Shown here piece after piece: positions 1 to 64,000 of a stretch of DNA of 64,000 nucleotides. Source of the DNA: Scenedesmus sp. PABB004. Lineage: Eukaryota. Position 1 is the first letter of the stretch; each line of letters starts with the position of its first letter. The notes beneath the pieces were generated by a model, which was not told where the DNA came from, did no database searches, and worked only from the letters and a program-made list of their open reading frames with translations. The DNA is taken from assembly GCA_014905635.1 (NCBI GenBank), contig JABVCE010000003.1:620001-684000 (forward strand), written 5' to 3'. A program made the position numbers and the translations under genes.

Positions 1-100
1 ATCACGACCGGCACGGCCGGCGTCAGGGGCGGCAGCAGCGTGTGCTCCACCGACGACGACGACAGCACCGCGACCGAGACGGTCTTTGCCATGACGGGTG

Positions 101-139
<39 letters not shown>

Positions 140-990
140 CGCGCGCGCGTGCGCTCGGGGCCGCGCCGCGCCGCGCCGCGCCGCGCGGCCACGGCAGCCG
201 CCTGAGTGCGGGCGCGCGCGTGCGCGCGGCGCAGGCCGCACGGGCAGCAGCCTCTACATGGCGCCCGAGGTCTTCCAGGGCCAGCCGTACAACGAGAAGG
301 CCGACGTGTTCAGCTTTGGCGTGCTGCTCTACGAGCTGCTGGCCAAGACCATGGTGCGCGCGCCACCACCGCCGCGCGCCCCGCCGCCGCGCCCCCCGCG
401 CGTCCGCCGCGCCGCGCCCGCCACGACAGCCGCGCGCCCGCCGCCGCGCCCGCCGCGCCGCCGCCCACGCCGCGCCACCGCTGCCTGCCGTGCGCCAGGT
501 GCTGTTCACGGAGCTGCCGACCTACTCGACCGACCCCGTCGTGCTGGAGGACTATGCGGAGAAGGTGTCCAAGGGCTACCGCCCCGCGCGGCCCAAGAGC
601 TTCAGCGACGCGGCGTGGGAGCTCGTCAGCGCGTGCTGGGCGCAGGAGCCCACGCAGCGGCCGAACATGAGCAAGGCGCGCGCGCCGCACGCAGCGCCGC
701 GTCCGGCGGCGCGGCCGCCGGGCCCCGCCGCGCGCGCCGCCGCCGCGCAGCCGCTGCCGCGACCGCCGCCGCGGCCGCCGCCGGCGCAGGTGGTCAACAT
801 GCTGCGCAACCTGCTGCAGTCAGAGCTGGCGAGCAGCAAGGACAGCGGCAGCCGGCGCATCTCGCTGCAGCAGAGCAGCGGCGGCGCGGCCGCGCCGGGC
901 GCCGCCAACGGCGCCGGCAGCGGCGTCAAGGGCGCGCAGCCGCCCGCCGCGGCTGAGCCGGCCGCGGGCTGCAGCTGCGTCATTTCGTGA
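1..990 (+). CDS. Protein kinase (TKL-like), C-terminal exons only; 5' end outside window
   Basis: Spliced reading gives MTG-RTGSSLYMAPEVFQGQPYNEKADVFSFGVLLYEL (subdomains VIII-IX) and LVSACWAQEPTQRP (XI). Introns at ~98-234, ~354-498 and 676-789. Ends in CSCVIS-stop. Confidence 0.9.
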
Positions 991-1713
991 GCCGAGGCCG
1001 CCGGGAGTGGGGGGGAAGTGTGCGTGGTTGGGGGGAGGGGGGGGGGCTTTCTCGACTGCGGCCAAAACCTGCATGGTGATGACAACTTGACGCCGTTCAC
1101 CGATGGCAGCAGCGGCGCTGCGCTGATCACGGCCCTGGAGCTGCGCTCAGGGCCCGTGGCATGTGCACGCGCCGGGGCTGCGCGCGGCGCCTGCACGCGC
1201 AGGTGCGGCTGGGGCGCCTGCACGATACCTTTGTTGTACTGCTCTTGCAGCTGCACGCACGCAAGTGCACAGCGCGCCAGCGCAGCCGAGTGCACGGGCC
1301 TCGCGGCCGCAGCACGCCTCGGCAGCCTGCCTGAAAATGCCAAAGACGGCTGTTGACGGGCGGCGGTGGCCGCGATCAGCGGCGCGCATGTGGTGAGGCT
1401 GCCGCTTGCACAGCCTAGGCGACACGTACTCGGTTCTGCGTCCTCATTGAACACTGCGGCTCCAAAGCCCCTCTGCATTTGACTCTTTGACTCGTGGGTC
1501 GCGGGTGCACCCAGGCAGACCCACCGCGCAACACGCACGCGGCCTGCTGCATCCTGGTGACGACGCGCAATGTGGGCACGCAGTGCTGGACGCACTCTGC
1601 TAAGAGCATGCAGCACGCTCCACGCAGCACCGGAACGCGTAGCACACTCACAGGAACGTGCGCCTCAGGGGTGGCCATTCACAACGCGCTTGCTTGCTGC
1701 TTGCTGCTTTGCC

Positions 1714-1715
<2 letters not shown>

Positions 1716-1749
<34 letters not shown>
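1716..1749. repeat. (CTG)n microsatellite
   Basis: Uninterrupted ctg run between two convergent gene ends. Confidence 0.9.
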
Positions 1750-1750
<1 letters not shown>

Positions 1751-1945
1751 AGGCGGTTGCACGCTCCACGATGGTGTTTGACGACACGAGCGCCGCAGAC
1801 GTCTGCGGGCGAGCGAGGGGACTCTTGACGCGGACTGGTGCCGCCGTGACCTGGCCAGAATCGGGTCGCCGCGGGGCACACTGCGTATTTGCTGGCGGCG
1901 GCGCGCGTGTGCACGCGCACACAGTGCGACGGTGTTACACGCCAG

Positions 1946-2297
1946 CTACGCGCCCCCCGGGCCGCCCCACGCCCGCACCGACACGTAGCGCCCGCCGCTG
2001 TCCCCGGCGCCGTGCCCGTTGAGCGGGCGCGCGCCGTGGCCGTTGCGCGCCGCAGCTGTGCCCAAAGCGCTGCCCGTCTTGCGCCGCGAGCTGGCCACCA
2101 GCCCGCCGGCGGCGCCGCCCCCGTCGCCGCCCGCATCGCCGTCGCCGCTGCTCCTGCCGCCCTCGCTGCTGCTGTCGCGCGAGGCTCGGCTGCCATCACG
2201 CCCGCTGCCGCGGCCGGCTCCGTCCCCGCCGCCAGCGCTGGCGGCACCGCGCCCGGCGTCCGCGTCTGGCCGCTGGCGCACTTCTTGCTGCCGCTGC

Positions 2298-2336
<39 letters not shown>

Positions 2337-3786
2337 GCGCCCCCGATGCTGGTGATGGCGCCGCTGGCGGCGTCCCACTCCACGCCGTGCTGCTCCAGCG
2401 ACTGCTGCAGCTTGGCGACCTGCCCGCGCGCGGCCGCGAGGTGCGCCTGCGCCTGCTGCATCGTGCGCCCCGCGACCTGGTGGGCCTGCGGGTCGTTCTC
2501 AAACGCGGCCAGGTTGGCCGACAGCTGCGCCACGGTGTGCTCCGTGGTGGCGATGAGCTGCCGCGTCTGCAGCAGGCGGTGCACCTGCTGCTGCAGCTGC
2601 CGCTGCTGCTCCGCGGCCGCCGCCGCGAGCTCTCGCCGACCCGGCTGTGCACGCCGCGGCCGCTGCTGCAGCGACGGTGCCCCGAGACCCTGCCGCTGCT
2701 CCTGCTGCTGCTGCTCCTGCTGCTGCAGCTCTCGCTGCTGCGCCCCGCCGCCGCCGCCCGATGCACGGCTGGCGCGCCGCCGGCTGTGGCCGGCGGCGCT
2801 CGCGTCGCCGGCGGCGGCAGCGGCGGCGGCCATGCGCGCGGAGCGCCGCTGCGCCGCGTCCCGGATCGCCGCCGTTGTCTTGGCGGCGTAGCTGGGGTCC
2901 TGCCAGAGCGCGCGGCTGCGCTCTGCGGTCGCCGCGCGCCGCGCCTCGCGCTCCTCGGGCGTCATCGCCTGCACGCGCGGCGGCGGTCGCAGCGGTCAAC
3001 CGGGCGGCGTGCGCAGCGTGCGCGGCGCGCGGCGCGGCCGGCGGGCGGCGCGCCCTGTGGCCGCGCACGCGGCCGCACCTCCAGGCGCTCGCGCCGTGCC
3101 TCCATGCTGCGCAGCCGGATGCGCTCCTGCAGCGCGCACGCTGCGCGTCAGGGCGGCCGCGCGGCGGCCCCCGGCGCGCGGCGAGGCGCGCGGCGCGGCG
3201 CGCGCGACGCACCCGCACTTCCGGCGCCAGCGCCACGCCCGCGCGGCTGCGGTTCCACGCGTCCAGCTTGGCGCGCACCTCGGGCCGCTGCAGCGCGCGT
3301 GCGGTGCCGGCGGTGATCTTGGCGATGGTCACTGCGCGCGGGCGGCACGGCGGCGGCGCGCGGCGGCGGCGCGGGTGGGCCGGCGCGCCGACAGGGCCGG
3401 CCGCCGCGCGCGGGCAGACGCGGGCAGGCGCGCCGCGCGCGGGCCTCACGCGGCGAGTGCTTGCGGCCCTTGTTCCAGGGCACGCGCTTGCCGGGCGCGG
3501 CGCCGTCGTCGCGCTGCTGCGCGGGCGGCGCCGGCGGCGGCGGCTGCCGCGGCGGCCCCGGCGCGTCGGCGTCCGCCGCCTCCCGCCGGGCCGCAAACTC
3601 GGCGAAGGTCAGGTAGCCCCGCCCCGCCGCGTCGCCAGCAGCGGCAGCAGCAGCGGCGGCGGCGCCGCCAAGTGCCGCGCCCGCAGCGCGGTTGCCACCA
3701 CCGCCCGCGCTGCAGCCGGCGCGGCGCGGCACCGCCCCCTGCCGGGCCCGCGGCGCCTGGGCCGGCGCCAGCCCGCGGAGCAGCAT
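1946..3786 (-). CDS. NUMOD3 (nuclease-associated modular domain) protein, plant/algal type, with C-terminal coiled coil; probably organelle-targeted
   Basis: [11 protein letters not shown] + [22 protein letters not shown] across an intron resembles the plant [16 protein letters not shown] motif. Later exon [17 protein letters not shown] on minus strand at 1935-1939, just past the stop. Confidence 0.7.
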
Positions 3787-4145
3787 CGCTGGGCGCGGGC
3801 GTGCGGGCGCCTGGCGGCCGAGCACACCACCACACCGCCGGGCGTCGTCGGCATGCATGCGCGGTGCGCGCGCGAGCTGCTGTGCGTCGCGCGGTCCAGG
3901 TCTTGCGCCGGGAGAGCCCGCCAGGCCCACGCGCTCAGCCCATCGTCGGTGCATTTGATCACGCCAGCGACACGCACGCGCCGCGCACGGCCGACGCTGC
4001 TCGCACAGGCGCTGCGGCCTCCTGCGGGATCTGCTCCGCCCGCCTGCGCCCGCTTGGCCCCCGGGCGCCCTCGTTCGCCGGTCGCCGCGCCCGGGACGCC
4101 CCCCGCCAATCTGTGGCGTGCGGCCCCCGCCCAGATCGCTCGGGC

Positions 4146-5818
4146 ATGGCGGGGCAGCAGCAGCAGCGGGCCGCCGGCGCGGCGGCGCGGCTGCTCGCGG
4201 CGGCCGCGGCGTCGCGGCCGGGCTGGCAGCAGGCCGGCGGCTGGGGCCGGCAGCAGCAGCGGCTGCTGGCCGGCGCCGCGGCCGGCAGCGGCGGCGGCGC
4301 GGGCGCGGGCGCAGGCGCCGCTGCCGCCGCCGCTGCCGCCGGCGGCGCGGCGGCGCGGCGGCCGCGCGGCGCGCTGCGCCGGCTGCGCACCGTGCTGCGC
4401 GACTACAAGCAGCTGTCCAAGTTCCGGCTCAGCGCGCTCGTCGCGCTCACCGCGGCGTCGGGCTTCGCGGCGGGCAGCGGCGAGGCGGTGTCGCCGGGGG
4501 GGCTCGCGTGGACGGCGCTCGGCACGCTCGGCGCGGCGGCGTGTGCCAACGCGCTCAACCAGCTGTACGAGGTCGCTAACGACGCGCGCATGGCGCGCAC
4601 CGCGGGCCGCCCGCTGCCGGCGGGCCGGCTCTCGCGGCGCCACGCGGCCGCGTTTGCGCTCGCGAGCGGCGCGGCGGGGCTGTGGCTGCTGCACGAAAAG
4701 GTGCGCGGCGCGGCGCCCGCGCCCGCCGCGGCCCCGCGCGCCGCGGCCGCGCCTCCGCCGGCGCTCACGTGCCAACGCGCCACGCCGCCGCCGGCGCTCA
4801 CGTGCGCAGACCAACCCGCTGACGACGGGCCTGGCGGCCGCCAACATCGGCCTCTACGCCGGCGTGTACACGCCGCTCAAGCAGCTGAGCGTCGCCAACA
4901 CCTGGGTCGGCGCGGTCGTGGGGGCCATCCCGCCGCTCATGGGCTGGGCCGCCGCGGCGGGCGAGCTCGAGCCGGGCGCGCTGCTGCTCGCGGTCGCGCT
5001 GTTCTCGTGGCAGGTGCGCCCACCGCCGCGCCGCGCCGCGGAGCCGCGCCGCGCCGCGCGTGCCGGGGCCGGCCGGGGCTCGCCGGCGCCCCTGCCGCCG
5101 CGTCCCACGCCCCGCCGCCGCCGCCGCCGCCGCCGCGCGCGCCGCCGCCGCGCAGATGCCGCACTTCCTGGCGCTCGCGTGGATGTGCCGCGACGACTAC
5201 GTGCGCGGCGGCTTCCGCATGCTGCCCAGCGTGGACCCGAGCGGCCGGCGCACCGCCGCGATCGCGCTGCGCCACTGCGCGGTGCTCGCGCCGCTCGGCG
5301 CCGCCGCGGTCGCGCTGCAGCTCGCGAGCGCGCCGTTTGCGGCCGAGGCGGCGCTGCTCGCGGGCGCGATGGCGGCGGGCGCGCTGCGCTTCCGCGCCGC
5401 GCCCAGCGCCGCGGGCGCGCGCGCGCTCTTCCGCGGCAGCCTGCTGTACCTGCCGCTGCTGCTCGCGGGCCTCGCGGCGCACCGCCTGCCCAACGGCCAC
5501 GCGCCGACGTGGGCCGACGCGGCCGACGGCGCGGCCGCGGCGGCGGCGCGCCTCGGCGGCGCGCTGCCGGAGCCGCTGCGCCCGGGGCGCGTGTGGGCGG
5601 CGCTGGAGGAGCTGCAGGCGGGGCTGCACTGGCCCACGCTGCGCCCGCCGGAGGAGCGCTACGCCGCGGTGCTCGAGGTCACGCGGCAGCTGCACGGCAT
5701 GCGCTGCCCCTCGCGCGCCTACGCCGACGGCGACGCGGACGAGCGCGGCGCTGCGCGGGGCGGCGCGGCCGGCGGCGCGGACGCCGGCGGCGGTGAACCA
5801 GCCGCGGCGCGCGAGTGA
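4146..5818 (+). CDS. COX10: Protoheme IX farnesyltransferase (heme O synthase)
   Basis: [98 protein letters not shown]; two GT-AG introns. Confidence 0.95.
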
Positions 5819-6289
5819 GCTGCGCGCTGAGAGTGGGAGCGGCCGATTTTCCAGTGCGGCCGCTGGGGCGGGGCTAATGTGAACCGGCACCCACGACCTG
5901 GGCACGGCCGCAAAAGCCGCCCAGCGCACACGCGCGCCGTCGTCGCGGCGGCGCAGCGCCCCAAAGCCCCAGCGCGATGCCGCCGCCGCGGCGCGCCGTC
6001 CCCGCCCGCCGCGCCACCCGGTGGGCCCGCCGTTCCCCGCCGCGCCTGGACCGCCTGCAGCGCGCACGGCGGTGCGCCCAGGCCTGCGGGGCGGCGGCAG
6101 CGGCTGCGAAGCCGCCGCGGCGCCTGGCGGCTCGAGTCGTCGCTGCGCACGCGGCTGTGCAGCACACACGTCTCGGGCAGGCGAATCGAGGCCCCGGGAG
6201 GGCCGCCCGCGGCCGCACCGCGAAAAGCCGGCCGAGTGCGAGGGCGCTGGGCTCGAAGGCCGCACCTCCTCTCTCCCCCCGGCCGCGCC

Positions 6290-9200
6290 ATGGACGCCCT
6301 GCACGCCGCGGCGCTGGAGGAGGTGGCGCTGGAGGGGCGGCAGGGTGCGGCGGCGGCGCGGGCGCCGCTGCCGCTGCCGGCGCCGCCCGGCGGCGAGCGG
6401 CAGCACGCGCGGCGGTGCTGCGCGGCGGCTGCTGTGCTGGGGCCGGCGTGGCTGCGTGTGAAGCGGCCGTCAGGCGCCCGCACCGCCGACGCGCGCGCGG
6501 TCGCCGCCGCAGGCTGCTCGCTGCCGGTGCTCTGGGCGCTCCTCGGCGCGCGCCTGCCGCCGGGCGTGCCCGCGCTGACGCCGCTGCTCAAGCGCCGGCT
6601 CTGGGCGCTGCTGCGCGACCCGGCGGCCAGCGCGCTGACCTTCTCCACCGAGGACCTGCGCGCCGCGAGGTGGGGCGCATCGGCTGCCGCGCGGCCGCCA
6701 GCGCGCCGCTCGCTCGCTCATTCGCTGCGCCCGCCCGCGCGCCCGCGCCGGCCGCAGCGCGGCGGCCAGGGCCGCTGCGCCGCCGAAGAAGCGGCGGAAG
6801 AAGAGCAGGGATGCCGAGGTGACGGAGGAGGGCGAGGAGGAGGAGGGCGACGCCGGGGCGCTGGACGCCGAGGTGCGTCGGCCCGCGCCCCGCCGGCGCG
6901 CGCGCGCGCGCGCGGCGCCGCTCAAGCGCCGCCGCCGCTGGCCCGCCAGGCGGGGGTGCCGCTGGAGGCGGTGCCGGAGGAGCTGGACGCGGCCGAGGCC
7001 GCCGGCATCGTCGCGGTGGTGCGTGCCGCCGTGCCGCCGCCGACACCAGCCGCGCGGCCGCTGCCCTCCCCATGCCACGCGCGCGGCCGCCAGAAGCCAC
7101 CCGCGCCGCCGCCGCGCAGGCGAGCGAGGCGGCGCGGCTGAGCGCGGTGGGCATCTATGATGAGCTGGAGTCGAGCTTCAGGCTCAGCGAGCACCAGGTG
7201 CGGCGGGCCAGCGGCGCGGGCGCGGCGGCGGCGGCGCGCCCGCGCGGCCAGGGCCCGCCGCGCCCCGGCGGCGCCGCGCCGCCCGCCGACGGCCGCGCCG
7301 CGCCGCGCCGCGCCGCGCCGCGCCGCGCAGCTGGCCGTGGTGGAGATGGTCGGCCAGCGGCGGCGCCACGGCGCGGTGCAGACGGACATGGCGCGCGCGC
7401 TGGGCGTGCAGAACCGAAACTTTTTCTACGTCCTCAAGGTCAGTCAGCCCACCAGCGCGCGCGCGCAGCCCCGGGGGGCCAGCAGGGGCACGAGCCGCCG
7501 CGCCGCGCCGCGCCGCGCCGCGCCGCCGCCGGCGCGCCACGCCGCGCGCGCTCACCTGCGCCGCGGCCGCCGCCGGCCACGCGCGCGCGCGTGCGGCGTG
7601 TCAGATGCTGGAGGCGCGGCAGCTGGTCGTGCGCAACCCGCTCATGCTGCCGACCGGCTCCCGCGGCGGGCCGAGCGGCTGCATGGTGACGTCGATCGTG
7701 CACCTCCCGCGCTTTGCGCCGCGCGTGGCGCTCGGCGGCGTGGCCATCTTCAAGGCACGGCGCACCGGGCGGCACGCGGCCCCGCGCCCGAGGCCGCGCG
7801 CCGACCGCTGTGCACGGCGCCGTCGCCCGCGCGCGCGCGCGCGCGCAGGAGGTGCAGACGCCGCACGGCACGGAGCTGCAGCAGGCGGGCCAGGCGGCCG
7901 GCGAGAGCGCGGGCTTTGCGGTGCGGGACGACGCGGCGATGATGACCCAGGTGCGCATCCGCACCCGCCGCACCCGCCGCACTCGCCGCGCGCGCCGAGC
8001 CAGGGGCGCGGCCGCCAGCCCGCGCGGCGGCGCGGCGCCCCCGCGCCGGCGCCGCGCCGAGCGCGCGTGCCCGCGCGCGCGCGCGCAGATCTGCGAGTTG
8101 CTCGGCAGCTCCGGCGGCAAGTACGTGAGCGAGACCCAGGCCAAGGCGCTGCTCGGCTTCACCGGCTCGCCCGCGGCGCACCGGCAGTGGCGGCGGTGCG
8201 CGCCCGTGCGGCGCGGCGCGCGGCGCGGCGGCCGGCCCCGGGGGCCACGCGCGCAAGCGCGCACGCGCCGCGCCCGCGCGCCGCCGCCAAGGCAGCTGCC
8301 GCGGCCACCGCCGCGGCGCGCAGGCTGCGCACGCGGCTGGTCAAGCTGGGGTGCATCGAGGTGCAGGCGGGCATGCACGGCGATCGCGCCATCAGCGTGC
8401 TGCGCCTCGTCAAGCCCTACCGCCTGCGCCTGCCGGCGGTGGTCAACAGCGAGGACGAGGCCCAGGAGGGCGCGGCCGCGGACGACGGCGACGACAACGA
8501 CGACGGCGACGAGGACGGCGACGAGGCCGAGGGCGACGGCGGCGCCGCCGGCGGCCGCAGGCTGCTGGTGGAGGTGAGCCGGGACCAGCTGGTCCTGGAG
8601 GCCATCTGCGAGGTGCGGCCCCGGCGCCCGCGCGGCGCGGGCGCGCCGGCACGCCGGCCGCGGCGCAGCGCCGCCGGCCGCGGCCGACCGGCGCCGACCG
8701 GCGCGCCGCGCGTCGCCGCGCGTCGCCGCGCGTCGCCGCGCGTCGCCGCGCGTCGCCGCGCCAGGCGGGGCCCGAGGGCCTGCTCACGACGGAGCTGTGT
8801 GGCCGCCTGGGCGTCGCGCCCAAGGTGCTGATGAAGGCCATGCCTGACATGGTCAGGCGCTACGGCCTGCTGGTGCGCACGCGGCGCGCGCGAGACCGCG
8901 CGCGGCGGGCGTGCCGCTGGCCGCCGCCGGCGCGGCGCGGCGGGCCTCGGAGCGCGCCGCGCCGCCGCCGCCGCCGCCGCCGCCGCCACTGACCCGCGCG
9001 CGCGCGCGCGCGCGGGCGCCGCCGCCGCCGCCGCCGCCGGGCGCGCCCAGATGGACTATGACATGCCGGGCAAAGCGCTCACCAACCGCGTGGCCGCAGC
9101 GCCGTACCTGCTGGCAGCGTACGCGCGGCTCCAGGGCGCGCTGCTCGCGCCCGGCGCGCGCGGCGCGGCCACGCGGCTGCCGGCCGGCGGCGACGGCGAC

Positions 9201-11927
9201 GGCGACGACGACGCGGCGGCGGCGGCAGCGGCTGCGGCGGCGGGCGCGCAAGCCGAGGCGGTTGGCGAGTCGGCGCTCGCGGGCCCGGGCGCCAGCGCCC
9301 GGGCGGGCGGGCGGCGCCGCCGGACGCAGGACGCCGCGGCAGAGCGTGGCGACGAGGCCGCGACCCCGCAGCGGCGGCTGCGGCGGTGAGGACGGCGGAG
9401 CAGGGCGCCGACACAGACATGGACGCGGCAGTCGACGCGGCGCCGCAGCAGCAGCGCGGCACGGCACCCGCGTCGGTTGAGGCGACGCACGCGCCCGGGC
9501 AGCTGGCCGCCGCGCCCGCGGCGCCCGGGGCGGGTGGCGCCGCGCCGCGCCCGGGCGCAGGCCGGCGCCTCGGCGGGCTCCTCGGCGGCCCGGGCCCGCG
9601 CGGGCTGCGCGTGCACGCGGTGCAGCAGCAGAGCGCCGGGGCAGCCGTCTCGAAGCTGCTCGGCATGCAGGCGCTGACGGAGCGGCAGCGCCTGATGCAA
9701 TCCTCGCAGCCGGGCGACGAGGCCTCGGCCGGCGGCGACGTCACGCCCGCCGGCGCCAGCGCCGGCGGCTGCCCGGTCGCGTCCGCCGGCGGCGCGGCCG
9801 CGCTGGTCGCGTCATGGTCGGGCCTCGCGGCGGCTGGCCTGTCGCGGCTGCAGCAGCGCCGCCTGGTGGCTCTCATCACGCGACTGCAGCAGGCAGGCTT
9901 CATAGCCAGACAGGTGCGCACGTGGTCGCTGACCCGAGCCGCGAGGCGCCACGCGGCTGCTGCCGGCCCGGCCCCGGCGGGCGGCGCAGTCCAACCCGCA
10001 CACCCACGGCTGCCGCGCGGCGCCGCGCGTGCGCAGGAGGTGCGGCGCATCGTGATGGCCGCAGAGCCGCCGCCCGTCGCGCCGCGCGGCGGCGGGGCGC
10101 CGCCCGACGCGAGCGGGCCCGACTCCAAGACCTGCGCGCGCCTGCTCGCGCTGCTGGTGGAGCGCGGGCTGGGGCGCCTCGTGCGGCTCAAGTATAGCCA
10201 CGAGGGCGCGCCCGCGCCCAAGGAGGTGCGCCGGCGCCGGCGGCGCCGCCGCCGGCGGCCCGCGCCCGCCGAGGCTGCAGCGTGGCGCCGCCCGCTCTCA
10301 GCTCCGCGCCGCCGCTGCGCCGCCGCCGCCGCCACCGCCGCGGCGCCAGGCTGAGGTGCTGCTGTATGCTGGCGCCGAGGAGACGCCGGAGCTGCTGCAG
10401 CGCATCGCGGCGCACGACCAGGCGCTGCCGACGGAGATACGGCGCGAGGCCGCCCTCCGGGCGCGCGCGCGCGCGGAGCAGGGCCTGCCTGCGCTCGGCG
10501 CGGCGGACGGCGAGGCGGCCGGCGGCGCCTCGGGCGGCGAGGAGGCGAGCGAGGCCCCGCAGGCGCACGTGCCGCTCCGCGTTGACGGGCAGCTTGCGGA
10601 GCTGCACCTCGGCGGGCGCAGCCTTCCCGGCTTTGGGCACAAGGGCCAGGCGGCCGCGCGCGGCGGCAGGGGCCGGGGGCGCGGCCGCGGCCGCGGCCGG
10701 GGCAGGCGCGCACGTAGCGCGGACAGCGCCGCGGCCGACAGCGAGGCGACGGAGGCGGCGCCGGAGGAGGGCGAGGAGGGGGAGGAGGAGGAGCAGGAGG
10801 CGCTGGGCCAGGACGCGCGCGGCGCGCTCGCCCGCGGTGCCGCGACGCTGGGGCAGCAGCAGCGCAAGCAGTTCGGCAAGGACACGGTGAGGCGGCGCGC
10901 CCCGCGCACGCGCGCGCCGCCCTGCGCCAGCCGCCGCGCGCAGCCAGCCAGGCGCTCCTCTCACTCCCCGGGCGCCGCCGTCTCGCGTGTGGCGCAGGTG
11001 ACGATGCGCCGCCAGGGCTACGTCGTGGCCAGCCTGCTGCGTGCACGGCTGCTGCACCAGTACCTCTGCGCCTGCGTCGGCCTCGCGTCCGACCCCCACC
11101 CTGACATTGCCGACAGCGCCCTGCCCGACGCCGCGGCCGGCCCCGACGCGGGCGCGGCCCCGCGCGCGCGCGTGCCGCCGCTGGCGCTGCAGATGGCCGA
11201 CCCCGCGCGCCAGGCGGCACTGGACGCGCGCCGGCAGGGCGGCCCGGCGGGGCAGCCGGGTGTCTTCCAGTTCACCGGGCTCGCCGCGGCCAGCCCCGGG
11301 GGTGACCAGGCGGCGGCCGAGGGCGGCGCGGCCGCTGCCAGCGGGGACGGCGAGCGCACCGGCGACGAGGGCGGCGGCGGCGCCCCGGGCGCGGCGCGGC
11401 GCCGCGCTGAGCTGGAGCAGGAGCTGGGCGGCCGGCTGCTGGGCGTGGCGCAGCTGTGGCAGAACATGCCCCTCGCGCTGGCATTGCAGGTGGGGGCGCG
11501 CGCGAGGGCTTGTGTGTGCGGGCGTGCCCCCCCCCCCCCCTGCCGCCGCCGCCGCCGCGCCGCGCCGCCCACGAGCGCCTCGCCGCGCCGCGCGGCCGCG
11601 CCAGGTTGCTGGCAGCAGCGTGGAGGTCGCCGACCTGCTGCAGCTCGTGCGCGCCACGCCGGCGCCGCGGCTCGCCGACTTCAGTGCAGTCGAGGTGGAG
11701 GCGGTGTTTGGCGACAGGGCGTGGCGCCGCCTCGTGGCCGGCCTGGGCGCGCTGGCCAAGCTGCGGCTGCTCACGCCCGCGCGGCGCGACGCCGGCGACG
11801 ACGCGAGCGGCGGCTGGAACCAGTGCCACCCAGCCGCGGTGCGTGCGCGGGGTCGGGGGAGGGCGGCCGGGCCGGCGCGCGGGCGGCGGGGCCAGCGACG
11901 CTTTGCAGCGCTGCCCTGCACTGCTGA

Positions 11928-11960
<33 letters not shown>

Positions 11961-14900
11961 TCTCCCGTCGGGTGGCGCCAGGCCACGCACCTTGTGGTGG
12001 GCACGCTCGGCGCGCTGGAGGTGCCGAGCGCGGAGGCTCAGGACAGCGTCGCGCAGCTCAGCTTTGACTTCACAGCGGCAGGGGAGTGGTCCAACTACTG
12101 GACCAAGCTGCAGGTGTGCGCCCGCCTGCGCGGCCGAGCCAGCGGCGCGCGCGGCTGGCGTGTGTGCCTCTCGACGCCCGCGCGCCGGCGCGTGCGCACG
12201 CCCGCGCGCCGACGACGCACGCGCCACGCGCCGCAGTCGCTGTTCACCACGCCGCTGCTGGCACAGCCGGCGCTGCGCCGCTTCTTCCCAGCCAGCAGCC
12301 TGCCCGACGCCACGCGGCACCGCTCCTGGGTGGACAAGCGGTGCGGCGGCGCCGAGGGGGCCCCACAGGGGTGCCGAGCGCACGCAGCGCGCCGCCACCG
12401 CTGCCGCGCCGGCGCGTCGCTCGCGGCCGAGCTCAGCCGCCCGCTGCCCACCCGCGCGCCCCCGCAACCGCCCACTCACGCACCACGCGGCTGCCCGCGC
12501 GTGCAGCGGCATGTCGCTGGTGCCCTTCCTCAGCATGCAGGCGCGGCTGCAGGGCCTGCCGGTGGAGCAGCTGGACATGCACATGGCGCGCAGCGTGGCC
12601 GACGAGCTGGGCGTGGCGTACGCGCTGGTGGGGGCGGGCGGGGCGGGGCGCTTGTGCCGCGCGCGCGCCCGCCCGCGGCGCGGCGGCCGCTGGCGGCGCC
12701 GGCAGGCGCGCTGCGCGGGGCGCGCCAGCCGACGCCCCCCCCCCCCCCCCCCGGCCCGCACGCGCGCGCGCCAGGTGCTGCAGTATGTGACGAAGCTGCG
12801 GGCTGAGCTGAACGAGGAGCGCCAGCGCGCAGGGCTGGGCCGCGTGTACCTCAACGCCAAGCTCGCCCGCGGCAGCAACGGAGAGCGCCGGCGCGCCGAC
12901 AAAGCGTGCGCGGCGGCGGCGCGGGGCGCGGCGCGGCGCGGCGCGGCGGGGCGGCGGCCGCCGCCGCGGCGGGCGTGCACCGGTGCGCCCGCCCTGACGC
13001 GGCCGCCGCACCGGCGCCCCGCAGGCTGCGCCGCGAGCGCCGCCACAAGCAGGAGCAGCGCCGGCTGCGGCGCCAGCTCGAGGCCGCGGCGCGCCAGCAG
13101 GCGGGGCAGCCGCACGGCGGCGACGCTGCCGCGCTGGGCGGGCTGCCGGCTGCAGCTGCCGCCGCCGCCGCCGTCACGCCCTCGTCCGGGTCAGAGGACA
13201 CGGGCGGCTCCGACTCGGAGGGCGGCAGCCAGGCCGTCAGCCGCGCGGGCCGGCGGCGCAGCAGCGGCCGCGGCAGCAGCGGCAGCGATGGCAGCAGCGC
13301 CACGGACGACGACGAGGGCCGCCGCCCGGGCGGGCGCCGCGGCGCGGCTGGCGCTGCGGGCTCGCGCGGCAGCTGGCTGCCCAAGATTGCCTTTGAGCTG
13401 CAGCCCGCGGACCGGCCGCAGCCGGGGCCGGGCGACGCCGGCCGCGGCAGCAGCAGCAGCGAGTGGACGAGCGACGGGGAGGGCGGCGGCAGCAGGCGGC
13501 GGCGGGCGGCACGGCAGGTCGAGCCGGGCAGCGAGGGCGGCACGCCCCGGGGCACGCCACCGCTGCCTGCGGGTGAGGACAGCGACGTCGGCGGTGCTGT
13601 GCCGGAGCGAGTCGCGCGCACCGTCGCCAGACGGCACCGCTGGCGGCCGGAGCAGGACCGCCAGCTGCTGCGCTGGCTCGTTGCGCAGCGCATCGAGCAG
13701 GGCACGCGGGGCCAGGTGCGCGGCAGCGGCGCCGGCGCCTGCTGCTGGGCCCCCCCGCGTCGCCGCGCCCGCCGCACCCGCCGCACCCGCCGCACCCGCC
13801 GCGCCGCCCGCAGGTGCGCTGGCACCACCGCGGCGCGGGCGTGGGCCTGCCGCTGCGCGTGAGCGTGTGCATGCGGCGCCTCGCCTTCCTCAAGCGCCAG
13901 GAGGCCAGCAAGCTCACCATTGCCAGCATCGACGCGCAGGTCGGCGGCGCGGCAGCGCAGCCGCGGCGCGCGGCGCGGCGCGTGGCATCGACCGGCGCGG
14001 CGCGGCGCGGCGCGGCCAGCTGTGCGGGGTCTATGGCGGGCCGGCCACCCGCCGCCGCCCGCCGCCCGCCGCTGACCGGCCGTGCGCGCGCCCGTGCAGG
14101 CCAAGGAGATCCACGACGAGTTCAGCGCGCGCCGCACAGGGCTGCAGCAGCAGCTGCTGCGCATGGCGCAGCAGGGCCGGCTGTCGGCCAACCCGCTGGC
14201 GGCTGGCGGCGGCGAGCTGGGCTCGCCGCAGCACGCGGACCTGGCGCAGGGCCCGGTGCAGCCGCTGCCCGGCGCGGCGCGCCCGCGCGGCGCGGCGCCG
14301 GGCGGCGGCGGCGCGGGCCTGGCCGCCGCGCCCGGGCTGGACGCGGCGGGGCCGCACCGCGTGACGCCGCGCGGCGACGTCGTGCTGCTCCCGGATGACT
14401 CCATGCAGGCCAAGCTGGACCGGCTGATGGCGATGATTGACGAGTTTGCCACGCCCCGCCAGGCGAAGCGCGCCGCGCGCGAGGCGCGCGCGGCGGGCGC
14501 GCCGCACCGCCGCCGCGCCCGCGCGGGGCTGCGGCGCGGCGCGCGAGCGGCAGCGGCAGCGACAGGGACAGCGGCGGTGCGCGGGGCCTGTCAGCCGACG
14601 AGGCCGGGGAGGGGCGCGCCCTCAGCAGTGGCGAGTCAGAGGAGGAGACGGGCTGGGCGGCGGCGGGCGAGCGCCGCGCGCCGGGCCGCCGCGGCGGCCA
14701 GGTGCGGTCGCTGCTCACCGTGGCGGACCGCATGGCGCGCGACGCAGAGGCCACGGCCGCCGCGCTGGCGGCCGCGGCGGCGTCGTTCGCGCAGCGCCGC
14801 GCCGCGGGCGAGGTCATCTCGGCCGACACGGAGGAGCGCGAGCGCCAGGCGGCCGTGCAGGCGGCGCTGGCGGGCGCCGGGCGGCGGCGCCGGGGGCGCG

Positions 14901-17652
14901 GCGGCCGCGACGCAGAGCTGGCGGGCGGCGCCGCGGGGGCTATCACGGACACGCGCGCGCTGATCAGCTCCTGGCAGCGGCACCACGCCGGCGTGGCGTC
15001 GCGGCCGGGCGGCGCGGGCGCGCGGGCCGCGCCGTCGCTGGGCGGCACGGCAGAGGGCGAGCAGGCGGTGCCCGCGCCGGCGGCCAGCGGCAGCAGGGAA
15101 GGCACGCCGCTGGCGGAGGCGGAGCGCTCGAGCCCCGCAGCCGCGCAGGGCGAGGCTGCGCCCGGCGGCGGCCGGGCGGCGGCCGCGGGCCCCGCGGGCC
15201 CGGGGCTGCCGGGCTGGCCGTACGGCGCCGCGCCCACGCCGCCCGTCGCAGCGGCCATGCACCTCGCGGTGTCGCTGCTGCACATCGTCTCGGTGGAGGG
15301 GCGGCTGCCCTCGGACGCGTCCACCGCGCTGCTGCGGCGCTTCACGCAGGTGAGCGGCGCTTGCAGGAGAGCCGGCCCTGCACACGTCCACACAGCCGGC
15401 CCTCATGCCGGCGCGCCGCGCCTCCTGCCCCCCCCCCCCCGCCGCCGCCGCTGCCCTGCGCAGGCGGAGGTTGCGGCGGCCTTCCGCTGGCTGCGCGCGC
15501 TGGGCTGGGTCAACAGCGGCGCCGCGCGGCGGCCGTTCCAGCTCAGCAGGGAGTGGAGCAAGCGCCTGCGCGGTGAGGGGGGCCTGGCGGAGCTGCTGGA
15601 CCGCGCGCTGCCCGCGCACCTGGCGCTGCTGGAGCTGGGGCTCGCCACGCCGGCGAGCGAGGCGGCCGCCGAGGCTGGGGTGATGGGTCAGCGCGCAGCG
15701 GCAGACGGCCAGACCCCCGGCGGAGCTGTCGGCCAGCCGGCGCTGCTCGCGGCGCACCTGCAGCTGCTGGACGGCGAGCAGCAGGATCGCGAGCTGGCGG
15801 AGCAGGCGGCGGCCCAGGAGGCGGGGGGCGGGCAGCAGGGGGCGGAGCAGGCCGCCGCAGCGCACGCCGGCGGCGACGCCGCGATGGCGGAGCAGGGCGA
15901 GCAGCGCATCGCTGCGGCAGAGGGGCAGCGCGAGGCGGCCCCCCTGCCGCACAGCTCCGGTGGCGGCGCCAGGCCGGCGGCGCCAGCAGCGCAAAGCCCA
16001 GCTACGCCGCGCGCCTGGGGAGCTGCCGGGCGGCCCTGCACCCCGTCGCCGGCGGCGGCGGCCGGGTCTGGGTGGGCCTGCAGCCGCAGGCGCCGGCGGC
16101 AGGCGCGCAAGCCACGCCGGCCGCGCAGGCGCCCCGGGCGCCGCCCCTTCCCGGCGCGCTGGTCTTGGAGCTGGTGCTCGGGGCGGCCGCGGGCGGGCTG
16201 CAGCTGGCGCTGTGCCCCACGCTGCAGGCCGGCCCGGGCGAGGGGCCTGGCAGCACCACGGGCGAGCCGGCCGCCCTCCTCAGCAGGGTGCCGCAGCTGC
16301 TAGTGGCGGCGGGCCCGGCTGCTGCTGCCGCAGGCGGCCCGCCGGGCAGCGAGTCGGCGCCGGCACCGGGCGGCGCCGCCGCCAGCAGGCCGCCGCTCGT
16401 TTACGTGAGCGTCGGACCCGCCGCGACGGCGGCCGGCGGCGCCGGCGAGCCTGCGCCGCGCAAACGCGCGTCGCCCGGCGCGGACGCCCCGGGCGCGCAG
16501 CAGGAGCCCGCGGGCGAGGGCGCGGAGCGGTTTGCGCCGCTGCGCGTGGGCGAGGACGCCGCGCTGCGTGCGCAGGCCGAGGCGGCGTGCGTGGCGGCTG
16601 CGGCGGCGGCAGAGCCTGGCGACGGCTTGAGCCCCTCGCAGTGCCGCGCCAAGCGCCGCCGCACGGGGCGCAGCACGCAGGCAGGAGCGGAGCAGGACAG
16701 CGACGCCGCCGGCCCGGGCGCGCTGCATCCCGCCGTGCTGCGCGCTGTGCTGGCGGCGGTGCGCGAGGCGGGGCCGCAGGGCGCGGCGGCGGCGGGCCTG
16801 GCGCGCATGCTGCAGGACGCCGCGACGCCGCCGGCTGAGGGCGGCCAAGACCTCGGGGGCGAGGCCGGCGGCGAGCGCGCGCAGGCGCTGGCTGCCCTGC
16901 CTGCTGGCGCGGCGCCGCGCGGCGCCGCATCCGCCGCTGCGGCCGTGGCTGCCAGCCTGGCAGCGCTTCAGCGCCACGGCCTGGTGCGGCTCGTGCCGGG
17001 CTGGCATGGCGACGTGTGGCTGTCGGCGGAGGACAGCCAGCGCCTGCTGGCCTGGCCGCCGCCGCCTGAGGCAGGGGCGGCACCTGGCGGCGAGCGCGCG
17101 GCGCCGGCGGCCGGCGGCGAGGGCGAGGAGCAGGCGGAGCGCAAGGCAGCGGCAGGCGGCGAGGTGCTGGTCGCGCCCTGGCGGGACCACCGCGGCCGCG
17201 TCAACCGCGGCGTGTGGCACGGCCTGGTCAAGCGCGTGGTGGGCCTGGTGCTGCGCAACCCAGGCATTCCTGAGCCGCTGCTGCTGGCGCAGCTGGACGT
17301 GCTGAGCCCCGCCGCGGCGCGGCAGCTGCTGACGGAGCTGGCGGCGCAGGGCCACGTCATCGTGCGCGGCGTGGCGGTGGCGGGGCCGCGCGGCGGGCAG
17401 CCGTCCAGCGCCGGCGGCAGCAGCGGCGCTGGCACCGCGCTGCGGCTGGGCCTCGCCCTCGCGTGCTGCGCGCCGGCGGCGGCGCCCGGGCAGCCGCCCT
17501 CGCTGCTGCTGGCGCCGCCGCAGCGGCCAGCGGCTGGCGACGGCGGCGGCGGGGGCGAGGGCGGGGGCGAGGTCGTGCGGCACTACTGGCCGTCGCTGAC
17601 GGGCACCACCGCGCACGTGGCAGCCGCGCCGCCGACGGCGTGGGCGGCGTGA
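6290..17652 (+). CDS. TFIIIC largest (B-block binding) subunit, GTF3C1/Tfc3-like; many exons, boundaries approximate
   Basis: N-terminus MDALHAAALEEVALEGRQG|CSLPVLW; winged-helix-like GAVQTDMARALGVQNRNFFYVLK|MLEARQLVVR; LLRARLLHQYL; C-terminal PWRDHRGRVNRGVWHGLVKRVVGLVLRNPGIPEPLL. Contains apparent frameshifts. Confidence 0.75.
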
Positions 17653-18270
17653 GCGGCGCACAGGAGCGGGTTGCGCAGGCGCGTGGGTTGTCGTTGTCGT
17701 TGCCAGGGCCCCCTGGGCGGCGGTGGTGCACGCCTGCAACATCACACGCCCTGGCCAGCCGCGCGGCGACTGCCGTCGGGCCGCTCGGCGCGGCGCGAGG
17801 GCTGAGCGCGGGCAGGCAGGCCAGGCAGGCCACACCAGTGAGGTCAGCAGCTGGGCCGTGGCCTGGTGGGTGCGCGCCGGGCAGCCAGGCGGTCGGCACC
17901 GTCACGATGCCCGCGGCGCCCGGTCAAGGCCGCGGCGCGTGCTCGCCCCGCTCGCCACAGCCTTGCCCACGGCGTTCTAGCAGCTGCCGCAGCCCCCTCA
18001 GGCGATCCCGCGGCCCCCCGCCGCCCGTGCCCGGACTAGCCGTTTGAACGCGCGCGCGCGCCCGCCGCGCCTCGCCAGGTCGTGTGCCTGCGCTGCCGGT
18101 GAGCGCCTGGCTGCGGCCGCCTCACGCCCGGTCCCTGGAGCCGCGCTGCGCCAGCGTAGCTGCCAGCAACGCACTGCAGCGCCGACCGCCGGCGCCCACG
18201 CGCGCTGCGCCCCCCGCTGCCGCACGCGCCCGCCGCAGCCCCTGGCCAGTCCTTCCAGGCCCACCGCACC

Positions 18271-18800
18271 ATGAACCGCGCCGTGCTGCTGGCCCTGCTG
18301 GGGCTGGCGCTGGTCGGCAGCGCCGCCGACGCCGCGTGGACGCCCGCGAGCAGCGCCTGCGACGCGGCGGCGCCCCCGGCCGAGTTTGGCGGGCCCGTGA
18401 CCGACCTGTGAGTGCCGGGCTTGCAGCACAGGACTGGCGCGCGCCGTCACGGGCGTCGACTGTCGCACCGCGCGCGCACGCGCGCGCCCTGGCTCGCAGC
18501 ACAGGACTGGCGCGGAGACCGCTGCCCCGCCGCCCGTGCCGCCGCAGCAAGACGCTCGTCAACGTGACCACCACCGCCACCGGCCTGCCCACGGACGCGC
18601 TGTGCCCGGGCGTGCTGTACAAGGTCAAGGCCAAGTTTCCGGAGCGCCGCAAGTTCATCGCCACGACCACGCTCGGCAGCTTTGCGGGCGCCGACACGGC
18701 TTGGTGAGCGCTGCGGCCCGGCGGCTCCTCGCGTGGCCTGGGTGGTGCTGCTGCGTGCTCGCTGCGCCGCGCCGCCCCTCGACCCGCTGCGACTGGTCGC

Positions 18801-18831
<31 letters not shown>

Positions 18832-19896
18832 TGCACAGTCCCAACCGCATGGTCAACAGCGCCGGCACCGCCAGCGTGGTGCTGCCGCTGACGCTGCCCT
18901 GCGGCGCGGCCGGCACCGCCACGCTGAGCATCGCGGGCGTGCTCTTCAACAAGACCTCTGCCAACACCTACAAGCTGCTCACGCTGCCGCTGCCCATCGC
19001 GGCGCTGTCGGCCTGCCCCGCCTCCACCTGCGTCGCCGACGCGAGCAGCGGCGCAGGTGCGCGTGCACTGCGCTGCGGCGCTGCGGGGCGCTCGCTGGTC
19101 GCCCTTTGCCCCCCCCCCCCCCCCTCCCCCTCCTTGCGTCTGCCCCCAACGAGCGCTGCTGCCGCCCGCCTCGGCAGGCGCCACGGCCGCCGGGGGCATG
19201 CCCAACCTGAACCTCGCGTTTGACCTGAACAGCCTGCTCAACCCCACGGGCAGCGCCAACCCCCTCGCCGGCCTGGCCACCATCGTGCAGGGCCTCGTGG
19301 CGGCGGGCACTGGCGGCGCCGCCGCCGCGAGCAACGCGTCCGTCGGCACCGACCATCTGTCTGGCCTGCTGGGCGCGCTGCAGACGCTGGGCGCGCTGGT
19401 CAACCCTGCCGCTGCGGCCAACTCTGGCGCCGCCGCCGGCGTCCCCGACGTGTCTGACTTCCTGGGCGCCCTCGGCAGCATCGCGGCGCTGGCCAACCCC
19501 TCGTCCGCTGCCAGCAGCTCCTCCACCACCAGCTCTCCCGGCTCCGGCATCCTGAGCCTGCTGGGCTCGCTGCAGACGTTGCAGTCCACGCTGGGCGGCG
19601 CGGCCGCGACCGGCGAGGCGACCCCGTCCGGCCTGGCCAACGTGCTGGGCGCGCTCAAGTCCGTCGGCGCCCTACTCAACCCGACCGCCAGCGCCGCGCC
19701 GGCTGCCGCGTCCCCGCTGAGCGCGCTGATGAGCAGCGGGCAGAACCTGATGTCCAGCGTGAGCGCGCTCATGCCCGCGGACGGCGCGAGCAGCAGCCCC
19801 AACCTCAACCTGGGTGCCACGTTCAAGTTTGTGCTCTCGGTGGGCGATTTCTTCAGCAAGCTGTCCGCGCTCGCGCCGCGCGCCACCAGCGGCTGA
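18271..19896 (+). CDS. Secreted protein: signal peptide, Cys-containing beta domain (possibly reeler-like), Ser/Ala/Leu-rich repetitive C-terminus; copy A
   Basis: MNRAVLLALLGLALVGSAADA signal peptide; GT-AG spliced exons giving ALCPGVLYKVKAKFPERRKFIATTTLGSFAG...LTLPCG...SACPASTC; last exon ends 19896. Confidence 0.75.
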
Positions 19897-20347
19897 CGGC
19901 TGCGCGGCGGGGCTCAATAACATGGGGGCGCGCTGCTTGCGTGCGCGCACGGGATCGAGTCTGCGCGCACGAGCCGACTGACAGGATGGGGGAGCAGGCT
20001 GCAAATAAGGGCGCGCGCGCGCCGCACGCGGCTGCCGCTGTGCGAGCGCTCTGCCAGCGCGGCCGTGCGCCGCGCAGATCTGTTTCTTTGCACTGCAGTG
20101 CATGCAGGGGTCTGTGCAGGCCTGGCTGGGCGGGACAGGGGCGGCTGGCAGCGCAGCGGTGCCTAGCAGCAAAGCGCGCGCACGGCGGCCCCTCTGGCCC
20201 TGGCTGCGCGCGTGGTCTCGGTGCCGGGGCTTCGCAGCCGCGACACCGAGCATGCTGGCTGGCGGCGGCGCGCGTTCTGGGGTCGAGGTAACCGGCGTCG
20301 CCCAATGGTGCCGAGGTGAGCCGCTAAGAAACTCGTTGACCGGCCAA

Positions 20348-20812
20348 GCGCTTCAGCGCAGAAGCGCCGGCCTGGCAGTGACACCGCACCCCGCGCCCCA
20401 AAGTGCACCGCCAGTCAGTGTGTGCGCGGATCAGTCAGTGTGAGGGACGCCGCGCACTGCCCCCGCCCTGCAGCGCTGATCGCGCCGGGGGGGGGGGGGC
20501 ATCGTGCGCGCGACTTCCCCGCAGCTGCCGCTCGGTCTATTCTGCGCCCCAAGCGCCAGGTGAGCCTGCAAGCGCGCTGCGAAACTCGTGCGCCGGCCGA
20601 GCGACAGCGGCGTGCCTCATCGCGTGGGGGTGGGCGGGCGCATCCCTCAGCAGCGGGGCGCGGCCGCAGCGCTGCGCCCGAGCCCACTCGTGCGCGCGTG
20701 GCTGAAGCCCAGCGCTGGCACCAGCCCCCGCGCTCGCCGCCAGGCCCTGTCGCAGCCTCACCGGCCGCCGCCGCCGCCCCGCGCCGCAACCCCAGAGGGC
20801 TGGCGCGCGCCG
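20348..20812. repeat. ~460 bp segment repeated in inverted orientation at ~25548-26004
   Basis: gcgcttcagcgcagaagcgccggcctggcagtgacaccgcacc... matches the reverse complement of 25960-26004. Shared ORF text e.g. ARCETRAPAERQRRASSRGGGRAHPSAAG. Confidence 0.9.
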
Positions 20813-21194
20813 CCAGGAGTTACCTCGACCCAAGAACGCATGCCGTCGCTCAGCCCAGCAGCCCCGGCACCGAGACCACGCGCGCAGCCAGGGCCAGAGG
20901 GGCCGCCGTGCGCGCGCTTTGCTGCTAGGCACCGCTGCGCTGCCAGCCGCCCCTGTCCCGCCCAGCCAGGCCTGCACAGACCCCTGCATGCACTGCAGTG
21001 CAAAGAAACAGATCTGCGCGGCGCACGGCCGCGCTGGCAGAGCGCTCGCACAGCGGCAGCCGCGTGCGGCGCGCGCGCGCCCTTATTTGCAGCCTGCTCC
21101 CCCATCCTGTCAGTCGGCTCGTGCGCGCAGACTCGATCCCGTGCGCGCACGCAAGCAGCGCGCCCCCATGTTATTGAGCCCCGCCGCGCAGCCG

Positions 21195-22263
21195 TCAGCC
21201 GCTGGTGGCGCGCGGCGCGAGCGCGGACAGCTTGCTGAAGAAATCGCCCACCGAGAGCACAAACTTGAACGTGGCACCCAGGTTGAGGTTGGGGCTGCTG
21301 CTCGCGCCGTCCGCGGGCATGAGCGCGCTCACGCTGGACATCAGGTTCTGCCCGCTGCTCATCAGCGCGCTCAGCGGGGACGCGGCAGCCGGCGCGGCGC
21401 TGGCGGTCGGGTTGAGTAGGGCGCCGACGGACTTGAGCGCGCCCAGCACGTTGGCCAGGCCGGACGGGGTCGCCTCGCCGGTCGCGGCCGCGCCGCCCAG
21501 CGTGGACTGCAGCGTCTGCAGCGAGCCCAGCAGGCTCAGGATGCCGGAGCCGGGAGAGCTGGTGGTGGAGGAGCTGCTGGCAGCGGACGAGGGGTTGGCC
21601 AGCGCCGCGATGCTGCCGAGGGCGCCCAGGAAGTCAGACACGTCGGGGACGCCGGCGGCGGCGCCAGAGTTGGCCGCAGCGGCAGGGTTGACCAGCGCGC
21701 CCAGCGTCTGCAGCGCGCCCAGCAGGCCAGACAGATGGTCGGTGCCGACGGACGCGTTGCTCGCGGCGGCGGCGCCGCCAGTGCCCGCCGCCACGAGGCC
21801 CTGCACGATGGTGGCCAGGCCGGCGAGGGGGTTGGCGCTGCCCGTGGGGTTGAGCAGGCTGTTCAGGTCAAACGCGAGGTTCAGGTTGGGCATGTCCCCG
21901 GCGGCCGTGGCGCCTGCCGAGGCGGGCGGCAGCAGCGCTCGTTGGGGGCAGACGCAAGGAGGGGGGGGGGGGGGGGGGGGAGGGGGCAAAGGGCGACCAG
22001 CGAGCGCCCCGCAGCGCCGCAGCGCAGTGCACGCGCACCTGCGCCGCTGCTCGCGTCGGCGACGCAGGTGGAGGCGGGGCAGGCCGACAGCGCCGCGATG
22101 GGCAGCGGCAGCGTGAGCAGCTTGTAGGTGTTGGCAGAGGTCTTGTTGAAGAGCACGCCCGCGATGCTCAGCGTGGCGGTGCCGGCCGCGCCGCAGGGCA
22201 GCGTCAGCGGCAGCACCACGCTGGCGGTGCCGGCGCTGTTGACCATGCGGTTGGGACTGTGCA

Positions 22264-22294
<31 letters not shown>

Positions 22295-22824
22295 GCGACC
22301 AGTCGCAGCGGGTCGAGGGGCGGCGCGGCGCAGCGAGCACGCAGCAGCACCACCCAGGCCACGCGAGGAGCCGCCGGGCCGCAGCGCTCACCAAGCCGTG
22401 TCGGCGCCCGCAAAGCTGCCGAGCGTGGTCGTGGCGATGAACTTGCGGCGCTCCGGAAACTTGGCCTTGACCTTGTACAGCACGCCCGGGCACAGCGCGT
22501 CCGTGGGCAGGCCGGTGGCGGTGGTGGTCACGTTGACGAGCGTCTTGCTGCGGCGGCACGGGCGGCGGGGCAGCGGTCTCCGCGCCAGTCCTGTGCTGCG
22601 AGCCAGGGCGCGCGCGTGCGCGCGCGGTGCGACAGTCGACGCCCGTGACGGCGCGCGCCAGTCCTGTGCTGCAAGCCCGGCACTCACAGGTCGGTCACGG
22701 GCCCGCCAAACTCGGCCGGGGGCGCCGCCGCGTCGCAGGCGCTGCTCGCGGGCGTCCACGCGGCGTCGGCGGCGCTGCCGACCAGCGCCAGCCCCAGCAG
22801 GGCCAGCAGCACGGCGCGGTTCAT
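21195..22824 (-). CDS. Secreted protein, copy B (inverted duplicate of 18271-19896)
   Basis: Reverse-complement copy of copy A with one visible amino-acid change (AAGGMPN vs AAGDMPN). Confidence 0.75.
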
Positions 22825-24442
22825 GGTGCGGTGGGCCTGGAAGGACTGGCCAGGGGCTGCGGCGGGCGCGTGCGGCAGCGGGGGGCGCAGCGCGCGTGGG
22901 CGCCGGCGGTCGGCGCTGCAGTGCGTTGCTGGCAGCTACGCTGGCGCAGCGCGGCTCCAGGGACCGGGCGTGAGGCGGCCGCAGCCAGGCGCTCACCGGC
23001 AGCGCAGGCACACGACCTGGCGAGGCGCGGCGGGCGCGCGCGCGCGTTCAAACGGCTAGTCCGGGCACGGGCGGCGGGGGGCCGCGGGATCGCCTGAGGG
23101 GGCTGCGGCAGCTGCTAGAACGCCGTTGGCAAGGCTGTGGCGAGCGGGGCGAGCACGCACCGCGGCCTTGACCGGGCGCCGCGGGCGTCGTGACGGTGCC
23201 GACCGCCTGGCTGCCCGGCGCGCACCCACCAGGCCACGGCCCAGCTGCTGACCTCACTGGTGTGGCCTGCCTGGCCTGCCTGCCCGCGCTCAGCAGCCCC
23301 CGCGCCGCGCCGAGCGGCCCGACGGCAGTCGCCGCGCGGCTGGCCAAGGCGTCTGATGTTGCAGGCGTGCACCACCGCCGCCCAGGGGGCCCTGGCAACG
23401 ACAACGACAACCCACGCGCCTGCGCAACCCGCTCCTGCGCGCCGCTCACGCCGGCCGCCCACGCCGTCGGCGGCCATCGGCCAGTGAAAGTCAAAGTGCT
23501 GCAAGATCCCCCCCCACACACACACACACACGCACACGGCCCCGCCAGCCTCTGGCCACCACGGTGGCGCAGCAGCAGCAAGGGCGGCACCACCGCCGGC
23601 GCGCAGCACGTGAGGGCGAGGCCCAGCCGCAGCGCGGCGCCGCCGCCCCCGCGGCATGCGGGCCGTCCGGCGCGCCCCCCGCCCCCCGCCCCCTCTTGTT
23701 TCATACTACCTTGAGGGGAGGCGTACGCCTCCGCTCCGCACGGCAAATGTGCAGCGGAAACGCTGCGACTTGGTTGGTGCCCCCCCCCCCCCCAGGCACG
23801 CCCGGCGGGTGGATCCAACCTCCAGCCTCCACCCAGGAACGCCTTGCCTGGCTCAAACCTCCCCCAGGGCCAGCCACCGCACAGCTCGAGCTTGGGCCCC
23901 CAACCCCCCGGTTGCCCCCCTGTTGTGCGGCGCCGAGGCGCTCACGGGCTTCACAAAACATGACATGGACCAGCATGCGCGGGGCGCAGGAAAGCTGAGT
24001 GCGGGGGACCGTGGCCGCCACGCTGACATGGTGTGCATGCGCAGAAGCAAAAAAAACCGATGCCGGCATCCGTCCGAGGCAGCCACCGGGCGCTGCCAGC
24101 AAACTGAATCGCGCCGCCACGCACGCGGCGGGCAGGCCAGGGGCGCTCAAGAGCCTGCCCACTGCTGTGAGTTTGCGCCCCGTACAACAAGTTTGGCCAG
24201 CCGCCGCGCGCGCGTGCGTAGTGCGCACGCGCGCGCTTTTGATTCAAGTCGGCGTGGCAGTGCAACGGGTGACAGAATGAAGGGGGATCAGATCATACGA
24301 GTGGTGTGTGTGGCGGTTCAGGCCCGGCAGCCCGGGGCCTGTGAGACTAGGTGAGGCAGGTGAGGTAGCAGCACAAAAGGGGGCGTGCGCCAGGCAGGCT
24401 AAACGCGTGCGGCGCCCCCCACACACCACGGACACGAGCCAC

Positions 24443-25500
24443 CTAGAGCAGCGCCGCCAGGCCGTCGTCCAGGAGGTCCACAAAGCCGCCGGGCGCCGCG
24501 CCGTCTGCACCGAGCAGCGGGCCGCACGCCACCTGCTGCGCGGCGGCCCCTCCGGTCATGGGGCGGCCGCCGCCCAGCGCACCCAGCGGGGTGCCGCCCC
24601 CCAGCAGCTGGCAGTGGCCAAGGCCGAGCGGCAGCAGCCCCGGCGCCAGCGCGCCGGGCGTGGCGGGCAGCGGCAGGCCGGTGGCGTCCTTGCCCAGCAG
24701 CAGCTCGTGCTGCTGCGCCCGCAGCGCGGCCATCGCCGTGCACGACTGGGGCGAGAACGTGGCGCACGCATGCTGCAGCAGCCACGGAGGGATGGTCGCG
24801 ACCTCGGCCGGCGGCGCGTCGCCGCTGGGCGGCCCGCCGCCGTCGGCGCCGGCGCGGCGCCGCTTGCCGTGCTGGCGGGCGGGGCCGGCCCGCGGGGGCG
24901 CGCCCCGGCCGCCCGCGGCGGCGGGCAGCGGCCCGGCCGGCCGCGGAGGGCCCCGAGCGCCGAGCAGGGCGTGGCGCCGCCGGCGAGCTCCGCCCCGGGC
25001 GGCGGCACGGCGACCAGCAGCTCGCTGCGGCGCTTGGCGCCGCGCCGCGCCGCCACCGGGCTGCCGCCGGGGCTGGGCGCCGGCCCGGGCTCGCCGGGGC
25101 TCGCCGCGGCGCGCGCCGCGCGCGCGGCGCCCTCCGGGCTGGAGCTCGCCTGGCGCCTCGACACGCACGACGTGCTGGGCTGGCGCTGCAGCGCCCACGC
25201 GCCCGGCGGCGGCGGAGGCAGGCCGTCGGCTGGGTCCAGCAGGTCGTCGCTGGGGAAGTGGGCCTCCAGAAAGTCATCGACCGTCGCAAAGCACCCGCCG
25301 TCGCAGGCGCTGCTGCCCCCGCTCGGCGGCGCGGCCGCGGCGGCGGCGGCGCCGCCGCCCGAGCAGCCACCGCGCCCGCCCGGCGGCGGCGCTGTGCGCA
25401 GCGCAAAGTCGGCGAGCTGGGCGTGCTGGCGCTCCAGGCGGCGCTCGATGGCCTTCAGCACGTCCACAATCGCCGCGGGCACGGCGGTCGCGGCGTCCAT
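24443..25500 (-). CDS. Hypothetical protein; needs a frameshift or intron near ~24950
   Basis: Protein-like N-terminus MDAATAVPAAIVDVLKAIERRLERQHAQLADFAL and C-terminus IPPWLLQHACATFSPQSC...FVDLLDDGLAALL lie in different frames. Confidence 0.45.
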
Positions 25501-26172
25501 CTGAGCAACGTCGGCGCTCGGTCGCCTGCCAGCGCGCTCCCGGCGGCACGCGCCAGCCCTCTGGGGTTGCGGCGCGGGGCGGCGGCGGCGGCGGCCGGTG
25601 AGGCTGCGGCAGGGCCTGGCGGCGAGCGCGGGGGCTGGTGCCAGCGCTGGGCTTCAGCCACACGCGCACGAGTGGGCTCGGGCGCAGCGCTGCGGCCGCG
25701 CCCCGCTGCGGAGGGATGCGCCCGCCCACCCCCACGCGATGAGGCGCGCCGCTGTCGCTCGGCCGGCGCACGAGTTTCGCAGCGCGCTTGCGAGCTCACC
25801 TGACGCTTGGGGCGCAGAATAGACCGAGCGGCACCTGCGGGGAAGTCGCGCACGTTGCCCCCCCGGCGCGATCAGCGCTGCAGGGCCGGGGCAGCGCGCG
25901 GCGTCCCTCACACTGACTGATCCGCGCACACACTGACTGGGCGCGCACTTGCGGGGCGCGGGGTGCGGTGTCACTGCCAGGCCGGCGCTTCTGCGCTGAA
26001 GCGCCGCCGTCCCACACCGCCCCGTCCCGCCGCCGCCGCAGTTTTCAAGCAAGCCCCCTGCCGATTGGTTTGTTCGATCCGGAGGCCCCCTCCGCGCTGC
26101 GTCAGCGCGCGAGCCAAAACTGACCCCGCGCTATGGTCTGTACACGTCGCCCGCCCCCGGCGGCGGGCGCCG

Positions 26173-26198
26173 TCACTTGCCGCCGCCGCCCTTCTTTT

Positions 26199-26234
<36 letters not shown>

Positions 26235-27732
26235 TCTGCCGCCGGGCGCCCGCGCTGGCCGCCGCCTCCGCACGCGAGGTGGCCACGACGTCGAGCTGCC
26301 GCTGCAGCATGGCTGCCTTTTCGCAGGGCTTGAGCTTGGCCGCGGCGGCCTTGATGCGCTGAAGGTTCATCGGCATCATCATGCTCACGCTGTTGTACAC
26401 CGGCACAGGCACGCCGCCCTGCGCGGGCACCACACGCGCGCGCGTGCGCGCTCGGCGCCAGTGCAGCGCGCCGCGCGCCGCGCGCCGCGCGCCGCGCCGC
26501 GCCGCCCACCTTGGGGTCCACCTGCAGCACCATCGTGACCTGGCACTTGTCGGGCCCGAGGCAGCGCCGCTCCTCGTCGGCCCAGGGGCTGACCACGTAG
26601 CCGCTCACGCCCATGTGCGCGCGCACGGTGCGCGGCTTGGTCACGCCCCCGTCGGCGGGGTGGGGGTCGCTCGGCGTGTAGGCCGCCAGCGCGCGCGTGC
26701 CGTCGGGAAAGTGCACCGAGATGCCGCGGCACAGGAACTGGCGGTCGTTGAACAGCCACGACATGCCTGCGCGGCGGCACCAGCGCGCGGCGCGCAGCAC
26801 GGCGGTCGGCGTCGGCGGCGCGGCCCGCGGCGCGGTGCGGCGCGGCGGCCGGCGGCACGGCATGCGGCGCGGCGCGGCGGCCGGCGGCGCGGGGCGGCGG
26901 GGGCGGCGCACCCGGCACGCCGTATGTGTTGATGAAGGTCCCGATGCGCAGCAGGGGGTAGGCCTTGGGCGCGCTGTCGAGCACCTCGAGGCTCTGCAGC
27001 ATGTGGTCCCACTTCTGCATGTGCTCAAACTCGGTCACCAGGTCGTACGCGACCTGCGGCGGGCGCAGGAGCCGCGCGGCGGTCGGCCGAGGCCGGCGCG
27101 GCGGGCCGCTGCTGCCAGCGCCGCCGGCTCGCCGAGGGCCGGCGGCCCGCCGGCCGCGCCGCGCCCCGGCGGCGGCGCGCCGCGGGTGCCAGCGCCGCCG
27201 GCGGCCGCGCGCCGCGCCGCTGCGCCGCGCTGCCGCCGCAGCGCGGCGCGTGCAGCTCGGCAAGCTGCCTGGAACGCACCCCCGCGCGCCGCCGCCGGGC
27301 GGCGGGGCCCGGCTGCAGCTCGCCGCGGCCGCGAGCGGCGGCGCTGGCTGCGCGCACCTCGGTGCTGAGCGGGATCTCCGCCACGCCGCGCATCTTGAAC
27401 GTCCGCTCCGGCGGCACGGGGTCCTGGCGGCTGATCTGGATGCCGCAGCAGCCCGTGCACTTGACCCAGTCGACGAGCTCGTGCCCGCCAATCTCGTGGG
27501 GCTGGATGAGGCCGTGGAACGACGGCGCCTGCGCCAGCACCCACAGCAGCGAGTGCTTCTCCTCCTGGGTGAGCTGCGGGTGGTTGTTGATGCTGCCGGC
27601 GTAGTCGAACGCGGCCTTGGCGCCGCGCGCGCCCGCGCCATCCACGCCCGCGTGCGCCGCGCCGGCCGCCAGCGCCTTGGCGGGCAGCTCCGAGCGCGGC
27701 CCCATCGTGATGACCGCCGACACGCGCGCCAT
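26173..27732 (-). CDS. START/SRPBCC lipid-binding domain protein
   Basis: Spliced: FKMRGVAEIPLSTE|VAYDLVTEFEHMQKWDHML...|WLFNDRQFLCR...VRAHMGVSGYVVSP...CQVTMVLQVDPK|GGVPVPVYN, matching START motifs (WD, xRxF, DPKGxxP). Confidence 0.85.
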
Positions 27733-28148
27733 GGCGGCCGGGCGGCGCGGCGCGGCGGGGGAGTGCAGTTGCGACCGCGGCGGGACCTCACGCGCTGCTG
27801 CGGGCCGCGCGCATCGGCTGGCTCGGCGCGACAGCGCGGCGAGAGTGGGAGCTAGGCCACGGACCGTGCCGCGGGCTGCGCGGGCGGCAGGCGGAGCCGG
27901 GGGCGGGCAGCTCGAGCGCCTTTGTGACAGCCGCGACTCGCGGGCTGGCTGGCTCGTGGCGCTCGGCCTCCAGCTGCCCAGCTCAGGCGTCAGCTCAGCG
28001 GCTGGCGCCACGCTGACCGGGCGCCTCACGAGCCCGCCTGGGGAGGCAGGACCTGCTGCCGCGCGCCGCCGCCCGCGCCACCGGCCCCAGGCCGCCCAGG
28101 CCGTCCCTCACACGCGCCCAGCGTGCTTCGCCGCGCCTAGTCGCAGCC

Positions 28149-28680
28149 ATGGAGACAGCCATGGAGGCCGGCGCGGCGGCGGCAGCAGCGGCGCCGGGCG
28201 ACGACGGCGACGACGAGAAGGCGGAGCTCGCCGCCGAGGAGGAGGACGACCCGCCCGTGGCGCGGGGAATGGAGGAGTACACCAACACCGTGCAGGCGAG
28301 CGCGCGCGGCGGCTGCGGCTGCGACGCCGCGCTCGGCGGCGACGCTCGCTGCTGCTGCCTGGCGCCGCAGGTGCGCACGCAGCACCGCGACAACCTGGCG
28401 GCCCTCATGCGCCAGGCCATGCTTAGCGACGACTACCTGACCGCCGCGGGCGCCCTGGCAGCGCTTCTGTGCGCGCTGGTGCGGCGCCGCCCGGCGCGGC
28501 CGCAGCCGCTGGCAGCGGCGGCACGGCCCCGCCGAGCGCCCGCCCGCCCCGCTCGCAGCCGGAAGGCCTGCACGCCACCAACACCACCAGCGCATCGGGG
28601 CCGGCGATGCACACGTTTGTGGAGGCGGCCTGGGCGGCGCTGGAGCTGCTGCGCGCCCACGGCGTGCCGCACGAGCAGGT

Positions 28681-28712
<32 letters not shown>

Positions 28713-30320
28713 CGCCGCCGCTGCTGTTCCGCCTGGGCAGCCTGCCAAACGCGGCGCCGCCCCCCAGATCAAGCGCACGATTCGCAAGCTGGGCGTGGTC
28801 CTGCGCCACGAGACGAGCATGCGCCAGGCGGCGCAGCTGGAGCTGGTGGTGGCATACTGGGACCGTGCGAGGCCCGAGGAGCTGCGGCAGGCGCAGGACC
28901 TGGTGCAGCTGGAGCTCACCCGCGCCGTCGGGCGCGGGCCCACGCCGCCCTTCACCTTCCACATGGCCTGCCTGGGCGCGTACATGAAGCACGGCGCCTG
29001 GTGCGCCCCGCGCCGCGCGGCGGCGAGCGCCAGCGCGCCGCTGCGAGCACGCAGCGCGCCGGCGCGCGCCTGGCGAGCAGGCCGGGAGGCGCACTCACGC
29101 CGTGCCCGTGCCCCGCGCGCACCCGGCGCAGGCTGGACGAGGTGGCTGGCACCAACGCGCACGCGCGCCTCCTGGCGGCCGGCGCCGGCGACGCGTCCAG
29201 CCGGCAGCACCAGGCGCGCATGGCGCTGCTGGGGCCGCTGCAGCTGCCCCTGCAGGCGCGGCGCGACGCGGGCGGGCCTGCAGCCGGCGCGTCGGCGGCC
29301 GGCGGTGGCGGCGGCGGCGGCGGCGGCGAGGGCGCTGCCGCACTCGAGGATGCCATCAAGGGCCTGCAGGTGGGACTTGCCCGGCCCGGAGCGGCAGCTG
29401 CTACGGGGCGGGCCACCTGCGCGCGCGCCCAGCGCGCGCGCCGCTGGCCGGGGCCGACGACCGCCCGCGCGCCGCGCCCCGCAGAGGGCGCTGGGCATCT
29501 TTCCTGCCGCGGCACTGCCGGGGCTGCTGCTCGCGCACTCGCTGGTGGTCGCGGGCCGGCCGGCCGAGGCGCTGGCAGTCGCGCGCGGCGCGGTCGCCGC
29601 GTCGGGCCGGGCGCCCGAGGCGCTCAGCCTGCTGGCGCTGCTCCTGGAGCCGGCGGCAGTCGCCGCCGCAGCCGGGGGCCCGCTGCGGCCGGGCCAGCGG
29701 CGCCGGACGCGGCGACACCAGCAGCGGCTGCTGCCAGCGGCGCGTCAGCGGCGGACGCCCCGCCGCACGAGTTCGCCGGCCTCTGCCTGCAGGTGCTGAC
29801 AGCAGACCCCTGGGCGCTCGGCGCGGTCCGAGGTGCGCTGCCCCTGGCTGGGAGCGGCGCGCCGACGGCGGCGCGGCGCCCCCGCTCGCTCCGCTGTGCC
29901 AGCCGCCCCTGCCCGCCGCGCCGCAGGGCTGCTGCGTGTGTGCAGCCACTGCCCCTCCTGCGCCGCCCTGGCGGTGCGGGGGCTGCTGCTCCACCTGGAC
30001 GCCACCGCGCTGGCGCCGGGCGGCCCCTGGGAGCTGGGCCTGCAGTGGTCGTCGCTGGCGGTGCTGCTGGTGCAGCTCGCGGCAGCCGCAGCGGCGGCGG
30101 CGGCGGCGGCAAGCGACGCGGCAGGCGGCGAAGTCGCTGCGCCGGATGTCAGTGGTGGCGGCGAGCAGCCGCAGCCACTGCAGCTGTGGCGAGGGCTGCA
30201 GGAGTGCTTCCGGGAGCGCCAGGCGTGGTGGCCGCAGGCGGGCGTCGCCAGCCCTGCGGAGGTGCAGCAGTTGTGGGCTCACGCGGCGTGGCGGCAGCAG
30301 CAGCAGCAGCAGGAGCAGGT

Positions 30321-30370
<50 letters not shown>

Positions 30371-30853
30371 TGCCGCCGCGGAAGGGCCGACGGTCGGACG
30401 GCCCCTGCTGGGGCGCGACAGAGCTGCAGCTAGCCTGCAAGGCTGTGGCGCTCGTGCTCCTGCTGGGCCCGGGCAACAGCTTCAGCCAGGCGGCGGCGTC
30501 AGCGCTCGCGGCAGCTGCGGGCGCCAGCTGCGAGCAGCAGGAGCGCGACCGCGGCCCGGGCGACGCCGGGCTCGCCGCCGCCGGGTGAGGCGCGCTGGCG
30601 GCGCAGCTTGACAGAGGCGGCCCGCGCCTCTTGCTGACCCGCGCCCGCCCTGCTGCCCGCAGCGCCGCGCTCACGGACGCGCTCGAGCTGGCGCGCGTGC
30701 TGGGGCCGCTCGTGGGGCCGGGGCCAGCGCCGGCGACGGGCAAGCGCCTGCTCGGCGCGCCCAGCCCCGAGCGCGGCGTGCTGCTGGACCTGCCGCCGTC
30801 GTGGTGGGCCGCGTTCCCTCACGCGCGGCGCGCGCGGCGCGAGGCGGCGGCCC

Positions 30854-30899
<46 letters not shown>

Positions 30900-30915
30900 C
30901 CCGATGCAGGAGTAG
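28149..30915 (+). CDS. TAF1A/Rrn11-like RNA polymerase I initiation factor subunit (helical repeat)
   Basis: QHRDNLAALMRQAMLSDDYLTAAGALAALL near the N-terminus; RQAWWP...LACKAVALVLLLGPG near the C-terminus, resembling TAF1A WWP...LACxKAxVAxLLLG; several introns. Confidence 0.55.
30295..30369 (+). repeat. (CAG)n tract encoding poly-Gln
   Basis: Long cag run inside a coding exon. Confidence 0.9.
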
Positions 30916-31206
30916 GCGGGCGACTGAACAAGCGCGTTGCAAACGAACGGTCCAGGGTTCCGCCGTGGCGCTCCGCTGCGACGCGCGCATCAACGCCATT
31001 GCCCCTGCTACCACACACAGCACGCTCGGCCGTCAGGCGCAGCGCGCCGCTGGGCCGCGCGCGTGCCCGCTGCCGCGCTGCCGCCGCTCGAGCCGGCGAC
31101 GCCCCCACGACTCCTGCCGCGGCCAGGCCCGTCCGGCACACTCGGAAAAGCATCACCGGGGCCTGCGCGGCCGCGCTCGCGCGCCCTGCAGGCCGCAGGG
31201 GCAACC

Positions 31207-34200
31207 ATGTGGCGGCGCTCGACGTTCGAGTCGCTCGGGCCGCTCAAGGAGGTGCGCGCCGGGGCAGGCCGGGCGTGATCCATGCGACCGGAGATCCGCT
31301 GGCACGACCGCCGGCGGGGAGCGAGCAGTGCTGCGCCGCCGACGCGGTGGCGGCCGTTGGCGCGCGGCCGCGCCCAGTTGCTGATGCTGCTCACTGCGCG
31401 GCGCCGCACCGCCCGTGATCCCAGGAGATACAGCAGCAGGGCGCTGCCAGCCTGGGCACGCTGCAGCTGGCCCTGACGGCGCTGGCGGGCGCCGCCGCAG
31501 CCGCCACGGCCGCGCCGGAGGTGCGGCCGCGCTGGCGCCGATGCGGCGGACTGCGCGCGGCCGCGCCCGCTGCCCGCGCCGCCCCGGCCCAACGATGCCG
31601 CCGCCCGCCGCGCCGCGCAGGTCGTTGACGGGCTCGTGCTGGTCGGCCAGCAGCTGCAGCGGCATCGGCAGCGCAGCGGGGGCGGCGAGTGCGGCGCCGG
31701 CGGCCTGGCGCTGCTGCAGGCGTCCAGCACGTTCTGCGAGGTCGTCAGGGCGGCCGTGCTGGCTGCAGCGGCAGCACAGCAGCAGCAGGCGCAGCAGCAG
31801 CAGGCGCAGGCGCAGCGCGAGCAGGCCCGGCGGCCGCCCAAGCGGTCGCCGCACGTGCAGCCGGTGCAGCCGGCGCCGCCCCTGCTGCCGCCCGCGGCGG
31901 GCACATCCGTCTGCAGCTGGCTGAGGCAGTGGGCGGACCAGCCGGGGCCGGCGCACGGCTGCGCCGTCGGCTGTGGCGTCGGGGGCAGCAGTGGCGGCGG
32001 CGACGGCGACGGCGGCCCCGAACCGGCGCTCGCGGCTGCCCAGCAGCAGCTGCTGGCGTCGGCGGTGGCGGCGTTGAGCGCGCTCCTGCCTTCGCAGCTG
32101 CCAGCGCTGCCGACGCACGAACGGGCCGCGCTGCTCGCGCTGCTGTGCTCGCTGGCGCAGCCGCCGCGGTGCGCCGCCGGCGACGACGGCGACGCCGGCG
32201 GCCACCCGGCCGCGCAGGACCTGGGGGTGCAGTGCACGGCGGTGCAGACCCTGGGCCAGCTGTGCGCCGCGGGGGGCGGCGCTGGGCTCGCCCCGGACGA
32301 GCTCGCTGGCATCACGAGGGCGCTGGTCGATGCGCTCACCAGCAGCTGCGGCGGCGGCGGCGGCGGCGGCGGGCACAAGCCCGTGGAGGACGCGCCGCAC
32401 GCGCGCTACTACGCGGCGCTGCTGGCGGCGCTGGGCCACGCGGCCGCGGCCGACAAGCAGGGCTGGCAGGGCTACGCCGGCGCGCTCACGGAGGCCGCGA
32501 GGAAGCTGCTGGTGTTTGGCACGCAGCAGCCGCCGCAGCAGCCGCCTGTGCAGCAGGAGCAGGAGCAGCAGGAGCAGGAGCAGCAGCAGCAGCAGCCGTC
32601 GCAGCAGGCAGGGAGCGACCCCGGCGGCACCGCGCCAGCGTGCGCCGCCGCCAACGGGCGCGCCCCTGCAGCGGCCGGCCCTGCTGACGGCACAAAGGTT
32701 CGGTACGTTCCGCCCCACCTGCGCGCGGCCGGCGAGGTGTGCGACGGCGGCGCAGCAGCTCAGCCGGGTCGCAAGCAGCCGCAGCAGGAGTTGTCGGACG
32801 AGTCGGAGTGGAGCGACGCGAGCGACGGCGAGGCGCCGGCGGGGCTGAGGCTCAGCAGCAGCGGCGGCGGCCTGGCGGCGCGCGGCCGCCGCGCGGCGGG
32901 GCGGCGCAGCCAGCACGCGCTGGGCGGAGAGGCGCAGGCGCTCCCCGGCGACGCGATCAAGGCGCACCGCGTGCGGGTGGCGCTGCTGGCGCTGCTGCAG
33001 GGCCTCGCGTGCGCCGACCCGCGCGCCCTGCACCCCTACCTGCCCGCGCTGCTGCCGAGCCAGCAGCCGCTCGCGCGGCGGCCGCTGTCGCCGCACCTGC
33101 TTACCGTGCTGCTGCACGACCCCTGCGACAAGGTGGGCACTGGCGGCGCAGGGCGCGCGCGCCGCGCGCGGCGCAAGCCTGCGCGCCGGATCGCCAACGC
33201 TGCCGCGCGCGGCCCCGCAGGCGCGGCTGCTGGCAGCCGCCGTGCTCGCGGCGCTGCTGGAGGGGCCCGCGGCGCGCGCGCTGCTGGCGGTCGCCGAGGC
33301 GCGCAGCGCGCGCGCCCAGATCAGGTGCGGCGCGGCGGCGCGGCGGCGCTCCGGTGCGGCGCCAGCCGCAGGCCGCGCACGCCGCCCGCTGCTGCCGGCG
33401 CCGCCGCGCAGGGGCTTCACCACGCTGTCGACCTCGTTGGGCCACACGCTGCTGGCGCTGCACACGGGCCTGCTGGCGGCGCTCGACACGCGCTGCGCGC
33501 CCCAGCAGCCCGCCGGCGCGGAGCAGCAGGCGCGGTTGGAGGTGCCGACGCCCGTGCTGGGCGCAGTGCTGCGCGTGCTGCGCGTCCTCGTGCCGGCCAC
33601 GCCCTACGACCGCCTGCCGCCCGGCCTGCTGCCAGACGTCGTGGCGGCCGCGTGGCGCCTGTGGCAGCAGCTGCAGCGCGAGGCGGCCACGGCAGCGGTG
33701 GGCGACGGCGAGCCTGGCGCGCCGCTGCGCGACGAGCTCAGCGCCGGCGCCGCGGCGACGGCCGCGGTGGCGGTGCTGGCGCAGGCGCTGTCCACCAAGA
33801 GAGCCCACGCCTCGCTCGCGTCGTGGCTGGCTGCCGACACCGCGGCGGCCGGCGCGGCGACGCCGCAGCCTGACGGCGCCGAGGACCGCGCGCCGGCAGA
33901 GCCGCAGCGCGCCGCGCCGCCGCCGGTGCCCGCGCTGCAGCTGGGGCAGCTGGCGGGTGCGCGCGCCGGCAGCGCGCCGGCCGGCGGCGGCGGCCTCGTG
34001 GCCTGCCTGCTGTCGACGTGCCTGTCGCCGCGGCCGCTGCTGCGCATCGAGGCGCTCGCGGCGCTGCGCGGCTGCTGCCTGAACTACCCTGCGGCCCTGC
34101 CGGCCGACGCGCCGGCCGGCGCGCCCGGCGGCCCGCGCAGCGCGGCGGCCTGGGCGGAGGTGCTCGCGGCGGCGCGGCACAGCATCGCGGCCACTCAGGG

Positions 34201-36044
34201 CGTGGCGCGCACCCCGCGCGGCAGCCCCGTGGCCGACGACGGCGGCGCGGCGCCGCCAGGCGGCGAGGGCGCGGCGGAGGCGTCGGCGAGCACCAACCCC
34301 GAGGACAAGGCCGCGCAGCACGCGGTGAAGCTCGTCGGCGACTGGCTGGCGGCGCAGCGCGTGCTGCTCAGCGCCGCGGGCGGCGCCGGCGCGCCGGCGC
34401 CGGCGCCCGGCGGCGACGCGGCGCGGCGACTGGAGCGCCTGGCGGCGCAGTGGCGGCAGGCGCTGGAGCTGCTGCTGGGCGATGCGCTGGGCAGCCACCC
34501 GTCGTACATGATTCGCTCCGCGGCGGTGGGCGTGACGGGCGAGGTGCCCGCGAGCGTGTGGGCGCGGCTGGCGCCGGAGCTGCAGCAGCGCCTGCTGGGC
34601 GCCGCGGCGGCCGCGGCAGCCGGCGACGCCGTGACCGCCGCGCGCGCTGCCGCGTGCAAGGTGCTGGGCGGCCTGGTGCAGCTGCCCGGCGTGCTGGAGC
34701 TGCCGCAGGCGGAGCTCGCGCAGCTCGTGCTCGCGCCCCTGGCCGCGGGCGTCGCCGACTCGGCGGTGTCGGTGCGCCTGGCCGCCGCGTGGGCGGTCGC
34801 CAATGCCTGCGACGCGCTGCGGCCGGCGGGCGGCAGCGACGCGGGCGGCGGCGCCGCGCCCGCCGCCGCGCCGGCGGGCCTGGGCCCGGGCGCGCTGCAG
34901 CCGCTGTGCGACTGCGCGCTCGCTGCCGCGGGCGACGGCGAGAAGGTCCGGGCGCACGGCATCCGCGCCGTCGGCGCGCTGCTTGCGGCCTGGCAGCCGG
35001 GCTGGGGCCTCGCCGGCGGCGGTGCAGACGCCGGCGGCGCGTGGGCGTGGGTGCCCGGCTGGCTGCGCGGCGCGACGGGCGTGCTGCAGGCCTGCCTCGC
35101 TGCGCGGAGCATGAAGGCCGTGTGGAACGCGGCCGTGGCGGCGGGCGGGCTGCTGCACAACGCAGCGCTCCTGGCGCAGCCCGAGGCGCGCGGCGCGCCC
35201 GCGCTGCGCCGCGCCGCGCCGCGCCGCGCCGCGCCGCGCCGCCGTCTGAGCGCGCGCGCCGCCGTTTCCCTGAGTGCAGGTCTCCGCCGCCGTGCCGGGC
35301 CTGCTGCTGGTGCTCGTGGTGCTCGTGCGGGACAGCGCAAACTTCAAGATCAAGACCCACGCCGCCGCCGCGCTCGGCTGCGCCAGCGCCCGCGCCACGT
35401 ACGGCGAGGCATTTGCCGACGCGCTGCTCGCGCTCGCGGCCGCGCTGGAGGCGCTCGAGGCCGGCGGCGCGCCCGCCAGCGCCCCTGCCAGCGCCGCGCC
35501 GGCCGCGCCTGCCGGCGGCGCGGCCGGCGCCGATGCGGCCGACGACGGCGCGTCGGCTGCCGCCTGCGGCGAGGAGGGGGACGGCAACTTCCCAAACTTC
35601 CGGTCAGCGCCGCGCTGGGGTTTGGGGTTTCAGGGCGCGCCCGGCGGTGCGAGCCCCGCCCCGCCCGGGCGCTCACGTGCGTGCGCGCCCCACCCGCGAC
35701 GCAGGTACATCCCCGGGCTGGGCGCGCAGCTGCGGGCGAGCCTGCTGCACATGCTGGGCATGCTGCAGCCCTCGGACGCGGCGCGCCTGCGCGAGCCGCT
35801 GCGCCGGCGCAGGGCGCTGCTGGCGCGGGTGCTGGGCGGCTCGACGGGCTGCCAGGGCGGCGCCGCGGTCGAGCCTGCGGCGGCGCGCAGCCAGCCGGGG
35901 CTGCCGGCCGACCCGTTCAGCCAGCAGGGCGCGGCGCCGAGCGGCGGTCGGGCCGCGCCGCCGGCTGACCACGCCGCGCCGCCCGCGGTGTGCTCAGCAG
36001 CGGCATCTGGCCTGGCGACAGTGCTCGGTGCGGCGTGGGCGTGA
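31207..36044 (+). CDS. HEATR6: HEAT repeat-containing protein 6-like (DUF4042)
   Basis: SDESEWSDASDG, RVRVALLALLQ...LLTVLLHDPCDK|ARLLAAAVLAALLEG, GFTTLSTSLGHTLLALHTGLL, KVRAHGIRAVG, MKAVWNAA, SANFKIKTHAAAAL. Confidence 0.85.
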
Positions 36045-36426
36045 GAGGGCGCACCCGCCGCACGAGTAAATGCGCGCGCCGCGGCGGCCCCGCGCCGGCG
36101 GCCGCGAGCCAGCTGTCGGCGCGCCCGATCGCGGCGCCGCCGGCAGGGCCGGGCCCCAGCGACCCGGCCAGCCGCACGAGCGCACCCAGAGCGCACTGCC
36201 GCGCCTCCTAGGCGCGCCGGGAGCGCGCACCCGCCGCCGCGTCGCACGTCGCGTCGATGACGGGGCGCGCTTTTGGAGCTGCGCACGCGCCCTCAAAGAG
36301 GCCCACGCTCCTCGGCGCGCACCCACGTCTTCGCCCACGCCCGCCTCCGCACCCCCGACGCCCCAGATCGCCGCACCGCACCGCCCGGTCCCGCGCCGCC
36401 CCGCGCGCCGTCGCCGCGCCGCGATC

Positions 36427-37663
36427 ATGGCGCGCCGCGCGCCCTCCAGGCTGGCTCTGGCCGCGGCCGCGCTGGCTCTGCTGCTGGCCTGCGCGGCCGC
36501 GCAGGACGCCACCACCGGCGCCGCCGACCAGGGGCCGTCGGGCGCCACCGCGAGCACCTCGCCGACGTCCGCGGACAACACGACCGCCGCCGGCACCACC
36601 GCCGGCGGCGCCGGCAACGAGACCTCGGCCGGCGCCGCCACGGGCGGCGCCGGCGCCGGCGGCAACGCGACTGGCGCTGCCGGCGGCAACGCGACCGCGG
36701 GCAACGCGACCGCCCCCGCCGGCGGCGCCGCCGGCAACGCGACCGCCCCCGCGCCGCCCACCGCCGGCGGCGGCGCCGCGAACGCCAGCGCGGGCGGCGG
36801 CGGCGCTGCCAATGCCAGCGCGGTCGGCGGCGGCGCTGCCAATGCCAGCGCGGGCGGCGGCGGCGCCGCGAACGCCAGCGCGGGCAGCGCGAGCATCACC
36901 GTGGTGTTCAACAACAGCATCAGCCAGGTGCGGCGGCCCCGCGCGCCACCGCCGGGCCCCTGCGCGCCCGCGCGTCGCGCCTGGCCGGCGCCCGCGCCGC
37001 ACCGCCAGCGCTGAACGCTGCCCGCCCGCGCGCCGCAGCTTACCAACGGCCCCACCAACCAGACCATCACCGACGCGCTGGCAGCCAACGTCTTCAACGT
37101 GTCAGCCGGCCAGGCGCGGCAGCGCGCCCGCGAGCGCGCACATTTGCAGGACGCGCCGCCCGGCCGCGCCGCCATGCGCGCGCGCGCGCTCACGCTCACG
37201 CTCACGCGGCTGCCCGCCGCGCGCCGCGCCGCGCGCCGCGCGCAGGTCCAGCTCGCGGGCCCCTCCCCCAACGCGACCGGGGTGGGCCTCGGCGAGACCG
37301 CGCTGACCTACAACGTCACGGGCCGCGCGCTCAACGGCCGGCCGCTGCGCGAGAACTGCCAGGCCAACCTCGGTCAGCGCGTGCGCCGCGCGCGCCGCCG
37401 GCCGCGCGCGCCGCCGGCCGCGCCGCCGCGGGCCCGCGCTCACGCGCCCGCGCCCGCACAGGCGCGCTGCTTGCATCGCCCGGCTCGGCGGGGAGGCCGC
37501 GTCCGGCGGCGGCCGTGCGACGGAGGAGATGGGCCGGCCCAGGCGGCGCGGCGGCAGGGGCGGCGGCGAGGGCGGCGGCGAGGGCGGCGGCGAGGGCGGC
37601 GCCGCGCTGCCGAACTGGTGGGGCGGGCGCTCGATCAAGGTCGTCAGCGCCACCTGCGGGTGA
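36427..37663 (+). CDS. Secreted Gly/Ala/Thr-rich glycoprotein, copy 1 (apparent 1-nt frameshift at ~37490)
   Basis: Signal peptide MARRAPSRLALAAAALALLLACAAAQD; many N-x-T/S sequons; C-terminal NWWGGRSIKVVSATCG is homologous to copy 2 but out of frame after a G4 run. Confidence 0.7.
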
Positions 37664-37774
37664 GGCCTGCGCGTGCGGCCTGGGGGGCCAGGGTGCAGCC
37701 AGGACACTCACTGTAGTGCGGCGGCGCCGGGACTTGCGGCGGCCCGCGCACCGGGTGCGCGCGCGGCTGCGCGC

Positions 37775-37776
<2 letters not shown>

Positions 37777-37864
<88 letters not shown>
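37777..37864. repeat. (GT)n microsatellite
   Basis: Long perfect gt dinucleotide run between the tandem copies. Confidence 0.97.
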
Positions 37865-37869
<5 letters not shown>

Positions 37870-38468
37870 GCTGTGCATCAAGTTGCAGGCGCGCGCGCGA
37901 GCGTGAGCGCGTGTTATTGGATCAACGCCACACGCCGGGCCTGGCGACAGCGCGCCTGACAGAGCCGGCCCTCAGACGTGCCTTGACCGCAGCGCACGCC
38001 GCAGCGCAGCGCTCGCGGCGGGGCCTCAGAGCGCTGCAGGGCGGCGGCGCGCCTGGCCACGGTGCTCGGCGCAGCCTGGACGTGAGGGGGGGGGGGCACC
38101 CGGCCACAGAGTAAATGCGCGCGAGGCGGCCCCGCGCGGGCGGCCGCGAGCCAGCTGTCGGCGCGCCCGATCGCGGCGCCGCCGGCAGGGCCGGGCCCCA
38201 GCGACCCGGCCAGCCGCACGAGCGCACCCAGAGCGCACTGCCGCGCCTCCTAGGCGCGCCGGGAGCGCGCACCCGCCGCCGCGTCGCACGTCGCGTCGAT
38301 GACGGGGCGCGCTTTTGGAGCTGCGCACGCGCCCTCAAAGAGGCCCACGCTCCTCGGCGCGCACCCACGTCTTCGCCCACGCCCGCCTCCGCACCCCCGA
38401 CGCCCCAGATCGCCGCACCGCACCGCCCGGTCCCGCGCCGCCCCGCGCGCCGTCGCCGCGCCGCGATC

Positions 38469-39638
38469 ATGGCGCGCCGCGCGCCCTCCAGGCTGGCTCT
38501 GGCCGCGGCCGCGCTGGCTCTGCTGCTGGCCTGCGCGGCCGCGCAGGACGCCACCACCGGCGCCGCCGACCAGGGGCCGTCGGGCGCCACCGCGAGCACC
38601 TCGCCGACGTCCGCGGACAACACGACCGCCGCCGGCACCACCGCCGGCGGCGCCGGCAACGAGACCTCGGCCGGCGCCGCCCGTGGCGGCGCCGGCGCCG
38701 GCGGCAACGCGACTGGCGCTGCCGGCGGCAACGCGACCGGGGCGCCGGCGGCCAGACGGCCAACATCACGATTACGTTTGCGAACAACGCCAACCAGGCG
38801 CGCGCACGCACCGCCGGCCGCCTGCGTTCCCGCCGCGCCCTGCCGCGCCGCGCCGCGCCGCGCCGCCGCTCAAATGCGCGTCGCGCCCGCCCGCCCGCCC
38901 GCGCGCCCGCGCGCAGCTCACCAACCCGCCGCTCAACAGCACCATCGCCTACGCGCTGGCAGCCAACGTCTTCAACGTTTCGTCCGGCCAGGCGCGCGCG
39001 CGCGCGAGCGCGCACTTGCAGGCCGCGCCGCCCGGCCGCGCCGCCACGCGCGCGCGCGCCCACGCCGCGCCGCGCGCCGCGCGCAGGTCCAGCTCGCGGG
39101 CCCCTCCCCCAACGCGACCGGCAGCGACCCCTCCACCACCACGCTCGTCTTCACCGCCACCGGCCCCGCGCTCAACGGACAGTCGCTCGCCGACAACTGC
39201 CAGGCCAACCTGCCCGCGCTGCTCGCCTCGCCCGGCTCCGTCAACGCGAGCGGCGGCGGCGGCGGCGCCAACGCGACCTCGGGCGGCGGCGGCGGCGCCA
39301 ACGCGACCTCGGGCGCCGGCGGCGGCCTCGGCGGCGCGCTCGGCAACGCCACCTCGGGCGGCGGCCTCGGCGGTGCGCTCGGCAACGCCACCTCCGGCCT
39401 CGGCGCGCAGGCGAGCAACGCCTCGTCCACGCTCGAGTCGGGGCTGGGCCTCGGCCGGCGCGGCGGCCCCGGCGCCGGCGCCGGCGCCAGCGGCACGGGC
39501 GGCGGGGGCGGCGCGGGCGGCGCTAGTGCGGGGCCCTCTGTGGCCGGCGGCGGCGCGGGCGGCAACGCGACCGGCGGCGGCAACGGCACGTGGTGGCCAG
39601 GCCAGTCGGTCAAGGTGGTCAACGCCACCTGCGCGTGA
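38469..39638 (+). CDS. Secreted Gly/Ala/Thr-rich glycoprotein, copy 2
   Basis: Same signal peptide; exons LTNPPLNSTIAYALAANVFNVSSGQ|VQLAGPSPNATG...NCQANLPALLASPGS...TWWPGQSVKVVNATCA-stop. Confidence 0.75.
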   Translation: MARRAPSRLALAAAALALLLACAAAQDATTGAADQGPSGATASTSPTSADNTTAAGTTAGGAGNETSAGAARGGAGAGGNATGAAGGNATGAPAARRPTSRLRLRTTPTRRAHAPPAACVPAAPCRAAPRRAAAQMRVAPARPPARPRAAHQPAAQQHHRLRAGSQRLQRFVRPGARARERALAGRAARPRRHARARPRRAARRAQVQLAGPSPNATGSDPSTTTLVFTATGPALNGQSLADNCQANLPALLASPGSVNASGGGGGANATSGGGGGANATSGAGGGLGGALGNATSGGGLGGALGNATSGLGAQASNASSTLESGLGLGRRGGPGAGAGASGTGGGGGAGGASAGPSVAGGGAGGNATGGGNGTWWPGQSVKVVNATCA

Positions 39639-39855
39639 GCCGCACCCCCACCGCCCCTGCGTGGGAGCGCGCGACAGGGCCCCCACGAATAACGCCGAGC
39701 GCGAGCTGCGGCAGGCTCTCACGCGCGCGCGCGCGCGCGCGCCGCGCGGTGTGGCCCCGCGGCCAGACGAACGCGAGTTGCTGTTTTTATCGCTGGCACG
39801 GCCGCCCTGTGCTGGCCTCGACCAGCGTGCATCGCGCCGCGCCGGCGCTTGATCA

Positions 39856-41439
<1,584 letters not shown>

Positions 41440-41699
41440 GGTGGCGCGCTGTGTCCAGAGCCGCGTCACACGATGAGCTGGGAAAGGGTCGGTCGCCGGG
41501 GCGCGTTGCGCTGCGACTCGAGCAGCAGGCGGGTCTTAGCGAGCGCGGTTTGGTCCCGGCCTGCTCTCCGCTGATCGTGCGGGTCGTGCGGGTGCGCTCG
41601 GCGGCGATGCTTGAACGCAGGCGCGGCGGCGGCGGGCACTCCGCTGCCGGCGGCGCGCGCCGCTGCCGGCGGCCGGGGCGCCTCGCGCCTCGCCGCAAC

Positions 41700-41744
41700 G
41701 CGTGGCAGCGTGCTGCGTGGCAGCGTGCTGCGTGGCAGCGTGCT
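41700..41744. repeat. 15-bp tandem repeat (gcgtggcagcgtgct) x3
   Basis: Seen directly upstream of RPS23, at the 3' end of the HERP-like gene. Confidence 0.85.
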
Positions 41745-41839
41745 GGCGACGACTCACCAGTTCAAACAGGCGCCCACCGCCGCACGCGGCGCGCGCCTCT
41801 CGCGCAACACGCTCCCGCTCGCTCCCTCGCGCGCCCGCC

Positions 41840-44031
41840 TCACGGCGCCGCCGCGGCGCCGGCCGCGGGCTCCGCGTCGCCGCCGCCACCAGCGCCGCCG
41901 CCCCCGGCGCGCGGCGGCCCTCCTGCGCGACCATCTCCTGCGCGGCCGCAAAGACCGCGGCGTCCTCGGGGTTGTGGTTGAACCCTGGCAGCAGCGACGT
42001 GACAAAGCTCACGAGCACCGTGAGGATCTCCCGCACCAGGCCCTGCTGCAGCCACGCCGGCAGCGCGGCGGCGCCGGGCGGCGCCGGGGCGCCGGCCGCG
42101 TCGCCCGCGGGCGCCGGCGCGGCCCCTGCCGCGGGCTCGGCCTGCGCGCCGCCGCCGGGCGCGGCCGCGGGCGGCGCCGCGGGCGGCGCCTGCGCCTGCG
42201 CCGCCGCAGGCGCGGGCGGCGCCGGCGCGCGGCCGCGCGCCTCGCGGCGCGCCTGCATCTCGGCGAGCTGCTCCGGCCGCGGCGGCATCGCGAGCGCGAG
42301 CACAAACTGGCGGAACGGCGCCCAGAGCGCGGTCGCGTAGAGCACGGCGCTGCCGGCGAGCAGCACGCAGAGGCGCGGCCAGGTGCAGTGCTGGTAGAGC
42401 ACCATGCCAAACACGAGCAGCTGCAGCAGCGTGCGCATGCTGATGTTGAACGTGATCGTGCGCGTGCGGTAGCGCCGCGGCGGCCGCCCGCCCGCGCCCG
42501 GCGCGGGCCGCCCGGCGCCGCGGCGGCGGCGGCGGCGGCGGCGCCGCCGCCGCCGAGCGCAAAGCCGTGCGGCAGGCGCTGCCGCAGGCCCAGGCGCGCG
42601 CCGGGCGCGGGCGCGGCGCCGCCGGCGGCGGCGGCGGCGGCCGCCGCCGCGGCCGCCGCCTGCTGCTGCGCCGCGAGGTGGTGCGCCGCGAGGTGCGCGC
42701 TCAGGTGCGCGGGCAGGCCCAGCAGCGGCACCGCAAACTGCGCGGGGATGGCAAACGGCGGCGGCACGCCCGCGCCGCCGTGCTGCTGCTGCTGCGACTG
42801 CGCCTGCGCCTGCGCCTGCGCCGCGGCCGCGGCCGCCGCGGCGGCCTGCTGGTAGGGATAGTACAGCAGCGCCGGCGCGGGAGTGAGCGGCAGCATCGGC
42901 GGCGCGCCAGCGCCGGCGCCGGCCGCCGCGGCGGCGGCGCTGCTGCCCGCGCCGCCGCCGCCGCCGGGCGCGGTGCCGGCCTGCAGCTGCATCTGGGTCC
43001 GCATGCTCGCGAGCGCCGCCGCGTACGCGGCCTGGTACGCGGCTGCCATGACCGTGGGGCTGCTCACGGGGCTCACCGGCACGCCCCCGAGCGGGCCGAG
43101 CGGGTTGACAAACACGCCCCCGGCCGCGGGGAAGGGCGCGCCGGCGCCGGCGCCGGCGCCGCCGGCGGCGCGGCCAAACTCAAACACCGGCGCCGCGGCC
43201 GGCGGCACCGGCGCCGGCGGCGGCGGCGCCAGGCTGGGCGCCGACTGGTGCAGGCCCTGCGCCAGCGCGGCCGCGCCGTCGCCGGCGGCGCCGGCGCTGC
43301 TGCTGGTGCTGCTGCTGGCGTGGGCGGGCGCCGCAGGCGCCGCGGGCGCGGGCGCGTCGCCGCCGACGCTGCTTCCCGGCTGCCCGCCTCCCGGCGCCGC
43401 CGGTGGCTGCACGCGCCCGCTGCTCTCGCCGCCGTCAGCGGGTGGTGCCGCGCCGAGCGGCGCCGGCGCCGGCGACGCCGGCGGGCTGGGCGCCGGCGGC
43501 GCCGGCGCCGGCCGCGGCGGCGGCGCGCGCACGACCAGGTGCATGCTGTGCGGCACGTCCGGCTCGACCGGCTGCGACGCGACGGCGCAGCGCGTGAGGC
43601 GTGCGCAGGCGGCGGCACGCGGTGCGCGCGCCGCGCGCCGCGCTCGGGCGCTGCGCACCTGCTTGATGATGTCCTGCACCGTCACGCTCGTGTCCTTGAG
43701 CACCTTGCCGGCGTAAATGAGCTGCGGCGGGGCGCCACGGCGGCGGCGGCGCCCGCGTGGGCGGGCGGCGCGCGCGCGCGGCGGCAGCAGCAGCAGCGGC
43801 GCCGGTGCCTTCCGCCGCCCGCGCCGGCGCCGCCGGCCGCCGCCCGGCGCTGCGCCGCACCGTCTGGCTCGAGGGCGGCGGCTTGCCCTCGTACTGGGCC
43901 GCGATGAGGGCCTGCAGCTCCGCCAGCGTCGAGGAGAGGCGGACGCAGATGCGGAAAGCATCGTCGGGGTGGCGGGGGTTTTTGATCACAAACGTCACCT
44001 CCCCGCCCCCGCCTGCCCCTGTCTCGGGCAT
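41840..44031 (-). CDS. HERP/HERPUD-like ERAD protein (N-terminal ubiquitin-like domain, C-terminal TM region); stop at 41840 or 41536
   Basis: VTFVIKNP...STLAELQALIAAQYEGKPPPSSQT|LIYAGKVLKD...HSMHLVVR (Ubl); hydrophobic LLQLLVFGMVLY...VSFVTSLLPG. Confidence 0.75.
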
Positions 44032-44416
44032 GTGGGCACAGGCAGCACCGCCGCGGGCCCTCTCGGTGCGGCTTTTCCCAGGGGCGCTCTCGCTGCTGTC
44101 CGGCCCCGCCGCAGCTGGGCGCGCCTGGGGCGGTCGGCGGAGGCACGGGGGGCGCGGTGTGGGGCGGTGACCGCGGCGGGGCGGCCAGGGAGCGCGTGTG
44201 TGCGCGGCGGGAGCCCTGGCGAACAATGACAGGCGCGCTGTGCCCTGTGCCGGCGTCGCCAGCCGCCCGATCGCTGGCGGTGAGCAGTTTCCGTTGCCGC
44301 CACCCGCTCGCGCCCGCTGCTGCGGCGAAAGCGCGCGCCGGGCGCCCGATTGCCGTCGCGAACGCGCGCCGCGCCGTCGCCTCGTCCCGCACGGCCGCCG
44401 CTTGAGAGCCGCGGCC

Positions 44417-46201
44417 ATGGCCCTGCGTCGCGCGCTGGCGGCGCTGGCGTGCCGGGCGTCCGGGCGGGCAGCAGACGCCCGATGCCTCGCCACGGTGCGC
44501 GCGGCGCGCCCTGGGCGGCGTGACGCCGCCCCGTGGCGCTCCACACTCCCCTGCACCGCCCGCAGGTCGCTCAGGCCGCGCCCTGGGCGCCCGGCAGCAG
44601 CGGCGGCAGCGGCAGCAGCGGCGCGCTGCCAACGCGGCGCGGCCCGGGCGCGTCGGCGCTGCTGCAGCTGCAGCGCGCCGCGCAGCCGGCGGGCCAGCAT
44701 GCGCCCTGGCAGCTGGGTGAGCGCCGGCGGCGGCCGCGGCGGCGGCGCGGCGGCGCGCGGCCGCGCGGCGCGCAACCGCTCCTCGCTGCCGCGCGCCTGC
44801 CGCCGCCCGGGCGCGGCCGGCCGAACGCGCGCGCGCGGCCGCCGCCCTCGCCGCCGCCGCCGCCGCCCGCAGGCCAGGTGCGGGGCATGTTCATCCAGAC
44901 GCAGCCCACGCCCAACCCGCAGAGCCTCATGTTCCTGCCTGGCCGGCAGGTCATGGAGGTGCGCGGCGCGGCGCCCGCCGCGCCCGCGGCGCGCGCCAGC
45001 GGCGAGGCGGCGCCCCGCCCCGCAGCCGAGCCCCCGGCCCGCCCGCCGCTCGCCCGCAGAGTGGCAGCTACGAGTTTGCCAGCGCGCGCGCCGCGATGGT
45101 CTCGCCGCTCGCGAAGAAGCTCTTCCTCGTCGACGGCGTCACGGGTGCGTGCGCGCGCGCCCGCCGCCGCCGCTGCCGCTGTCACCGCCGCTGCGGCGAC
45201 GTGCGGCGACGCGCGGCGACGCGCGGCGACGCGCCCCGCCGCGCCCCGCCGCGCCCCGCCGCCGCGGCAGGCGTGTTTTTCGGGAGCGACTTTGTGACGG
45301 TCACGAAGCGCGACGAGCTGTCGTGGCCGGTGCTCAAGCCCGACATCTTTGCCGCGATCATGGACCACTTCAGCAGCGGCGAGCCGCTCTTCAGCGACAA
45401 GGAGGCGCTCGAGGCGAGCGACACGGCGATCCGCGACGACGACGACGAGGCGCGCGCGCGGGGCGGCGGCGGCGGCGGGCGCGCGCGGCGCGCGGCGGCA
45501 CGGCGCGGCGGCGCCCGGGCCCGGCGGCGCCCGGCGCGCGGCGGGGCGTGTGGGGGCGCGCGGGGCGCGCCGCGTTGCGCACGCGCGGCGCACGCGCCGA
45601 GCCGGCCGCGCGGCGCAGGTGGTGGCGATGATCAAGGAGCTGCTGGAGACGCGCATCCGGCCCGCGGTGCAGGAGGACGGCGGCGACATCGTGTACAAGG
45701 GCTTTGACGCCGACAGCGGCACGGTGACGCTCAAGATGATGGTGCGTGTGGGCCTGTGTGTGCGTGTGTGTGAGGGGGAGGGGCGCGAGCGCGCGGGTGC
45801 GCAGGGGCACGCAGGGGCGCGCGGGGGCGGGCAGCGGCCGCGGCGTGCGGGGGCGCGGCCGCGCCGACGGCCCACCCGCGCGCGCCGCGGCGGCGGCGTC
45901 GCTCGGCGCGGCGGGCCGCAGGGCGCGTGCAGCGGGTGCCCGTCGTCTGCGGTGACGCTGAAGAGCGGCATCGAGAACATGCTGATGCACTACATACCAG
46001 AGGTCAAGCAGGTCGTCGAGGTGCGCGGCCCGCGGCGGCTGCAGGGGCGGCGGCGGCGGGGGCCGCAGGAGGGCGGCGCGCGGCCGCGCGGCGCTGACGG
46101 CGCGCGCCGCCGCGGTGCCGGCGGTGCAGGCGCCGCCGGACGAGGGGGAGGAGGAGGGCATCAAGGCGTTTGAGCAGCTCGAGAAGCAGCTCAGCACCTG
46201 A
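44417..46201 (+). CDS. NFU1: Mitochondrial NifU-like Fe-S carrier (NFU1/NFU4 type)
   Basis: [80 protein letters not shown]. Confidence 0.95.
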
Positions 46202-47334
46202 GCGCGGCGCCGCGGCCGCACTGAGCGGGGCGGCGGCACGCCGCGCGCACCGCAGGAGGAGGCGGCCGAGGAGGGCGGCGGCGGCGGCGCCAAGGGCGGC
46301 GGCGGGCTGGAGAGCCTGCTGAGCAACTGAGCGGCGCGGGGCGGCCGCCGCAGCGCGGTGGTGCCGCAGCGCGGCGCGCGGCGTGCGGGCAACCGCGCAC
46401 CGAATCCGGCCGCCCTCCCTGGCGCTGCACCGGCCGTCGACGGCGGGGCCGGCGGCGCCAGGCGCGGCCGCTGCGCGCCGTCCGCGCCGGCGGCGGCAGC
46501 AGCACCCAGCACTCGGCGGCAGCAGCCCGCGGCACGCGCCCCGTCGGTCGTTCGCTGCGTTGTTGGCACGGCCGCCGAGCGCACGGGCCGCGGTGTTGTC
46601 GGCCGGCCCTGAACCCAAAACCAAGCAGCGCTCGTATTAGCCCGCCTGGCCGCACCGCACCGCCCTCTTTCGCAGCGTGGAGACGCAGCCAAACCTCGCC
46701 CGCCGGGCCGCGTGAAGGTGCGGCGCGGAGGCGCGCGGTGGGCCGGGGGCTGCGGGGCGCCACGGCGGCGGCGTGGTGTTCCCGGGCGTCCGCTCGACGC
46801 CGGTGACGCTCCTGGCGGCCGCGGGCGCCGGGCGGCGCGGGGATCGATGGCCGGCGGCAGCGGTGATGGCGATGCGCCCGCCCGCCCACGCCAGCGGCCG
46901 GCGCGCCGCGCGGGCGGGCGCCCCGGCGTGAAAGCAGCTCGGCGGGCGCAGCAGACGGGCGCCCCCCGCCGGCGCCTGTGGCAGGCGCCCTGGGGCAGCC
47001 GGCCTGGGCGGGCAGCAGGCCGCGGGCAGCAGGCCAGCCGCCCGGGCGGTGGGGCCTCGCAGGGGGCCCGGCTGGGGCGCAGCGCCGCCGCCGGCGGCGC
47101 GCGCGGGCACCAGCCGCCGCGGCAGCGGCGACAGCAGCGGCCGGCGCCTGGCGCCTGGAGCGCTGCCTGCTGCAGCCATGCACTCAAGCCGGACCAGCGG
47201 CGCCAGCCGGCCGGCAGCGGGCCCCGGCCGGGCGATGGACGCGCCGCGCCCGCCGCCCGCCGCCAACGCGGCCGCCGCCGCGCCGCTGCCGCCGCGCCGC
47301 CGCCGCCGCTGCCGCCTGCAGGCACCCGGCCGCG

Positions 47335-48194
47335 ATGGTGCTCAAGACGACGCTGTGCCGCTTCAGCGGCCTGCGCATCTGGCCGGGGCGCGGCATGCTC
47401 TACATCCGCACCGACAACCAGCAGTTCCTGTTCCTCAACAAGAAGTGCAAGCGCATGTACCACAACAGGCTGCGCCCCGCCAAGCTGGCGTGGACCACGA
47501 CCTACAGGCGCGCGCCGCGCGGCGCGCGCACGCCGCGACGCGCAGCGGCGGCAGCAGCGGCGAGGCGCAGCGCCCGCGGCAGGCGCAGGCGCAGCGGCGG
47601 CAGGCGCAGGCGGTGCAGGCGGCAGCAGGCGGCGGCGGCGCCAGCAGCAGGCGGCGTCGCCGAGGCGGGCGGCAGCAGCCAGCCGAGGCGGCGGGTGGCA
47701 GCAGCAAAAGACGGCGGGCGGCAGCAGCGGGTCAAGCGGCGCAGCGGCAGCAGCGGCGCGGGCGGCGCTGCAGTGGCAGCAGCGGGCGCGGGCGGCGCAG
47801 TGGCAGCAGCGGGCGCCGCCGCGCGGCGCGCCGTGCGGCGGCAGCGGCGCGCGCGCCGCCGGCGCCGCTCACGCGCCGCGCCGCGCGCGCCCTCCTCCTC
47901 CTCCCCGCGCGCAGGAAGGCGCACAAGAAGGACCAGGTCGCCGAGGTCGCGCGCAAGAAGCGCCGCAACACCAACAAGGCCACCGCGCGCGCGATCGTGG
48001 GCGTGAGCCTCGAGGTGATTAACAAGAAGCGCACGGAGAAGCCCGAGGTGCGCCAGTCCAACCGCGAGAAGGCGATCCGCGAGGTGAAGGAGCGCGCGAA
48101 GAAGGCCAAGGCTGAGAAGGCCAAGGCCGCCACCAAGGCCAGCGCCGGCAAGGCGGCGCCGGCGCCCAAGGCGGTCGGCCGCGGCAAGCGCTGA
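47335..48194 (+). CDS. RPL24: 60S ribosomal protein L24 (eL24)
   Basis: [27 protein letters not shown]...[15 protein letters not shown]...[22 protein letters not shown]; one intron at 47508-47914. Confidence 0.97.
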
Positions 48195-48542
48195 GCGCGC
48201 GCGCCGCGCGCCCTCCCACCGCGGCGCCGCAGCAGCGGCGCGCGGCGGGGGAGGGCGCCCTGACCGCAGCAGCTGTGGTGGTGGTAAACGCGTTCGACCC
48301 GAGCGTGGGGCTGCCGCTGCGCTGAACCGCTTTTGCCCTTCTTTCTCTGCAGCGCCAGAATAGCGCGCCGTTGCCCAGCCGAGCCACAGACTGCGCCATC
48401 GCCCACGCCAGCCCGCGGGAACGCAGCGCCCGGGAGAGCCGCTGCGCCAGCCGCCGGGCCGCTGCAGCGCGCCGCCGCGCCCCGGGCCGATTTCTCACGC
48501 GCGCAGCCGGGCGAGCGGCGCGACCTGAAAAATTTGCCGGAC

Positions 48543-49580
48543 ATGCTCGCTCGCGGCCTGGCGAGGCCGGCGGCGCGGCTGCGGGTGCGTGGCGGGCGCG
48601 CAACAGCAGCGCCACGAGCGCAGCGGCCCGCCGCGCCCTGCCGCCCTGCCGGCGGCGGCGCCGCCCGGCCCAGCGACCGGGCTCACCCCCGCCCGCGCCT
48701 CCTCGCGCCGCCGCTGCCGGCGCCGCAGGCGCTGCAGCCGCCGCTGCCGGCCGCGCTGCTGCGCTGCCACGCGCGGCCGCCGAGCGCCGCGCCGCCGCCG
48801 CCGACGACGCCCGCGGAGCTGCCCTCGCTCGCGGAGCTGCTGGGCGAGCACGGCGCGCGCCTGACGACGGCGGCGCAGATGGTCTGGGCGTCGGTGCTGC
48901 GCCCGGGCGACCTCGCCATCGACGCGACGTGCGGGAACGGCAACGACACGCTCTTCCTCGCCAGCGCCGTGGGGCCGCGCGGCGCCGTCGTCGGCGTCGA
49001 CGTCCAGGCCGCCGCGGTCGACGCGACGCGCGCGCTGCTCGCCGACCGCCTGCCGCCGGGGGGCGCGCCACGCGTCGACCTGCACGTCGCGTGCCACTCG
49101 CAGCTGCAGGCGCTCGTGGGCAGCAACGTGGCCAGGGTCGTCGCGTTCAACCTCGGCTACCTGCCCCGTGGCGCGGACAAGACGGTCGCGACGCGGCGCG
49201 AGACGACGCTCGCGGCGGTCGAGGCGGCGCTCGAGGCGCGCCGGGGGGGCGCGCGGCGCTCGCACGGCGCGCGGCGCGCGCCGCTGGCACGCGCGTTTGC
49301 GGCCGCGCCGCTCTGACGCGGCGGCTCCGTGCCCCGGCCGCGGCAGGTGGTCGTGCCGGGCGGGCTGGTGAGCATCATGGCGTACGTCGGCCACCCGGGC
49401 GGGCTCGAGGAGTACGAGCAGGTCCGCGAGCTGCTGGGCTCACTCTCGCCGGTTTACTGGACGAGCAGCGAGCTGCGGCTCCTCAACCGGCCGACCGCGC
49501 CAGTGCTGCTGCTCCTGTGGCGCCAGCCGGACGCGCAGGCGGCGCCCGCGGCGGCGGCCGCGGCGCGGCGCAGCTCGTGA
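48543..49580 (+). CDS. YtqB/MnmM-like SAM-dependent (tRNA) methyltransferase with transit-peptide-like N-terminus
   Basis: LRPGDLAIDATCGNGNDTLFLA, VAFNLGYLPRGADKTVAT, IMAYVGHPGGLEEYE, NRPTAPVL. Confidence 0.88.
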
Positions 49581-49665
49581 GGCGGGGCCCCGCCTCACGA
49601 GCTGTGCCCCGCCTCAGCGGTGCCCCCGCTTCAGCTCGTGAGGCGGGGCCCCGCCTCACGAGCTG
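49571..49665. repeat. Two copies of a perfect 34-bp palindrome (49571-49604 and 49632-49665)
   Basis: cagctcgtgaggcggggccccgcctcacgagctg equals its own reverse complement. Confidence 0.95.
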
Positions 49666-49978
49666 CGCCCCCGGGGCGGCGGCAGCGGCGCAGCACGCGC
49701 GGCGCGCAGCGCCGCCGAGTGCGTGGCACGTGCGGCGCGCGCGTGCTGCGTGCAGGGTGTCGGCCAGCGGGGTGCTGGCAAGCGTGAGCGTCGTCCGGCG
49801 CGGCCCGCGGCGCTCGCCCCGGGGGTTCGGGGCCCAGCAGCAGCTGCGCGCCGCCGCCGCCCGCATCCCAGCGCCCCCCCAGCCGCGGCCGCCCCACAGC
49901 CCCCGCCCGCCTCCCCGCCACGATGCGCTCGGGCCCACGCCGCTCCGCCGCACCTCGCAGCCCAGCCGCGCGCTCGAC

Positions 49979-50206
49979 ATGGCGCCCACGCAGGCTAGCG
50001 GCCAGGAGCTGCTGAAGGGCATGCTGGGCCGCCTGGGCCCAGCCTCAGGGCCCGCGTCTGCACGCGCGGGGTCGCGCCCCGCGGCGCGGGCGCCTTCGGC
50101 GCCGTCGGAGGCCGGCGCCCGCCGGGCGCCCCCCGCGGACGCGGTGGACGCCTACGACCTCACGCACGGCGCCTTCTGGCTGATGGTGGACCTGGCCCCC
50201 AACTGA
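49979..50206 (+). CDS. Possible small protein (75 aa)
   Basis: MAPTQASGQELLKGMLGRLG...DAVDAYDLTHGAFWLMVDLAPN with host-like codon use; downstream TGTAA at 51047-51051. Confidence 0.35.
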   Translation: MAPTQASGQELLKGMLGRLGPASGPASARAGSRPAARAPSAPSEAGARRAPPADAVDAYDLTHGAFWLMVDLAPN

Positions 50207-51568
50207 GGCGCTCCAGCGCGCGGGGCCGGGGCAACGGCGGCATGGCAGGCCCTCCACCGGCGCGGTGCCGCGGCCGCACGCGGAGGGGGCGCCGAGTTGC
50301 GCCTGGGCGCTTTAGGGCGCGGCTCGTGGCGGCGGGCCGGCAGCTGCGGCGCCCGGGCGGCCGTTGTTGGCCGAGGGGGCAAGCTTGCCCCAGCTGGCGC
50401 GCGCTGGCGAGCGCCGAGCCAAGCTGGCCGCCTGGCTGTGGGGCGCCACCCCGGCCGCCTGGCTGAGGCACGAGAGCCGCGCGCTCCCTCCAACCCTGTG
50501 TTGGACGCGCGGCGGAGGCCGCCGCGCGTCTCTTCTTTGCGCCCGCGATGAGCGGCGCGCTGTGTGCTGTGGCTGGCGGCTCGGGCGTGCGTCGGCAGGC
50601 GAGGGGTATCGGCGGCGTGCGTCGGCTGGCGCGCAGCGGGCCAGGGACTCTGTGTGGGCATCTGGAGCAGCAGCAGCAGTGCGTGCCGTGTGTCGTGGGC
50701 GGCACTGCACCCTTTGGCAGACAATCAAGCGGGCGCCGGGCGGGCGGGTGCCGCGCCCGCGCCGCATCCGGCGCGGGCCGCGCCCCGGGCCGCCCCTGCT
50801 CAGGCCGCAGCCGGCCGGCTGCTGCTCATTGCGTGCGCTGACCGCCCATCTCTCTCTGGCCCTGGCCGCCCGACATAGCTCGGCGCGCGCGCGTGTGCGC
50901 GCCGACCCCTCCGGTCGGCGCTGCTCGCTGCGTTGACCGCCGGGCAGGCAGGGGCTGCATGTGCGGCGTGCGTGGGGGGCTTGCGGGCGATTCAGCGCCG
51001 GCAGATTTCGTTGCGCGGCGGGCTTCCCAGCGCCCGTGAGACCGCATGTAACACCAGCTCGCTGAGGGATCGGGACCGCCCTGCTGCCGCTGCCTGCCGG
51101 CGCTGCGCCGCGATCGCTGCCCGGCTGGCGCGCGGGGGGAGGGCGAGGGCCAGCAACCGAGGGTTACAGGCACTCAAAGGCGGCCCTTCCATCGACGCGC
51201 CGCGCGCGCAGGCCCCGCTGGGGCCAGACGCGCGCGCCGCGCCGCGCGGCCGACGCCGCGCATGCAGTTGCGGGCGCAAGTCAGCTCGCCTTTATGCTGT
51301 AGAACCACGACCAGGGGTTCAAGCCCCGCCAAGCGGCGCTGAACTCCCGCCAGCAGCTGCTGCCACCACGGGGCGCCCCGCCCGCGCCGCCGCGCCGCGC
51401 GCCGACGCGCGCCGCGCGGCGGCCCCGCGCGGGGGCGCCCGCAATCGGTCCGCCCGCACCCGCCCGCGCGGCGCCTCGGCCGCCGCCCGCCCACGCCGCG
51501 CGGGCGCCGCCCGGCGGCGCCGCCGCCGGGCGGCGCGCGCGGCGCGGGGCGCGGCGCGCGTGCGCGCT

Positions 51569-53752
51569 TCACTTGTGGGTGACGGTCACGACCTTGCCGA
51601 GCATGACCGCGGTGTTGCCGTCGAGGAAGGCGATGCGGGAGAGGCCCTCGCAGGCCTTGAACGAGTCGACGACGAGGGGCTGCACAGGCTCAAAGGTCAC
51701 CTGCGCCATCTCGTTGGCCTTGAGCGCGTGGGGCGCCTCCAGCTTCTTGCCGCCCGTCTCCTTGCCGACCTTCCAGTCGATCTTGGTCATGCGGCAGGCG
51801 GAGCGGCCGCAGCGCACAAAGCCAATCGGGGAGTAGCCGGCCTTGACCTCGCCGGGGATGTCCAGGGTCTGGATCTGCGCGGCCGCAGGGACGGGGCGCG
51901 GGCGCGGGGAGGCGGTCAGCGCACGCCGCGCGGCGGCGCGCGGCGGGGCGCGCTGGCGCTGCGCTGCCCGGCGCGCGGCCGCGCCAGCGAGCAGGCGGGC
52001 GCGCGCGGCTGGCGCGGGCGGCGCTGCCGGCGGCGGCGGCGCTGCGCGGCGTGCGCGCGCCGCACCTGGGCGGTGAAGTCCTTGCAGGGCTTGAGCGTCT
52101 GGTCGCTCTTGAGGATCATCACGTCGCCGGTGCGGGGCATGTTGCCCTTGTCGAGGCCCTTGATGTTCATGCCCACGTTGTCGCCGGGGCCGGCCTTGTC
52201 CACGCGCTTGTGGTGCATCTCCACGGTGAACACCTTGCCGACGCAGGGGTTGGCGGTGGTGTGGGTGGGCAGGAAGATGACCTCATCGCCGGGCTTGACC
52301 GAGCCCTGCTCCACGCGGCCGGCGAGCACGTCGCCCACGCCCTTGATCTTGTACGCGCCCGAGATGGGCACGCGCATCGGCGCGTCGGTCTTGCGCTCGG
52401 GCACGACGACCATGTCGTTCAGCGCCTGCGCGCGGCGCGGGGCGGTGGCGCGGCGGGGGCGCGTGAGCACGGGGGCGCGCGCGGGCTGCGCCGGCGCGCG
52501 GGCGGCGCAGCAGCAGGCGGCGCGGCAGCAGCCGGCGGGGCTGGCCGCGCAGGCCGCCGAGCGCGGCTGACGCGCAGACCACAGCTGCCGCCAGCGCGGC
52601 GCCCCGCCCCGCCCCGCCGCGCTGCGCGCCGCGCTGCGCTGCGCGTGTCGCCCCGCCGCGCGCGCGCGCGGCGCGGCGGCGCACTCACGTCGAGCAGGGT
52701 GGTGACCTTGATGGTGCGGTTGTCGAGCGTGCCGACGTCCTGGCCGGCCCACCAGGTCATCTTCTCGCTCTTCTTGATGAGGTTGTCGCCCATCCAGCCC
52801 GAGATGGGCAGGATCGGGACGTTCTTCTCCACAAAGTCCGGCTTCCAGCCCACGCGCGCGAGCATGTGGCGCATCTCGTCGCGGATCTCCACGTAGCGCT
52901 CCTCCCTGCGCGCGGGCGCAGAGGCGGGCGGGCGGGCGGGCGCGGGTGAGCGCGGCGCGGCGGCGCGCTGGGCGGCGCGTGGGCGCGCGGCGCTGCGGCT
53001 GCCGCGCGCGGCGGGCTGGCGCCGCGCAGCGCGCCGCCGCGCCGCCGCGCCGCCGCCGCCGGCCGGCCCCGCGCCGCCAGCCGGCAGCCCCGCGCGCGCG
53101 CGCGCTCACTTGTAGCCGGCCACGTCGCTGTCCATCTTGTTCACGCCGACGATGAGCTGCTTGACGCCGAGCAGGTTGATGAGGCGCGCGTGCTGGCGGG
53201 TCTGGCCCTGGATCTCGGCCGCCTTGTGGTCGCCCTTCTGGATGGCGGTGGTGAAGTTGCCGTCGGCGGGCACCATGAGCAGGCACACGTCGGCCTGGGC
53301 GGCGCCGGAGATCATGTTCTTGATGAAGTCCCTGTGCCCGGGCGCGTCGATGATGGTGTAGTGCCACTTGTCGGTGAAGAACTCCTTGGTCGTGCACGAG
53401 ATGGTCACGCCGCGCTCGCGCTCCTCCTTCTGGCGGTCCATGTAGAAGGCAAAGGCGAAGGACTGCTTGCCGAGGGCGGCGGCCTCCTCCTTGAGCTTCT
53501 CCAGCTCGCGCTCGGGGATACCGCCGAGCTCGAACAGCAGGCGGCCGGTGGTGGTGGACTTGCCGGAGTCGACATGCCCTGCGCGCGTCAGCGAGCGCGG
53601 CGGGGCGCGGGCGGCGTGAGGCGCGGCGCCGCGGCGCGGGGGCCGCCGCGCATGGCGCGCGCCCGGCCCCGCCCCCAGGCGCGCGACGAGGCTCGCCGGG
53701 GCGCGGTCTTACCGCAAATGACGATGGACAGATGCTGCTTGCCCTCGGCCAT
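51569..53752 (-). CDS. EFL: Elongation factor-like protein (EFL; eEF1A paralog)
   Basis: [84 protein letters not shown] are EFL-type signatures. 5'UTR intron ~53758-54090. TGTAA at 51164-51168 (minus). Confidence 0.96.
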
Positions 53753-54424
53753 CTTGCCTGCGCGCGAGGTGCGGCGGCGCGGCAGGGCGGCGCGTGTGAT
53801 GGCGCCGAGGATCAGCGCCGCGCCGCCCGCGCCCCGCGCCGCGCCGCAGCCCGCCCCGCCGCCCGGTTGCGGCCCCGGCGCGCCATCGCCGACCGCCAGG
53901 GGCGGCGCCGGCGCCCCCGCGTGGCCGCGCCGGCGGGTGGGAGGCGCGGCTGTTGCGGCCGCGCCGGCGCTCGCGCGCCCGCGCTCGATCAGGCGCGCCG
54001 CCGGCCTCCGGGGCGAGGCGGGAGCCCGCCCCGGCGGTCACCCATGCCCGCGCAATCCCCCCGCGCCCGGGCGGCGCGGCGGGGGCGCACCTGGATGTGG
54101 TGCTGCGGCCCCGGCGGGTACAGCGGCTGCTTGCTGCTAAACGCTGGTGGCGGACACCAGGCGCGACTCGCAGGAGCAAAGGGGCGGGCGGGCGGGCGGC
54201 GCGCCGCCTAGCGCGAGGCGAGTCTTAAACCGCGATAAAGTGGGCGTGCTCCCCGGCCTCGCTACCGCCGTGGGAGCGCCGGCCGGTGGTCTCAACACCG
54301 GCGGCTGGGGGGATGGGGGCTGCCGGGGCGCCCCGGGGGGCGCCCCGGCGCCGCGGGCGCGCGGCGCGCGTGCGCGGCGCTGCCACCGCCGCGCGCGCGC
54401 CGCGGCGCCGCCCCCAACACCGAC

Positions 54425-54660
54425 CATGGGCAGCCTATCAACGCCGGCCGCCTGAAACAGGCCACAGCGGCGTGAGGCATGACGGCTTTGGGACCGGCCC
54501 GTCGGTCGGTGCCCCGCGAGGGGCCCCGCCGCACCCGGAACGGGTGACAAGGCGAGAAACGCACGCGCACACGCCTGACCTAACCTGGCAACACAACACA
54601 ACAGCAAGAGGCCTTTTAACGTCCTGCCCAGGACGGAGAGCGCAGCGCACCGCACACGCC
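54425..54660 (-). ncRNA. Candidate Fanzor omegaRNA scaffold
   Basis: Immediately 3' of the Fanzor stop, with a cluster of stems: 54620-54635, 54532-54546, 54511-54524, 54481-54503 and nested 54441-54473. Inferred from position and structure only. Confidence 0.45.
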
Positions 54661-54662
54661 GC

Positions 54663-56475
54663 TCACGCCGGGGGGTCCACCGCGGCGGCGGCCGCCTGCC
54701 GGAACGCGCCGGCGAGGCGCGCGCCGCCCGCCGTGCCGCGGCTGCCGCGCAGCAACTCGTGCAGCGTGAGCGCGCAGATGTTGCGCGCCGCGTTGTCGTC
54801 GCGCGGCGCGACGACCGTGCACCCGGGGCACTGCACCAGACCATAGATGCCCCGCAGCTTCTCCACGCGCGCCCCGCAGACAGAGCAGGTGACGCTCGTG
54901 CGGTGCTCGTCCATGAGCACCGCGGCGACGCGCCGGCGCGCGTAGTAGGTGCGCAGCAGCGCCAGCAGCGCCTGCCGCGGCGGCCCCGGCCCCGAGATGC
55001 AGCCCCCCATGCCCAGGCTGGCGTCCCCGATGCCCAGCACCACCGCGGGCAGGTCGGCGGGCAGGCGCGCGTGCTGCCGGACGCGCCCGCGCACAAAGAC
55101 CCGGCCGTATGCAGTCAACTGAATCGCCGCATGCAGCGCGCGCTGCTTCAGCCCGTGCTTCCGCAGCCGCCACGCACACTCTGCACGGCACGCAAGCAAG
55201 CTATATGCGAATGCATTGTCCAACACATGATGCACCCGGCCGTTGCGCCACGCCCCGGCGGCGGCGACGCTCGTGCCCGAGTAGGCAGGCACGCGGTTCA
55301 GGCAGGCATGCACGCAGTCGCCGCCGCCGGGCGGGCGGCGGTCGTACCGCCCCGGCCGCCCCGGCCGCCCCTGCTGCCACAGGCAATGCCGCTCGATCCC
55401 GCGCGAGTCGCGGTGCGCGGCGGTCTTTATTCGGATGATGCGCTCCGCCTCGTAGCGGCGGCCGTGGTCGCCGCGGTGGCGCGGCGCGTTGGGGCAGCGC
55501 CGCTGCGCGATGCGGCGGTGCGCGACGCGCGTGCAGCCCGGGCCCTGCCGCCAAGTCGCGGCGCATATCATGCGCGCCCGGCCCGGGTCGATTCCAACTA
55601 TGCGCACGCCCGCGTGCACGGCCGCGGCCGCGCCGCGCAGCGCGTGCCCCGGCGGCAGGCCCTCCACGCCGCGCAGCTCGCACGGGTCGAGCGGCAGCGC
55701 GTCGAGCGCCGCCTCGTCGGCCACGCCGTGCGGCGCCAGCGCGTCGCAGAGCAGCCGCCGCGCTGCCTCCACGCCCGCGCGGTGCTCTGCCGCGCGCTGC
55801 GCCGCCTTGGCGGCGCGCGACTGCTGGCCGCGGCGCGGGGCGGGGTCGGCGGCGCCCTCAACGCGCACGCGCACGTGCAGCGCCGCCAGATCAAACGTCA
55901 CAGAGCCCGCGAAGCGCGTGTTGGCGTGCAGCACGCCGCGCGCGCGCCCGGGGCGCCGGCCAAAATCAAAATATGCATCCCAAACGGGATCGTAGCCCCC
56001 GCCCTCTTGGGTCGGCGGTGGCGGCGGCGGCGGCGGCGGCGGCTGGCCTGCCGGCTGGCCCCCCGCGGGCGCCCTGGCCTGGCGCGCGCGCAGCGCTGCG
56101 TCCAGCGCCTGCATGCCCGAGGTGGACAGGTGCAGGTGCTGGGTGCCGTACTTGGGCACCGGCGCCAGCGTGAAGGCGCGCCGCTTGGGCAGCGCCACGC
56201 GCGCGGCGTGCCGCGAGCGCAGGCCGCGCAGCACCTTGCACGCGCCCGTGACCGCGACGAACGCGTCGGGGTGCTGCCCCGCGCCGCCGGCGCGCTGCGG
56301 CGGCTGCGCGCCGCCGCTGCGGCCGCCGGGCGGCGCCGGCGCCGCGCCGGCGGCGGTCGCCGCAGCCAGCACCGCCTCGAGCGTCGCGCACACCGCGTGG
56401 CGCCAGCCGGCCGAGACATCGCGACGCAGCGCCGCGACAGCCGCCGCCGCCTCCTCGGGCGTGCGCGGCGCGCGC

Positions 56476-56520
<45 letters not shown>

Positions 56521-59500
56521 GCCGGCGGCGCCGGCGCAGCGCGACCCTGCGCGGCCGCTGCGGCGGCCAGGTGGCCGCGCGCGGCCGCCAGTCGGGCGCC
56601 GCAGTCGCCCAGCAGCCGCGCGCCCTGGTCGCGCGCGGCGCGCGCGGCGTCCGCCGCGCGGCGGGCCGCGTCCGCGTCGGGCGCCACCGCCGCGCCGTGC
56701 GGTCGCGCGAGGGCCCGCTGGTGCTGCACGAGCGCCGCGTCGCGCTCGTGGTGCTGCGCCATGGCAGCCTGCCACTCCGCCTCCACGGCTGCGAGGTCGG
56801 CCCCCACCGTCGCGTCGCCGGCGGCGGTCAGCGCGGCCAGCGCCAGCCGCAGCCGCTCCGCGGCCGCGGCCGGCAGCGCCGCGCCCGGCCCCTGGCCCGG
56901 CGCCGCGCCCGGCGCGGCGCCTTGCCCCCGGGCGCGGAGCAGCCGCGCCTCCTCTACGGCCAGCCGGCGCCGGAGCGCCGCCGCGTGCGCGTCCTTGCGC
57001 TGCAGGCGGCGCAGCCGGTTGCGGGCGTGGCGATCAGGGACCGTAGCGCCGGCGACCTCCCGCTGCAGGCCCTTGAGGGGTTCCTTGCGCAGACGCACGG
57101 CCGCCTCGCTGGCATCCACGGCGGCGCGCAGGCGCTGCACCGCCGCCTCGAGCTTGCCCAGCTCGCGCGCCCGCTGCAGCTCGCGCAGGCGCGGCTCCTG
57201 GGCGCTGGCGTCCAGCAGCTTGGGGGGCGCCGGCGGACGCTGGCCGCGGCTGCGGCTGCTGCTGCTGCTGCCGCTGCCGCTGCCCCCGCTGCTGCCGTCC
57301 AGCGCCTCTGCCAGCGACTCGACGGCCGCCGCGAGCGCGCCGGCCGACGCCGGCTCCGGGGCCGCCCCGAGCGACGCGGCGCGGCGCAGCATCGCCTCCA
57401 GCGCCGGCCGCGCCGCCGCGCCCTGCTGGGCTGCCAGCGAGTCCGCGAGCCGCGGCGCGCAGGCAGCAAACATGTGCTGCTGGCCGAGCATGACGACAAA
57501 GTCGCGCGCGACGCGGCGCGCCATGGCGTCGGCATCGCCCTCCCGGTACGCCAGGCCCTCGAGCTGCCGGGCCAGCGCCGCGCGCCAGGCGTCGTAGGCC
57601 GCGTCGTGCTGCTGCCGCGCCGCCGCGCCCGCGCCGTGCGCCAGCGGCTCCGGCGGCTGCGGCACGAGCGGCGCGCCCCCTGCCTGCGCGCCCGCGTCCG
57701 GCGCGCGCGGCATGCCGCTCCGCGCCCAGTCGAGCACGCGGCCGTGCTTGCCGGCGGCCTCGTCCGACTCCCAGCGCTGCAGGCTGGGCGTCGCCTGCGC
57801 CCCTGCCGCCTGGCGCGTGCGCGCCGCGCCGGCCGCGGGCGCGCGCGCCTCGCCGTCCGCCGCCGCCGGGTAGGGCTGCTCCAGGTGCAGGCGCATCTGC
57901 GCGAGCATGTCGCGCATCATCGCCATGGCCAGCCGCAGCCGGCCGGCGTCCTGGCCGTCGCCCGCCGCCGCGGGCACCACGCCCTCGCCCGGCTGCAGCA
58001 CGCCCTGGCGCTCCCAGAGCAGCGGCGACGCGCTGTACAGCAGCGCCGCGCCGCCGGCGATGAGGCAGTCGCGCGCGGCGCGGCTGGGCGTGCCGGCGCA
58101 GCCCGCGGCAAACCACGCCTGCAGGGCGGCGGCGTCGAGCGCCTTCTCCAGGCGCTGGCCGTCAGCGAGGTGGAGCTGCATGTTGGTGTTGTACAGCTCC
58201 GCGAGAGGGTTGAGCAGGTGGTGGTGCAGGGTTCCGGTCACCCAGGCCGGCAGGGGCACGCGCTGCAGCTCGTTGACGCCGCAGGCCTGCTCCAGCGCGT
58301 GGCGCAGGTCGCTGGACAGGCCGGTGCCGTGTCGCCGCCAGTTGCCCTGGCTAAAAAAGTTCATCAGGTCGTACACGAGCGGCGCGCCGCCGCACGCGGC
58401 CTGCAGGTAGCAGGCGCACGCGGGCGGCGGCGGCGCCGGCTGCTGGGCTGGCGGCGCTGCGGGCGGGGGCTGCTGCTGCTGCGGGCCCTGCTCCTGCGCC
58501 GCCGGCTGCGGCGGCGGCTGGCGCGTGTCCAGCCCGTACAGCCGGCTGCGCAGCGGGCGGGCGGGCGGGCGGGCGGCGCGACTCGGCGGGCGGCGCGGAG
58601 GAGGGGGCGCAAAGCGCGCGGGCGCGCCCCACCCGCGCGCGCGCGCACCTCGCCCCATACACGAGCGCCACGTGGTGCGCGTCGCGGCCGAGGATGCCCA
58701 GCCGGCTGTAGGCGCACACGAGCGCCTCGAGGTAGGGGACCACCTCTGGCTTGCGCACGGCGCCGCGCAGCGCGCAGACGCGCACGCCTGAGGCGGGCGG
58801 GCGGGCGGGCGGGCGAGGGCAGGTGAGGGGGGCGCGGGCAGGGCGCGGGGCGGCGGCGGCGCTGGGTGCCGAGAGAGCGGCCCGGCGGCCCGGCAGCGCG
58901 CCGCGCGGCGGGCACACTCACGCATGCCAGAGCCGGCCGCTGCCTTTTTGGCCTGCTCGGTCCGTTTCTTGCTGCGCTTGGTGAAGTGGCGCGGCAGCGC
59001 CTGCTGCTGCTGCCGCCCTGCCTTGTCGCCCGCCTCGGCCGCCGCTGCACCGCGCGCGGGCGAGGCACGCCCCGACGCCTCGTCGGCGCCGCGTGAGCGC
59101 TTGCGGCGGCCGCGCGGCGCCGCCGCCGCGCCGCCGCGCGAGCGCGCGCGGCCGCCGCCGCGCGAGGGCGTGCGGCCGCCGCGCGTCGCGGCCTTGGCGC
59201 TGCCGCGCGAGCGCGCGCGGCCGCGGCCGCGGCTGCGGCGCTGCGCCGCGTCGGCGCCGCGCGCGCGCTTCGCCGCCGGGCCGCCCTCCTCCTCATCGCT
59301 GCTGGCCGCGGCGCTGCCGGCGGACCAGCCGACGCTGGCGGCGGGCGCCGAGAGCACCGCCGCCATCGCCGCCGCGCGGGCGGCCTCGCCGCGGGCCTGC
59401 GCGTGGCGGCGCAGCGCCTCCCAGTCGGCGCCGCTCACGGGCTGCGCCGCGCGCTCGGCGGGGTCGATGCCGCGCGCGGGCGGGGGGCCCGGGGTGCCCC

Positions 59501-61086
59501 CGCCGCTGCGCGCGCCGCTCGTGCCGCCGCCGGTGCTGCTGCCGGCGCTGCCGCCGGCGCTGTCGCTGCGCGCGCGGCTCGTGCCGCCGCCGCTGACGCT
59601 GCCACTGCGCGCGCCGCTCTGGCCGCTCTGGCCGCCGCCGCTGGCGCCGCCGCCGCGGCGCGCGTGCTTGGCGTCGTAGCTCGCGCGCTGCTTGGAGCGC
59701 CGCACGTCCTCGTCGGACGGCCCGGCCGCCTCGGCGCGCGCCTTGGACGCGTCGAGCTCCGCGCGGCGCTCCACCGGCTTCTCCCACGCCGCGTCGATGG
59801 CGGCGGCGGTCGCGGCGCGGCGGCGGCGGCGGCTGCTGCTGCTGCTGTCGCTGTTGCTGGTGCCCAGCGGCGCCGCGGCGCCGTTGCCCTTGCCGCGGCG
59901 CTCCTTGCGCCCGAGCTGCTGCGGCTGCAGCGGCTGCAGCGGCTGCAGCGGCTGCAGCGGCTGCCGCGGCTGGCCCGCCGCCGGGCCGCCCTCCTCGTCG
60001 CTGCTGTCCGTGGCGAGCTCCGCGGCGCGCGGCGCCGCCTCCTGCAGCCGCTGCTGCGCCGGCGCGCCGCGCGGCGGCTCGCGCACCTGCTGCAGCTCCG
60101 CCGGCGCGCCGCGCGGCGGCGGCCTGCGTGCCGGCACCACCGCCGCCCAGTGGTTGAGCGGCAGCGGGTTTTGCGCCCCGAGCACGGGCGCAAACTCCGG
60201 CGCCGCGGCGGCCGGCAGCGCGAGCGCCACGAGCCGGTTGCCCTCGCTCGCCTGGAACGCGTCGCCCTGCTCCTGCAGGGCGATGAGGAGCGTGTCAGGG
60301 CTGTAGACGTCGGTCAGGAAGACCAAGTCTGCCAGGCGCATGCACAGCGCCCGCAGCTCAGCCTCGCTGGGGTAGCCCCCGGCCTCCAGGTCTCGCGCCA
60401 GCTCCTCCACGGCGTCCGCGCCGGCCACGCCGAGCACATCGCGCCAGGGCACGCCGCTCGGGTGCAGCTGGTCGCTCAGGCCCAGCTCGCGGATGAGCTC
60501 CACCGTCCGCGACCGCAGCTCGCCCGCCTGCTCGTCCAACATGTCCAGCACGTCGGGTTCGAAACTGCGCAGGTCGTGGGTCGGCTCCTGCAGCTCCGCC
60601 GCCTCCAGCATGCGCAGCACGGCAATCGCAATGAGGGAGAACCCGCACAGGCCGTTGGCGCGGCCGTGCACGAGCGCGTACCCCTTGTCCTCCAGCTCGC
60701 GCTTCAGCAGCGCGAGCTGCGCGCCGGTGCACGTGCCCGCCGGCGCCATGAGCTTCGGCGGCGCCCGCGCTGGCGCGCCGCGCGGCGCGGCCGCCGGCGG
60801 CTGCCGCTGCAGCGGCGGCGGCACGGGCGGCGGCGGCGCCGGCGCCGGCGCGCCGCGCGGCGCGGCTGCCGGCGGCTGCCGCTGCTGCGGCGCCACGGGC
60901 GGCGGCGGCGCCGGCGCCGGCACCGGCGCGTCGTCCGGCCGCGGCGCCGGGCTGCCGCCGCGCCAGCCGCTCCCGCTGACGCTGCCGCTGCCGCTCCCGC
61001 TGCTGCTGCTGGGCCCGGGGCTGCCCCTGCCGCCACCGCCGAGCGCGGCTGCGCGGCCAGGGCCCGGCCCGCGCGCGGCGGGCAGC

Positions 61087-61120
<34 letters not shown>

Positions 61121-61708
61121 GGGGCGGCGCTCGCGCGCCACGGTGCGCCACTCGGCCGCCGCGTCGCTGGGCTGCCGCCCCTGCTGCGGCGGCGGCTGCG
61201 GCGGCTGCGGCGGGCTGCGGCTGCGGCTGCGCCCGCCGCACGGGGCAGGCGCGGCCGCCGGCGGCTGCCGCTGCAGCGGCGGCGGCACGGGCGGCGGCGG
61301 CGCCGGCGCCGGCGCGCCGCGCGGCGCGGCTGCCGGCGGCTGCCGCTGCTGCGGCGCCACGGGCGGCGGCGGCGCCGGCGCCGGCACCGGCGCGTCGTCC
61401 GGCCGCGGCGCCGGGCTGCCGCCGCGCCAGCCGCTCCCGCTGACGCTGCCGCTGCCGCTCCCGCTGCTGCTGCTGGGCCCGGGGCTGCCCCTGCCGCCAC
61501 CGCCGAGCGCGGCTGCGCGGCCAGGGCCCGGCCCGCGCGCGGCGGGCAGCGCGCCGCCGCCGCCGCCGCCGCCGCCGCCGGGGGGGCGGCGCGCGCGCGC
61601 CACGGTGCGCCACGGCGGCGACGCGTCGCTGGGTTGCTGCCCCTGCTGCGGCGGCGGCTGCGGCGGGCTGCGGCTGCGGCTGCGCCCGCCGAACGGGGCG
61701 GGCACGCC

Positions 61709-61744
<36 letters not shown>

Positions 61745-62090
61745 AGGGTCGCCAAGCGTAAACACCGCCGCCTGCTCATCGGGCGTGAACCCGATGTCCC
61801 AAAACCCCGGCGGGGTCTCGGGAGGCGCGTGCTTGGCGCGGTGCCGCGACGCGGCCTGCAGCGCGGCCGGGGCCAGCGCGTGCGTGCACGGGAGCAGCAT
61901 CATGGTGCCCGGCGCCGGCGCGCCCCAGGTGGAGAGGGCGCCGTAGAAGTCGCGGCACTGAGCGCAGTCGTGCCCCGGCAGGTCCTGGCGCGCCGGCCCG
62001 CGCACCACCTCCTGGTACGCGAAGCCGCCGGCAGCGGGCGGCTGCCGCGGCGCCGACGCGCCCGCGCGCTGCTGCTGGTGCTGGTGCTGG

Positions 62091-62123
<33 letters not shown>

Positions 62124-62392
62124 GGCGGCGGCGGCGGCTGCAGCCAGTCCTCCTCCTGCCCGCGATACGCGCGGCGCCAGCCGGCGCCCGCCGGCGGCGG
62201 GCGCGGCTGCGCCGGCGCCGCCGGCTGCGGCGCGGGCTGCGGCGCGCCCCAGTTCAGCACCGGCAGCGCGAAAAGGCCGGCGGGCGCCACGGGGTGCGCG
62301 GGATCGGCCTGAGCCGGCGCGCCGGCGCGCTGCTGCGCCTCCTGCTGCCCGCCGCCGATCGGCGGCGGCGGCGGCTCCGGCTCCGGCTCCAT
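54663..62392 (-). CDS. Giant Fanzor1-type RNA-guided nuclease with N-terminal Sae2/CtIP-like and OTU-like domains (two introns; one apparent 1-nt frameshift at ~61119-61124)
   Basis: RuvC-I RIVGIDPGR (D 55587-55589), VLGIGDAS, RuvC-II MDEHRTS (E 54906-54908), CSVC...CPGC zinc finger, RuvC-III RDDNAARNI (D ~54798-54800), upstream FTLAPVPK. GT-AG introns 58788-58921 and 58546-58648 restore VRVCALRGAVRKPEVVPYLEALVCAYSRL. Confidence 0.85.
60130..60700 (-). other. OTU-like cysteine protease domain within the Fanzor ORF
   Basis: YALVHGRANGLCGFSLIAIAV (Cys at 60645-60647), LRSRTVELIRE, YPSEAELRALC, NHWAAVVP (His at 60150-60152); same order as OTU Cys loop, LR helix, E-helix and His strand. Confidence 0.6.
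60770..61690 (-). repeat. Intragenic tandem duplication (~464 bp unit) with shorter internal sub-repeats; Pro/Gly/Ser-rich linker
   Basis: GGGGALPAARGPGPGRAAALGGGGRGSPGPSSSSGSG...PPAAAP occurs twice; anchor ggcagcgcgccg at 61081 and 61545. Confidence 0.92.
61787..62023 (-). other. Sae2/CtIP (COM1) C-terminal domain
   Basis: FAYQEVVRGPARQDLPGHDCAQCRDFY...SRHRAKHAPPETPPGFWDIGF contains the EVVR, CxxC, RHR and TPxxFW motifs that define the CtIP/Sae2 domain. Confidence 0.88.
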
Positions 62393-63370
62393 GGCGCCCA
62401 GCGCGCCCTCAGCCGAGGCCGTGGCGCCTGACGGCGGGGCGGCGCGGCGCGGCGCGGGGCGGCGCGGGGCGGCGGCATGAATCTTCCGGAACGCGGCGGA
62501 GTGCGCGATCCGAGCGGCCGCGACGCACGCACCACACACGCGCCTCACAGGCTGCTGTCCATCGCGGCGCGCGCCGGCTTGGGCTTGGGCTGCCGGCAGC
62601 GCGCGCGCCCCAGTCGCCCGATCGACCGGCTGTGCATCGCGGAAGGCTCTCGCCGGGCGCGGGTGACCGCTGCGTGCCTCCGACCGTGAACGATCTGGTG
62701 CCCAAGCGCCGCGCACCGGATTGTGCAGACGGTCGCGGCGTGCCGCCTGAACCGCCGAGCAGCCCCGACGCGCGTGCTCGCCCGCCCGGGGGGCGGTACT
62801 CTGAATCGACGACGCTAATTGGAGATTCAGGCAGCTCATCGCCGGGGCAGCGCAGGCCGCGCGGGCCGCGCAGGCGTGGTGCAGGCGTGATGGCCCACGT
62901 CGACGACGCGACCGTGCTGCGCGACGCCGCGCTCGACGCGGCCGCGTTTGGCGGCCCGCCGCCCGCGCTCGGCACCGCGAGCACCGCGGTGCTGCCGCGC
63001 ACGGCGGTGGCGTGACCCACGGGCGGCGGCGGCGCAGCGGGCGCGCGACGGCCGGCAGGCGGGGCAGCAGGCGGGGCAGCAGACGTGGCAGCGCGCTGGC
63101 GGCGCGTCCGACGAGGCGGCAGCAGCGCAGGGGGGGGGGGATGCGACGAGGTGTGGCAAGCCAGCGGCTGGGCGGGTGGTGGTCGCGCGGGGCAGCGAGC
63201 GAGCCAGCGGTGGGGCGGGGTCCGGTGCCGGCGTGGGGCGATTCTTTGACCGTGGCTGGTGACAGCGGGCGCGTGCCAGTTGCGGGGGCGGGGCGGACGG
63301 GGGCGTTGGTTGCTTGCGCGCCACTAGCGCGGGGACGCTAATACTAGCAGCACAGCGGGGGGACGTGAGG

Positions 63371-63895
63371 TTAACCTAAGCTGCCCGACGCCGACGCGCT
63401 GCCGCGCCGCGCCGCGCCCGCCGCGCCCGCGCCCGACGCCGACGCGCTGCCAGCCCTCGCGCGCGCCGCCGCGGCCGCCGCCGCGCCCGGCCGCCGGCGG
63501 CGCCGCGCGGCGGCGTCGGCGACCTCGCGCCGCAGCTGCTCGACCAGGCGCGCCGCGAGGCGCGCGACCTCGTCGTCGTGGTGCGCGCGCAGGCCCTTCA
63601 GCGTCCGGCCCAGCTGCGGCGTCGCGGCCAGCTGCTCCTCTCCCAGGCGGTAGCAGGCGAGCTGGCGCAGCGCGCCGCGCACGCCCGCGAGCGCGCCCGG
63701 CGCGCCCGGCGGCGCACTCAGCGCCGCGAGCAGGCGCGCGAGCTCCGCGCCGTCGGCGCTCTGCGCCGGCAGGAGCACGACGCCCGCGCAGTCGGCTATG
63801 CGCGCCTGGCGCTGCGCCGTCCGCCTGCGCGGCTGCTGCTGCTGCTGCTGCTGCTCCTGCGTCAGGGGGGCGAAGAAGGCCGTTATCTTCGCCAT
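63371..63895 (-). CDS. Small TFIIS-N-terminal (Med26/LW-like) helical domain protein with PIP-box-like N-terminus
   Basis: ALRQLACYRLGEEQLAATPQLGRTLKGLRAHHDDEVARLAARLVEQLR; N-terminal KITAFF. Confidence 0.65.
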   Translation of the reverse strand: MAKITAFFAPLTQEQQQQQQQPRRRTAQRQARIADCAGVVLLPAQSADGAELARLLAALSAPPGAPGALAGVRGALRQLACYRLGEEQLAATPQLGRTLKGLRAHHDDEVARLAARLVEQLRREVADAAARRRRRPGAAAAAAARARAGSASASGAGAAGAARRGSASASGSLG

Positions 63896-64000
63896 CGCGC
63901 CGCCGCCGCGACGCAGCTGCGCGCGCAGCGGCTGCAGCGCTTGAACGGCGAGCGGCCGGGTGCGGCGTGCGCGGCGCGTGCGGCGGTGCAGACAGCTGCC

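Follow-up and report, generated by a model that had tools for sequence, protein, structure and literature searches.

We report that a locus of Scenedesmus sp. PABB004 carries a predicted spliced nuclear gene in which a Cys/His domain precedes a Fanzor nuclease, and that a truncated Sae2/CtIP domain, encoded contiguously on the same strand 1 kb upstream, shares the Fanzor reading frame, or did so until very recently, with a probability of about 0.55 as judged from the sequence. An earlier note on this DNA had claimed a Sae2-OTU-Fanzor fusion; the Sae2 and Fanzor domains are indeed present, contiguous and on one strand, whereas as assembled the Sae2 fragment is one base out of frame with the adjoining Fanzor gene and the OTU part gained no profile support. 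A three-module Sae2-OTU-like-Fanzor fusion appears plausible, at near-even odds, and if real it would represent a natural cut-and-steer-repair fusion of an RNA-guided nuclease.

The window, i.e. the whole 64,000-nt stretch that was analysed and to which all coordinates refer, represents ≈80% GC nuclear DNA of a scenedesmacean green alga, and the Fanzor gene sits between Med26-like and EF-Tu-like genes. The reading frames are:

54663..61613, minus strand: long Fanzor-frame ORF, 2316 codons
54663..54665, minus strand: TGA stop of the Fanzor ORF
60704..62839, minus strand: Sae2-frame ORF, in a frame different from that of the long ORF
62392-62390, minus strand: ATG, putative start of the Sae2-frame protein (translation)

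The GC content at third codon positions (GC3) is 0.9-1.0 in a single frame over ~61000 to ~54663 on the minus strand, with brief dips near 59100, 56000 and 55200. The GC3 signal of the Sae2 frame has its onset near 62410, and no codon periodicity was detected in the DNA checked at 62400-63300. Chance ORFs and chance domain matches at 80% GC were considered as an explanation, and long ORFs are present on both strands, e.g. an antisense ORF of 1355 aa; we rejected this explanation, with next to no probability left for it, on the Pfam E-values of 6.6e-13 and 6.3e-10 (see below), and the strong frame-specific GC3 and a homologous copy in another assembly also speak against it. Moreover, none of 2000 position-specific shuffles was free of stops (mean 16.3 stops), so the 2316-codon ORF is far beyond chance, and within the Fanzor body the two other frames contain 13 and 7 stops.

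Two features make up the Sae2 piece:

61787..62029, minus strand: SAE2/CtIP C-terminal domain (Pfam PF08573 and readable motifs)
62030..62392, minus strand: Pro/Gln-rich N-terminal stretch, 121 aa (translation)

The Sae2/CtIP domain previously claimed at 61787-62023 is borne out by PF08573 (E 6.6e-13; 50.1 bits versus a cutoff of 19.8). Its translation contains CxxC, SRHR, PPETP and GFWDIGF, matching the C-terminal CxxC, RHR, TP site and FW..GF of the Sae2/CtIP/COM1 resection factors, and it is 46% identical (46/101) to the C-terminal end of a 594-aa Trebouxia sp. C0006 protein (P0004). In the canonical algal Sae2/CtIP the domain occupies residues 495-590 of 594, whereas the Scenedesmus domain is close to the N-terminus of its open frame; likewise, the Trebouxia relative stops eight residues past GFWDMGF while the Scenedesmus frame continues past GFWDIGF. 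The N-terminal region present in canonical Sae2/CtIP proteins is absent from the Scenedesmus piece, which has only the 121 low-complexity residues upstream, and no coiled-coil/oligomerisation region is evident in these.

Between the Sae2 domain and the downstream gene lies a repetitive linker:

60784..61700, minus strand: two tandem linker units, Pro/Gly/Ser/Ala-rich, period 464 nt (repeat alignment)
61119..61124, minus strand: G6 homopolymer on the plus strand, read as C6 in the coding orientation; the codon phase switches here from the Sae2 to the Fanzor frame

Both the duplication and the G6/G7 difference between the sister repeats had been noticed earlier and were confirmed. Specifically, the 300 nt of 60784-61083 recur with 100% identity 464 nt away at 61248-61547, and G6 at 61119-61124 corresponds to G7 at 61580-61586; in total the copies match exactly over ≈355 nt, and the 5' ≈110 nt are ≈91% identical. 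The Sae2-frame GC3 signal is unbroken from ~62410 to ~61090 and switches frame at the homopolymer. By arithmetic, adding one base at G6 or deleting one 464-nt unit brings Sae2 into the Fanzor frame, and the translations agree with the ≈2500 aa proposed for the corrected and spliced product. At the amino-acid level, copy B of the linker unit is translated in the Sae2 frame, and copy A yields the same unit in the Fanzor frame. This repeat structure suggests that all parts were in one frame before the duplication, and we infer that the 1-nt offset in the C6/C7 homopolymer reflects either an error in the assembly or a recent frameshift of this copy. All three frames of the linker at 61742-60750 are free of stops (0.2-0.5 expected); since the linker is open in every frame its openness is no evidence of fusion, and its periodic GC could arise from triplet repeats alone.

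Alternatively, the locus might hold two genes without functional link. One would be a short Sae2-like paralogue that runs from ATG 62392 to the stop at 60704, the other an OTU-like-Fanzor gene with its start at Met289 (60749); the Fanzor unit would have been inserted or duplicated beside, or within, the 3' end of a Sae2-derived gene. The two frames do differ in the assembly, an ATG stands directly ahead of the Cys/His domain, the missing stop is uninformative in a linker open in all frames, the second PABB004 copy (see below) has another neighbourhood, and Fanzor1 genes are, in published descriptions, typically transposon-borne and found in varied contexts. However, the first Sae2-frame stop (60704) is within the downstream ORF and the two ORFs would have 46 nt in common; no UTR-like, promoter-like, low-GC or intergenic-looking stretch and no TGTAA was found between them. 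Two separate genes would also leave an identical linker unit in the Sae2 frame in one copy and in the Fanzor frame in the other, with the phase flip falling exactly at a homopolymer one base off its twin, and we regard this arrangement as rather unlikely.

Were the offset bypassed in expression, by a -1 ribosomal slip on C CCC CCG, transcriptional slippage or a cryptic intron, both a short Sae2 protein and the long fusion would be made. Slipping back by one base on the C run would lead exactly into the Fanzor frame, and position 61241 has a GTGCGG donor similar to the one of intron 2, followed downstream by AG acceptors that are in phase. Yet under eukaryotic -1 rules the heptamer C CCC CCG is not among the favoured slippery sequences, a run of 6 nt is short for slippage during transcription and the candidate intron would carry a coding-like phase signal; this bypass has, in our view, very little probability. 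With respect to the preferred reading, a Sae2 domain that shares or recently shared the Fanzor frame, the search of other genomes that the earlier note had proposed gave no second locus or genome with the same three-domain order.

The downstream gene is composed of the following parts:

60102..60749, minus strand: Cys/His domain from Met289, possible OTU-fold cysteine protease (motifs, coding signal)
58922..60101, minus strand: ~390-aa disordered, Ser/Gly/Arg-rich low-complexity region with basic NLS-like patches (translation, GC3)
58788..58921, minus strand: intron 1, GTGAGT...CAG, 134 nt
58649..58787, minus strand: mini-exon, 139 nt, in a frame different from that of the long ORF (codon-phase switch)
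58546..58648, minus strand: intron 2, GTGCGC...GCAG, 103 nt
54666..58545, minus strand: Fanzor body, ~1200 aa, a long N-terminal part followed by the RuvC/zinc-finger end (Pfam, PDB alignment)

Fanzor-frame GC3 is 0.95-1.00 between 60101 and 59130 and 0.75-0.95 between 59108 and 58922, and the NLS-like patch described earlier is present as KRSKKR and RGRRKRSRG. The two GT..AG introns sum to 237 nt (79 x 3), joining the exons leaves the frame open, and these introns are the only frame break in the Cys/His-to-Fanzor stretch. Because GC3 stays at 0.9-1.0 in one frame and the introns keep that frame, we conclude from the coding signal that the Cys/His domain and Fanzor are one spliced nuclear gene. 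The two had been described as one uninterrupted frame; that they share a gene holds, while two introns and an off-frame mini-exon interrupt it.

The catalytic end of the Fanzor body contains:

55589-55587, minus strand: RuvC-I D2009
54908-54906, minus strand: alternative RuvC-II glutamate E2236 (aligned to E467 of PDB 9b0l)
54887-54819, minus strand: C4 zinc finger C2243/C2246/C2262/C2265
54803-54798, minus strand: RuvC-III RD, R2271-D2272

As read from the translation, the catalytic and zinc-finger residues are all intact, in agreement with the D-E-D triad and zinc finger claimed before, and Pfam Cas12f1-like_TNB matches this end (E 6.3e-10); NCBIfam guided_TnpB gave E 1.1e-4, under its cutoff. 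Of the profile matches anticipated, SAE2 and TNB (Fanzor/TnpB) were thus obtained and OTU was not. E2236 aligns to E467 of the mimivirus Fanzor L79/ApmFNuc (PDB 9b0l), an alternative glutamate proven essential for catalysis. The sequence fits the motif D-X(125,275)-[TS][TS]-X-X-C4-X(5,50)-RD of Bao & Jurka: D2009 and T2239 are separated by 229 residues, zinc finger and RD by five. TnpB-like loci related to the Fanzor body comprise 15 metagenome loci and one viral locus.

Green-algal Fanzor1 genes (e.g. Chlamydomonas CrFNuc / CRe-1..3 in Helitron2 elements; Bao & Jurka 2013, Jiang et al. 2023) and the Scenedesmus gene are alike in being nuclear and intron-containing, in an N-terminal basic/NLS-like sequence, in a C-terminal D...TS-xx-C4...RD with the alternative RuvC-II glutamate, and in multi-copy or varied genomic contexts. 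The Scenedesmus gene differs in its ORF length (~2240-2500 aa versus ~600 aa for compact Fanzors), in its Cys/His protease-like domain and possibly Sae2 C-terminal domain, and in that no Helitron2 ends were identified at its locus.

The Cys/His domain has a strong coding signal (GC3 0.90-1.00, GC2 0.25-0.75), a Cys box NGLCGF (Cys323, 60647-60645) and a His box LNHW (His488, 60152-60150), as claimed for an OTU-like domain, and all 30 named ESM Atlas (protein-language-model) neighbours carry PF02338 (scores 0.90-0.91). OTU itself found no Pfam, NCBIfam or PDB sequence match, a sequence search gave 0 matches in 1.84 billion representatives, scoring of 8000 candidates of 418-2000 aa turned up 0 relatives, and the single-sequence structure model (pLDDT 43) was unusable. 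Going by motifs and language-model neighbours only, the domain is probably a divergent OTU-like thiol protease. A thiol-protease-like domain inside a mobile-element-associated ORF is also seen in Helitron/Helentron ORFs with OTU and VTD deubiquitinase domains (Erven et al. 2022), and in both cases Cys precedes His. The VTD motif is Asp-x-His versus L-N-H here, the VTD-bearing Helitrons reported come from animal hosts rather than an alga, and the Scenedesmus gene differs in having neither Rep/helicase nor a Pfam OTU match.

Were the three modules joined, Fanzor would cut where its guide directs it, and the Sae2 C-terminal motif tethered to it (CDK-site TP, RHR, FW..GF) would locally stimulate Mre11-Rad50 clipping. 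The break would be resected and then repaired with a homologous copy that carries the element as template; the thiol protease might strip ubiquitin-type marks or stabilise the complex. Element retention or homing would then be promoted in an organism otherwise favouring end joining. This whole mechanism of guided break, Sae2-tethered resection and thiol-protease step is speculative and, in our judgement, doubtful. That the protein steers its own breaks to homologous recombination is pure conjecture; it loses weight because canonical Sae2/CtIP has an N-terminal oligomerisation region, needed for CtIP function, that is missing from the Sae2 piece. In bacteria, TnpB reportedly assists transposon retention via homologous recombination, which provides a rationale for how a transposon-borne RNA-guided nuclease could gain from recombinational repair of its own cut; we know of no Fanzor for which such a role has been shown. 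Engineered Cas9-CtIP fusions follow the same idea, in that a part of CtIP that promotes resection is attached to an RNA-guided nuclease to raise homology-directed repair; these constructs reportedly used an N-terminal CtIP fragment, whereas the Scenedesmus protein would carry the C-terminal Sae2 domain and, if real, be natural.

The expected site of a Fanzor guide RNA is the following:

54406..54662, minus strand: 3' flank of lower GC, kept in metagenome contigs

In these contigs the flank is ≈93% alike, with 17 other letters and two gaps over 269 nt in one record. It gave no RNA structure signal (fold z-score -0.14), and an Rfam search for a guide RNA gave no match at gathering score. Transposon ends (including Helitron2), a target-site duplication and a guide RNA were sought at the locus, and none was identified.

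A second Fanzor copy in PABB004 (P0003, informative from residue 1380 on only) covers at least the last 937 residues with ≈96% identity at aligned positions (863/980 identical over the Fanzor body). It is flanked by CreA and Maf1 genes, a neighbourhood other than that of the window copy, so the Fanzor unit has duplicated or moved recently.

Finally, the gene could be a decaying relic, i.e. a once fused or mobile Fanzor element that is now a frameshifted pseudogene held open by extreme GC. The frameshift and the fresh non-triplet duplication in the linker would fit this, as would the transposon ends and guide RNA not found at the locus and one variant contig without the 102 nt directly following RuvC-III. 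However, decay is difficult to reconcile with 2316 codons that no shuffle kept open, with the 13 and 7 stops in the other frames, with intact catalytic and zinc-finger residues and with introns that retain canonical ends and frame, and we consider it improbable. The nuclease end also argues against it, as its variants are mostly synonymous: among the variant rows listed within 54869-55284, 7/10 are synonymous third-position changes. In the listed rows at 58157-58332, 6/9 are nonsynonymous. One 603-nt metagenome contig has four synonymous changes and one V-to-I, and the same V-to-I is present in the second PABB004 copy.

The window has a GC content of 74-82% in each 2-kb bin, and in its codon-phase profiles numerous short exons with a third-position GC (GC3) >0.9 alternate with aperiodic stretches. 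This exon/aperiodic pattern marks the window as nuclear DNA from a eukaryote of very high GC content. The gene setting is likewise eukaryotic, with spliceosomal-type introns inside the Fanzor gene and multi-exon neighbours with GC3 bias. The features discussed here are (window coordinates):

60704..62839, minus strand: open frame with the Sae2/CtIP module (Sae2 frame), putative start ATG at 62392-62390
60784..61700, minus strand: linker built of 464-nt units
54663..61613, minus strand: long open reading frame (ORF) of 2316 codons, which sets the Fanzor frame and the residue numbers
60102..60749, minus strand: Cys/His domain, residues 289-504 of the long ORF
Intron 1, minus strand: GTGAGT..CAG, 134 nt
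Intron 2, minus strand: GTGCGC..GCAG, 103 nt

An antisense ORF of 1355 aa (54759-58826, plus strand) lies over the Fanzor body, where the opposite strand has 0 stops in one frame vs 11 and 13 in the others; given the codon-phase fit of the minus strand we take this ORF merely to mirror the GC3-rich coding strand and not to be a gene. Since long ORFs occur on both strands in such DNA, an open frame alone is weak proof of a gene. None of three simple gene models built for the window had an exact match in the sequence collection.

In the Fanzor frame GC3 is 0.9-1.0 from ~61000 down to 54700, with local dips to 0.55-0.85 near 59100-58930, 56000 and 55200. The frame is interrupted at 58921-58546 only, by the two predicted introns, which have canonical ends, and a 139-nt mini-exon in another frame. 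Together the introns comprise 237 nt, i.e. 79 codons, and the long ORF therefore reads straight through them; once they are spliced out, the product is free of internal stops. Position-specific shuffles of these 2316 codons contained 16.3 stops on average, and none of the 2000 trials reached zero; across the Fanzor body the other two frames of the coding strand carry 13 and 7 stops. The Cys/His domain and the Fanzor are one gene, as the earlier note had it; its description of one uninterrupted frame needs qualifying, the frame running through two introns and a mini-exon that is coded in another frame.

The C-terminal end of the long ORF matched the Pfam Cas12f1-like_TNB profile (PF07282; E 6.3e-10, 39.5 bits vs a cutoff of 26.3) and the mimivirus Fanzor L79 (ApmFNuc; PDB 9b0l, E 0.0054), and it scored only 21.6 bits with NCBIfam guided_TnpB (cutoff 100). 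Bao & Jurka (2013) give the C-terminal motif of Fanzor/TnpB proteins as D-X(125,275)-[TS]-[TS]-X-X-[C4 zinc finger]-X(5,50)-RD. This motif is present as D2009, 229 residues, T2239-S2240-V-T-C2243..C2246..C2262..C2265, 5 residues and R2271-D2272. In the PDB alignment Glu2236, just ahead of the TS-xx-C motif, falls on E467 of L79, an alternative RuvC-II glutamate whose mutation (E467A) abolishes cleavage. Because of the profile match, the motif residues and the position of E2236 on E467, the nuclease end looks catalytically intact as judged from its sequence, and the RuvC triad and zinc finger reported earlier are confirmed. Candidate Fanzor relatives were matched in 15 of 276 cases among metagenome contigs and in 1 of 14 among viral contigs, all 16 being distant, TnpB-like and confined to the last ~150 residues, hence uninformative on architecture. 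What our analysis establishes is a Fanzor gene whose nuclease looks intact and whose product is greatly extended at the N-terminus, and we file the locus with the Fanzors and not as a member of Sae2/CtIP or OTU.

Natural variants point to constraint on the nuclease end. Among the matches listed (40 of 101 variant rows), 7 of the 10 variants in 54869-55284 are synonymous, and a 603-nt metagenome contig shows four synonymous changes and one V-to-I change that is also found in the PABB004 protein. Contrary to constraint, 6 of 9 variants in 58157-58332 are nonsynonymous among the same matches listed (40 of 101 variant rows). At 58324-58332 contigs from two metagenome runs (X2 and X5) carry six adjacent base differences that change two codons of the N-terminal part of the Fanzor, a cluster that may be a small replacement or the mark of a paralogue.

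The Cys/His domain gives the strongest coding signal of the gene (GC2 0.25-0.75, GC3 0.90-1.00). It has a Cys box, NGLCGF (Cys323), followed after 165 residues by a His box, LNHW (His488); these also resemble the boxes of Ulp1/C48 proteases, but in the wrong order. Sequence comparison lent no support to the OTU assignment in the earlier note. Neither PF02338 nor any other relevant Pfam family matched at E<=10, the NCBIfam profiles gave nothing relevant, the PDB sequence search had no match at E<=10 and phmmer against 1.84 billion representatives returned 0 matches. Nor did relatives appear in a word-indexed search of longer proteins (0 of 8000 scored), in metagenome contigs (0 of 597 pattern matches) or in viral contigs (0 of 36). 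Profile hits had been anticipated for SAE2, OTU and Fanzor; those for SAE2 (E 6.6e-13) and Fanzor/TNB (E 6.3e-10) were obtained and that for OTU was not. The structure prediction proposed at the same time did not help, since the single-sequence AlphaFold model of the domain has a pLDDT of 43 and is unusable for fold; in this low-confidence model the Cys lies at the start of a helix (34-50). Protein-language-model neighbours in the ESM Atlas carry the PF02338 OTU domain in 18 of 30 cases overall and in 30 of 30 named ones, with PF02338 present in a minority (19-34%) of the members of those neighbours, scores of 0.90-0.92 and 158-171 shared features, a level short of the 170 that genuine members of a family usually show. 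The Atlas is the sole positive sign, and sequence comparison backs no family. We treat the domain as probably a divergent papain-like, OTU-type one and not as an established OTU. Thiol-protease domains (OTU, VTD) within transposon ORFs are a known Helitron theme (Erven et al. 2022). A VTD-type deubiquitinase was considered and dropped, as the Asp-x-His signature of the VTD enzymes is missing from the Cys/His domain.

The Sae2/CtIP domain on the minus strand was borne out: the SAE2 C-terminal domain (PF08573) was matched within 62392-61743 with E 6.6e-13, and CxxC, SRHR, PPETP and GFWDIGF are all readable in the Sae2-frame translation. CxxC, RHR, TP and FW..GF are the recognised motifs of the SAE2 C-terminal domain. 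The best relative found, a 594-aa Trebouxia sp. C0006 protein with its own SAE2 domain at 495-590, is identical to the window domain at 46 of 101 positions over its residues 492-586. Only 1 of 7999 scored proteins was a Sae2 relative of 309-984 aa, a count that is silent on whether the alga has a canonical Sae2 gene, low-complexity words having probably crowded out such relatives. Ahead of the SAE2 domain there are only 121 Pro/Gln-rich, low-complexity residues, and the N-terminal coiled-coil/oligomerisation region expected of Sae2/CtIP is not evident in the Sae2-frame translation. Coding signal is lacking in the kilobase ahead of the Sae2 start, up to a Med26-like ORF that is unrelated. In canonical Sae2/CtIP the domain forms the C-terminus of the protein, and the Trebouxia protein ends 8 residues after the FW..GF motif, whereas the Sae2 frame stays open for at least 360 codons past the domain, which here is not C-terminal in its open frame. 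The Sae2 piece in the window is a non-canonical Sae2.

Whether the Sae2 module and the Fanzor share a polypeptide turns on the linker. Its 464-nt unit is tandemly duplicated (300 nt at 100% in the repeat search, ~355 nt identical in the alignment), and on the coding strand the downstream copy has C6 (61119-61124) vs C7 in the upstream copy. The codon-phase signal follows the Sae2 frame between ~62410 and 61090, and at the C6 run it switches to the Fanzor frame. Of the two copies, the upstream one encodes the amino-acid unit in the Sae2 frame and the downstream one encodes this identical unit in the Fanzor frame, and either the removal of one 464-nt unit or the addition of one C gives a single frame of ~2500 aa. 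The earlier description of a duplicated linker with G6 vs G7 and of a ~2500-aa product on restoring one base was exact. Because the unit is read in both frames and removal of one unit joins them, Sae2, linker and Cys/His domain were in one frame before the duplication. There is no UTR-like drop in GC between the Sae2 and Cys/His domains, and TGTAA, the chlorophyte poly(A) motif, occurs 4 times in the window and 0 times in 53500-63500. Nor does the Sae2 frame close ahead of the downstream ORF, its first stop (60704) falling 46 nt within that ORF. Two cautions apply to the linker. Its codon periodicity could be mimicked by triplet repeats, and no stop occurs in any of the three frames of this 1-kb stretch (0.2-0.5 expected), so that its openness is worthless as evidence of a fusion. 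Contigs of four metagenome runs match, at 95-99% likeness, both the Sae2 and the Cys/His domain, some of the Fanzor and the flanking DNA on either side. They break at the linker repeats, and among the pieces listed none spans the C6 homopolymer or the duplication. GC-rich contigs of bacterial origin accumulate over 60848-61515. We considered a bypass of the C6 homopolymer by a cryptic intron or by ribosomal slippage, and judged it unlikely. On balance we lean slightly towards the Sae2 module being in the same polypeptide as the Fanzor, now or until very recently. The fusion claimed for this gene is plausible: the modules, the repeat and the one-frame ancestry stand, and in the sequence as assembled the frames differ.

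If the modules act together, the tethered Sae2 C-terminus would stimulate Mre11-Rad50 at a Fanzor-made break, the protease-like domain would edit ubiquitin-type marks, and the break would undergo resection and then recombinational repair with an element-bearing homologue as template, favouring retention or homing. The locus would then be a natural homing cassette encoding a ~2500-aa polypeptide, in which a Fanzor, a Sae2/CtIP C-terminal Mre11-Rad50 activator and a thiol protease/deubiquitinase direct the enzyme's own break to homologous recombination; we give this reading roughly one chance in four. Both the missing oligomerisation region and the frameshift speak against this copy being functional today. 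The observation in the earlier note was largely correct, with the OTU label unverified, the Sae2 fusion plausible and the function arrived at by inference.

A Fanzor coupled to the Mre11-Rad50-activating end of Sae2/CtIP and to a protease-like domain would give a direct way to test what Fanzors do for eukaryotic elements and how nuclease breaks are channelled to copying over error-prone joining. Such a protein would be the first case in nature of an RNA-guided nuclease fused to effectors of a repair pathway, and a natural design for homology-directed editing; even without the Sae2 link the gene is a Fanzor whose N-terminal extension is orphan and unusually large. In the open-access literature that we searched, no paper on Fanzor together with Sae2 was found; Fanzor with CtIP or with deubiquitinases and deubiquitination gave unrelated matches only, and those with OTU were unrelated among the matches listed.

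The sole close relative found for the long ORF is a protein of Scenedesmus sp. PABB004 itself (KAF8061370.1, 3130 aa; public name 'mannose-1-phosphate guanylyltransferase 2'). Its Fanzor part is identical to residues 1380-2316 at 863 of 980 positions overall, or ~96% at aligned positions. The protein is a chimeric model that also holds CreA, Maf1, NTP_transferase/GMPPB (GDP-mannose pyrophosphorylase) and Big_9 domains, a chimerism that probably stems from the rarity of stop codons in a GC-rich genome. The match begins at an exon boundary of the model, and 5' truncation of that copy is therefore not readable from it.

The neighbourhood of this second copy differs from that of the window copy, which has a Med26-like ORF upstream and an EF-Tu-like GTPase downstream. 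The former (174 aa, MAKITAFF..., 63374-63895, minus strand) matches the Med26/TFIIS helical bundle weakly (Pfam E 8.5e-4, 19.5 bits, cutoff 20.6); it is apparently a small gene in its own right, with its end ~1 kb ahead of the Sae2 start. The latter, a translation GTPase gene (51916-53752, minus strand; GTP_EFTU_D2, E 1.3e-13), is located 0.9 kb past the Fanzor stop, on its downstream side, with a likely 14-residue start at ~53752 directly followed by a GTAAG intron.

Green-algal Fanzor1 genes are reported to lie in Helitron2 elements, often 5'-truncated and with the guide RNA in the 3' UTR. Around the Fanzor gene a search for terminal inverted repeats gave 1097 low-complexity pairs, none of them convincing, and neither element ends nor further Fanzor copies nor a guide RNA were found within the window. 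The 3' flank of the gene is retained in metagenome contigs; it has no RNA structure signal (fold z-score -0.14), and Rfam returned no family for it, its 5 matches, all weak and of miRNA type (E 0.14-0.61), staying far under the gathering score. Contig depth over the Fanzor 3' end (54400-55400) relative to 57000-62100 was ~2x in two metagenome runs (X1 and X2) and ~10x in a third (X5); such an excess would fit extra 5'-truncated copies, as in Chlamydomonas Fanzor elements, contig depth being a poor measure. In contigs from X5 and a fourth run (X6), 54700 is connected to 54803 by 9 other letters, which replace 102 nt (54701-54802); these contigs represent a variant copy without the 34 codons directly after the RuvC-III motif.

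Follow-up and report, generated by a model that had tools for sequence, protein, structure and literature searches.

Introduction

The locus described here raises the question of whether a stretch of DNA from Scenedesmus sp. PABB004 encodes a genuine Fanzor1 nuclease, and whether such a gene would be a mobile element, a host gene, or a relic. Fanzors are, to our knowledge, the sole eukaryotic RNA-guided DNA nucleases, and they are under development as compact genome editors. The window, i.e. the whole stretch of DNA that was analysed, is 64 kb long and comes from a eukaryotic genome of ~80% GC. With a probability of about 0.72, the flagged stretch represents the C-terminal nuclease half of a genuine Fanzor1-family gene, still maintained as coding sequence in the nuclear DNA of this very GC-rich eukaryote. 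It is a divergent new member of the family, of an otherwise ordinary and intact-looking kind, in an unusual setting.

Motifs of the C-terminal module

The sequence-only reading had described five motifs in a fixed order with no stop codon among them, and this description was borne out in one minus-strand frame. The single open frame at 54663-56276 contains GIDPG, GIGDA, DEHRTS-VT-CSVC, CPGC, and RDDNAARNI in that order. It comprises part of the WED domain, RuvC-I, a helical insert, RuvC-II, the zinc-ribbon TNB, RuvC-III, and the stop codon. Its features are as follows.

54663-56276, minus strand: putative Fanzor1-family C-terminal module, ORF residues 1780-2316
55872-55913, minus strand: WED strand with FDL replacing the Fanzor1 TDG, the register being set by the flanking F-x-G-S-x-T and by alignments with homologues and with the TDG segment of SpuFz1
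55581-55595, minus strand: GIDPG, RuvC-I motif, ORF residues 2007-2011, with the candidate catalytic Asp at residue 2009
55020-55034, minus strand: GIGDA, ORF residues 2194-2198, probable place of the canonical RuvC-II strand according to the alignment
54894-54911, minus strand: DEHRTS, ORF residues 2235-2240, with the putative alternative catalytic Glu at residue 2236, immediately preceding the zinc ribbon
54876-54887, minus strand: CSVC, ORF residues 2243-2246
54819-54830, minus strand: CPGC, ORF residues 2262-2265
54819-54887, minus strand: C4 zinc ribbon CSVC...CPGC with Cys 2243, 2246, 2262, and 2265, matching Pfam Cas12f1-like_TNB
54777-54803, minus strand: RDDNAARNI, RuvC-III motif, ORF residues 2271-2279, with the candidate catalytic Asp at residue 2272
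54663-54665, minus strand: stop codon

In GIGDA, a Gly stands where classical TnpB has Glu, and the G and A of this motif are invariant in the family alignment. The D, E, and T of DEHRTS are also invariant, while the GIDPG column, the four Cys, and the R and D of RuvC-III are near-invariant. All three catalytic positions and every zinc-binding residue are intact in the window. The motif set is unique in the 64 kb, with one hit in a six-frame motif scan and the self-match alone in tblastn. The absence of stops carries less weight than it might seem to, because a 537-codon open frame has a chance probability of ~0.006 at the window's base composition and long overlapping frames occur at ~80% GC. 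Frames that overlap real genes reach considerable lengths in the window too, for example a 1,355-codon ORF on the opposite strand. The motif set itself, as judged from the Pfam E value, the homologue-only profile, and the published signature, is far beyond chance.

Membership of the Fanzor clade

The Pfam family PF07282 matches the module at an E value of 9.5e-10 (38.9 bits, the cut-off being 26.3), and a shorter piece of it at 6.9e-10. The TnpB/Fanzor signature given by Bao & Jurka 2013 (PMC3627910) is D-X(125,275)-[TS][TS]-X-X-C4-X(5,50)-RD in the C-terminal half. The module reproduces it with D2009, 229 residues, T2239 and S2240, V and T, the cysteines C2243/C2246/C2262/C2265, five residues, and R2271 with D2272. 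The earlier claim of a rearranged active site, with the Glu shifted next to the zinc finger, is upheld by a residue-for-residue alignment in which E2236 of the window falls on E467 of the mimivirus Fanzor2 ApmFNuc (PDB 9b0l). As reported in PMC10530073, E467 of ApmFNuc is essential according to mutation, and Fanzors have Pro or Gly at the canonical RuvC-II Glu position. The module has DPG in RuvC-I, and a Glu by the zinc ribbon together with a non-acidic canonical position. The combination of DPG and alternative Glu had been taken as typical of Fanzors. This agrees with the published signature, but the combination is not specific to Fanzor1, since PMC10711439 describes it as marking the whole clade of Fanzor1, Fanzor2, and pro-Fanzor TnpB.

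An all-against-all HMMER search of 1.84 billion representative proteins gives 27 proteins at E <= 0.001, the best being P0002 (E 3.3e-20, 36% identity). These matches have in common DPG, GxG(D/N)A, DE-x-(R/K)-TS-C4, and DRD-x-NAARN. A profile built from 13 homologues, with the window sequence left out, reaches 143 bits over ORF residues 1974-2314, and from its WED strands onward the module is collinear with homologues from metagenomes. The branch is very thinly sampled, because only these 27 of 1.84 billion proteins reach the threshold. Moreover, the present copy extends the sequence range known for the family, because it is fully recoded to a host of ~80% GC. A scan of viral contigs shows 80 loci of TnpB/Fanzor-like genes, in which identity is 25-49% and the match is confined to the final 40-130 residues. 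The flagged stretch is thus confirmed, at the level of sequence comparison, as a Fanzor-clade RuvC/zinc-ribbon module.

A word-indexed protein search with the nuclease part returned no match, low-complexity words having probably swamped the candidates, and the same search with P0002 returned P0002 itself as the sole match. Locus L001, the single locus from a metagenome scan with one protein, is a false positive. It is a bacterial-type contig of 69% GC with a 150-residue HTH-like ORF and a chance eight-residue pattern.

Placement within the clade

When the family profile is compared to PDB, SpuFz1 is the best match, with an E value of 1.4e-17 when the window query is included in the profile and 2.2e-15 when it is not. 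With the query in the profile, the SpuFz1 match begins at the TDG strand and continues to the C-terminus. PpFz1 follows at ~3e-13, GtFz1 at 4.7e-13 and 1.4e-11, and ApmFz2 at 2.8e-12 and 1.4e-11, the last over the C-terminus alone. TnpB, Cas12f, and TranC reach 1e-5 or worse. Searched on its own, the window sequence matches the Fanzor2 chain 9b0l at an E value of 0.0049, and no chain of Fanzor1 appears at E <= 10. The Fanzor1 placement therefore rests on the family profile, because the single-sequence search matches Fanzor2 and no Fanzor1 chain.

The WED motif TDG is a Fanzor1 motif according to PMC10711439. The window has FDL at this position, so that the Asp alone is kept, and P0002, P0005, P0013, P0028, and SpuFz1 have TDG in the same register. 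Fanzor2 proteins are described in PMC10711439 as TnpB-sized and linked to IS607. No recombinase domain occurs in the scanned neighbours of the module, and the module plus the WED strands already exceeds 530 residues.

Two structure models of the protein are poor, with a mean pLDDT of 54.6 and 55.0. In Foldseek, a model of pLDDT ~55 places SpuFz1 chains at ranks 1-4 (best E 4.8e-8), and all 14 matches at E <= 0.001 are Fanzor or Cas12-type nucleases. With VIA-align, SpuFz1 gives a Z of 12.3 over 235 residues, and Fanzor1, Cas12j, Cas12f, Fanzor2, and TnpB give Z values of 9.5-12.3 over 174-242 residues. The fold searches with models of this quality (pLDDT ~55) thus recover a RuvC fold of the TnpB/Cas12 type, at a TM-score to SpuFz1 of just 0.29 in both models and with a high rmsd. 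The label 'Fanzor1-type' given by the sequence-only reading finds support in both the profile-to-PDB ranking and the fold ranking, and a position of the module closest to Fanzor1, above Fanzor2 or TnpB, is supported to the same extent.

Fanzor1 REC1/REC2 are helical domains, in which a kinked helix pair embraces the heteroduplex. In the low-confidence model, a pair of long helices stands between RuvC-I and RuvC-II, at construct residues 667-720, and numerous helices lie further upstream. No structural match reaches upstream of about construct residue 487, and the sole confident piece of the upstream part in AF2 is a helical hairpin at construct residues 20-112.

Gene model upstream of the module

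In the splice model, the module appears to form the C-terminal end of a reading frame of ~1,950 residues, and the gene probably has two introns. The model is one of 11 frame-keeping GT-AG combinations, and its parts are as follows.

56277-58545, minus strand: continuation of the module's exon and frame on the upstream side, ORF residues ~1024-1779, rich in helices and containing runs of Ala, Gln, and Pro, GC1/2/3 of 0.87/0.61/0.95
58546-58648, minus strand: predicted intron 2 of the splice model, GTGCGC...CAG, 103 nt
58649-58787, minus strand: predicted small exon B in a shifted genomic frame, GC1/2/3 of 0.82/0.47/0.96 in its own frame, with flanking GT..AG sites that restore the downstream frame
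58788-58921, minus strand: predicted intron 1, GTGAGT...CAG, 134 nt, where the main-frame codon periodicity breaks
58922-60749, minus strand: predicted exon A, starting at the first Met (60749) of the coding-like stretch, GC1/2/3 of 0.80/0.64/0.96

Over 60749-54666, GC3 is 0.91-0.96 and GC2 ~0.6, which gives a three-base GC periodicity over ~6 kb. The module itself has GC1/2/3 values of 0.79/0.60/0.91, in contrast to a flat 0.76-0.77 in the 3' flank. Codon usage and periodicity are host-like.

The REC/WED half should lie in 56277-58545. It was not recognised there by Pfam, PDB, a word search with the upstream 270 residues, or the Atlas. Est1-like Atlas matches for 57597-58406 were discarded, as their scores of 0.77-0.79 are below any useful level. 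Exon A has no Pfam or PDB match, and no domain is recognised in the 1,400 residues upstream of the module. A coding-like segment runs over 59634-60818. Within exon A, the part at 60048-60749 is a globular region with Cys/His motifs, followed by disordered Ser/Gly/Arg-rich sequence, and basic NLS-like clusters lie at 59088-59111 and 58944-58979. On its Cys...His motif pattern, the globular region would be at most a tentative OTU-protease candidate. It has a weak Atlas match (score 0.89, rank 9) to a cluster with OTU in 19% of its members.

Genomic setting

Downstream of the module lies an intron-split EF-1α-family gene, and upstream a CtIP/Sae2-like gene with the SAE2/CtIP C-terminal domain, both on the same strand as the module. 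CtIP/Sae2 is a DNA-end-resection factor. A single C-run within a tandem repeat, at about 61117-61122, sets the CtIP/Sae2-like frame apart from the Fanzor frame through its length alone.

Fanzor1 genes are typically transposon-borne, including those of green algae, according to PMC3627910, PMC12633428, and 10.1101/2024.09.03.611062. Within the window, the marks of a eukaryotic transposon (ends, TSDs, transposase, multiple copies) do not appear around the module. No transposase, Rep/helicase, or other transposon domain occurs in the scanned coding-like segments at 56.3-64 kb or in five at 42-49 kb. All 25 pairs of terminal inverted repeats listed are GC-rich low-complexity sequence, and none is credible. 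There is no second copy of the module in the 64-kb window.

53750-54662, minus strand: 3' flank of ~910 nt, separating the module from the EF-1α-family gene downstream, with no codon periodicity; it would have to contain the omega RNA and any element end

No Rfam family matches in the whole window, and the RNA fold of 54380-54780 is no better than that of shuffled sequences (z 0.21). In run X1, the 3' flank, where a guide-RNA scaffold would be expected, diverges faster than the coding part, with differences at 17 of 269 nt plus two gaps against 5 of 603.

Variation among related contigs

The contigs compared with the locus are shorter than 900 nt and break at GC-rich repeats. Among the ten differences from them that are listed for 54869-55284, seven are synonymous and three non-synonymous. 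On these ten sites, the differences in the RuvC part would be biased to synonymous change. At 58157-58332 and 60224-60298, 8 of the 11 differences listed alter the protein.

In runs X5 and X6, which are metagenomes from two studies, 9 nt replace 54701-54802 in frame and the RuvC-III motif is lost. The joint at 54700/54803, which has 30 nt on one side and 249 nt on the other and recurs in two runs, was retained. Most other joints were disregarded, as their sides are 20-23 nt long and lie in low-complexity sequence.

State of the gene

The sequence-only reading had seen here a potentially active programmable nuclease. From the intact motifs we infer that the module could be catalytically competent. 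The putative active site would combine the Asp of GIDPG and that of RDDNAARNI with the relocated Glu of DEHRTS, the former RuvC-II position being occupied by Gly. If the protein works like its solved relatives, the guide RNA that it binds would be transcribed from the 3' region of its own gene. The guide would then pair with DNA beside a short TAM motif, and the single RuvC site would cut both strands. The C-terminal half of a maintained Fanzor1-family gene is compatible with three states, each of which is doubtful when taken singly.

Domestication is possible, yet rather unlikely. The Fanzor would then be the C-terminal domain of an intron-containing host protein of at least ~1,950 residues, at a fixed locus and with a host function, with or without guide RNA. 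The continuous coding signature over 60749-54666 is consistent with such a protein, as are the GT-AG introns that restore the frame around the small shifted exon and the host-like codon usage. The single copy between the EF-1α-family and CtIP/Sae2-like genes on the same strand, the lack of transposon hallmarks in the scanned segments, and the synonymous bias in the RuvC part also point to a settled gene. However, long open frames are readily produced at 80% GC, the long transcript is predicted, the 1,400 upstream residues have no recognised domain, and a recently immobilised element would look identical. Moreover, known domesticated TnpB relatives have lost catalysis (10.1101/2023.11.30.569447), whereas the window's triad is intact. 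None of the literature matches listed for Fanzor and domestication describes a domesticated Fanzor.

A narrower form of the domestication reading is improbable. Here the module would have ceased to be transposon cargo and would serve a giant host protein, encoded with introns, as its C-terminal domain; its locus would be fixed, on the same strand as CtIP/Sae2 and immediately downstream of it. If true, this would be the first eukaryotic RNA-guided nuclease to be domesticated with its catalytic site still intact, and its role might lie in host DNA-break metabolism. If the long gene model and the fixed position hold, the locus would be a test case for a selfish guided nuclease becoming a host gene.

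An active selfish element is unlikely. In this case the gene would be the cargo of a still-mobile transposon, whose guide-RNA/nuclease complex cuts empty sites and thereby keeps or spreads the element. The catalytic residues, the zinc ribbon, and the codon periodicity are all preserved as such an element would need, and the transposon-borne habit of Fanzor1 genes, green algae included, fits as well (PMC3627910, PMC12633428, 10.1101/2024.09.03.611062). In contrast, there is one copy in 64 kb, the scanned segments have no transposon domain, and no terminal inverted repeats are credible. The 3' flank is without structure signal (z 0.21) and diverges faster than the coding part, and TDG is degenerate. 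In addition, the intron-containing algal Fanzor1 of PMC10530073 gave no cleavage.

A young relic, i.e. an immobilised and non-functional copy in which stop codons, rare at such GC, have not yet accumulated, is likewise unlikely. The change of TDG to FDL, the unrecognisable WED/REC half, the in-frame loss of RuvC-III in relatives' contigs from two studies, the 8 of 11 protein-altering differences listed outside the RuvC part, and the lack of a guide-RNA signal in Rfam or the 3'-flank fold would suit decay. However, the three-base GC periodicity is strong over ~6 kb next to a flat non-coding flank, 7 of the 10 differences listed in the RuvC part are synonymous, every catalytic and zinc-binding residue is intact, and the 537-codon open frame has a p of ~0.006.

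Comparison with known systems

Solved Fanzor1 proteins: SpuFz1 of Spizellomyces punctatus (PDB 8GKH, 9CEU-9CEZ), PpFz1 (9CF0), and GtFz1 (9CER) are the best profile matches, and Fanzor1 is also the best fold match, with SpuFz1 first. They share with the window the WED strand of TDG type, RuvC-I, the helical insert, the Gly-type RuvC-II, the alternative Glu, the C4 ribbon, and RuvC-III, and they also come from eukaryotic hosts. In contrast, identity is 13-18% in structural alignments, and the window has FDL where they have TDG. The window's frame has roughly three times the length of SpuFz1, for which PMC3627910 gives 633 residues. Moreover, neither transposon ends nor a guide RNA were found in the window.

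Fanzor2 ApmFNuc (9B0L): This protein is the best single-sequence match in PDB (E 0.0049), with the Glu, the zinc ribbon, and RD-x-NAA-x-NI aligned. However, the match covers the last ~50 residues alone, and ApmFNuc ranks below Fanzor1 in the profile and fold searches.

Green-algal Fanzor1 elements: CRe-1/2/3 of Chlamydomonas reinhardtii are described as Helitron2-borne with 5-10 exons (PMC3627910, PMC10530073). Other algal cases are the Fanzor families of Chlamydomonas giant endogenous viruses and an abundant Fanzor repeat of Auxenochlorella (10.1101/2024.09.03.611062, PMC12633428). The sole intron-containing algal Fanzor1 tested in PMC10530073 showed no in vitro cleavage. Like the window with its predicted introns, these elements are described with a green-algal-type nuclear genome, introns, and host adaptation. 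By their published descriptions they are set apart in being multi-copy, with element ends or a Tc1/mariner transposase, whereas the window has a single copy and neither of these.

TldR-type relatives: Domesticated TnpB relatives of this type have lost the RuvC catalytic residues (10.1101/2023.11.30.569447) and are catalytically dead. In contrast, the three catalytic positions of the window are intact, although one relative's contig is without RuvC-III.

Metagenomic homologues: P0002, P0005, P0013, P0003, P0014, and others are the nearest relatives of the module, with 30-39% identity and the same motifs. They lie on short contigs (0.6-21.5 kb), one of them in a MAG labelled Gammaproteobacteria, and none of the ten checked is from a named eukaryote. 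In most of them the insert within the zinc ribbon is longer, and TDG is kept wherever the region is present, in contrast to FDL in the window. Like the window, they also have GxG(D/N)AS-G-x-x-x-ISR and W-R-L-R-x-H.

Identity of the module as a Fanzor-clade nuclease

The locus is read as an intact-looking, selection-maintained gene of the Fanzor1 family, at a probability of about 0.72, with a mobile, a domesticated and a young relic gene all possible. The sequence-only reading had described a catalytically intact RuvC and zinc finger in the expected order without stops. Direct reading confirms the motifs, with all five sets in one minus-strand frame, and the interpretation as a potentially active programmable nuclease is partly supported. 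Features of this frame, in reading order:

55581-55595 (-): GIDPG
55020-55034 (-): GIGDA
54876-54911 (-): DEHRTS, then V-T, then CSVC
54819-54830 (-): CPGC
54777-54803 (-): RDDNAARNI
54663-54665 (-): stop codon

Counted from its first start codon the frame has 2,316 codons, and between stops 2,370. Stop codons are scarce because the window is 74-82% GC, and the opposite strand carries a 1,355-codon ORF. The probability of 537 codons staying open in a random frame at the window's base composition is ~0.006; frames overlapping genes are also long, so the absence of stops alone is weak evidence. Within the 64 kb window, neither a six-frame motif scan nor tblastn with the module detected another copy.

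The zinc-ribbon TNB domain of TnpB/Cas12f is called by Pfam (PF07282, E 9.5e-10; score 38.9 bits, cut-off 26.3). The original Fanzor/TnpB signature, given in PMC3627910 as D-X(125,275)-[TS][TS]-X-X-C4-X(5,50)-RD, is present with spacers of 229 and 5 residues. Among solved structures, the top single-sequence match is the mimivirus Fanzor2 9b0l (E 0.0049), and the Glu of the window aligns to its residue 467. PMC10530073 describes this residue as the alternative glutamate of RuvC-II, cleavage being lost when it was mutated, and gives Pro or Gly as the Fanzor residue at the canonical Glu position. DPG with the alternative Glu had been taken as the Fanzor active site; as a clade signature this is correct, yet in PMC10711439 the signature covers Fanzor1, Fanzor2 and a few 'pro-Fanzor' TnpBs and is not specific to Fanzor1. 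At the level of sequence, the catalytic core is competent.

Homologues and assignment to Fanzor1

When 1.84 billion representative proteins were searched exhaustively with HMMER, only 27 matched the module at E <= 0.001; a single one also passed E <= 1e-10, the metagenomic protein P0002 (E 3.3e-20, 36% identity). All ten homologues whose source was checked lie on short metagenome contigs (10/10); the single one with an organism label, a Gammaproteobacteria MAG, is probably mis-binned. The full motif set is common to the homologues and the module, which, starting at the WED strands, is collinear with the longer ones and thus gives no sign of an intron within the nuclease part. A profile of 13 homologues, with the window sequence excluded, scores 143 bits on ORF residues 1974-2314.

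The family profile was compared with the sequences of all PDB chains, with and without the query in the profile.

Best matches of the family profile (E with query; E without query; matched part)
SpuFz1 (Fanzor1): 1.4e-17; 2.2e-15; TDG strand to C-terminus (search with query)
PpFz1 (Fanzor1): 3.3e-13; 2.6e-13; C-terminal part best
GtFz1 (Fanzor1): 4.7e-13; 1.4e-11; RuvC-I to near the C-terminus
ApmFz2 (Fanzor2): 2.8e-12; 1.4e-11; C-terminus only
TranC, Cas12f, TnpB: 1e-5 or worse; 5.7e-5 or worse; zinc-ribbon region

Two AlphaFold models of poor quality were built from shallow alignments (12 and 14 rows), with mean pLDDT of 54.6 and 55.0 and ~70-80 in the RuvC core. With these low-confidence models, Foldseek ranks 1-4 are SpuFz1 chains (E 4.8e-8 to 3.8e-6, TM 0.29), and VIA-align on a poor model gives SpuFz1 Z 12.3 over 235 residues, with Cas12j, PpFz1, Cas12f and ApmFz2 at about 10. 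The assignment to Fanzor1 is supported by both profile and fold searches, which put SpuFz1 first. Against it, the window sequence by itself matches Fanzor2 and no Fanzor1 in the single-sequence PDB search. In addition, TDG in the WED, characteristic of Fanzor1 (PMC10711439), stands at the same register in SpuFz1 and the metagenomic homologues P0002, P0005, P0013 and P0028, whereas the window reads FDL. The module is therefore provisionally placed with Fanzor1, under these two reservations.

Expected guide RNA and proposed mechanism

By homology, the module is predicted to bind a guide RNA that comes from the 3' region, to recognise with it a TAM-flanked target and to cleave through one RuvC site made up of D2009, E2236 and D2272; the C4 ribbon would act as the target-nucleic-acid-binding domain. 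The guide RNA of Fanzor1 is expected in the 3' flank, according to PMC10530073 and PMC10711439. In that flank, no Rfam match and no fold stability beyond shuffles (z 0.21) were found. The sole intron-containing algal Fanzor1 tested so far, as PMC10530073 reports, formed an RNP and did not cleave.

Variation in public metagenome runs

Parts of the locus are present in eight public runs from four studies, all metagenomes (RNA runs, 0), and contigs from four runs were aligned to 53500-62500. Metagenome run X1 shows differences at 5/603 nt in the coding piece 54769-55371 and at 17/269 nt, plus 2 gaps, in the 3' flank piece 54406-54674, the flank diverging faster than the coding part. Among the differences listed, which cover few tool-chosen sites pooled over runs, 7/10 in 54869-55284 are synonymous, a weak hint that the nuclease part is under purifying selection. 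In 58157-58332 and 60224-60298, 8/11 listed differences alter the protein.

Activity is counted against by a form found in one contig each of runs X5 and X6, from different studies. There, 54701-54802 is replaced by 9 nt, a net in-frame loss of 93 nt that deletes RDDNAARNI together with the helix after it; RuvC-III is therefore missing from one or more related lineages or copies. The X5 contigs of this form have a k-mer depth of about 30, versus 2-14 for other gene pieces, so another organism of higher abundance, or additional copies, may be their source. A further candidate relative, 10076-10528 of contig L001 from a metagenome pattern scan, was rejected as a bacterial-type contig with an HTH/excisionase-like ORF and one 8-residue pattern common by chance.

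Gene model

In the Fanzor frame, codon-position GC carries the mark of coding sequence between about 60750 and 54700 (GC3 0.91-0.96, GC2 ~0.6); it is flat in the 3' flank (0.76-0.77) and reaches GC3 0.98-1.0 in the adjoining EF-1α-family exons. Given this strong host-like pattern, the gene is fully adapted to this host. The sole break lies at about 58950-58550, where the 139-nt piece 58649-58787 shows this pattern in a shifted reading frame (GC1/2/3 0.82/0.47/0.96), with GTGAGT...CAG and GTGCGC...CAG on its two sides. Removal of both predicted introns restores the downstream frame. Two introns around a small exon are thus a model rather than a demonstration, being one choice beside 10 other GT-AG combinations that likewise preserve the frame.

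Taken at face value, the predicted protein has ~1,949 residues, with its start Met at 60749 and the following parts:

N-terminal globular region, without recognised family
Long disordered stretch, rich in Ser/Gly/Arg and bearing basic NLS-like clusters
~700 helix-rich residues before the Fanzor module, without recognised family
Fanzor module, last

By analogy with full-length homologues of ~630 residues, such as the metagenomic protein P0012, the Fanzor proper would begin near ORF residue 1450, with a putative WED/REC half. The globular N-terminal region (60048-60749, -) has one Cys-containing and one His-containing motif, a pattern reminiscent of OTU-type cysteine proteases; no Pfam or PDB match was found for it, and a weak Atlas match scores 0.89, with 19% of the cluster members carrying OTU.

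Neighbourhood and standing

Downstream on the same strand lies an EF-1α-family gene with several introns (51572-53750, -; GTP_EFTU E 2.5e-40, domain 2 and C-terminal domain), whose start codon near 53750 is about 910 nt past the Fanzor stop; it served as the codon-usage reference for the host. Directly upstream on the same strand is a SAE2/CtIP C-terminal domain (61748-62413, -; PF08573, E 7e-13). Such a domain normally closes a protein. The CtIP frame stays open to 60704, ~360 codons past the domain, and so reaches the point where the Fanzor-containing gene is predicted to begin. The interval 60752-61753 holds a tandem pair of units, about 453-464 bp each, with 333 nt 100% identical. Unit 1 has its peptide in the CtIP frame, unit 2 has the same peptide in the Fanzor frame, and a C7 versus a C6 run plus one extra GGC accounts for the difference; one base, real or an assembly error, therefore decides if the CtIP-like and Fanzor genes share a frame.

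No transposase, Rep/helicase or recombinase domain was found in seven coding-like segments (56.3-64 kb) and five (42-49 kb), and inverted repeats across 53.7-62.5 kb are GC-rich low-complexity only. The locus is therefore host chromatin with no mobile element visible in the scanned parts of the window, though element ends could be short.

Fanzor1s of green algae are already described: CRe-1/2/3 of Chlamydomonas (PMC3627910), several families carried by a giant endogenous virus of Chlamydomonas (10.1101/2024.09.03.611062) and an abundant Auxenochlorella repeat (PMC12633428), so the present gene is a divergent addition to a known family. What is unusual is its setting: a single, host-like copy in the window, embedded in a very long frame, flanked by housekeeping genes and beside a CtIP-like gene. 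Among the 20 papers listed out of 37 on Fanzor and domestication, titles and abstract openings name no domesticated eukaryotic Fanzor, which is not proof of absence.

Other host-type exons in the window are a putative rRNA methylase (48789-49274, +; PF06962, E 1.9e-18), an Nfu/NifU N-terminal domain (45198-45509, +; PF08712, E 1.9e-11) and a weak TFIIS/Med26-like helical bundle (63464-63991, -; E 8e-4). A direct repeat of at least 300 nt (36080-36379 and 38122-38421, 99% identity, spacing 2,042 nt) sits among 30-nt Gly/Asn/Ala-type tandem repeats. A large near-perfect palindrome at 17642-23456, around a 628-nt centre, has arms that are 100% complementary (17801-19133/21962-23294 and 19111-20231/20860-21980) and a GC of 0.74-0.76, below its surroundings; either an error of assembly or a genuine inverted duplication could account for it.
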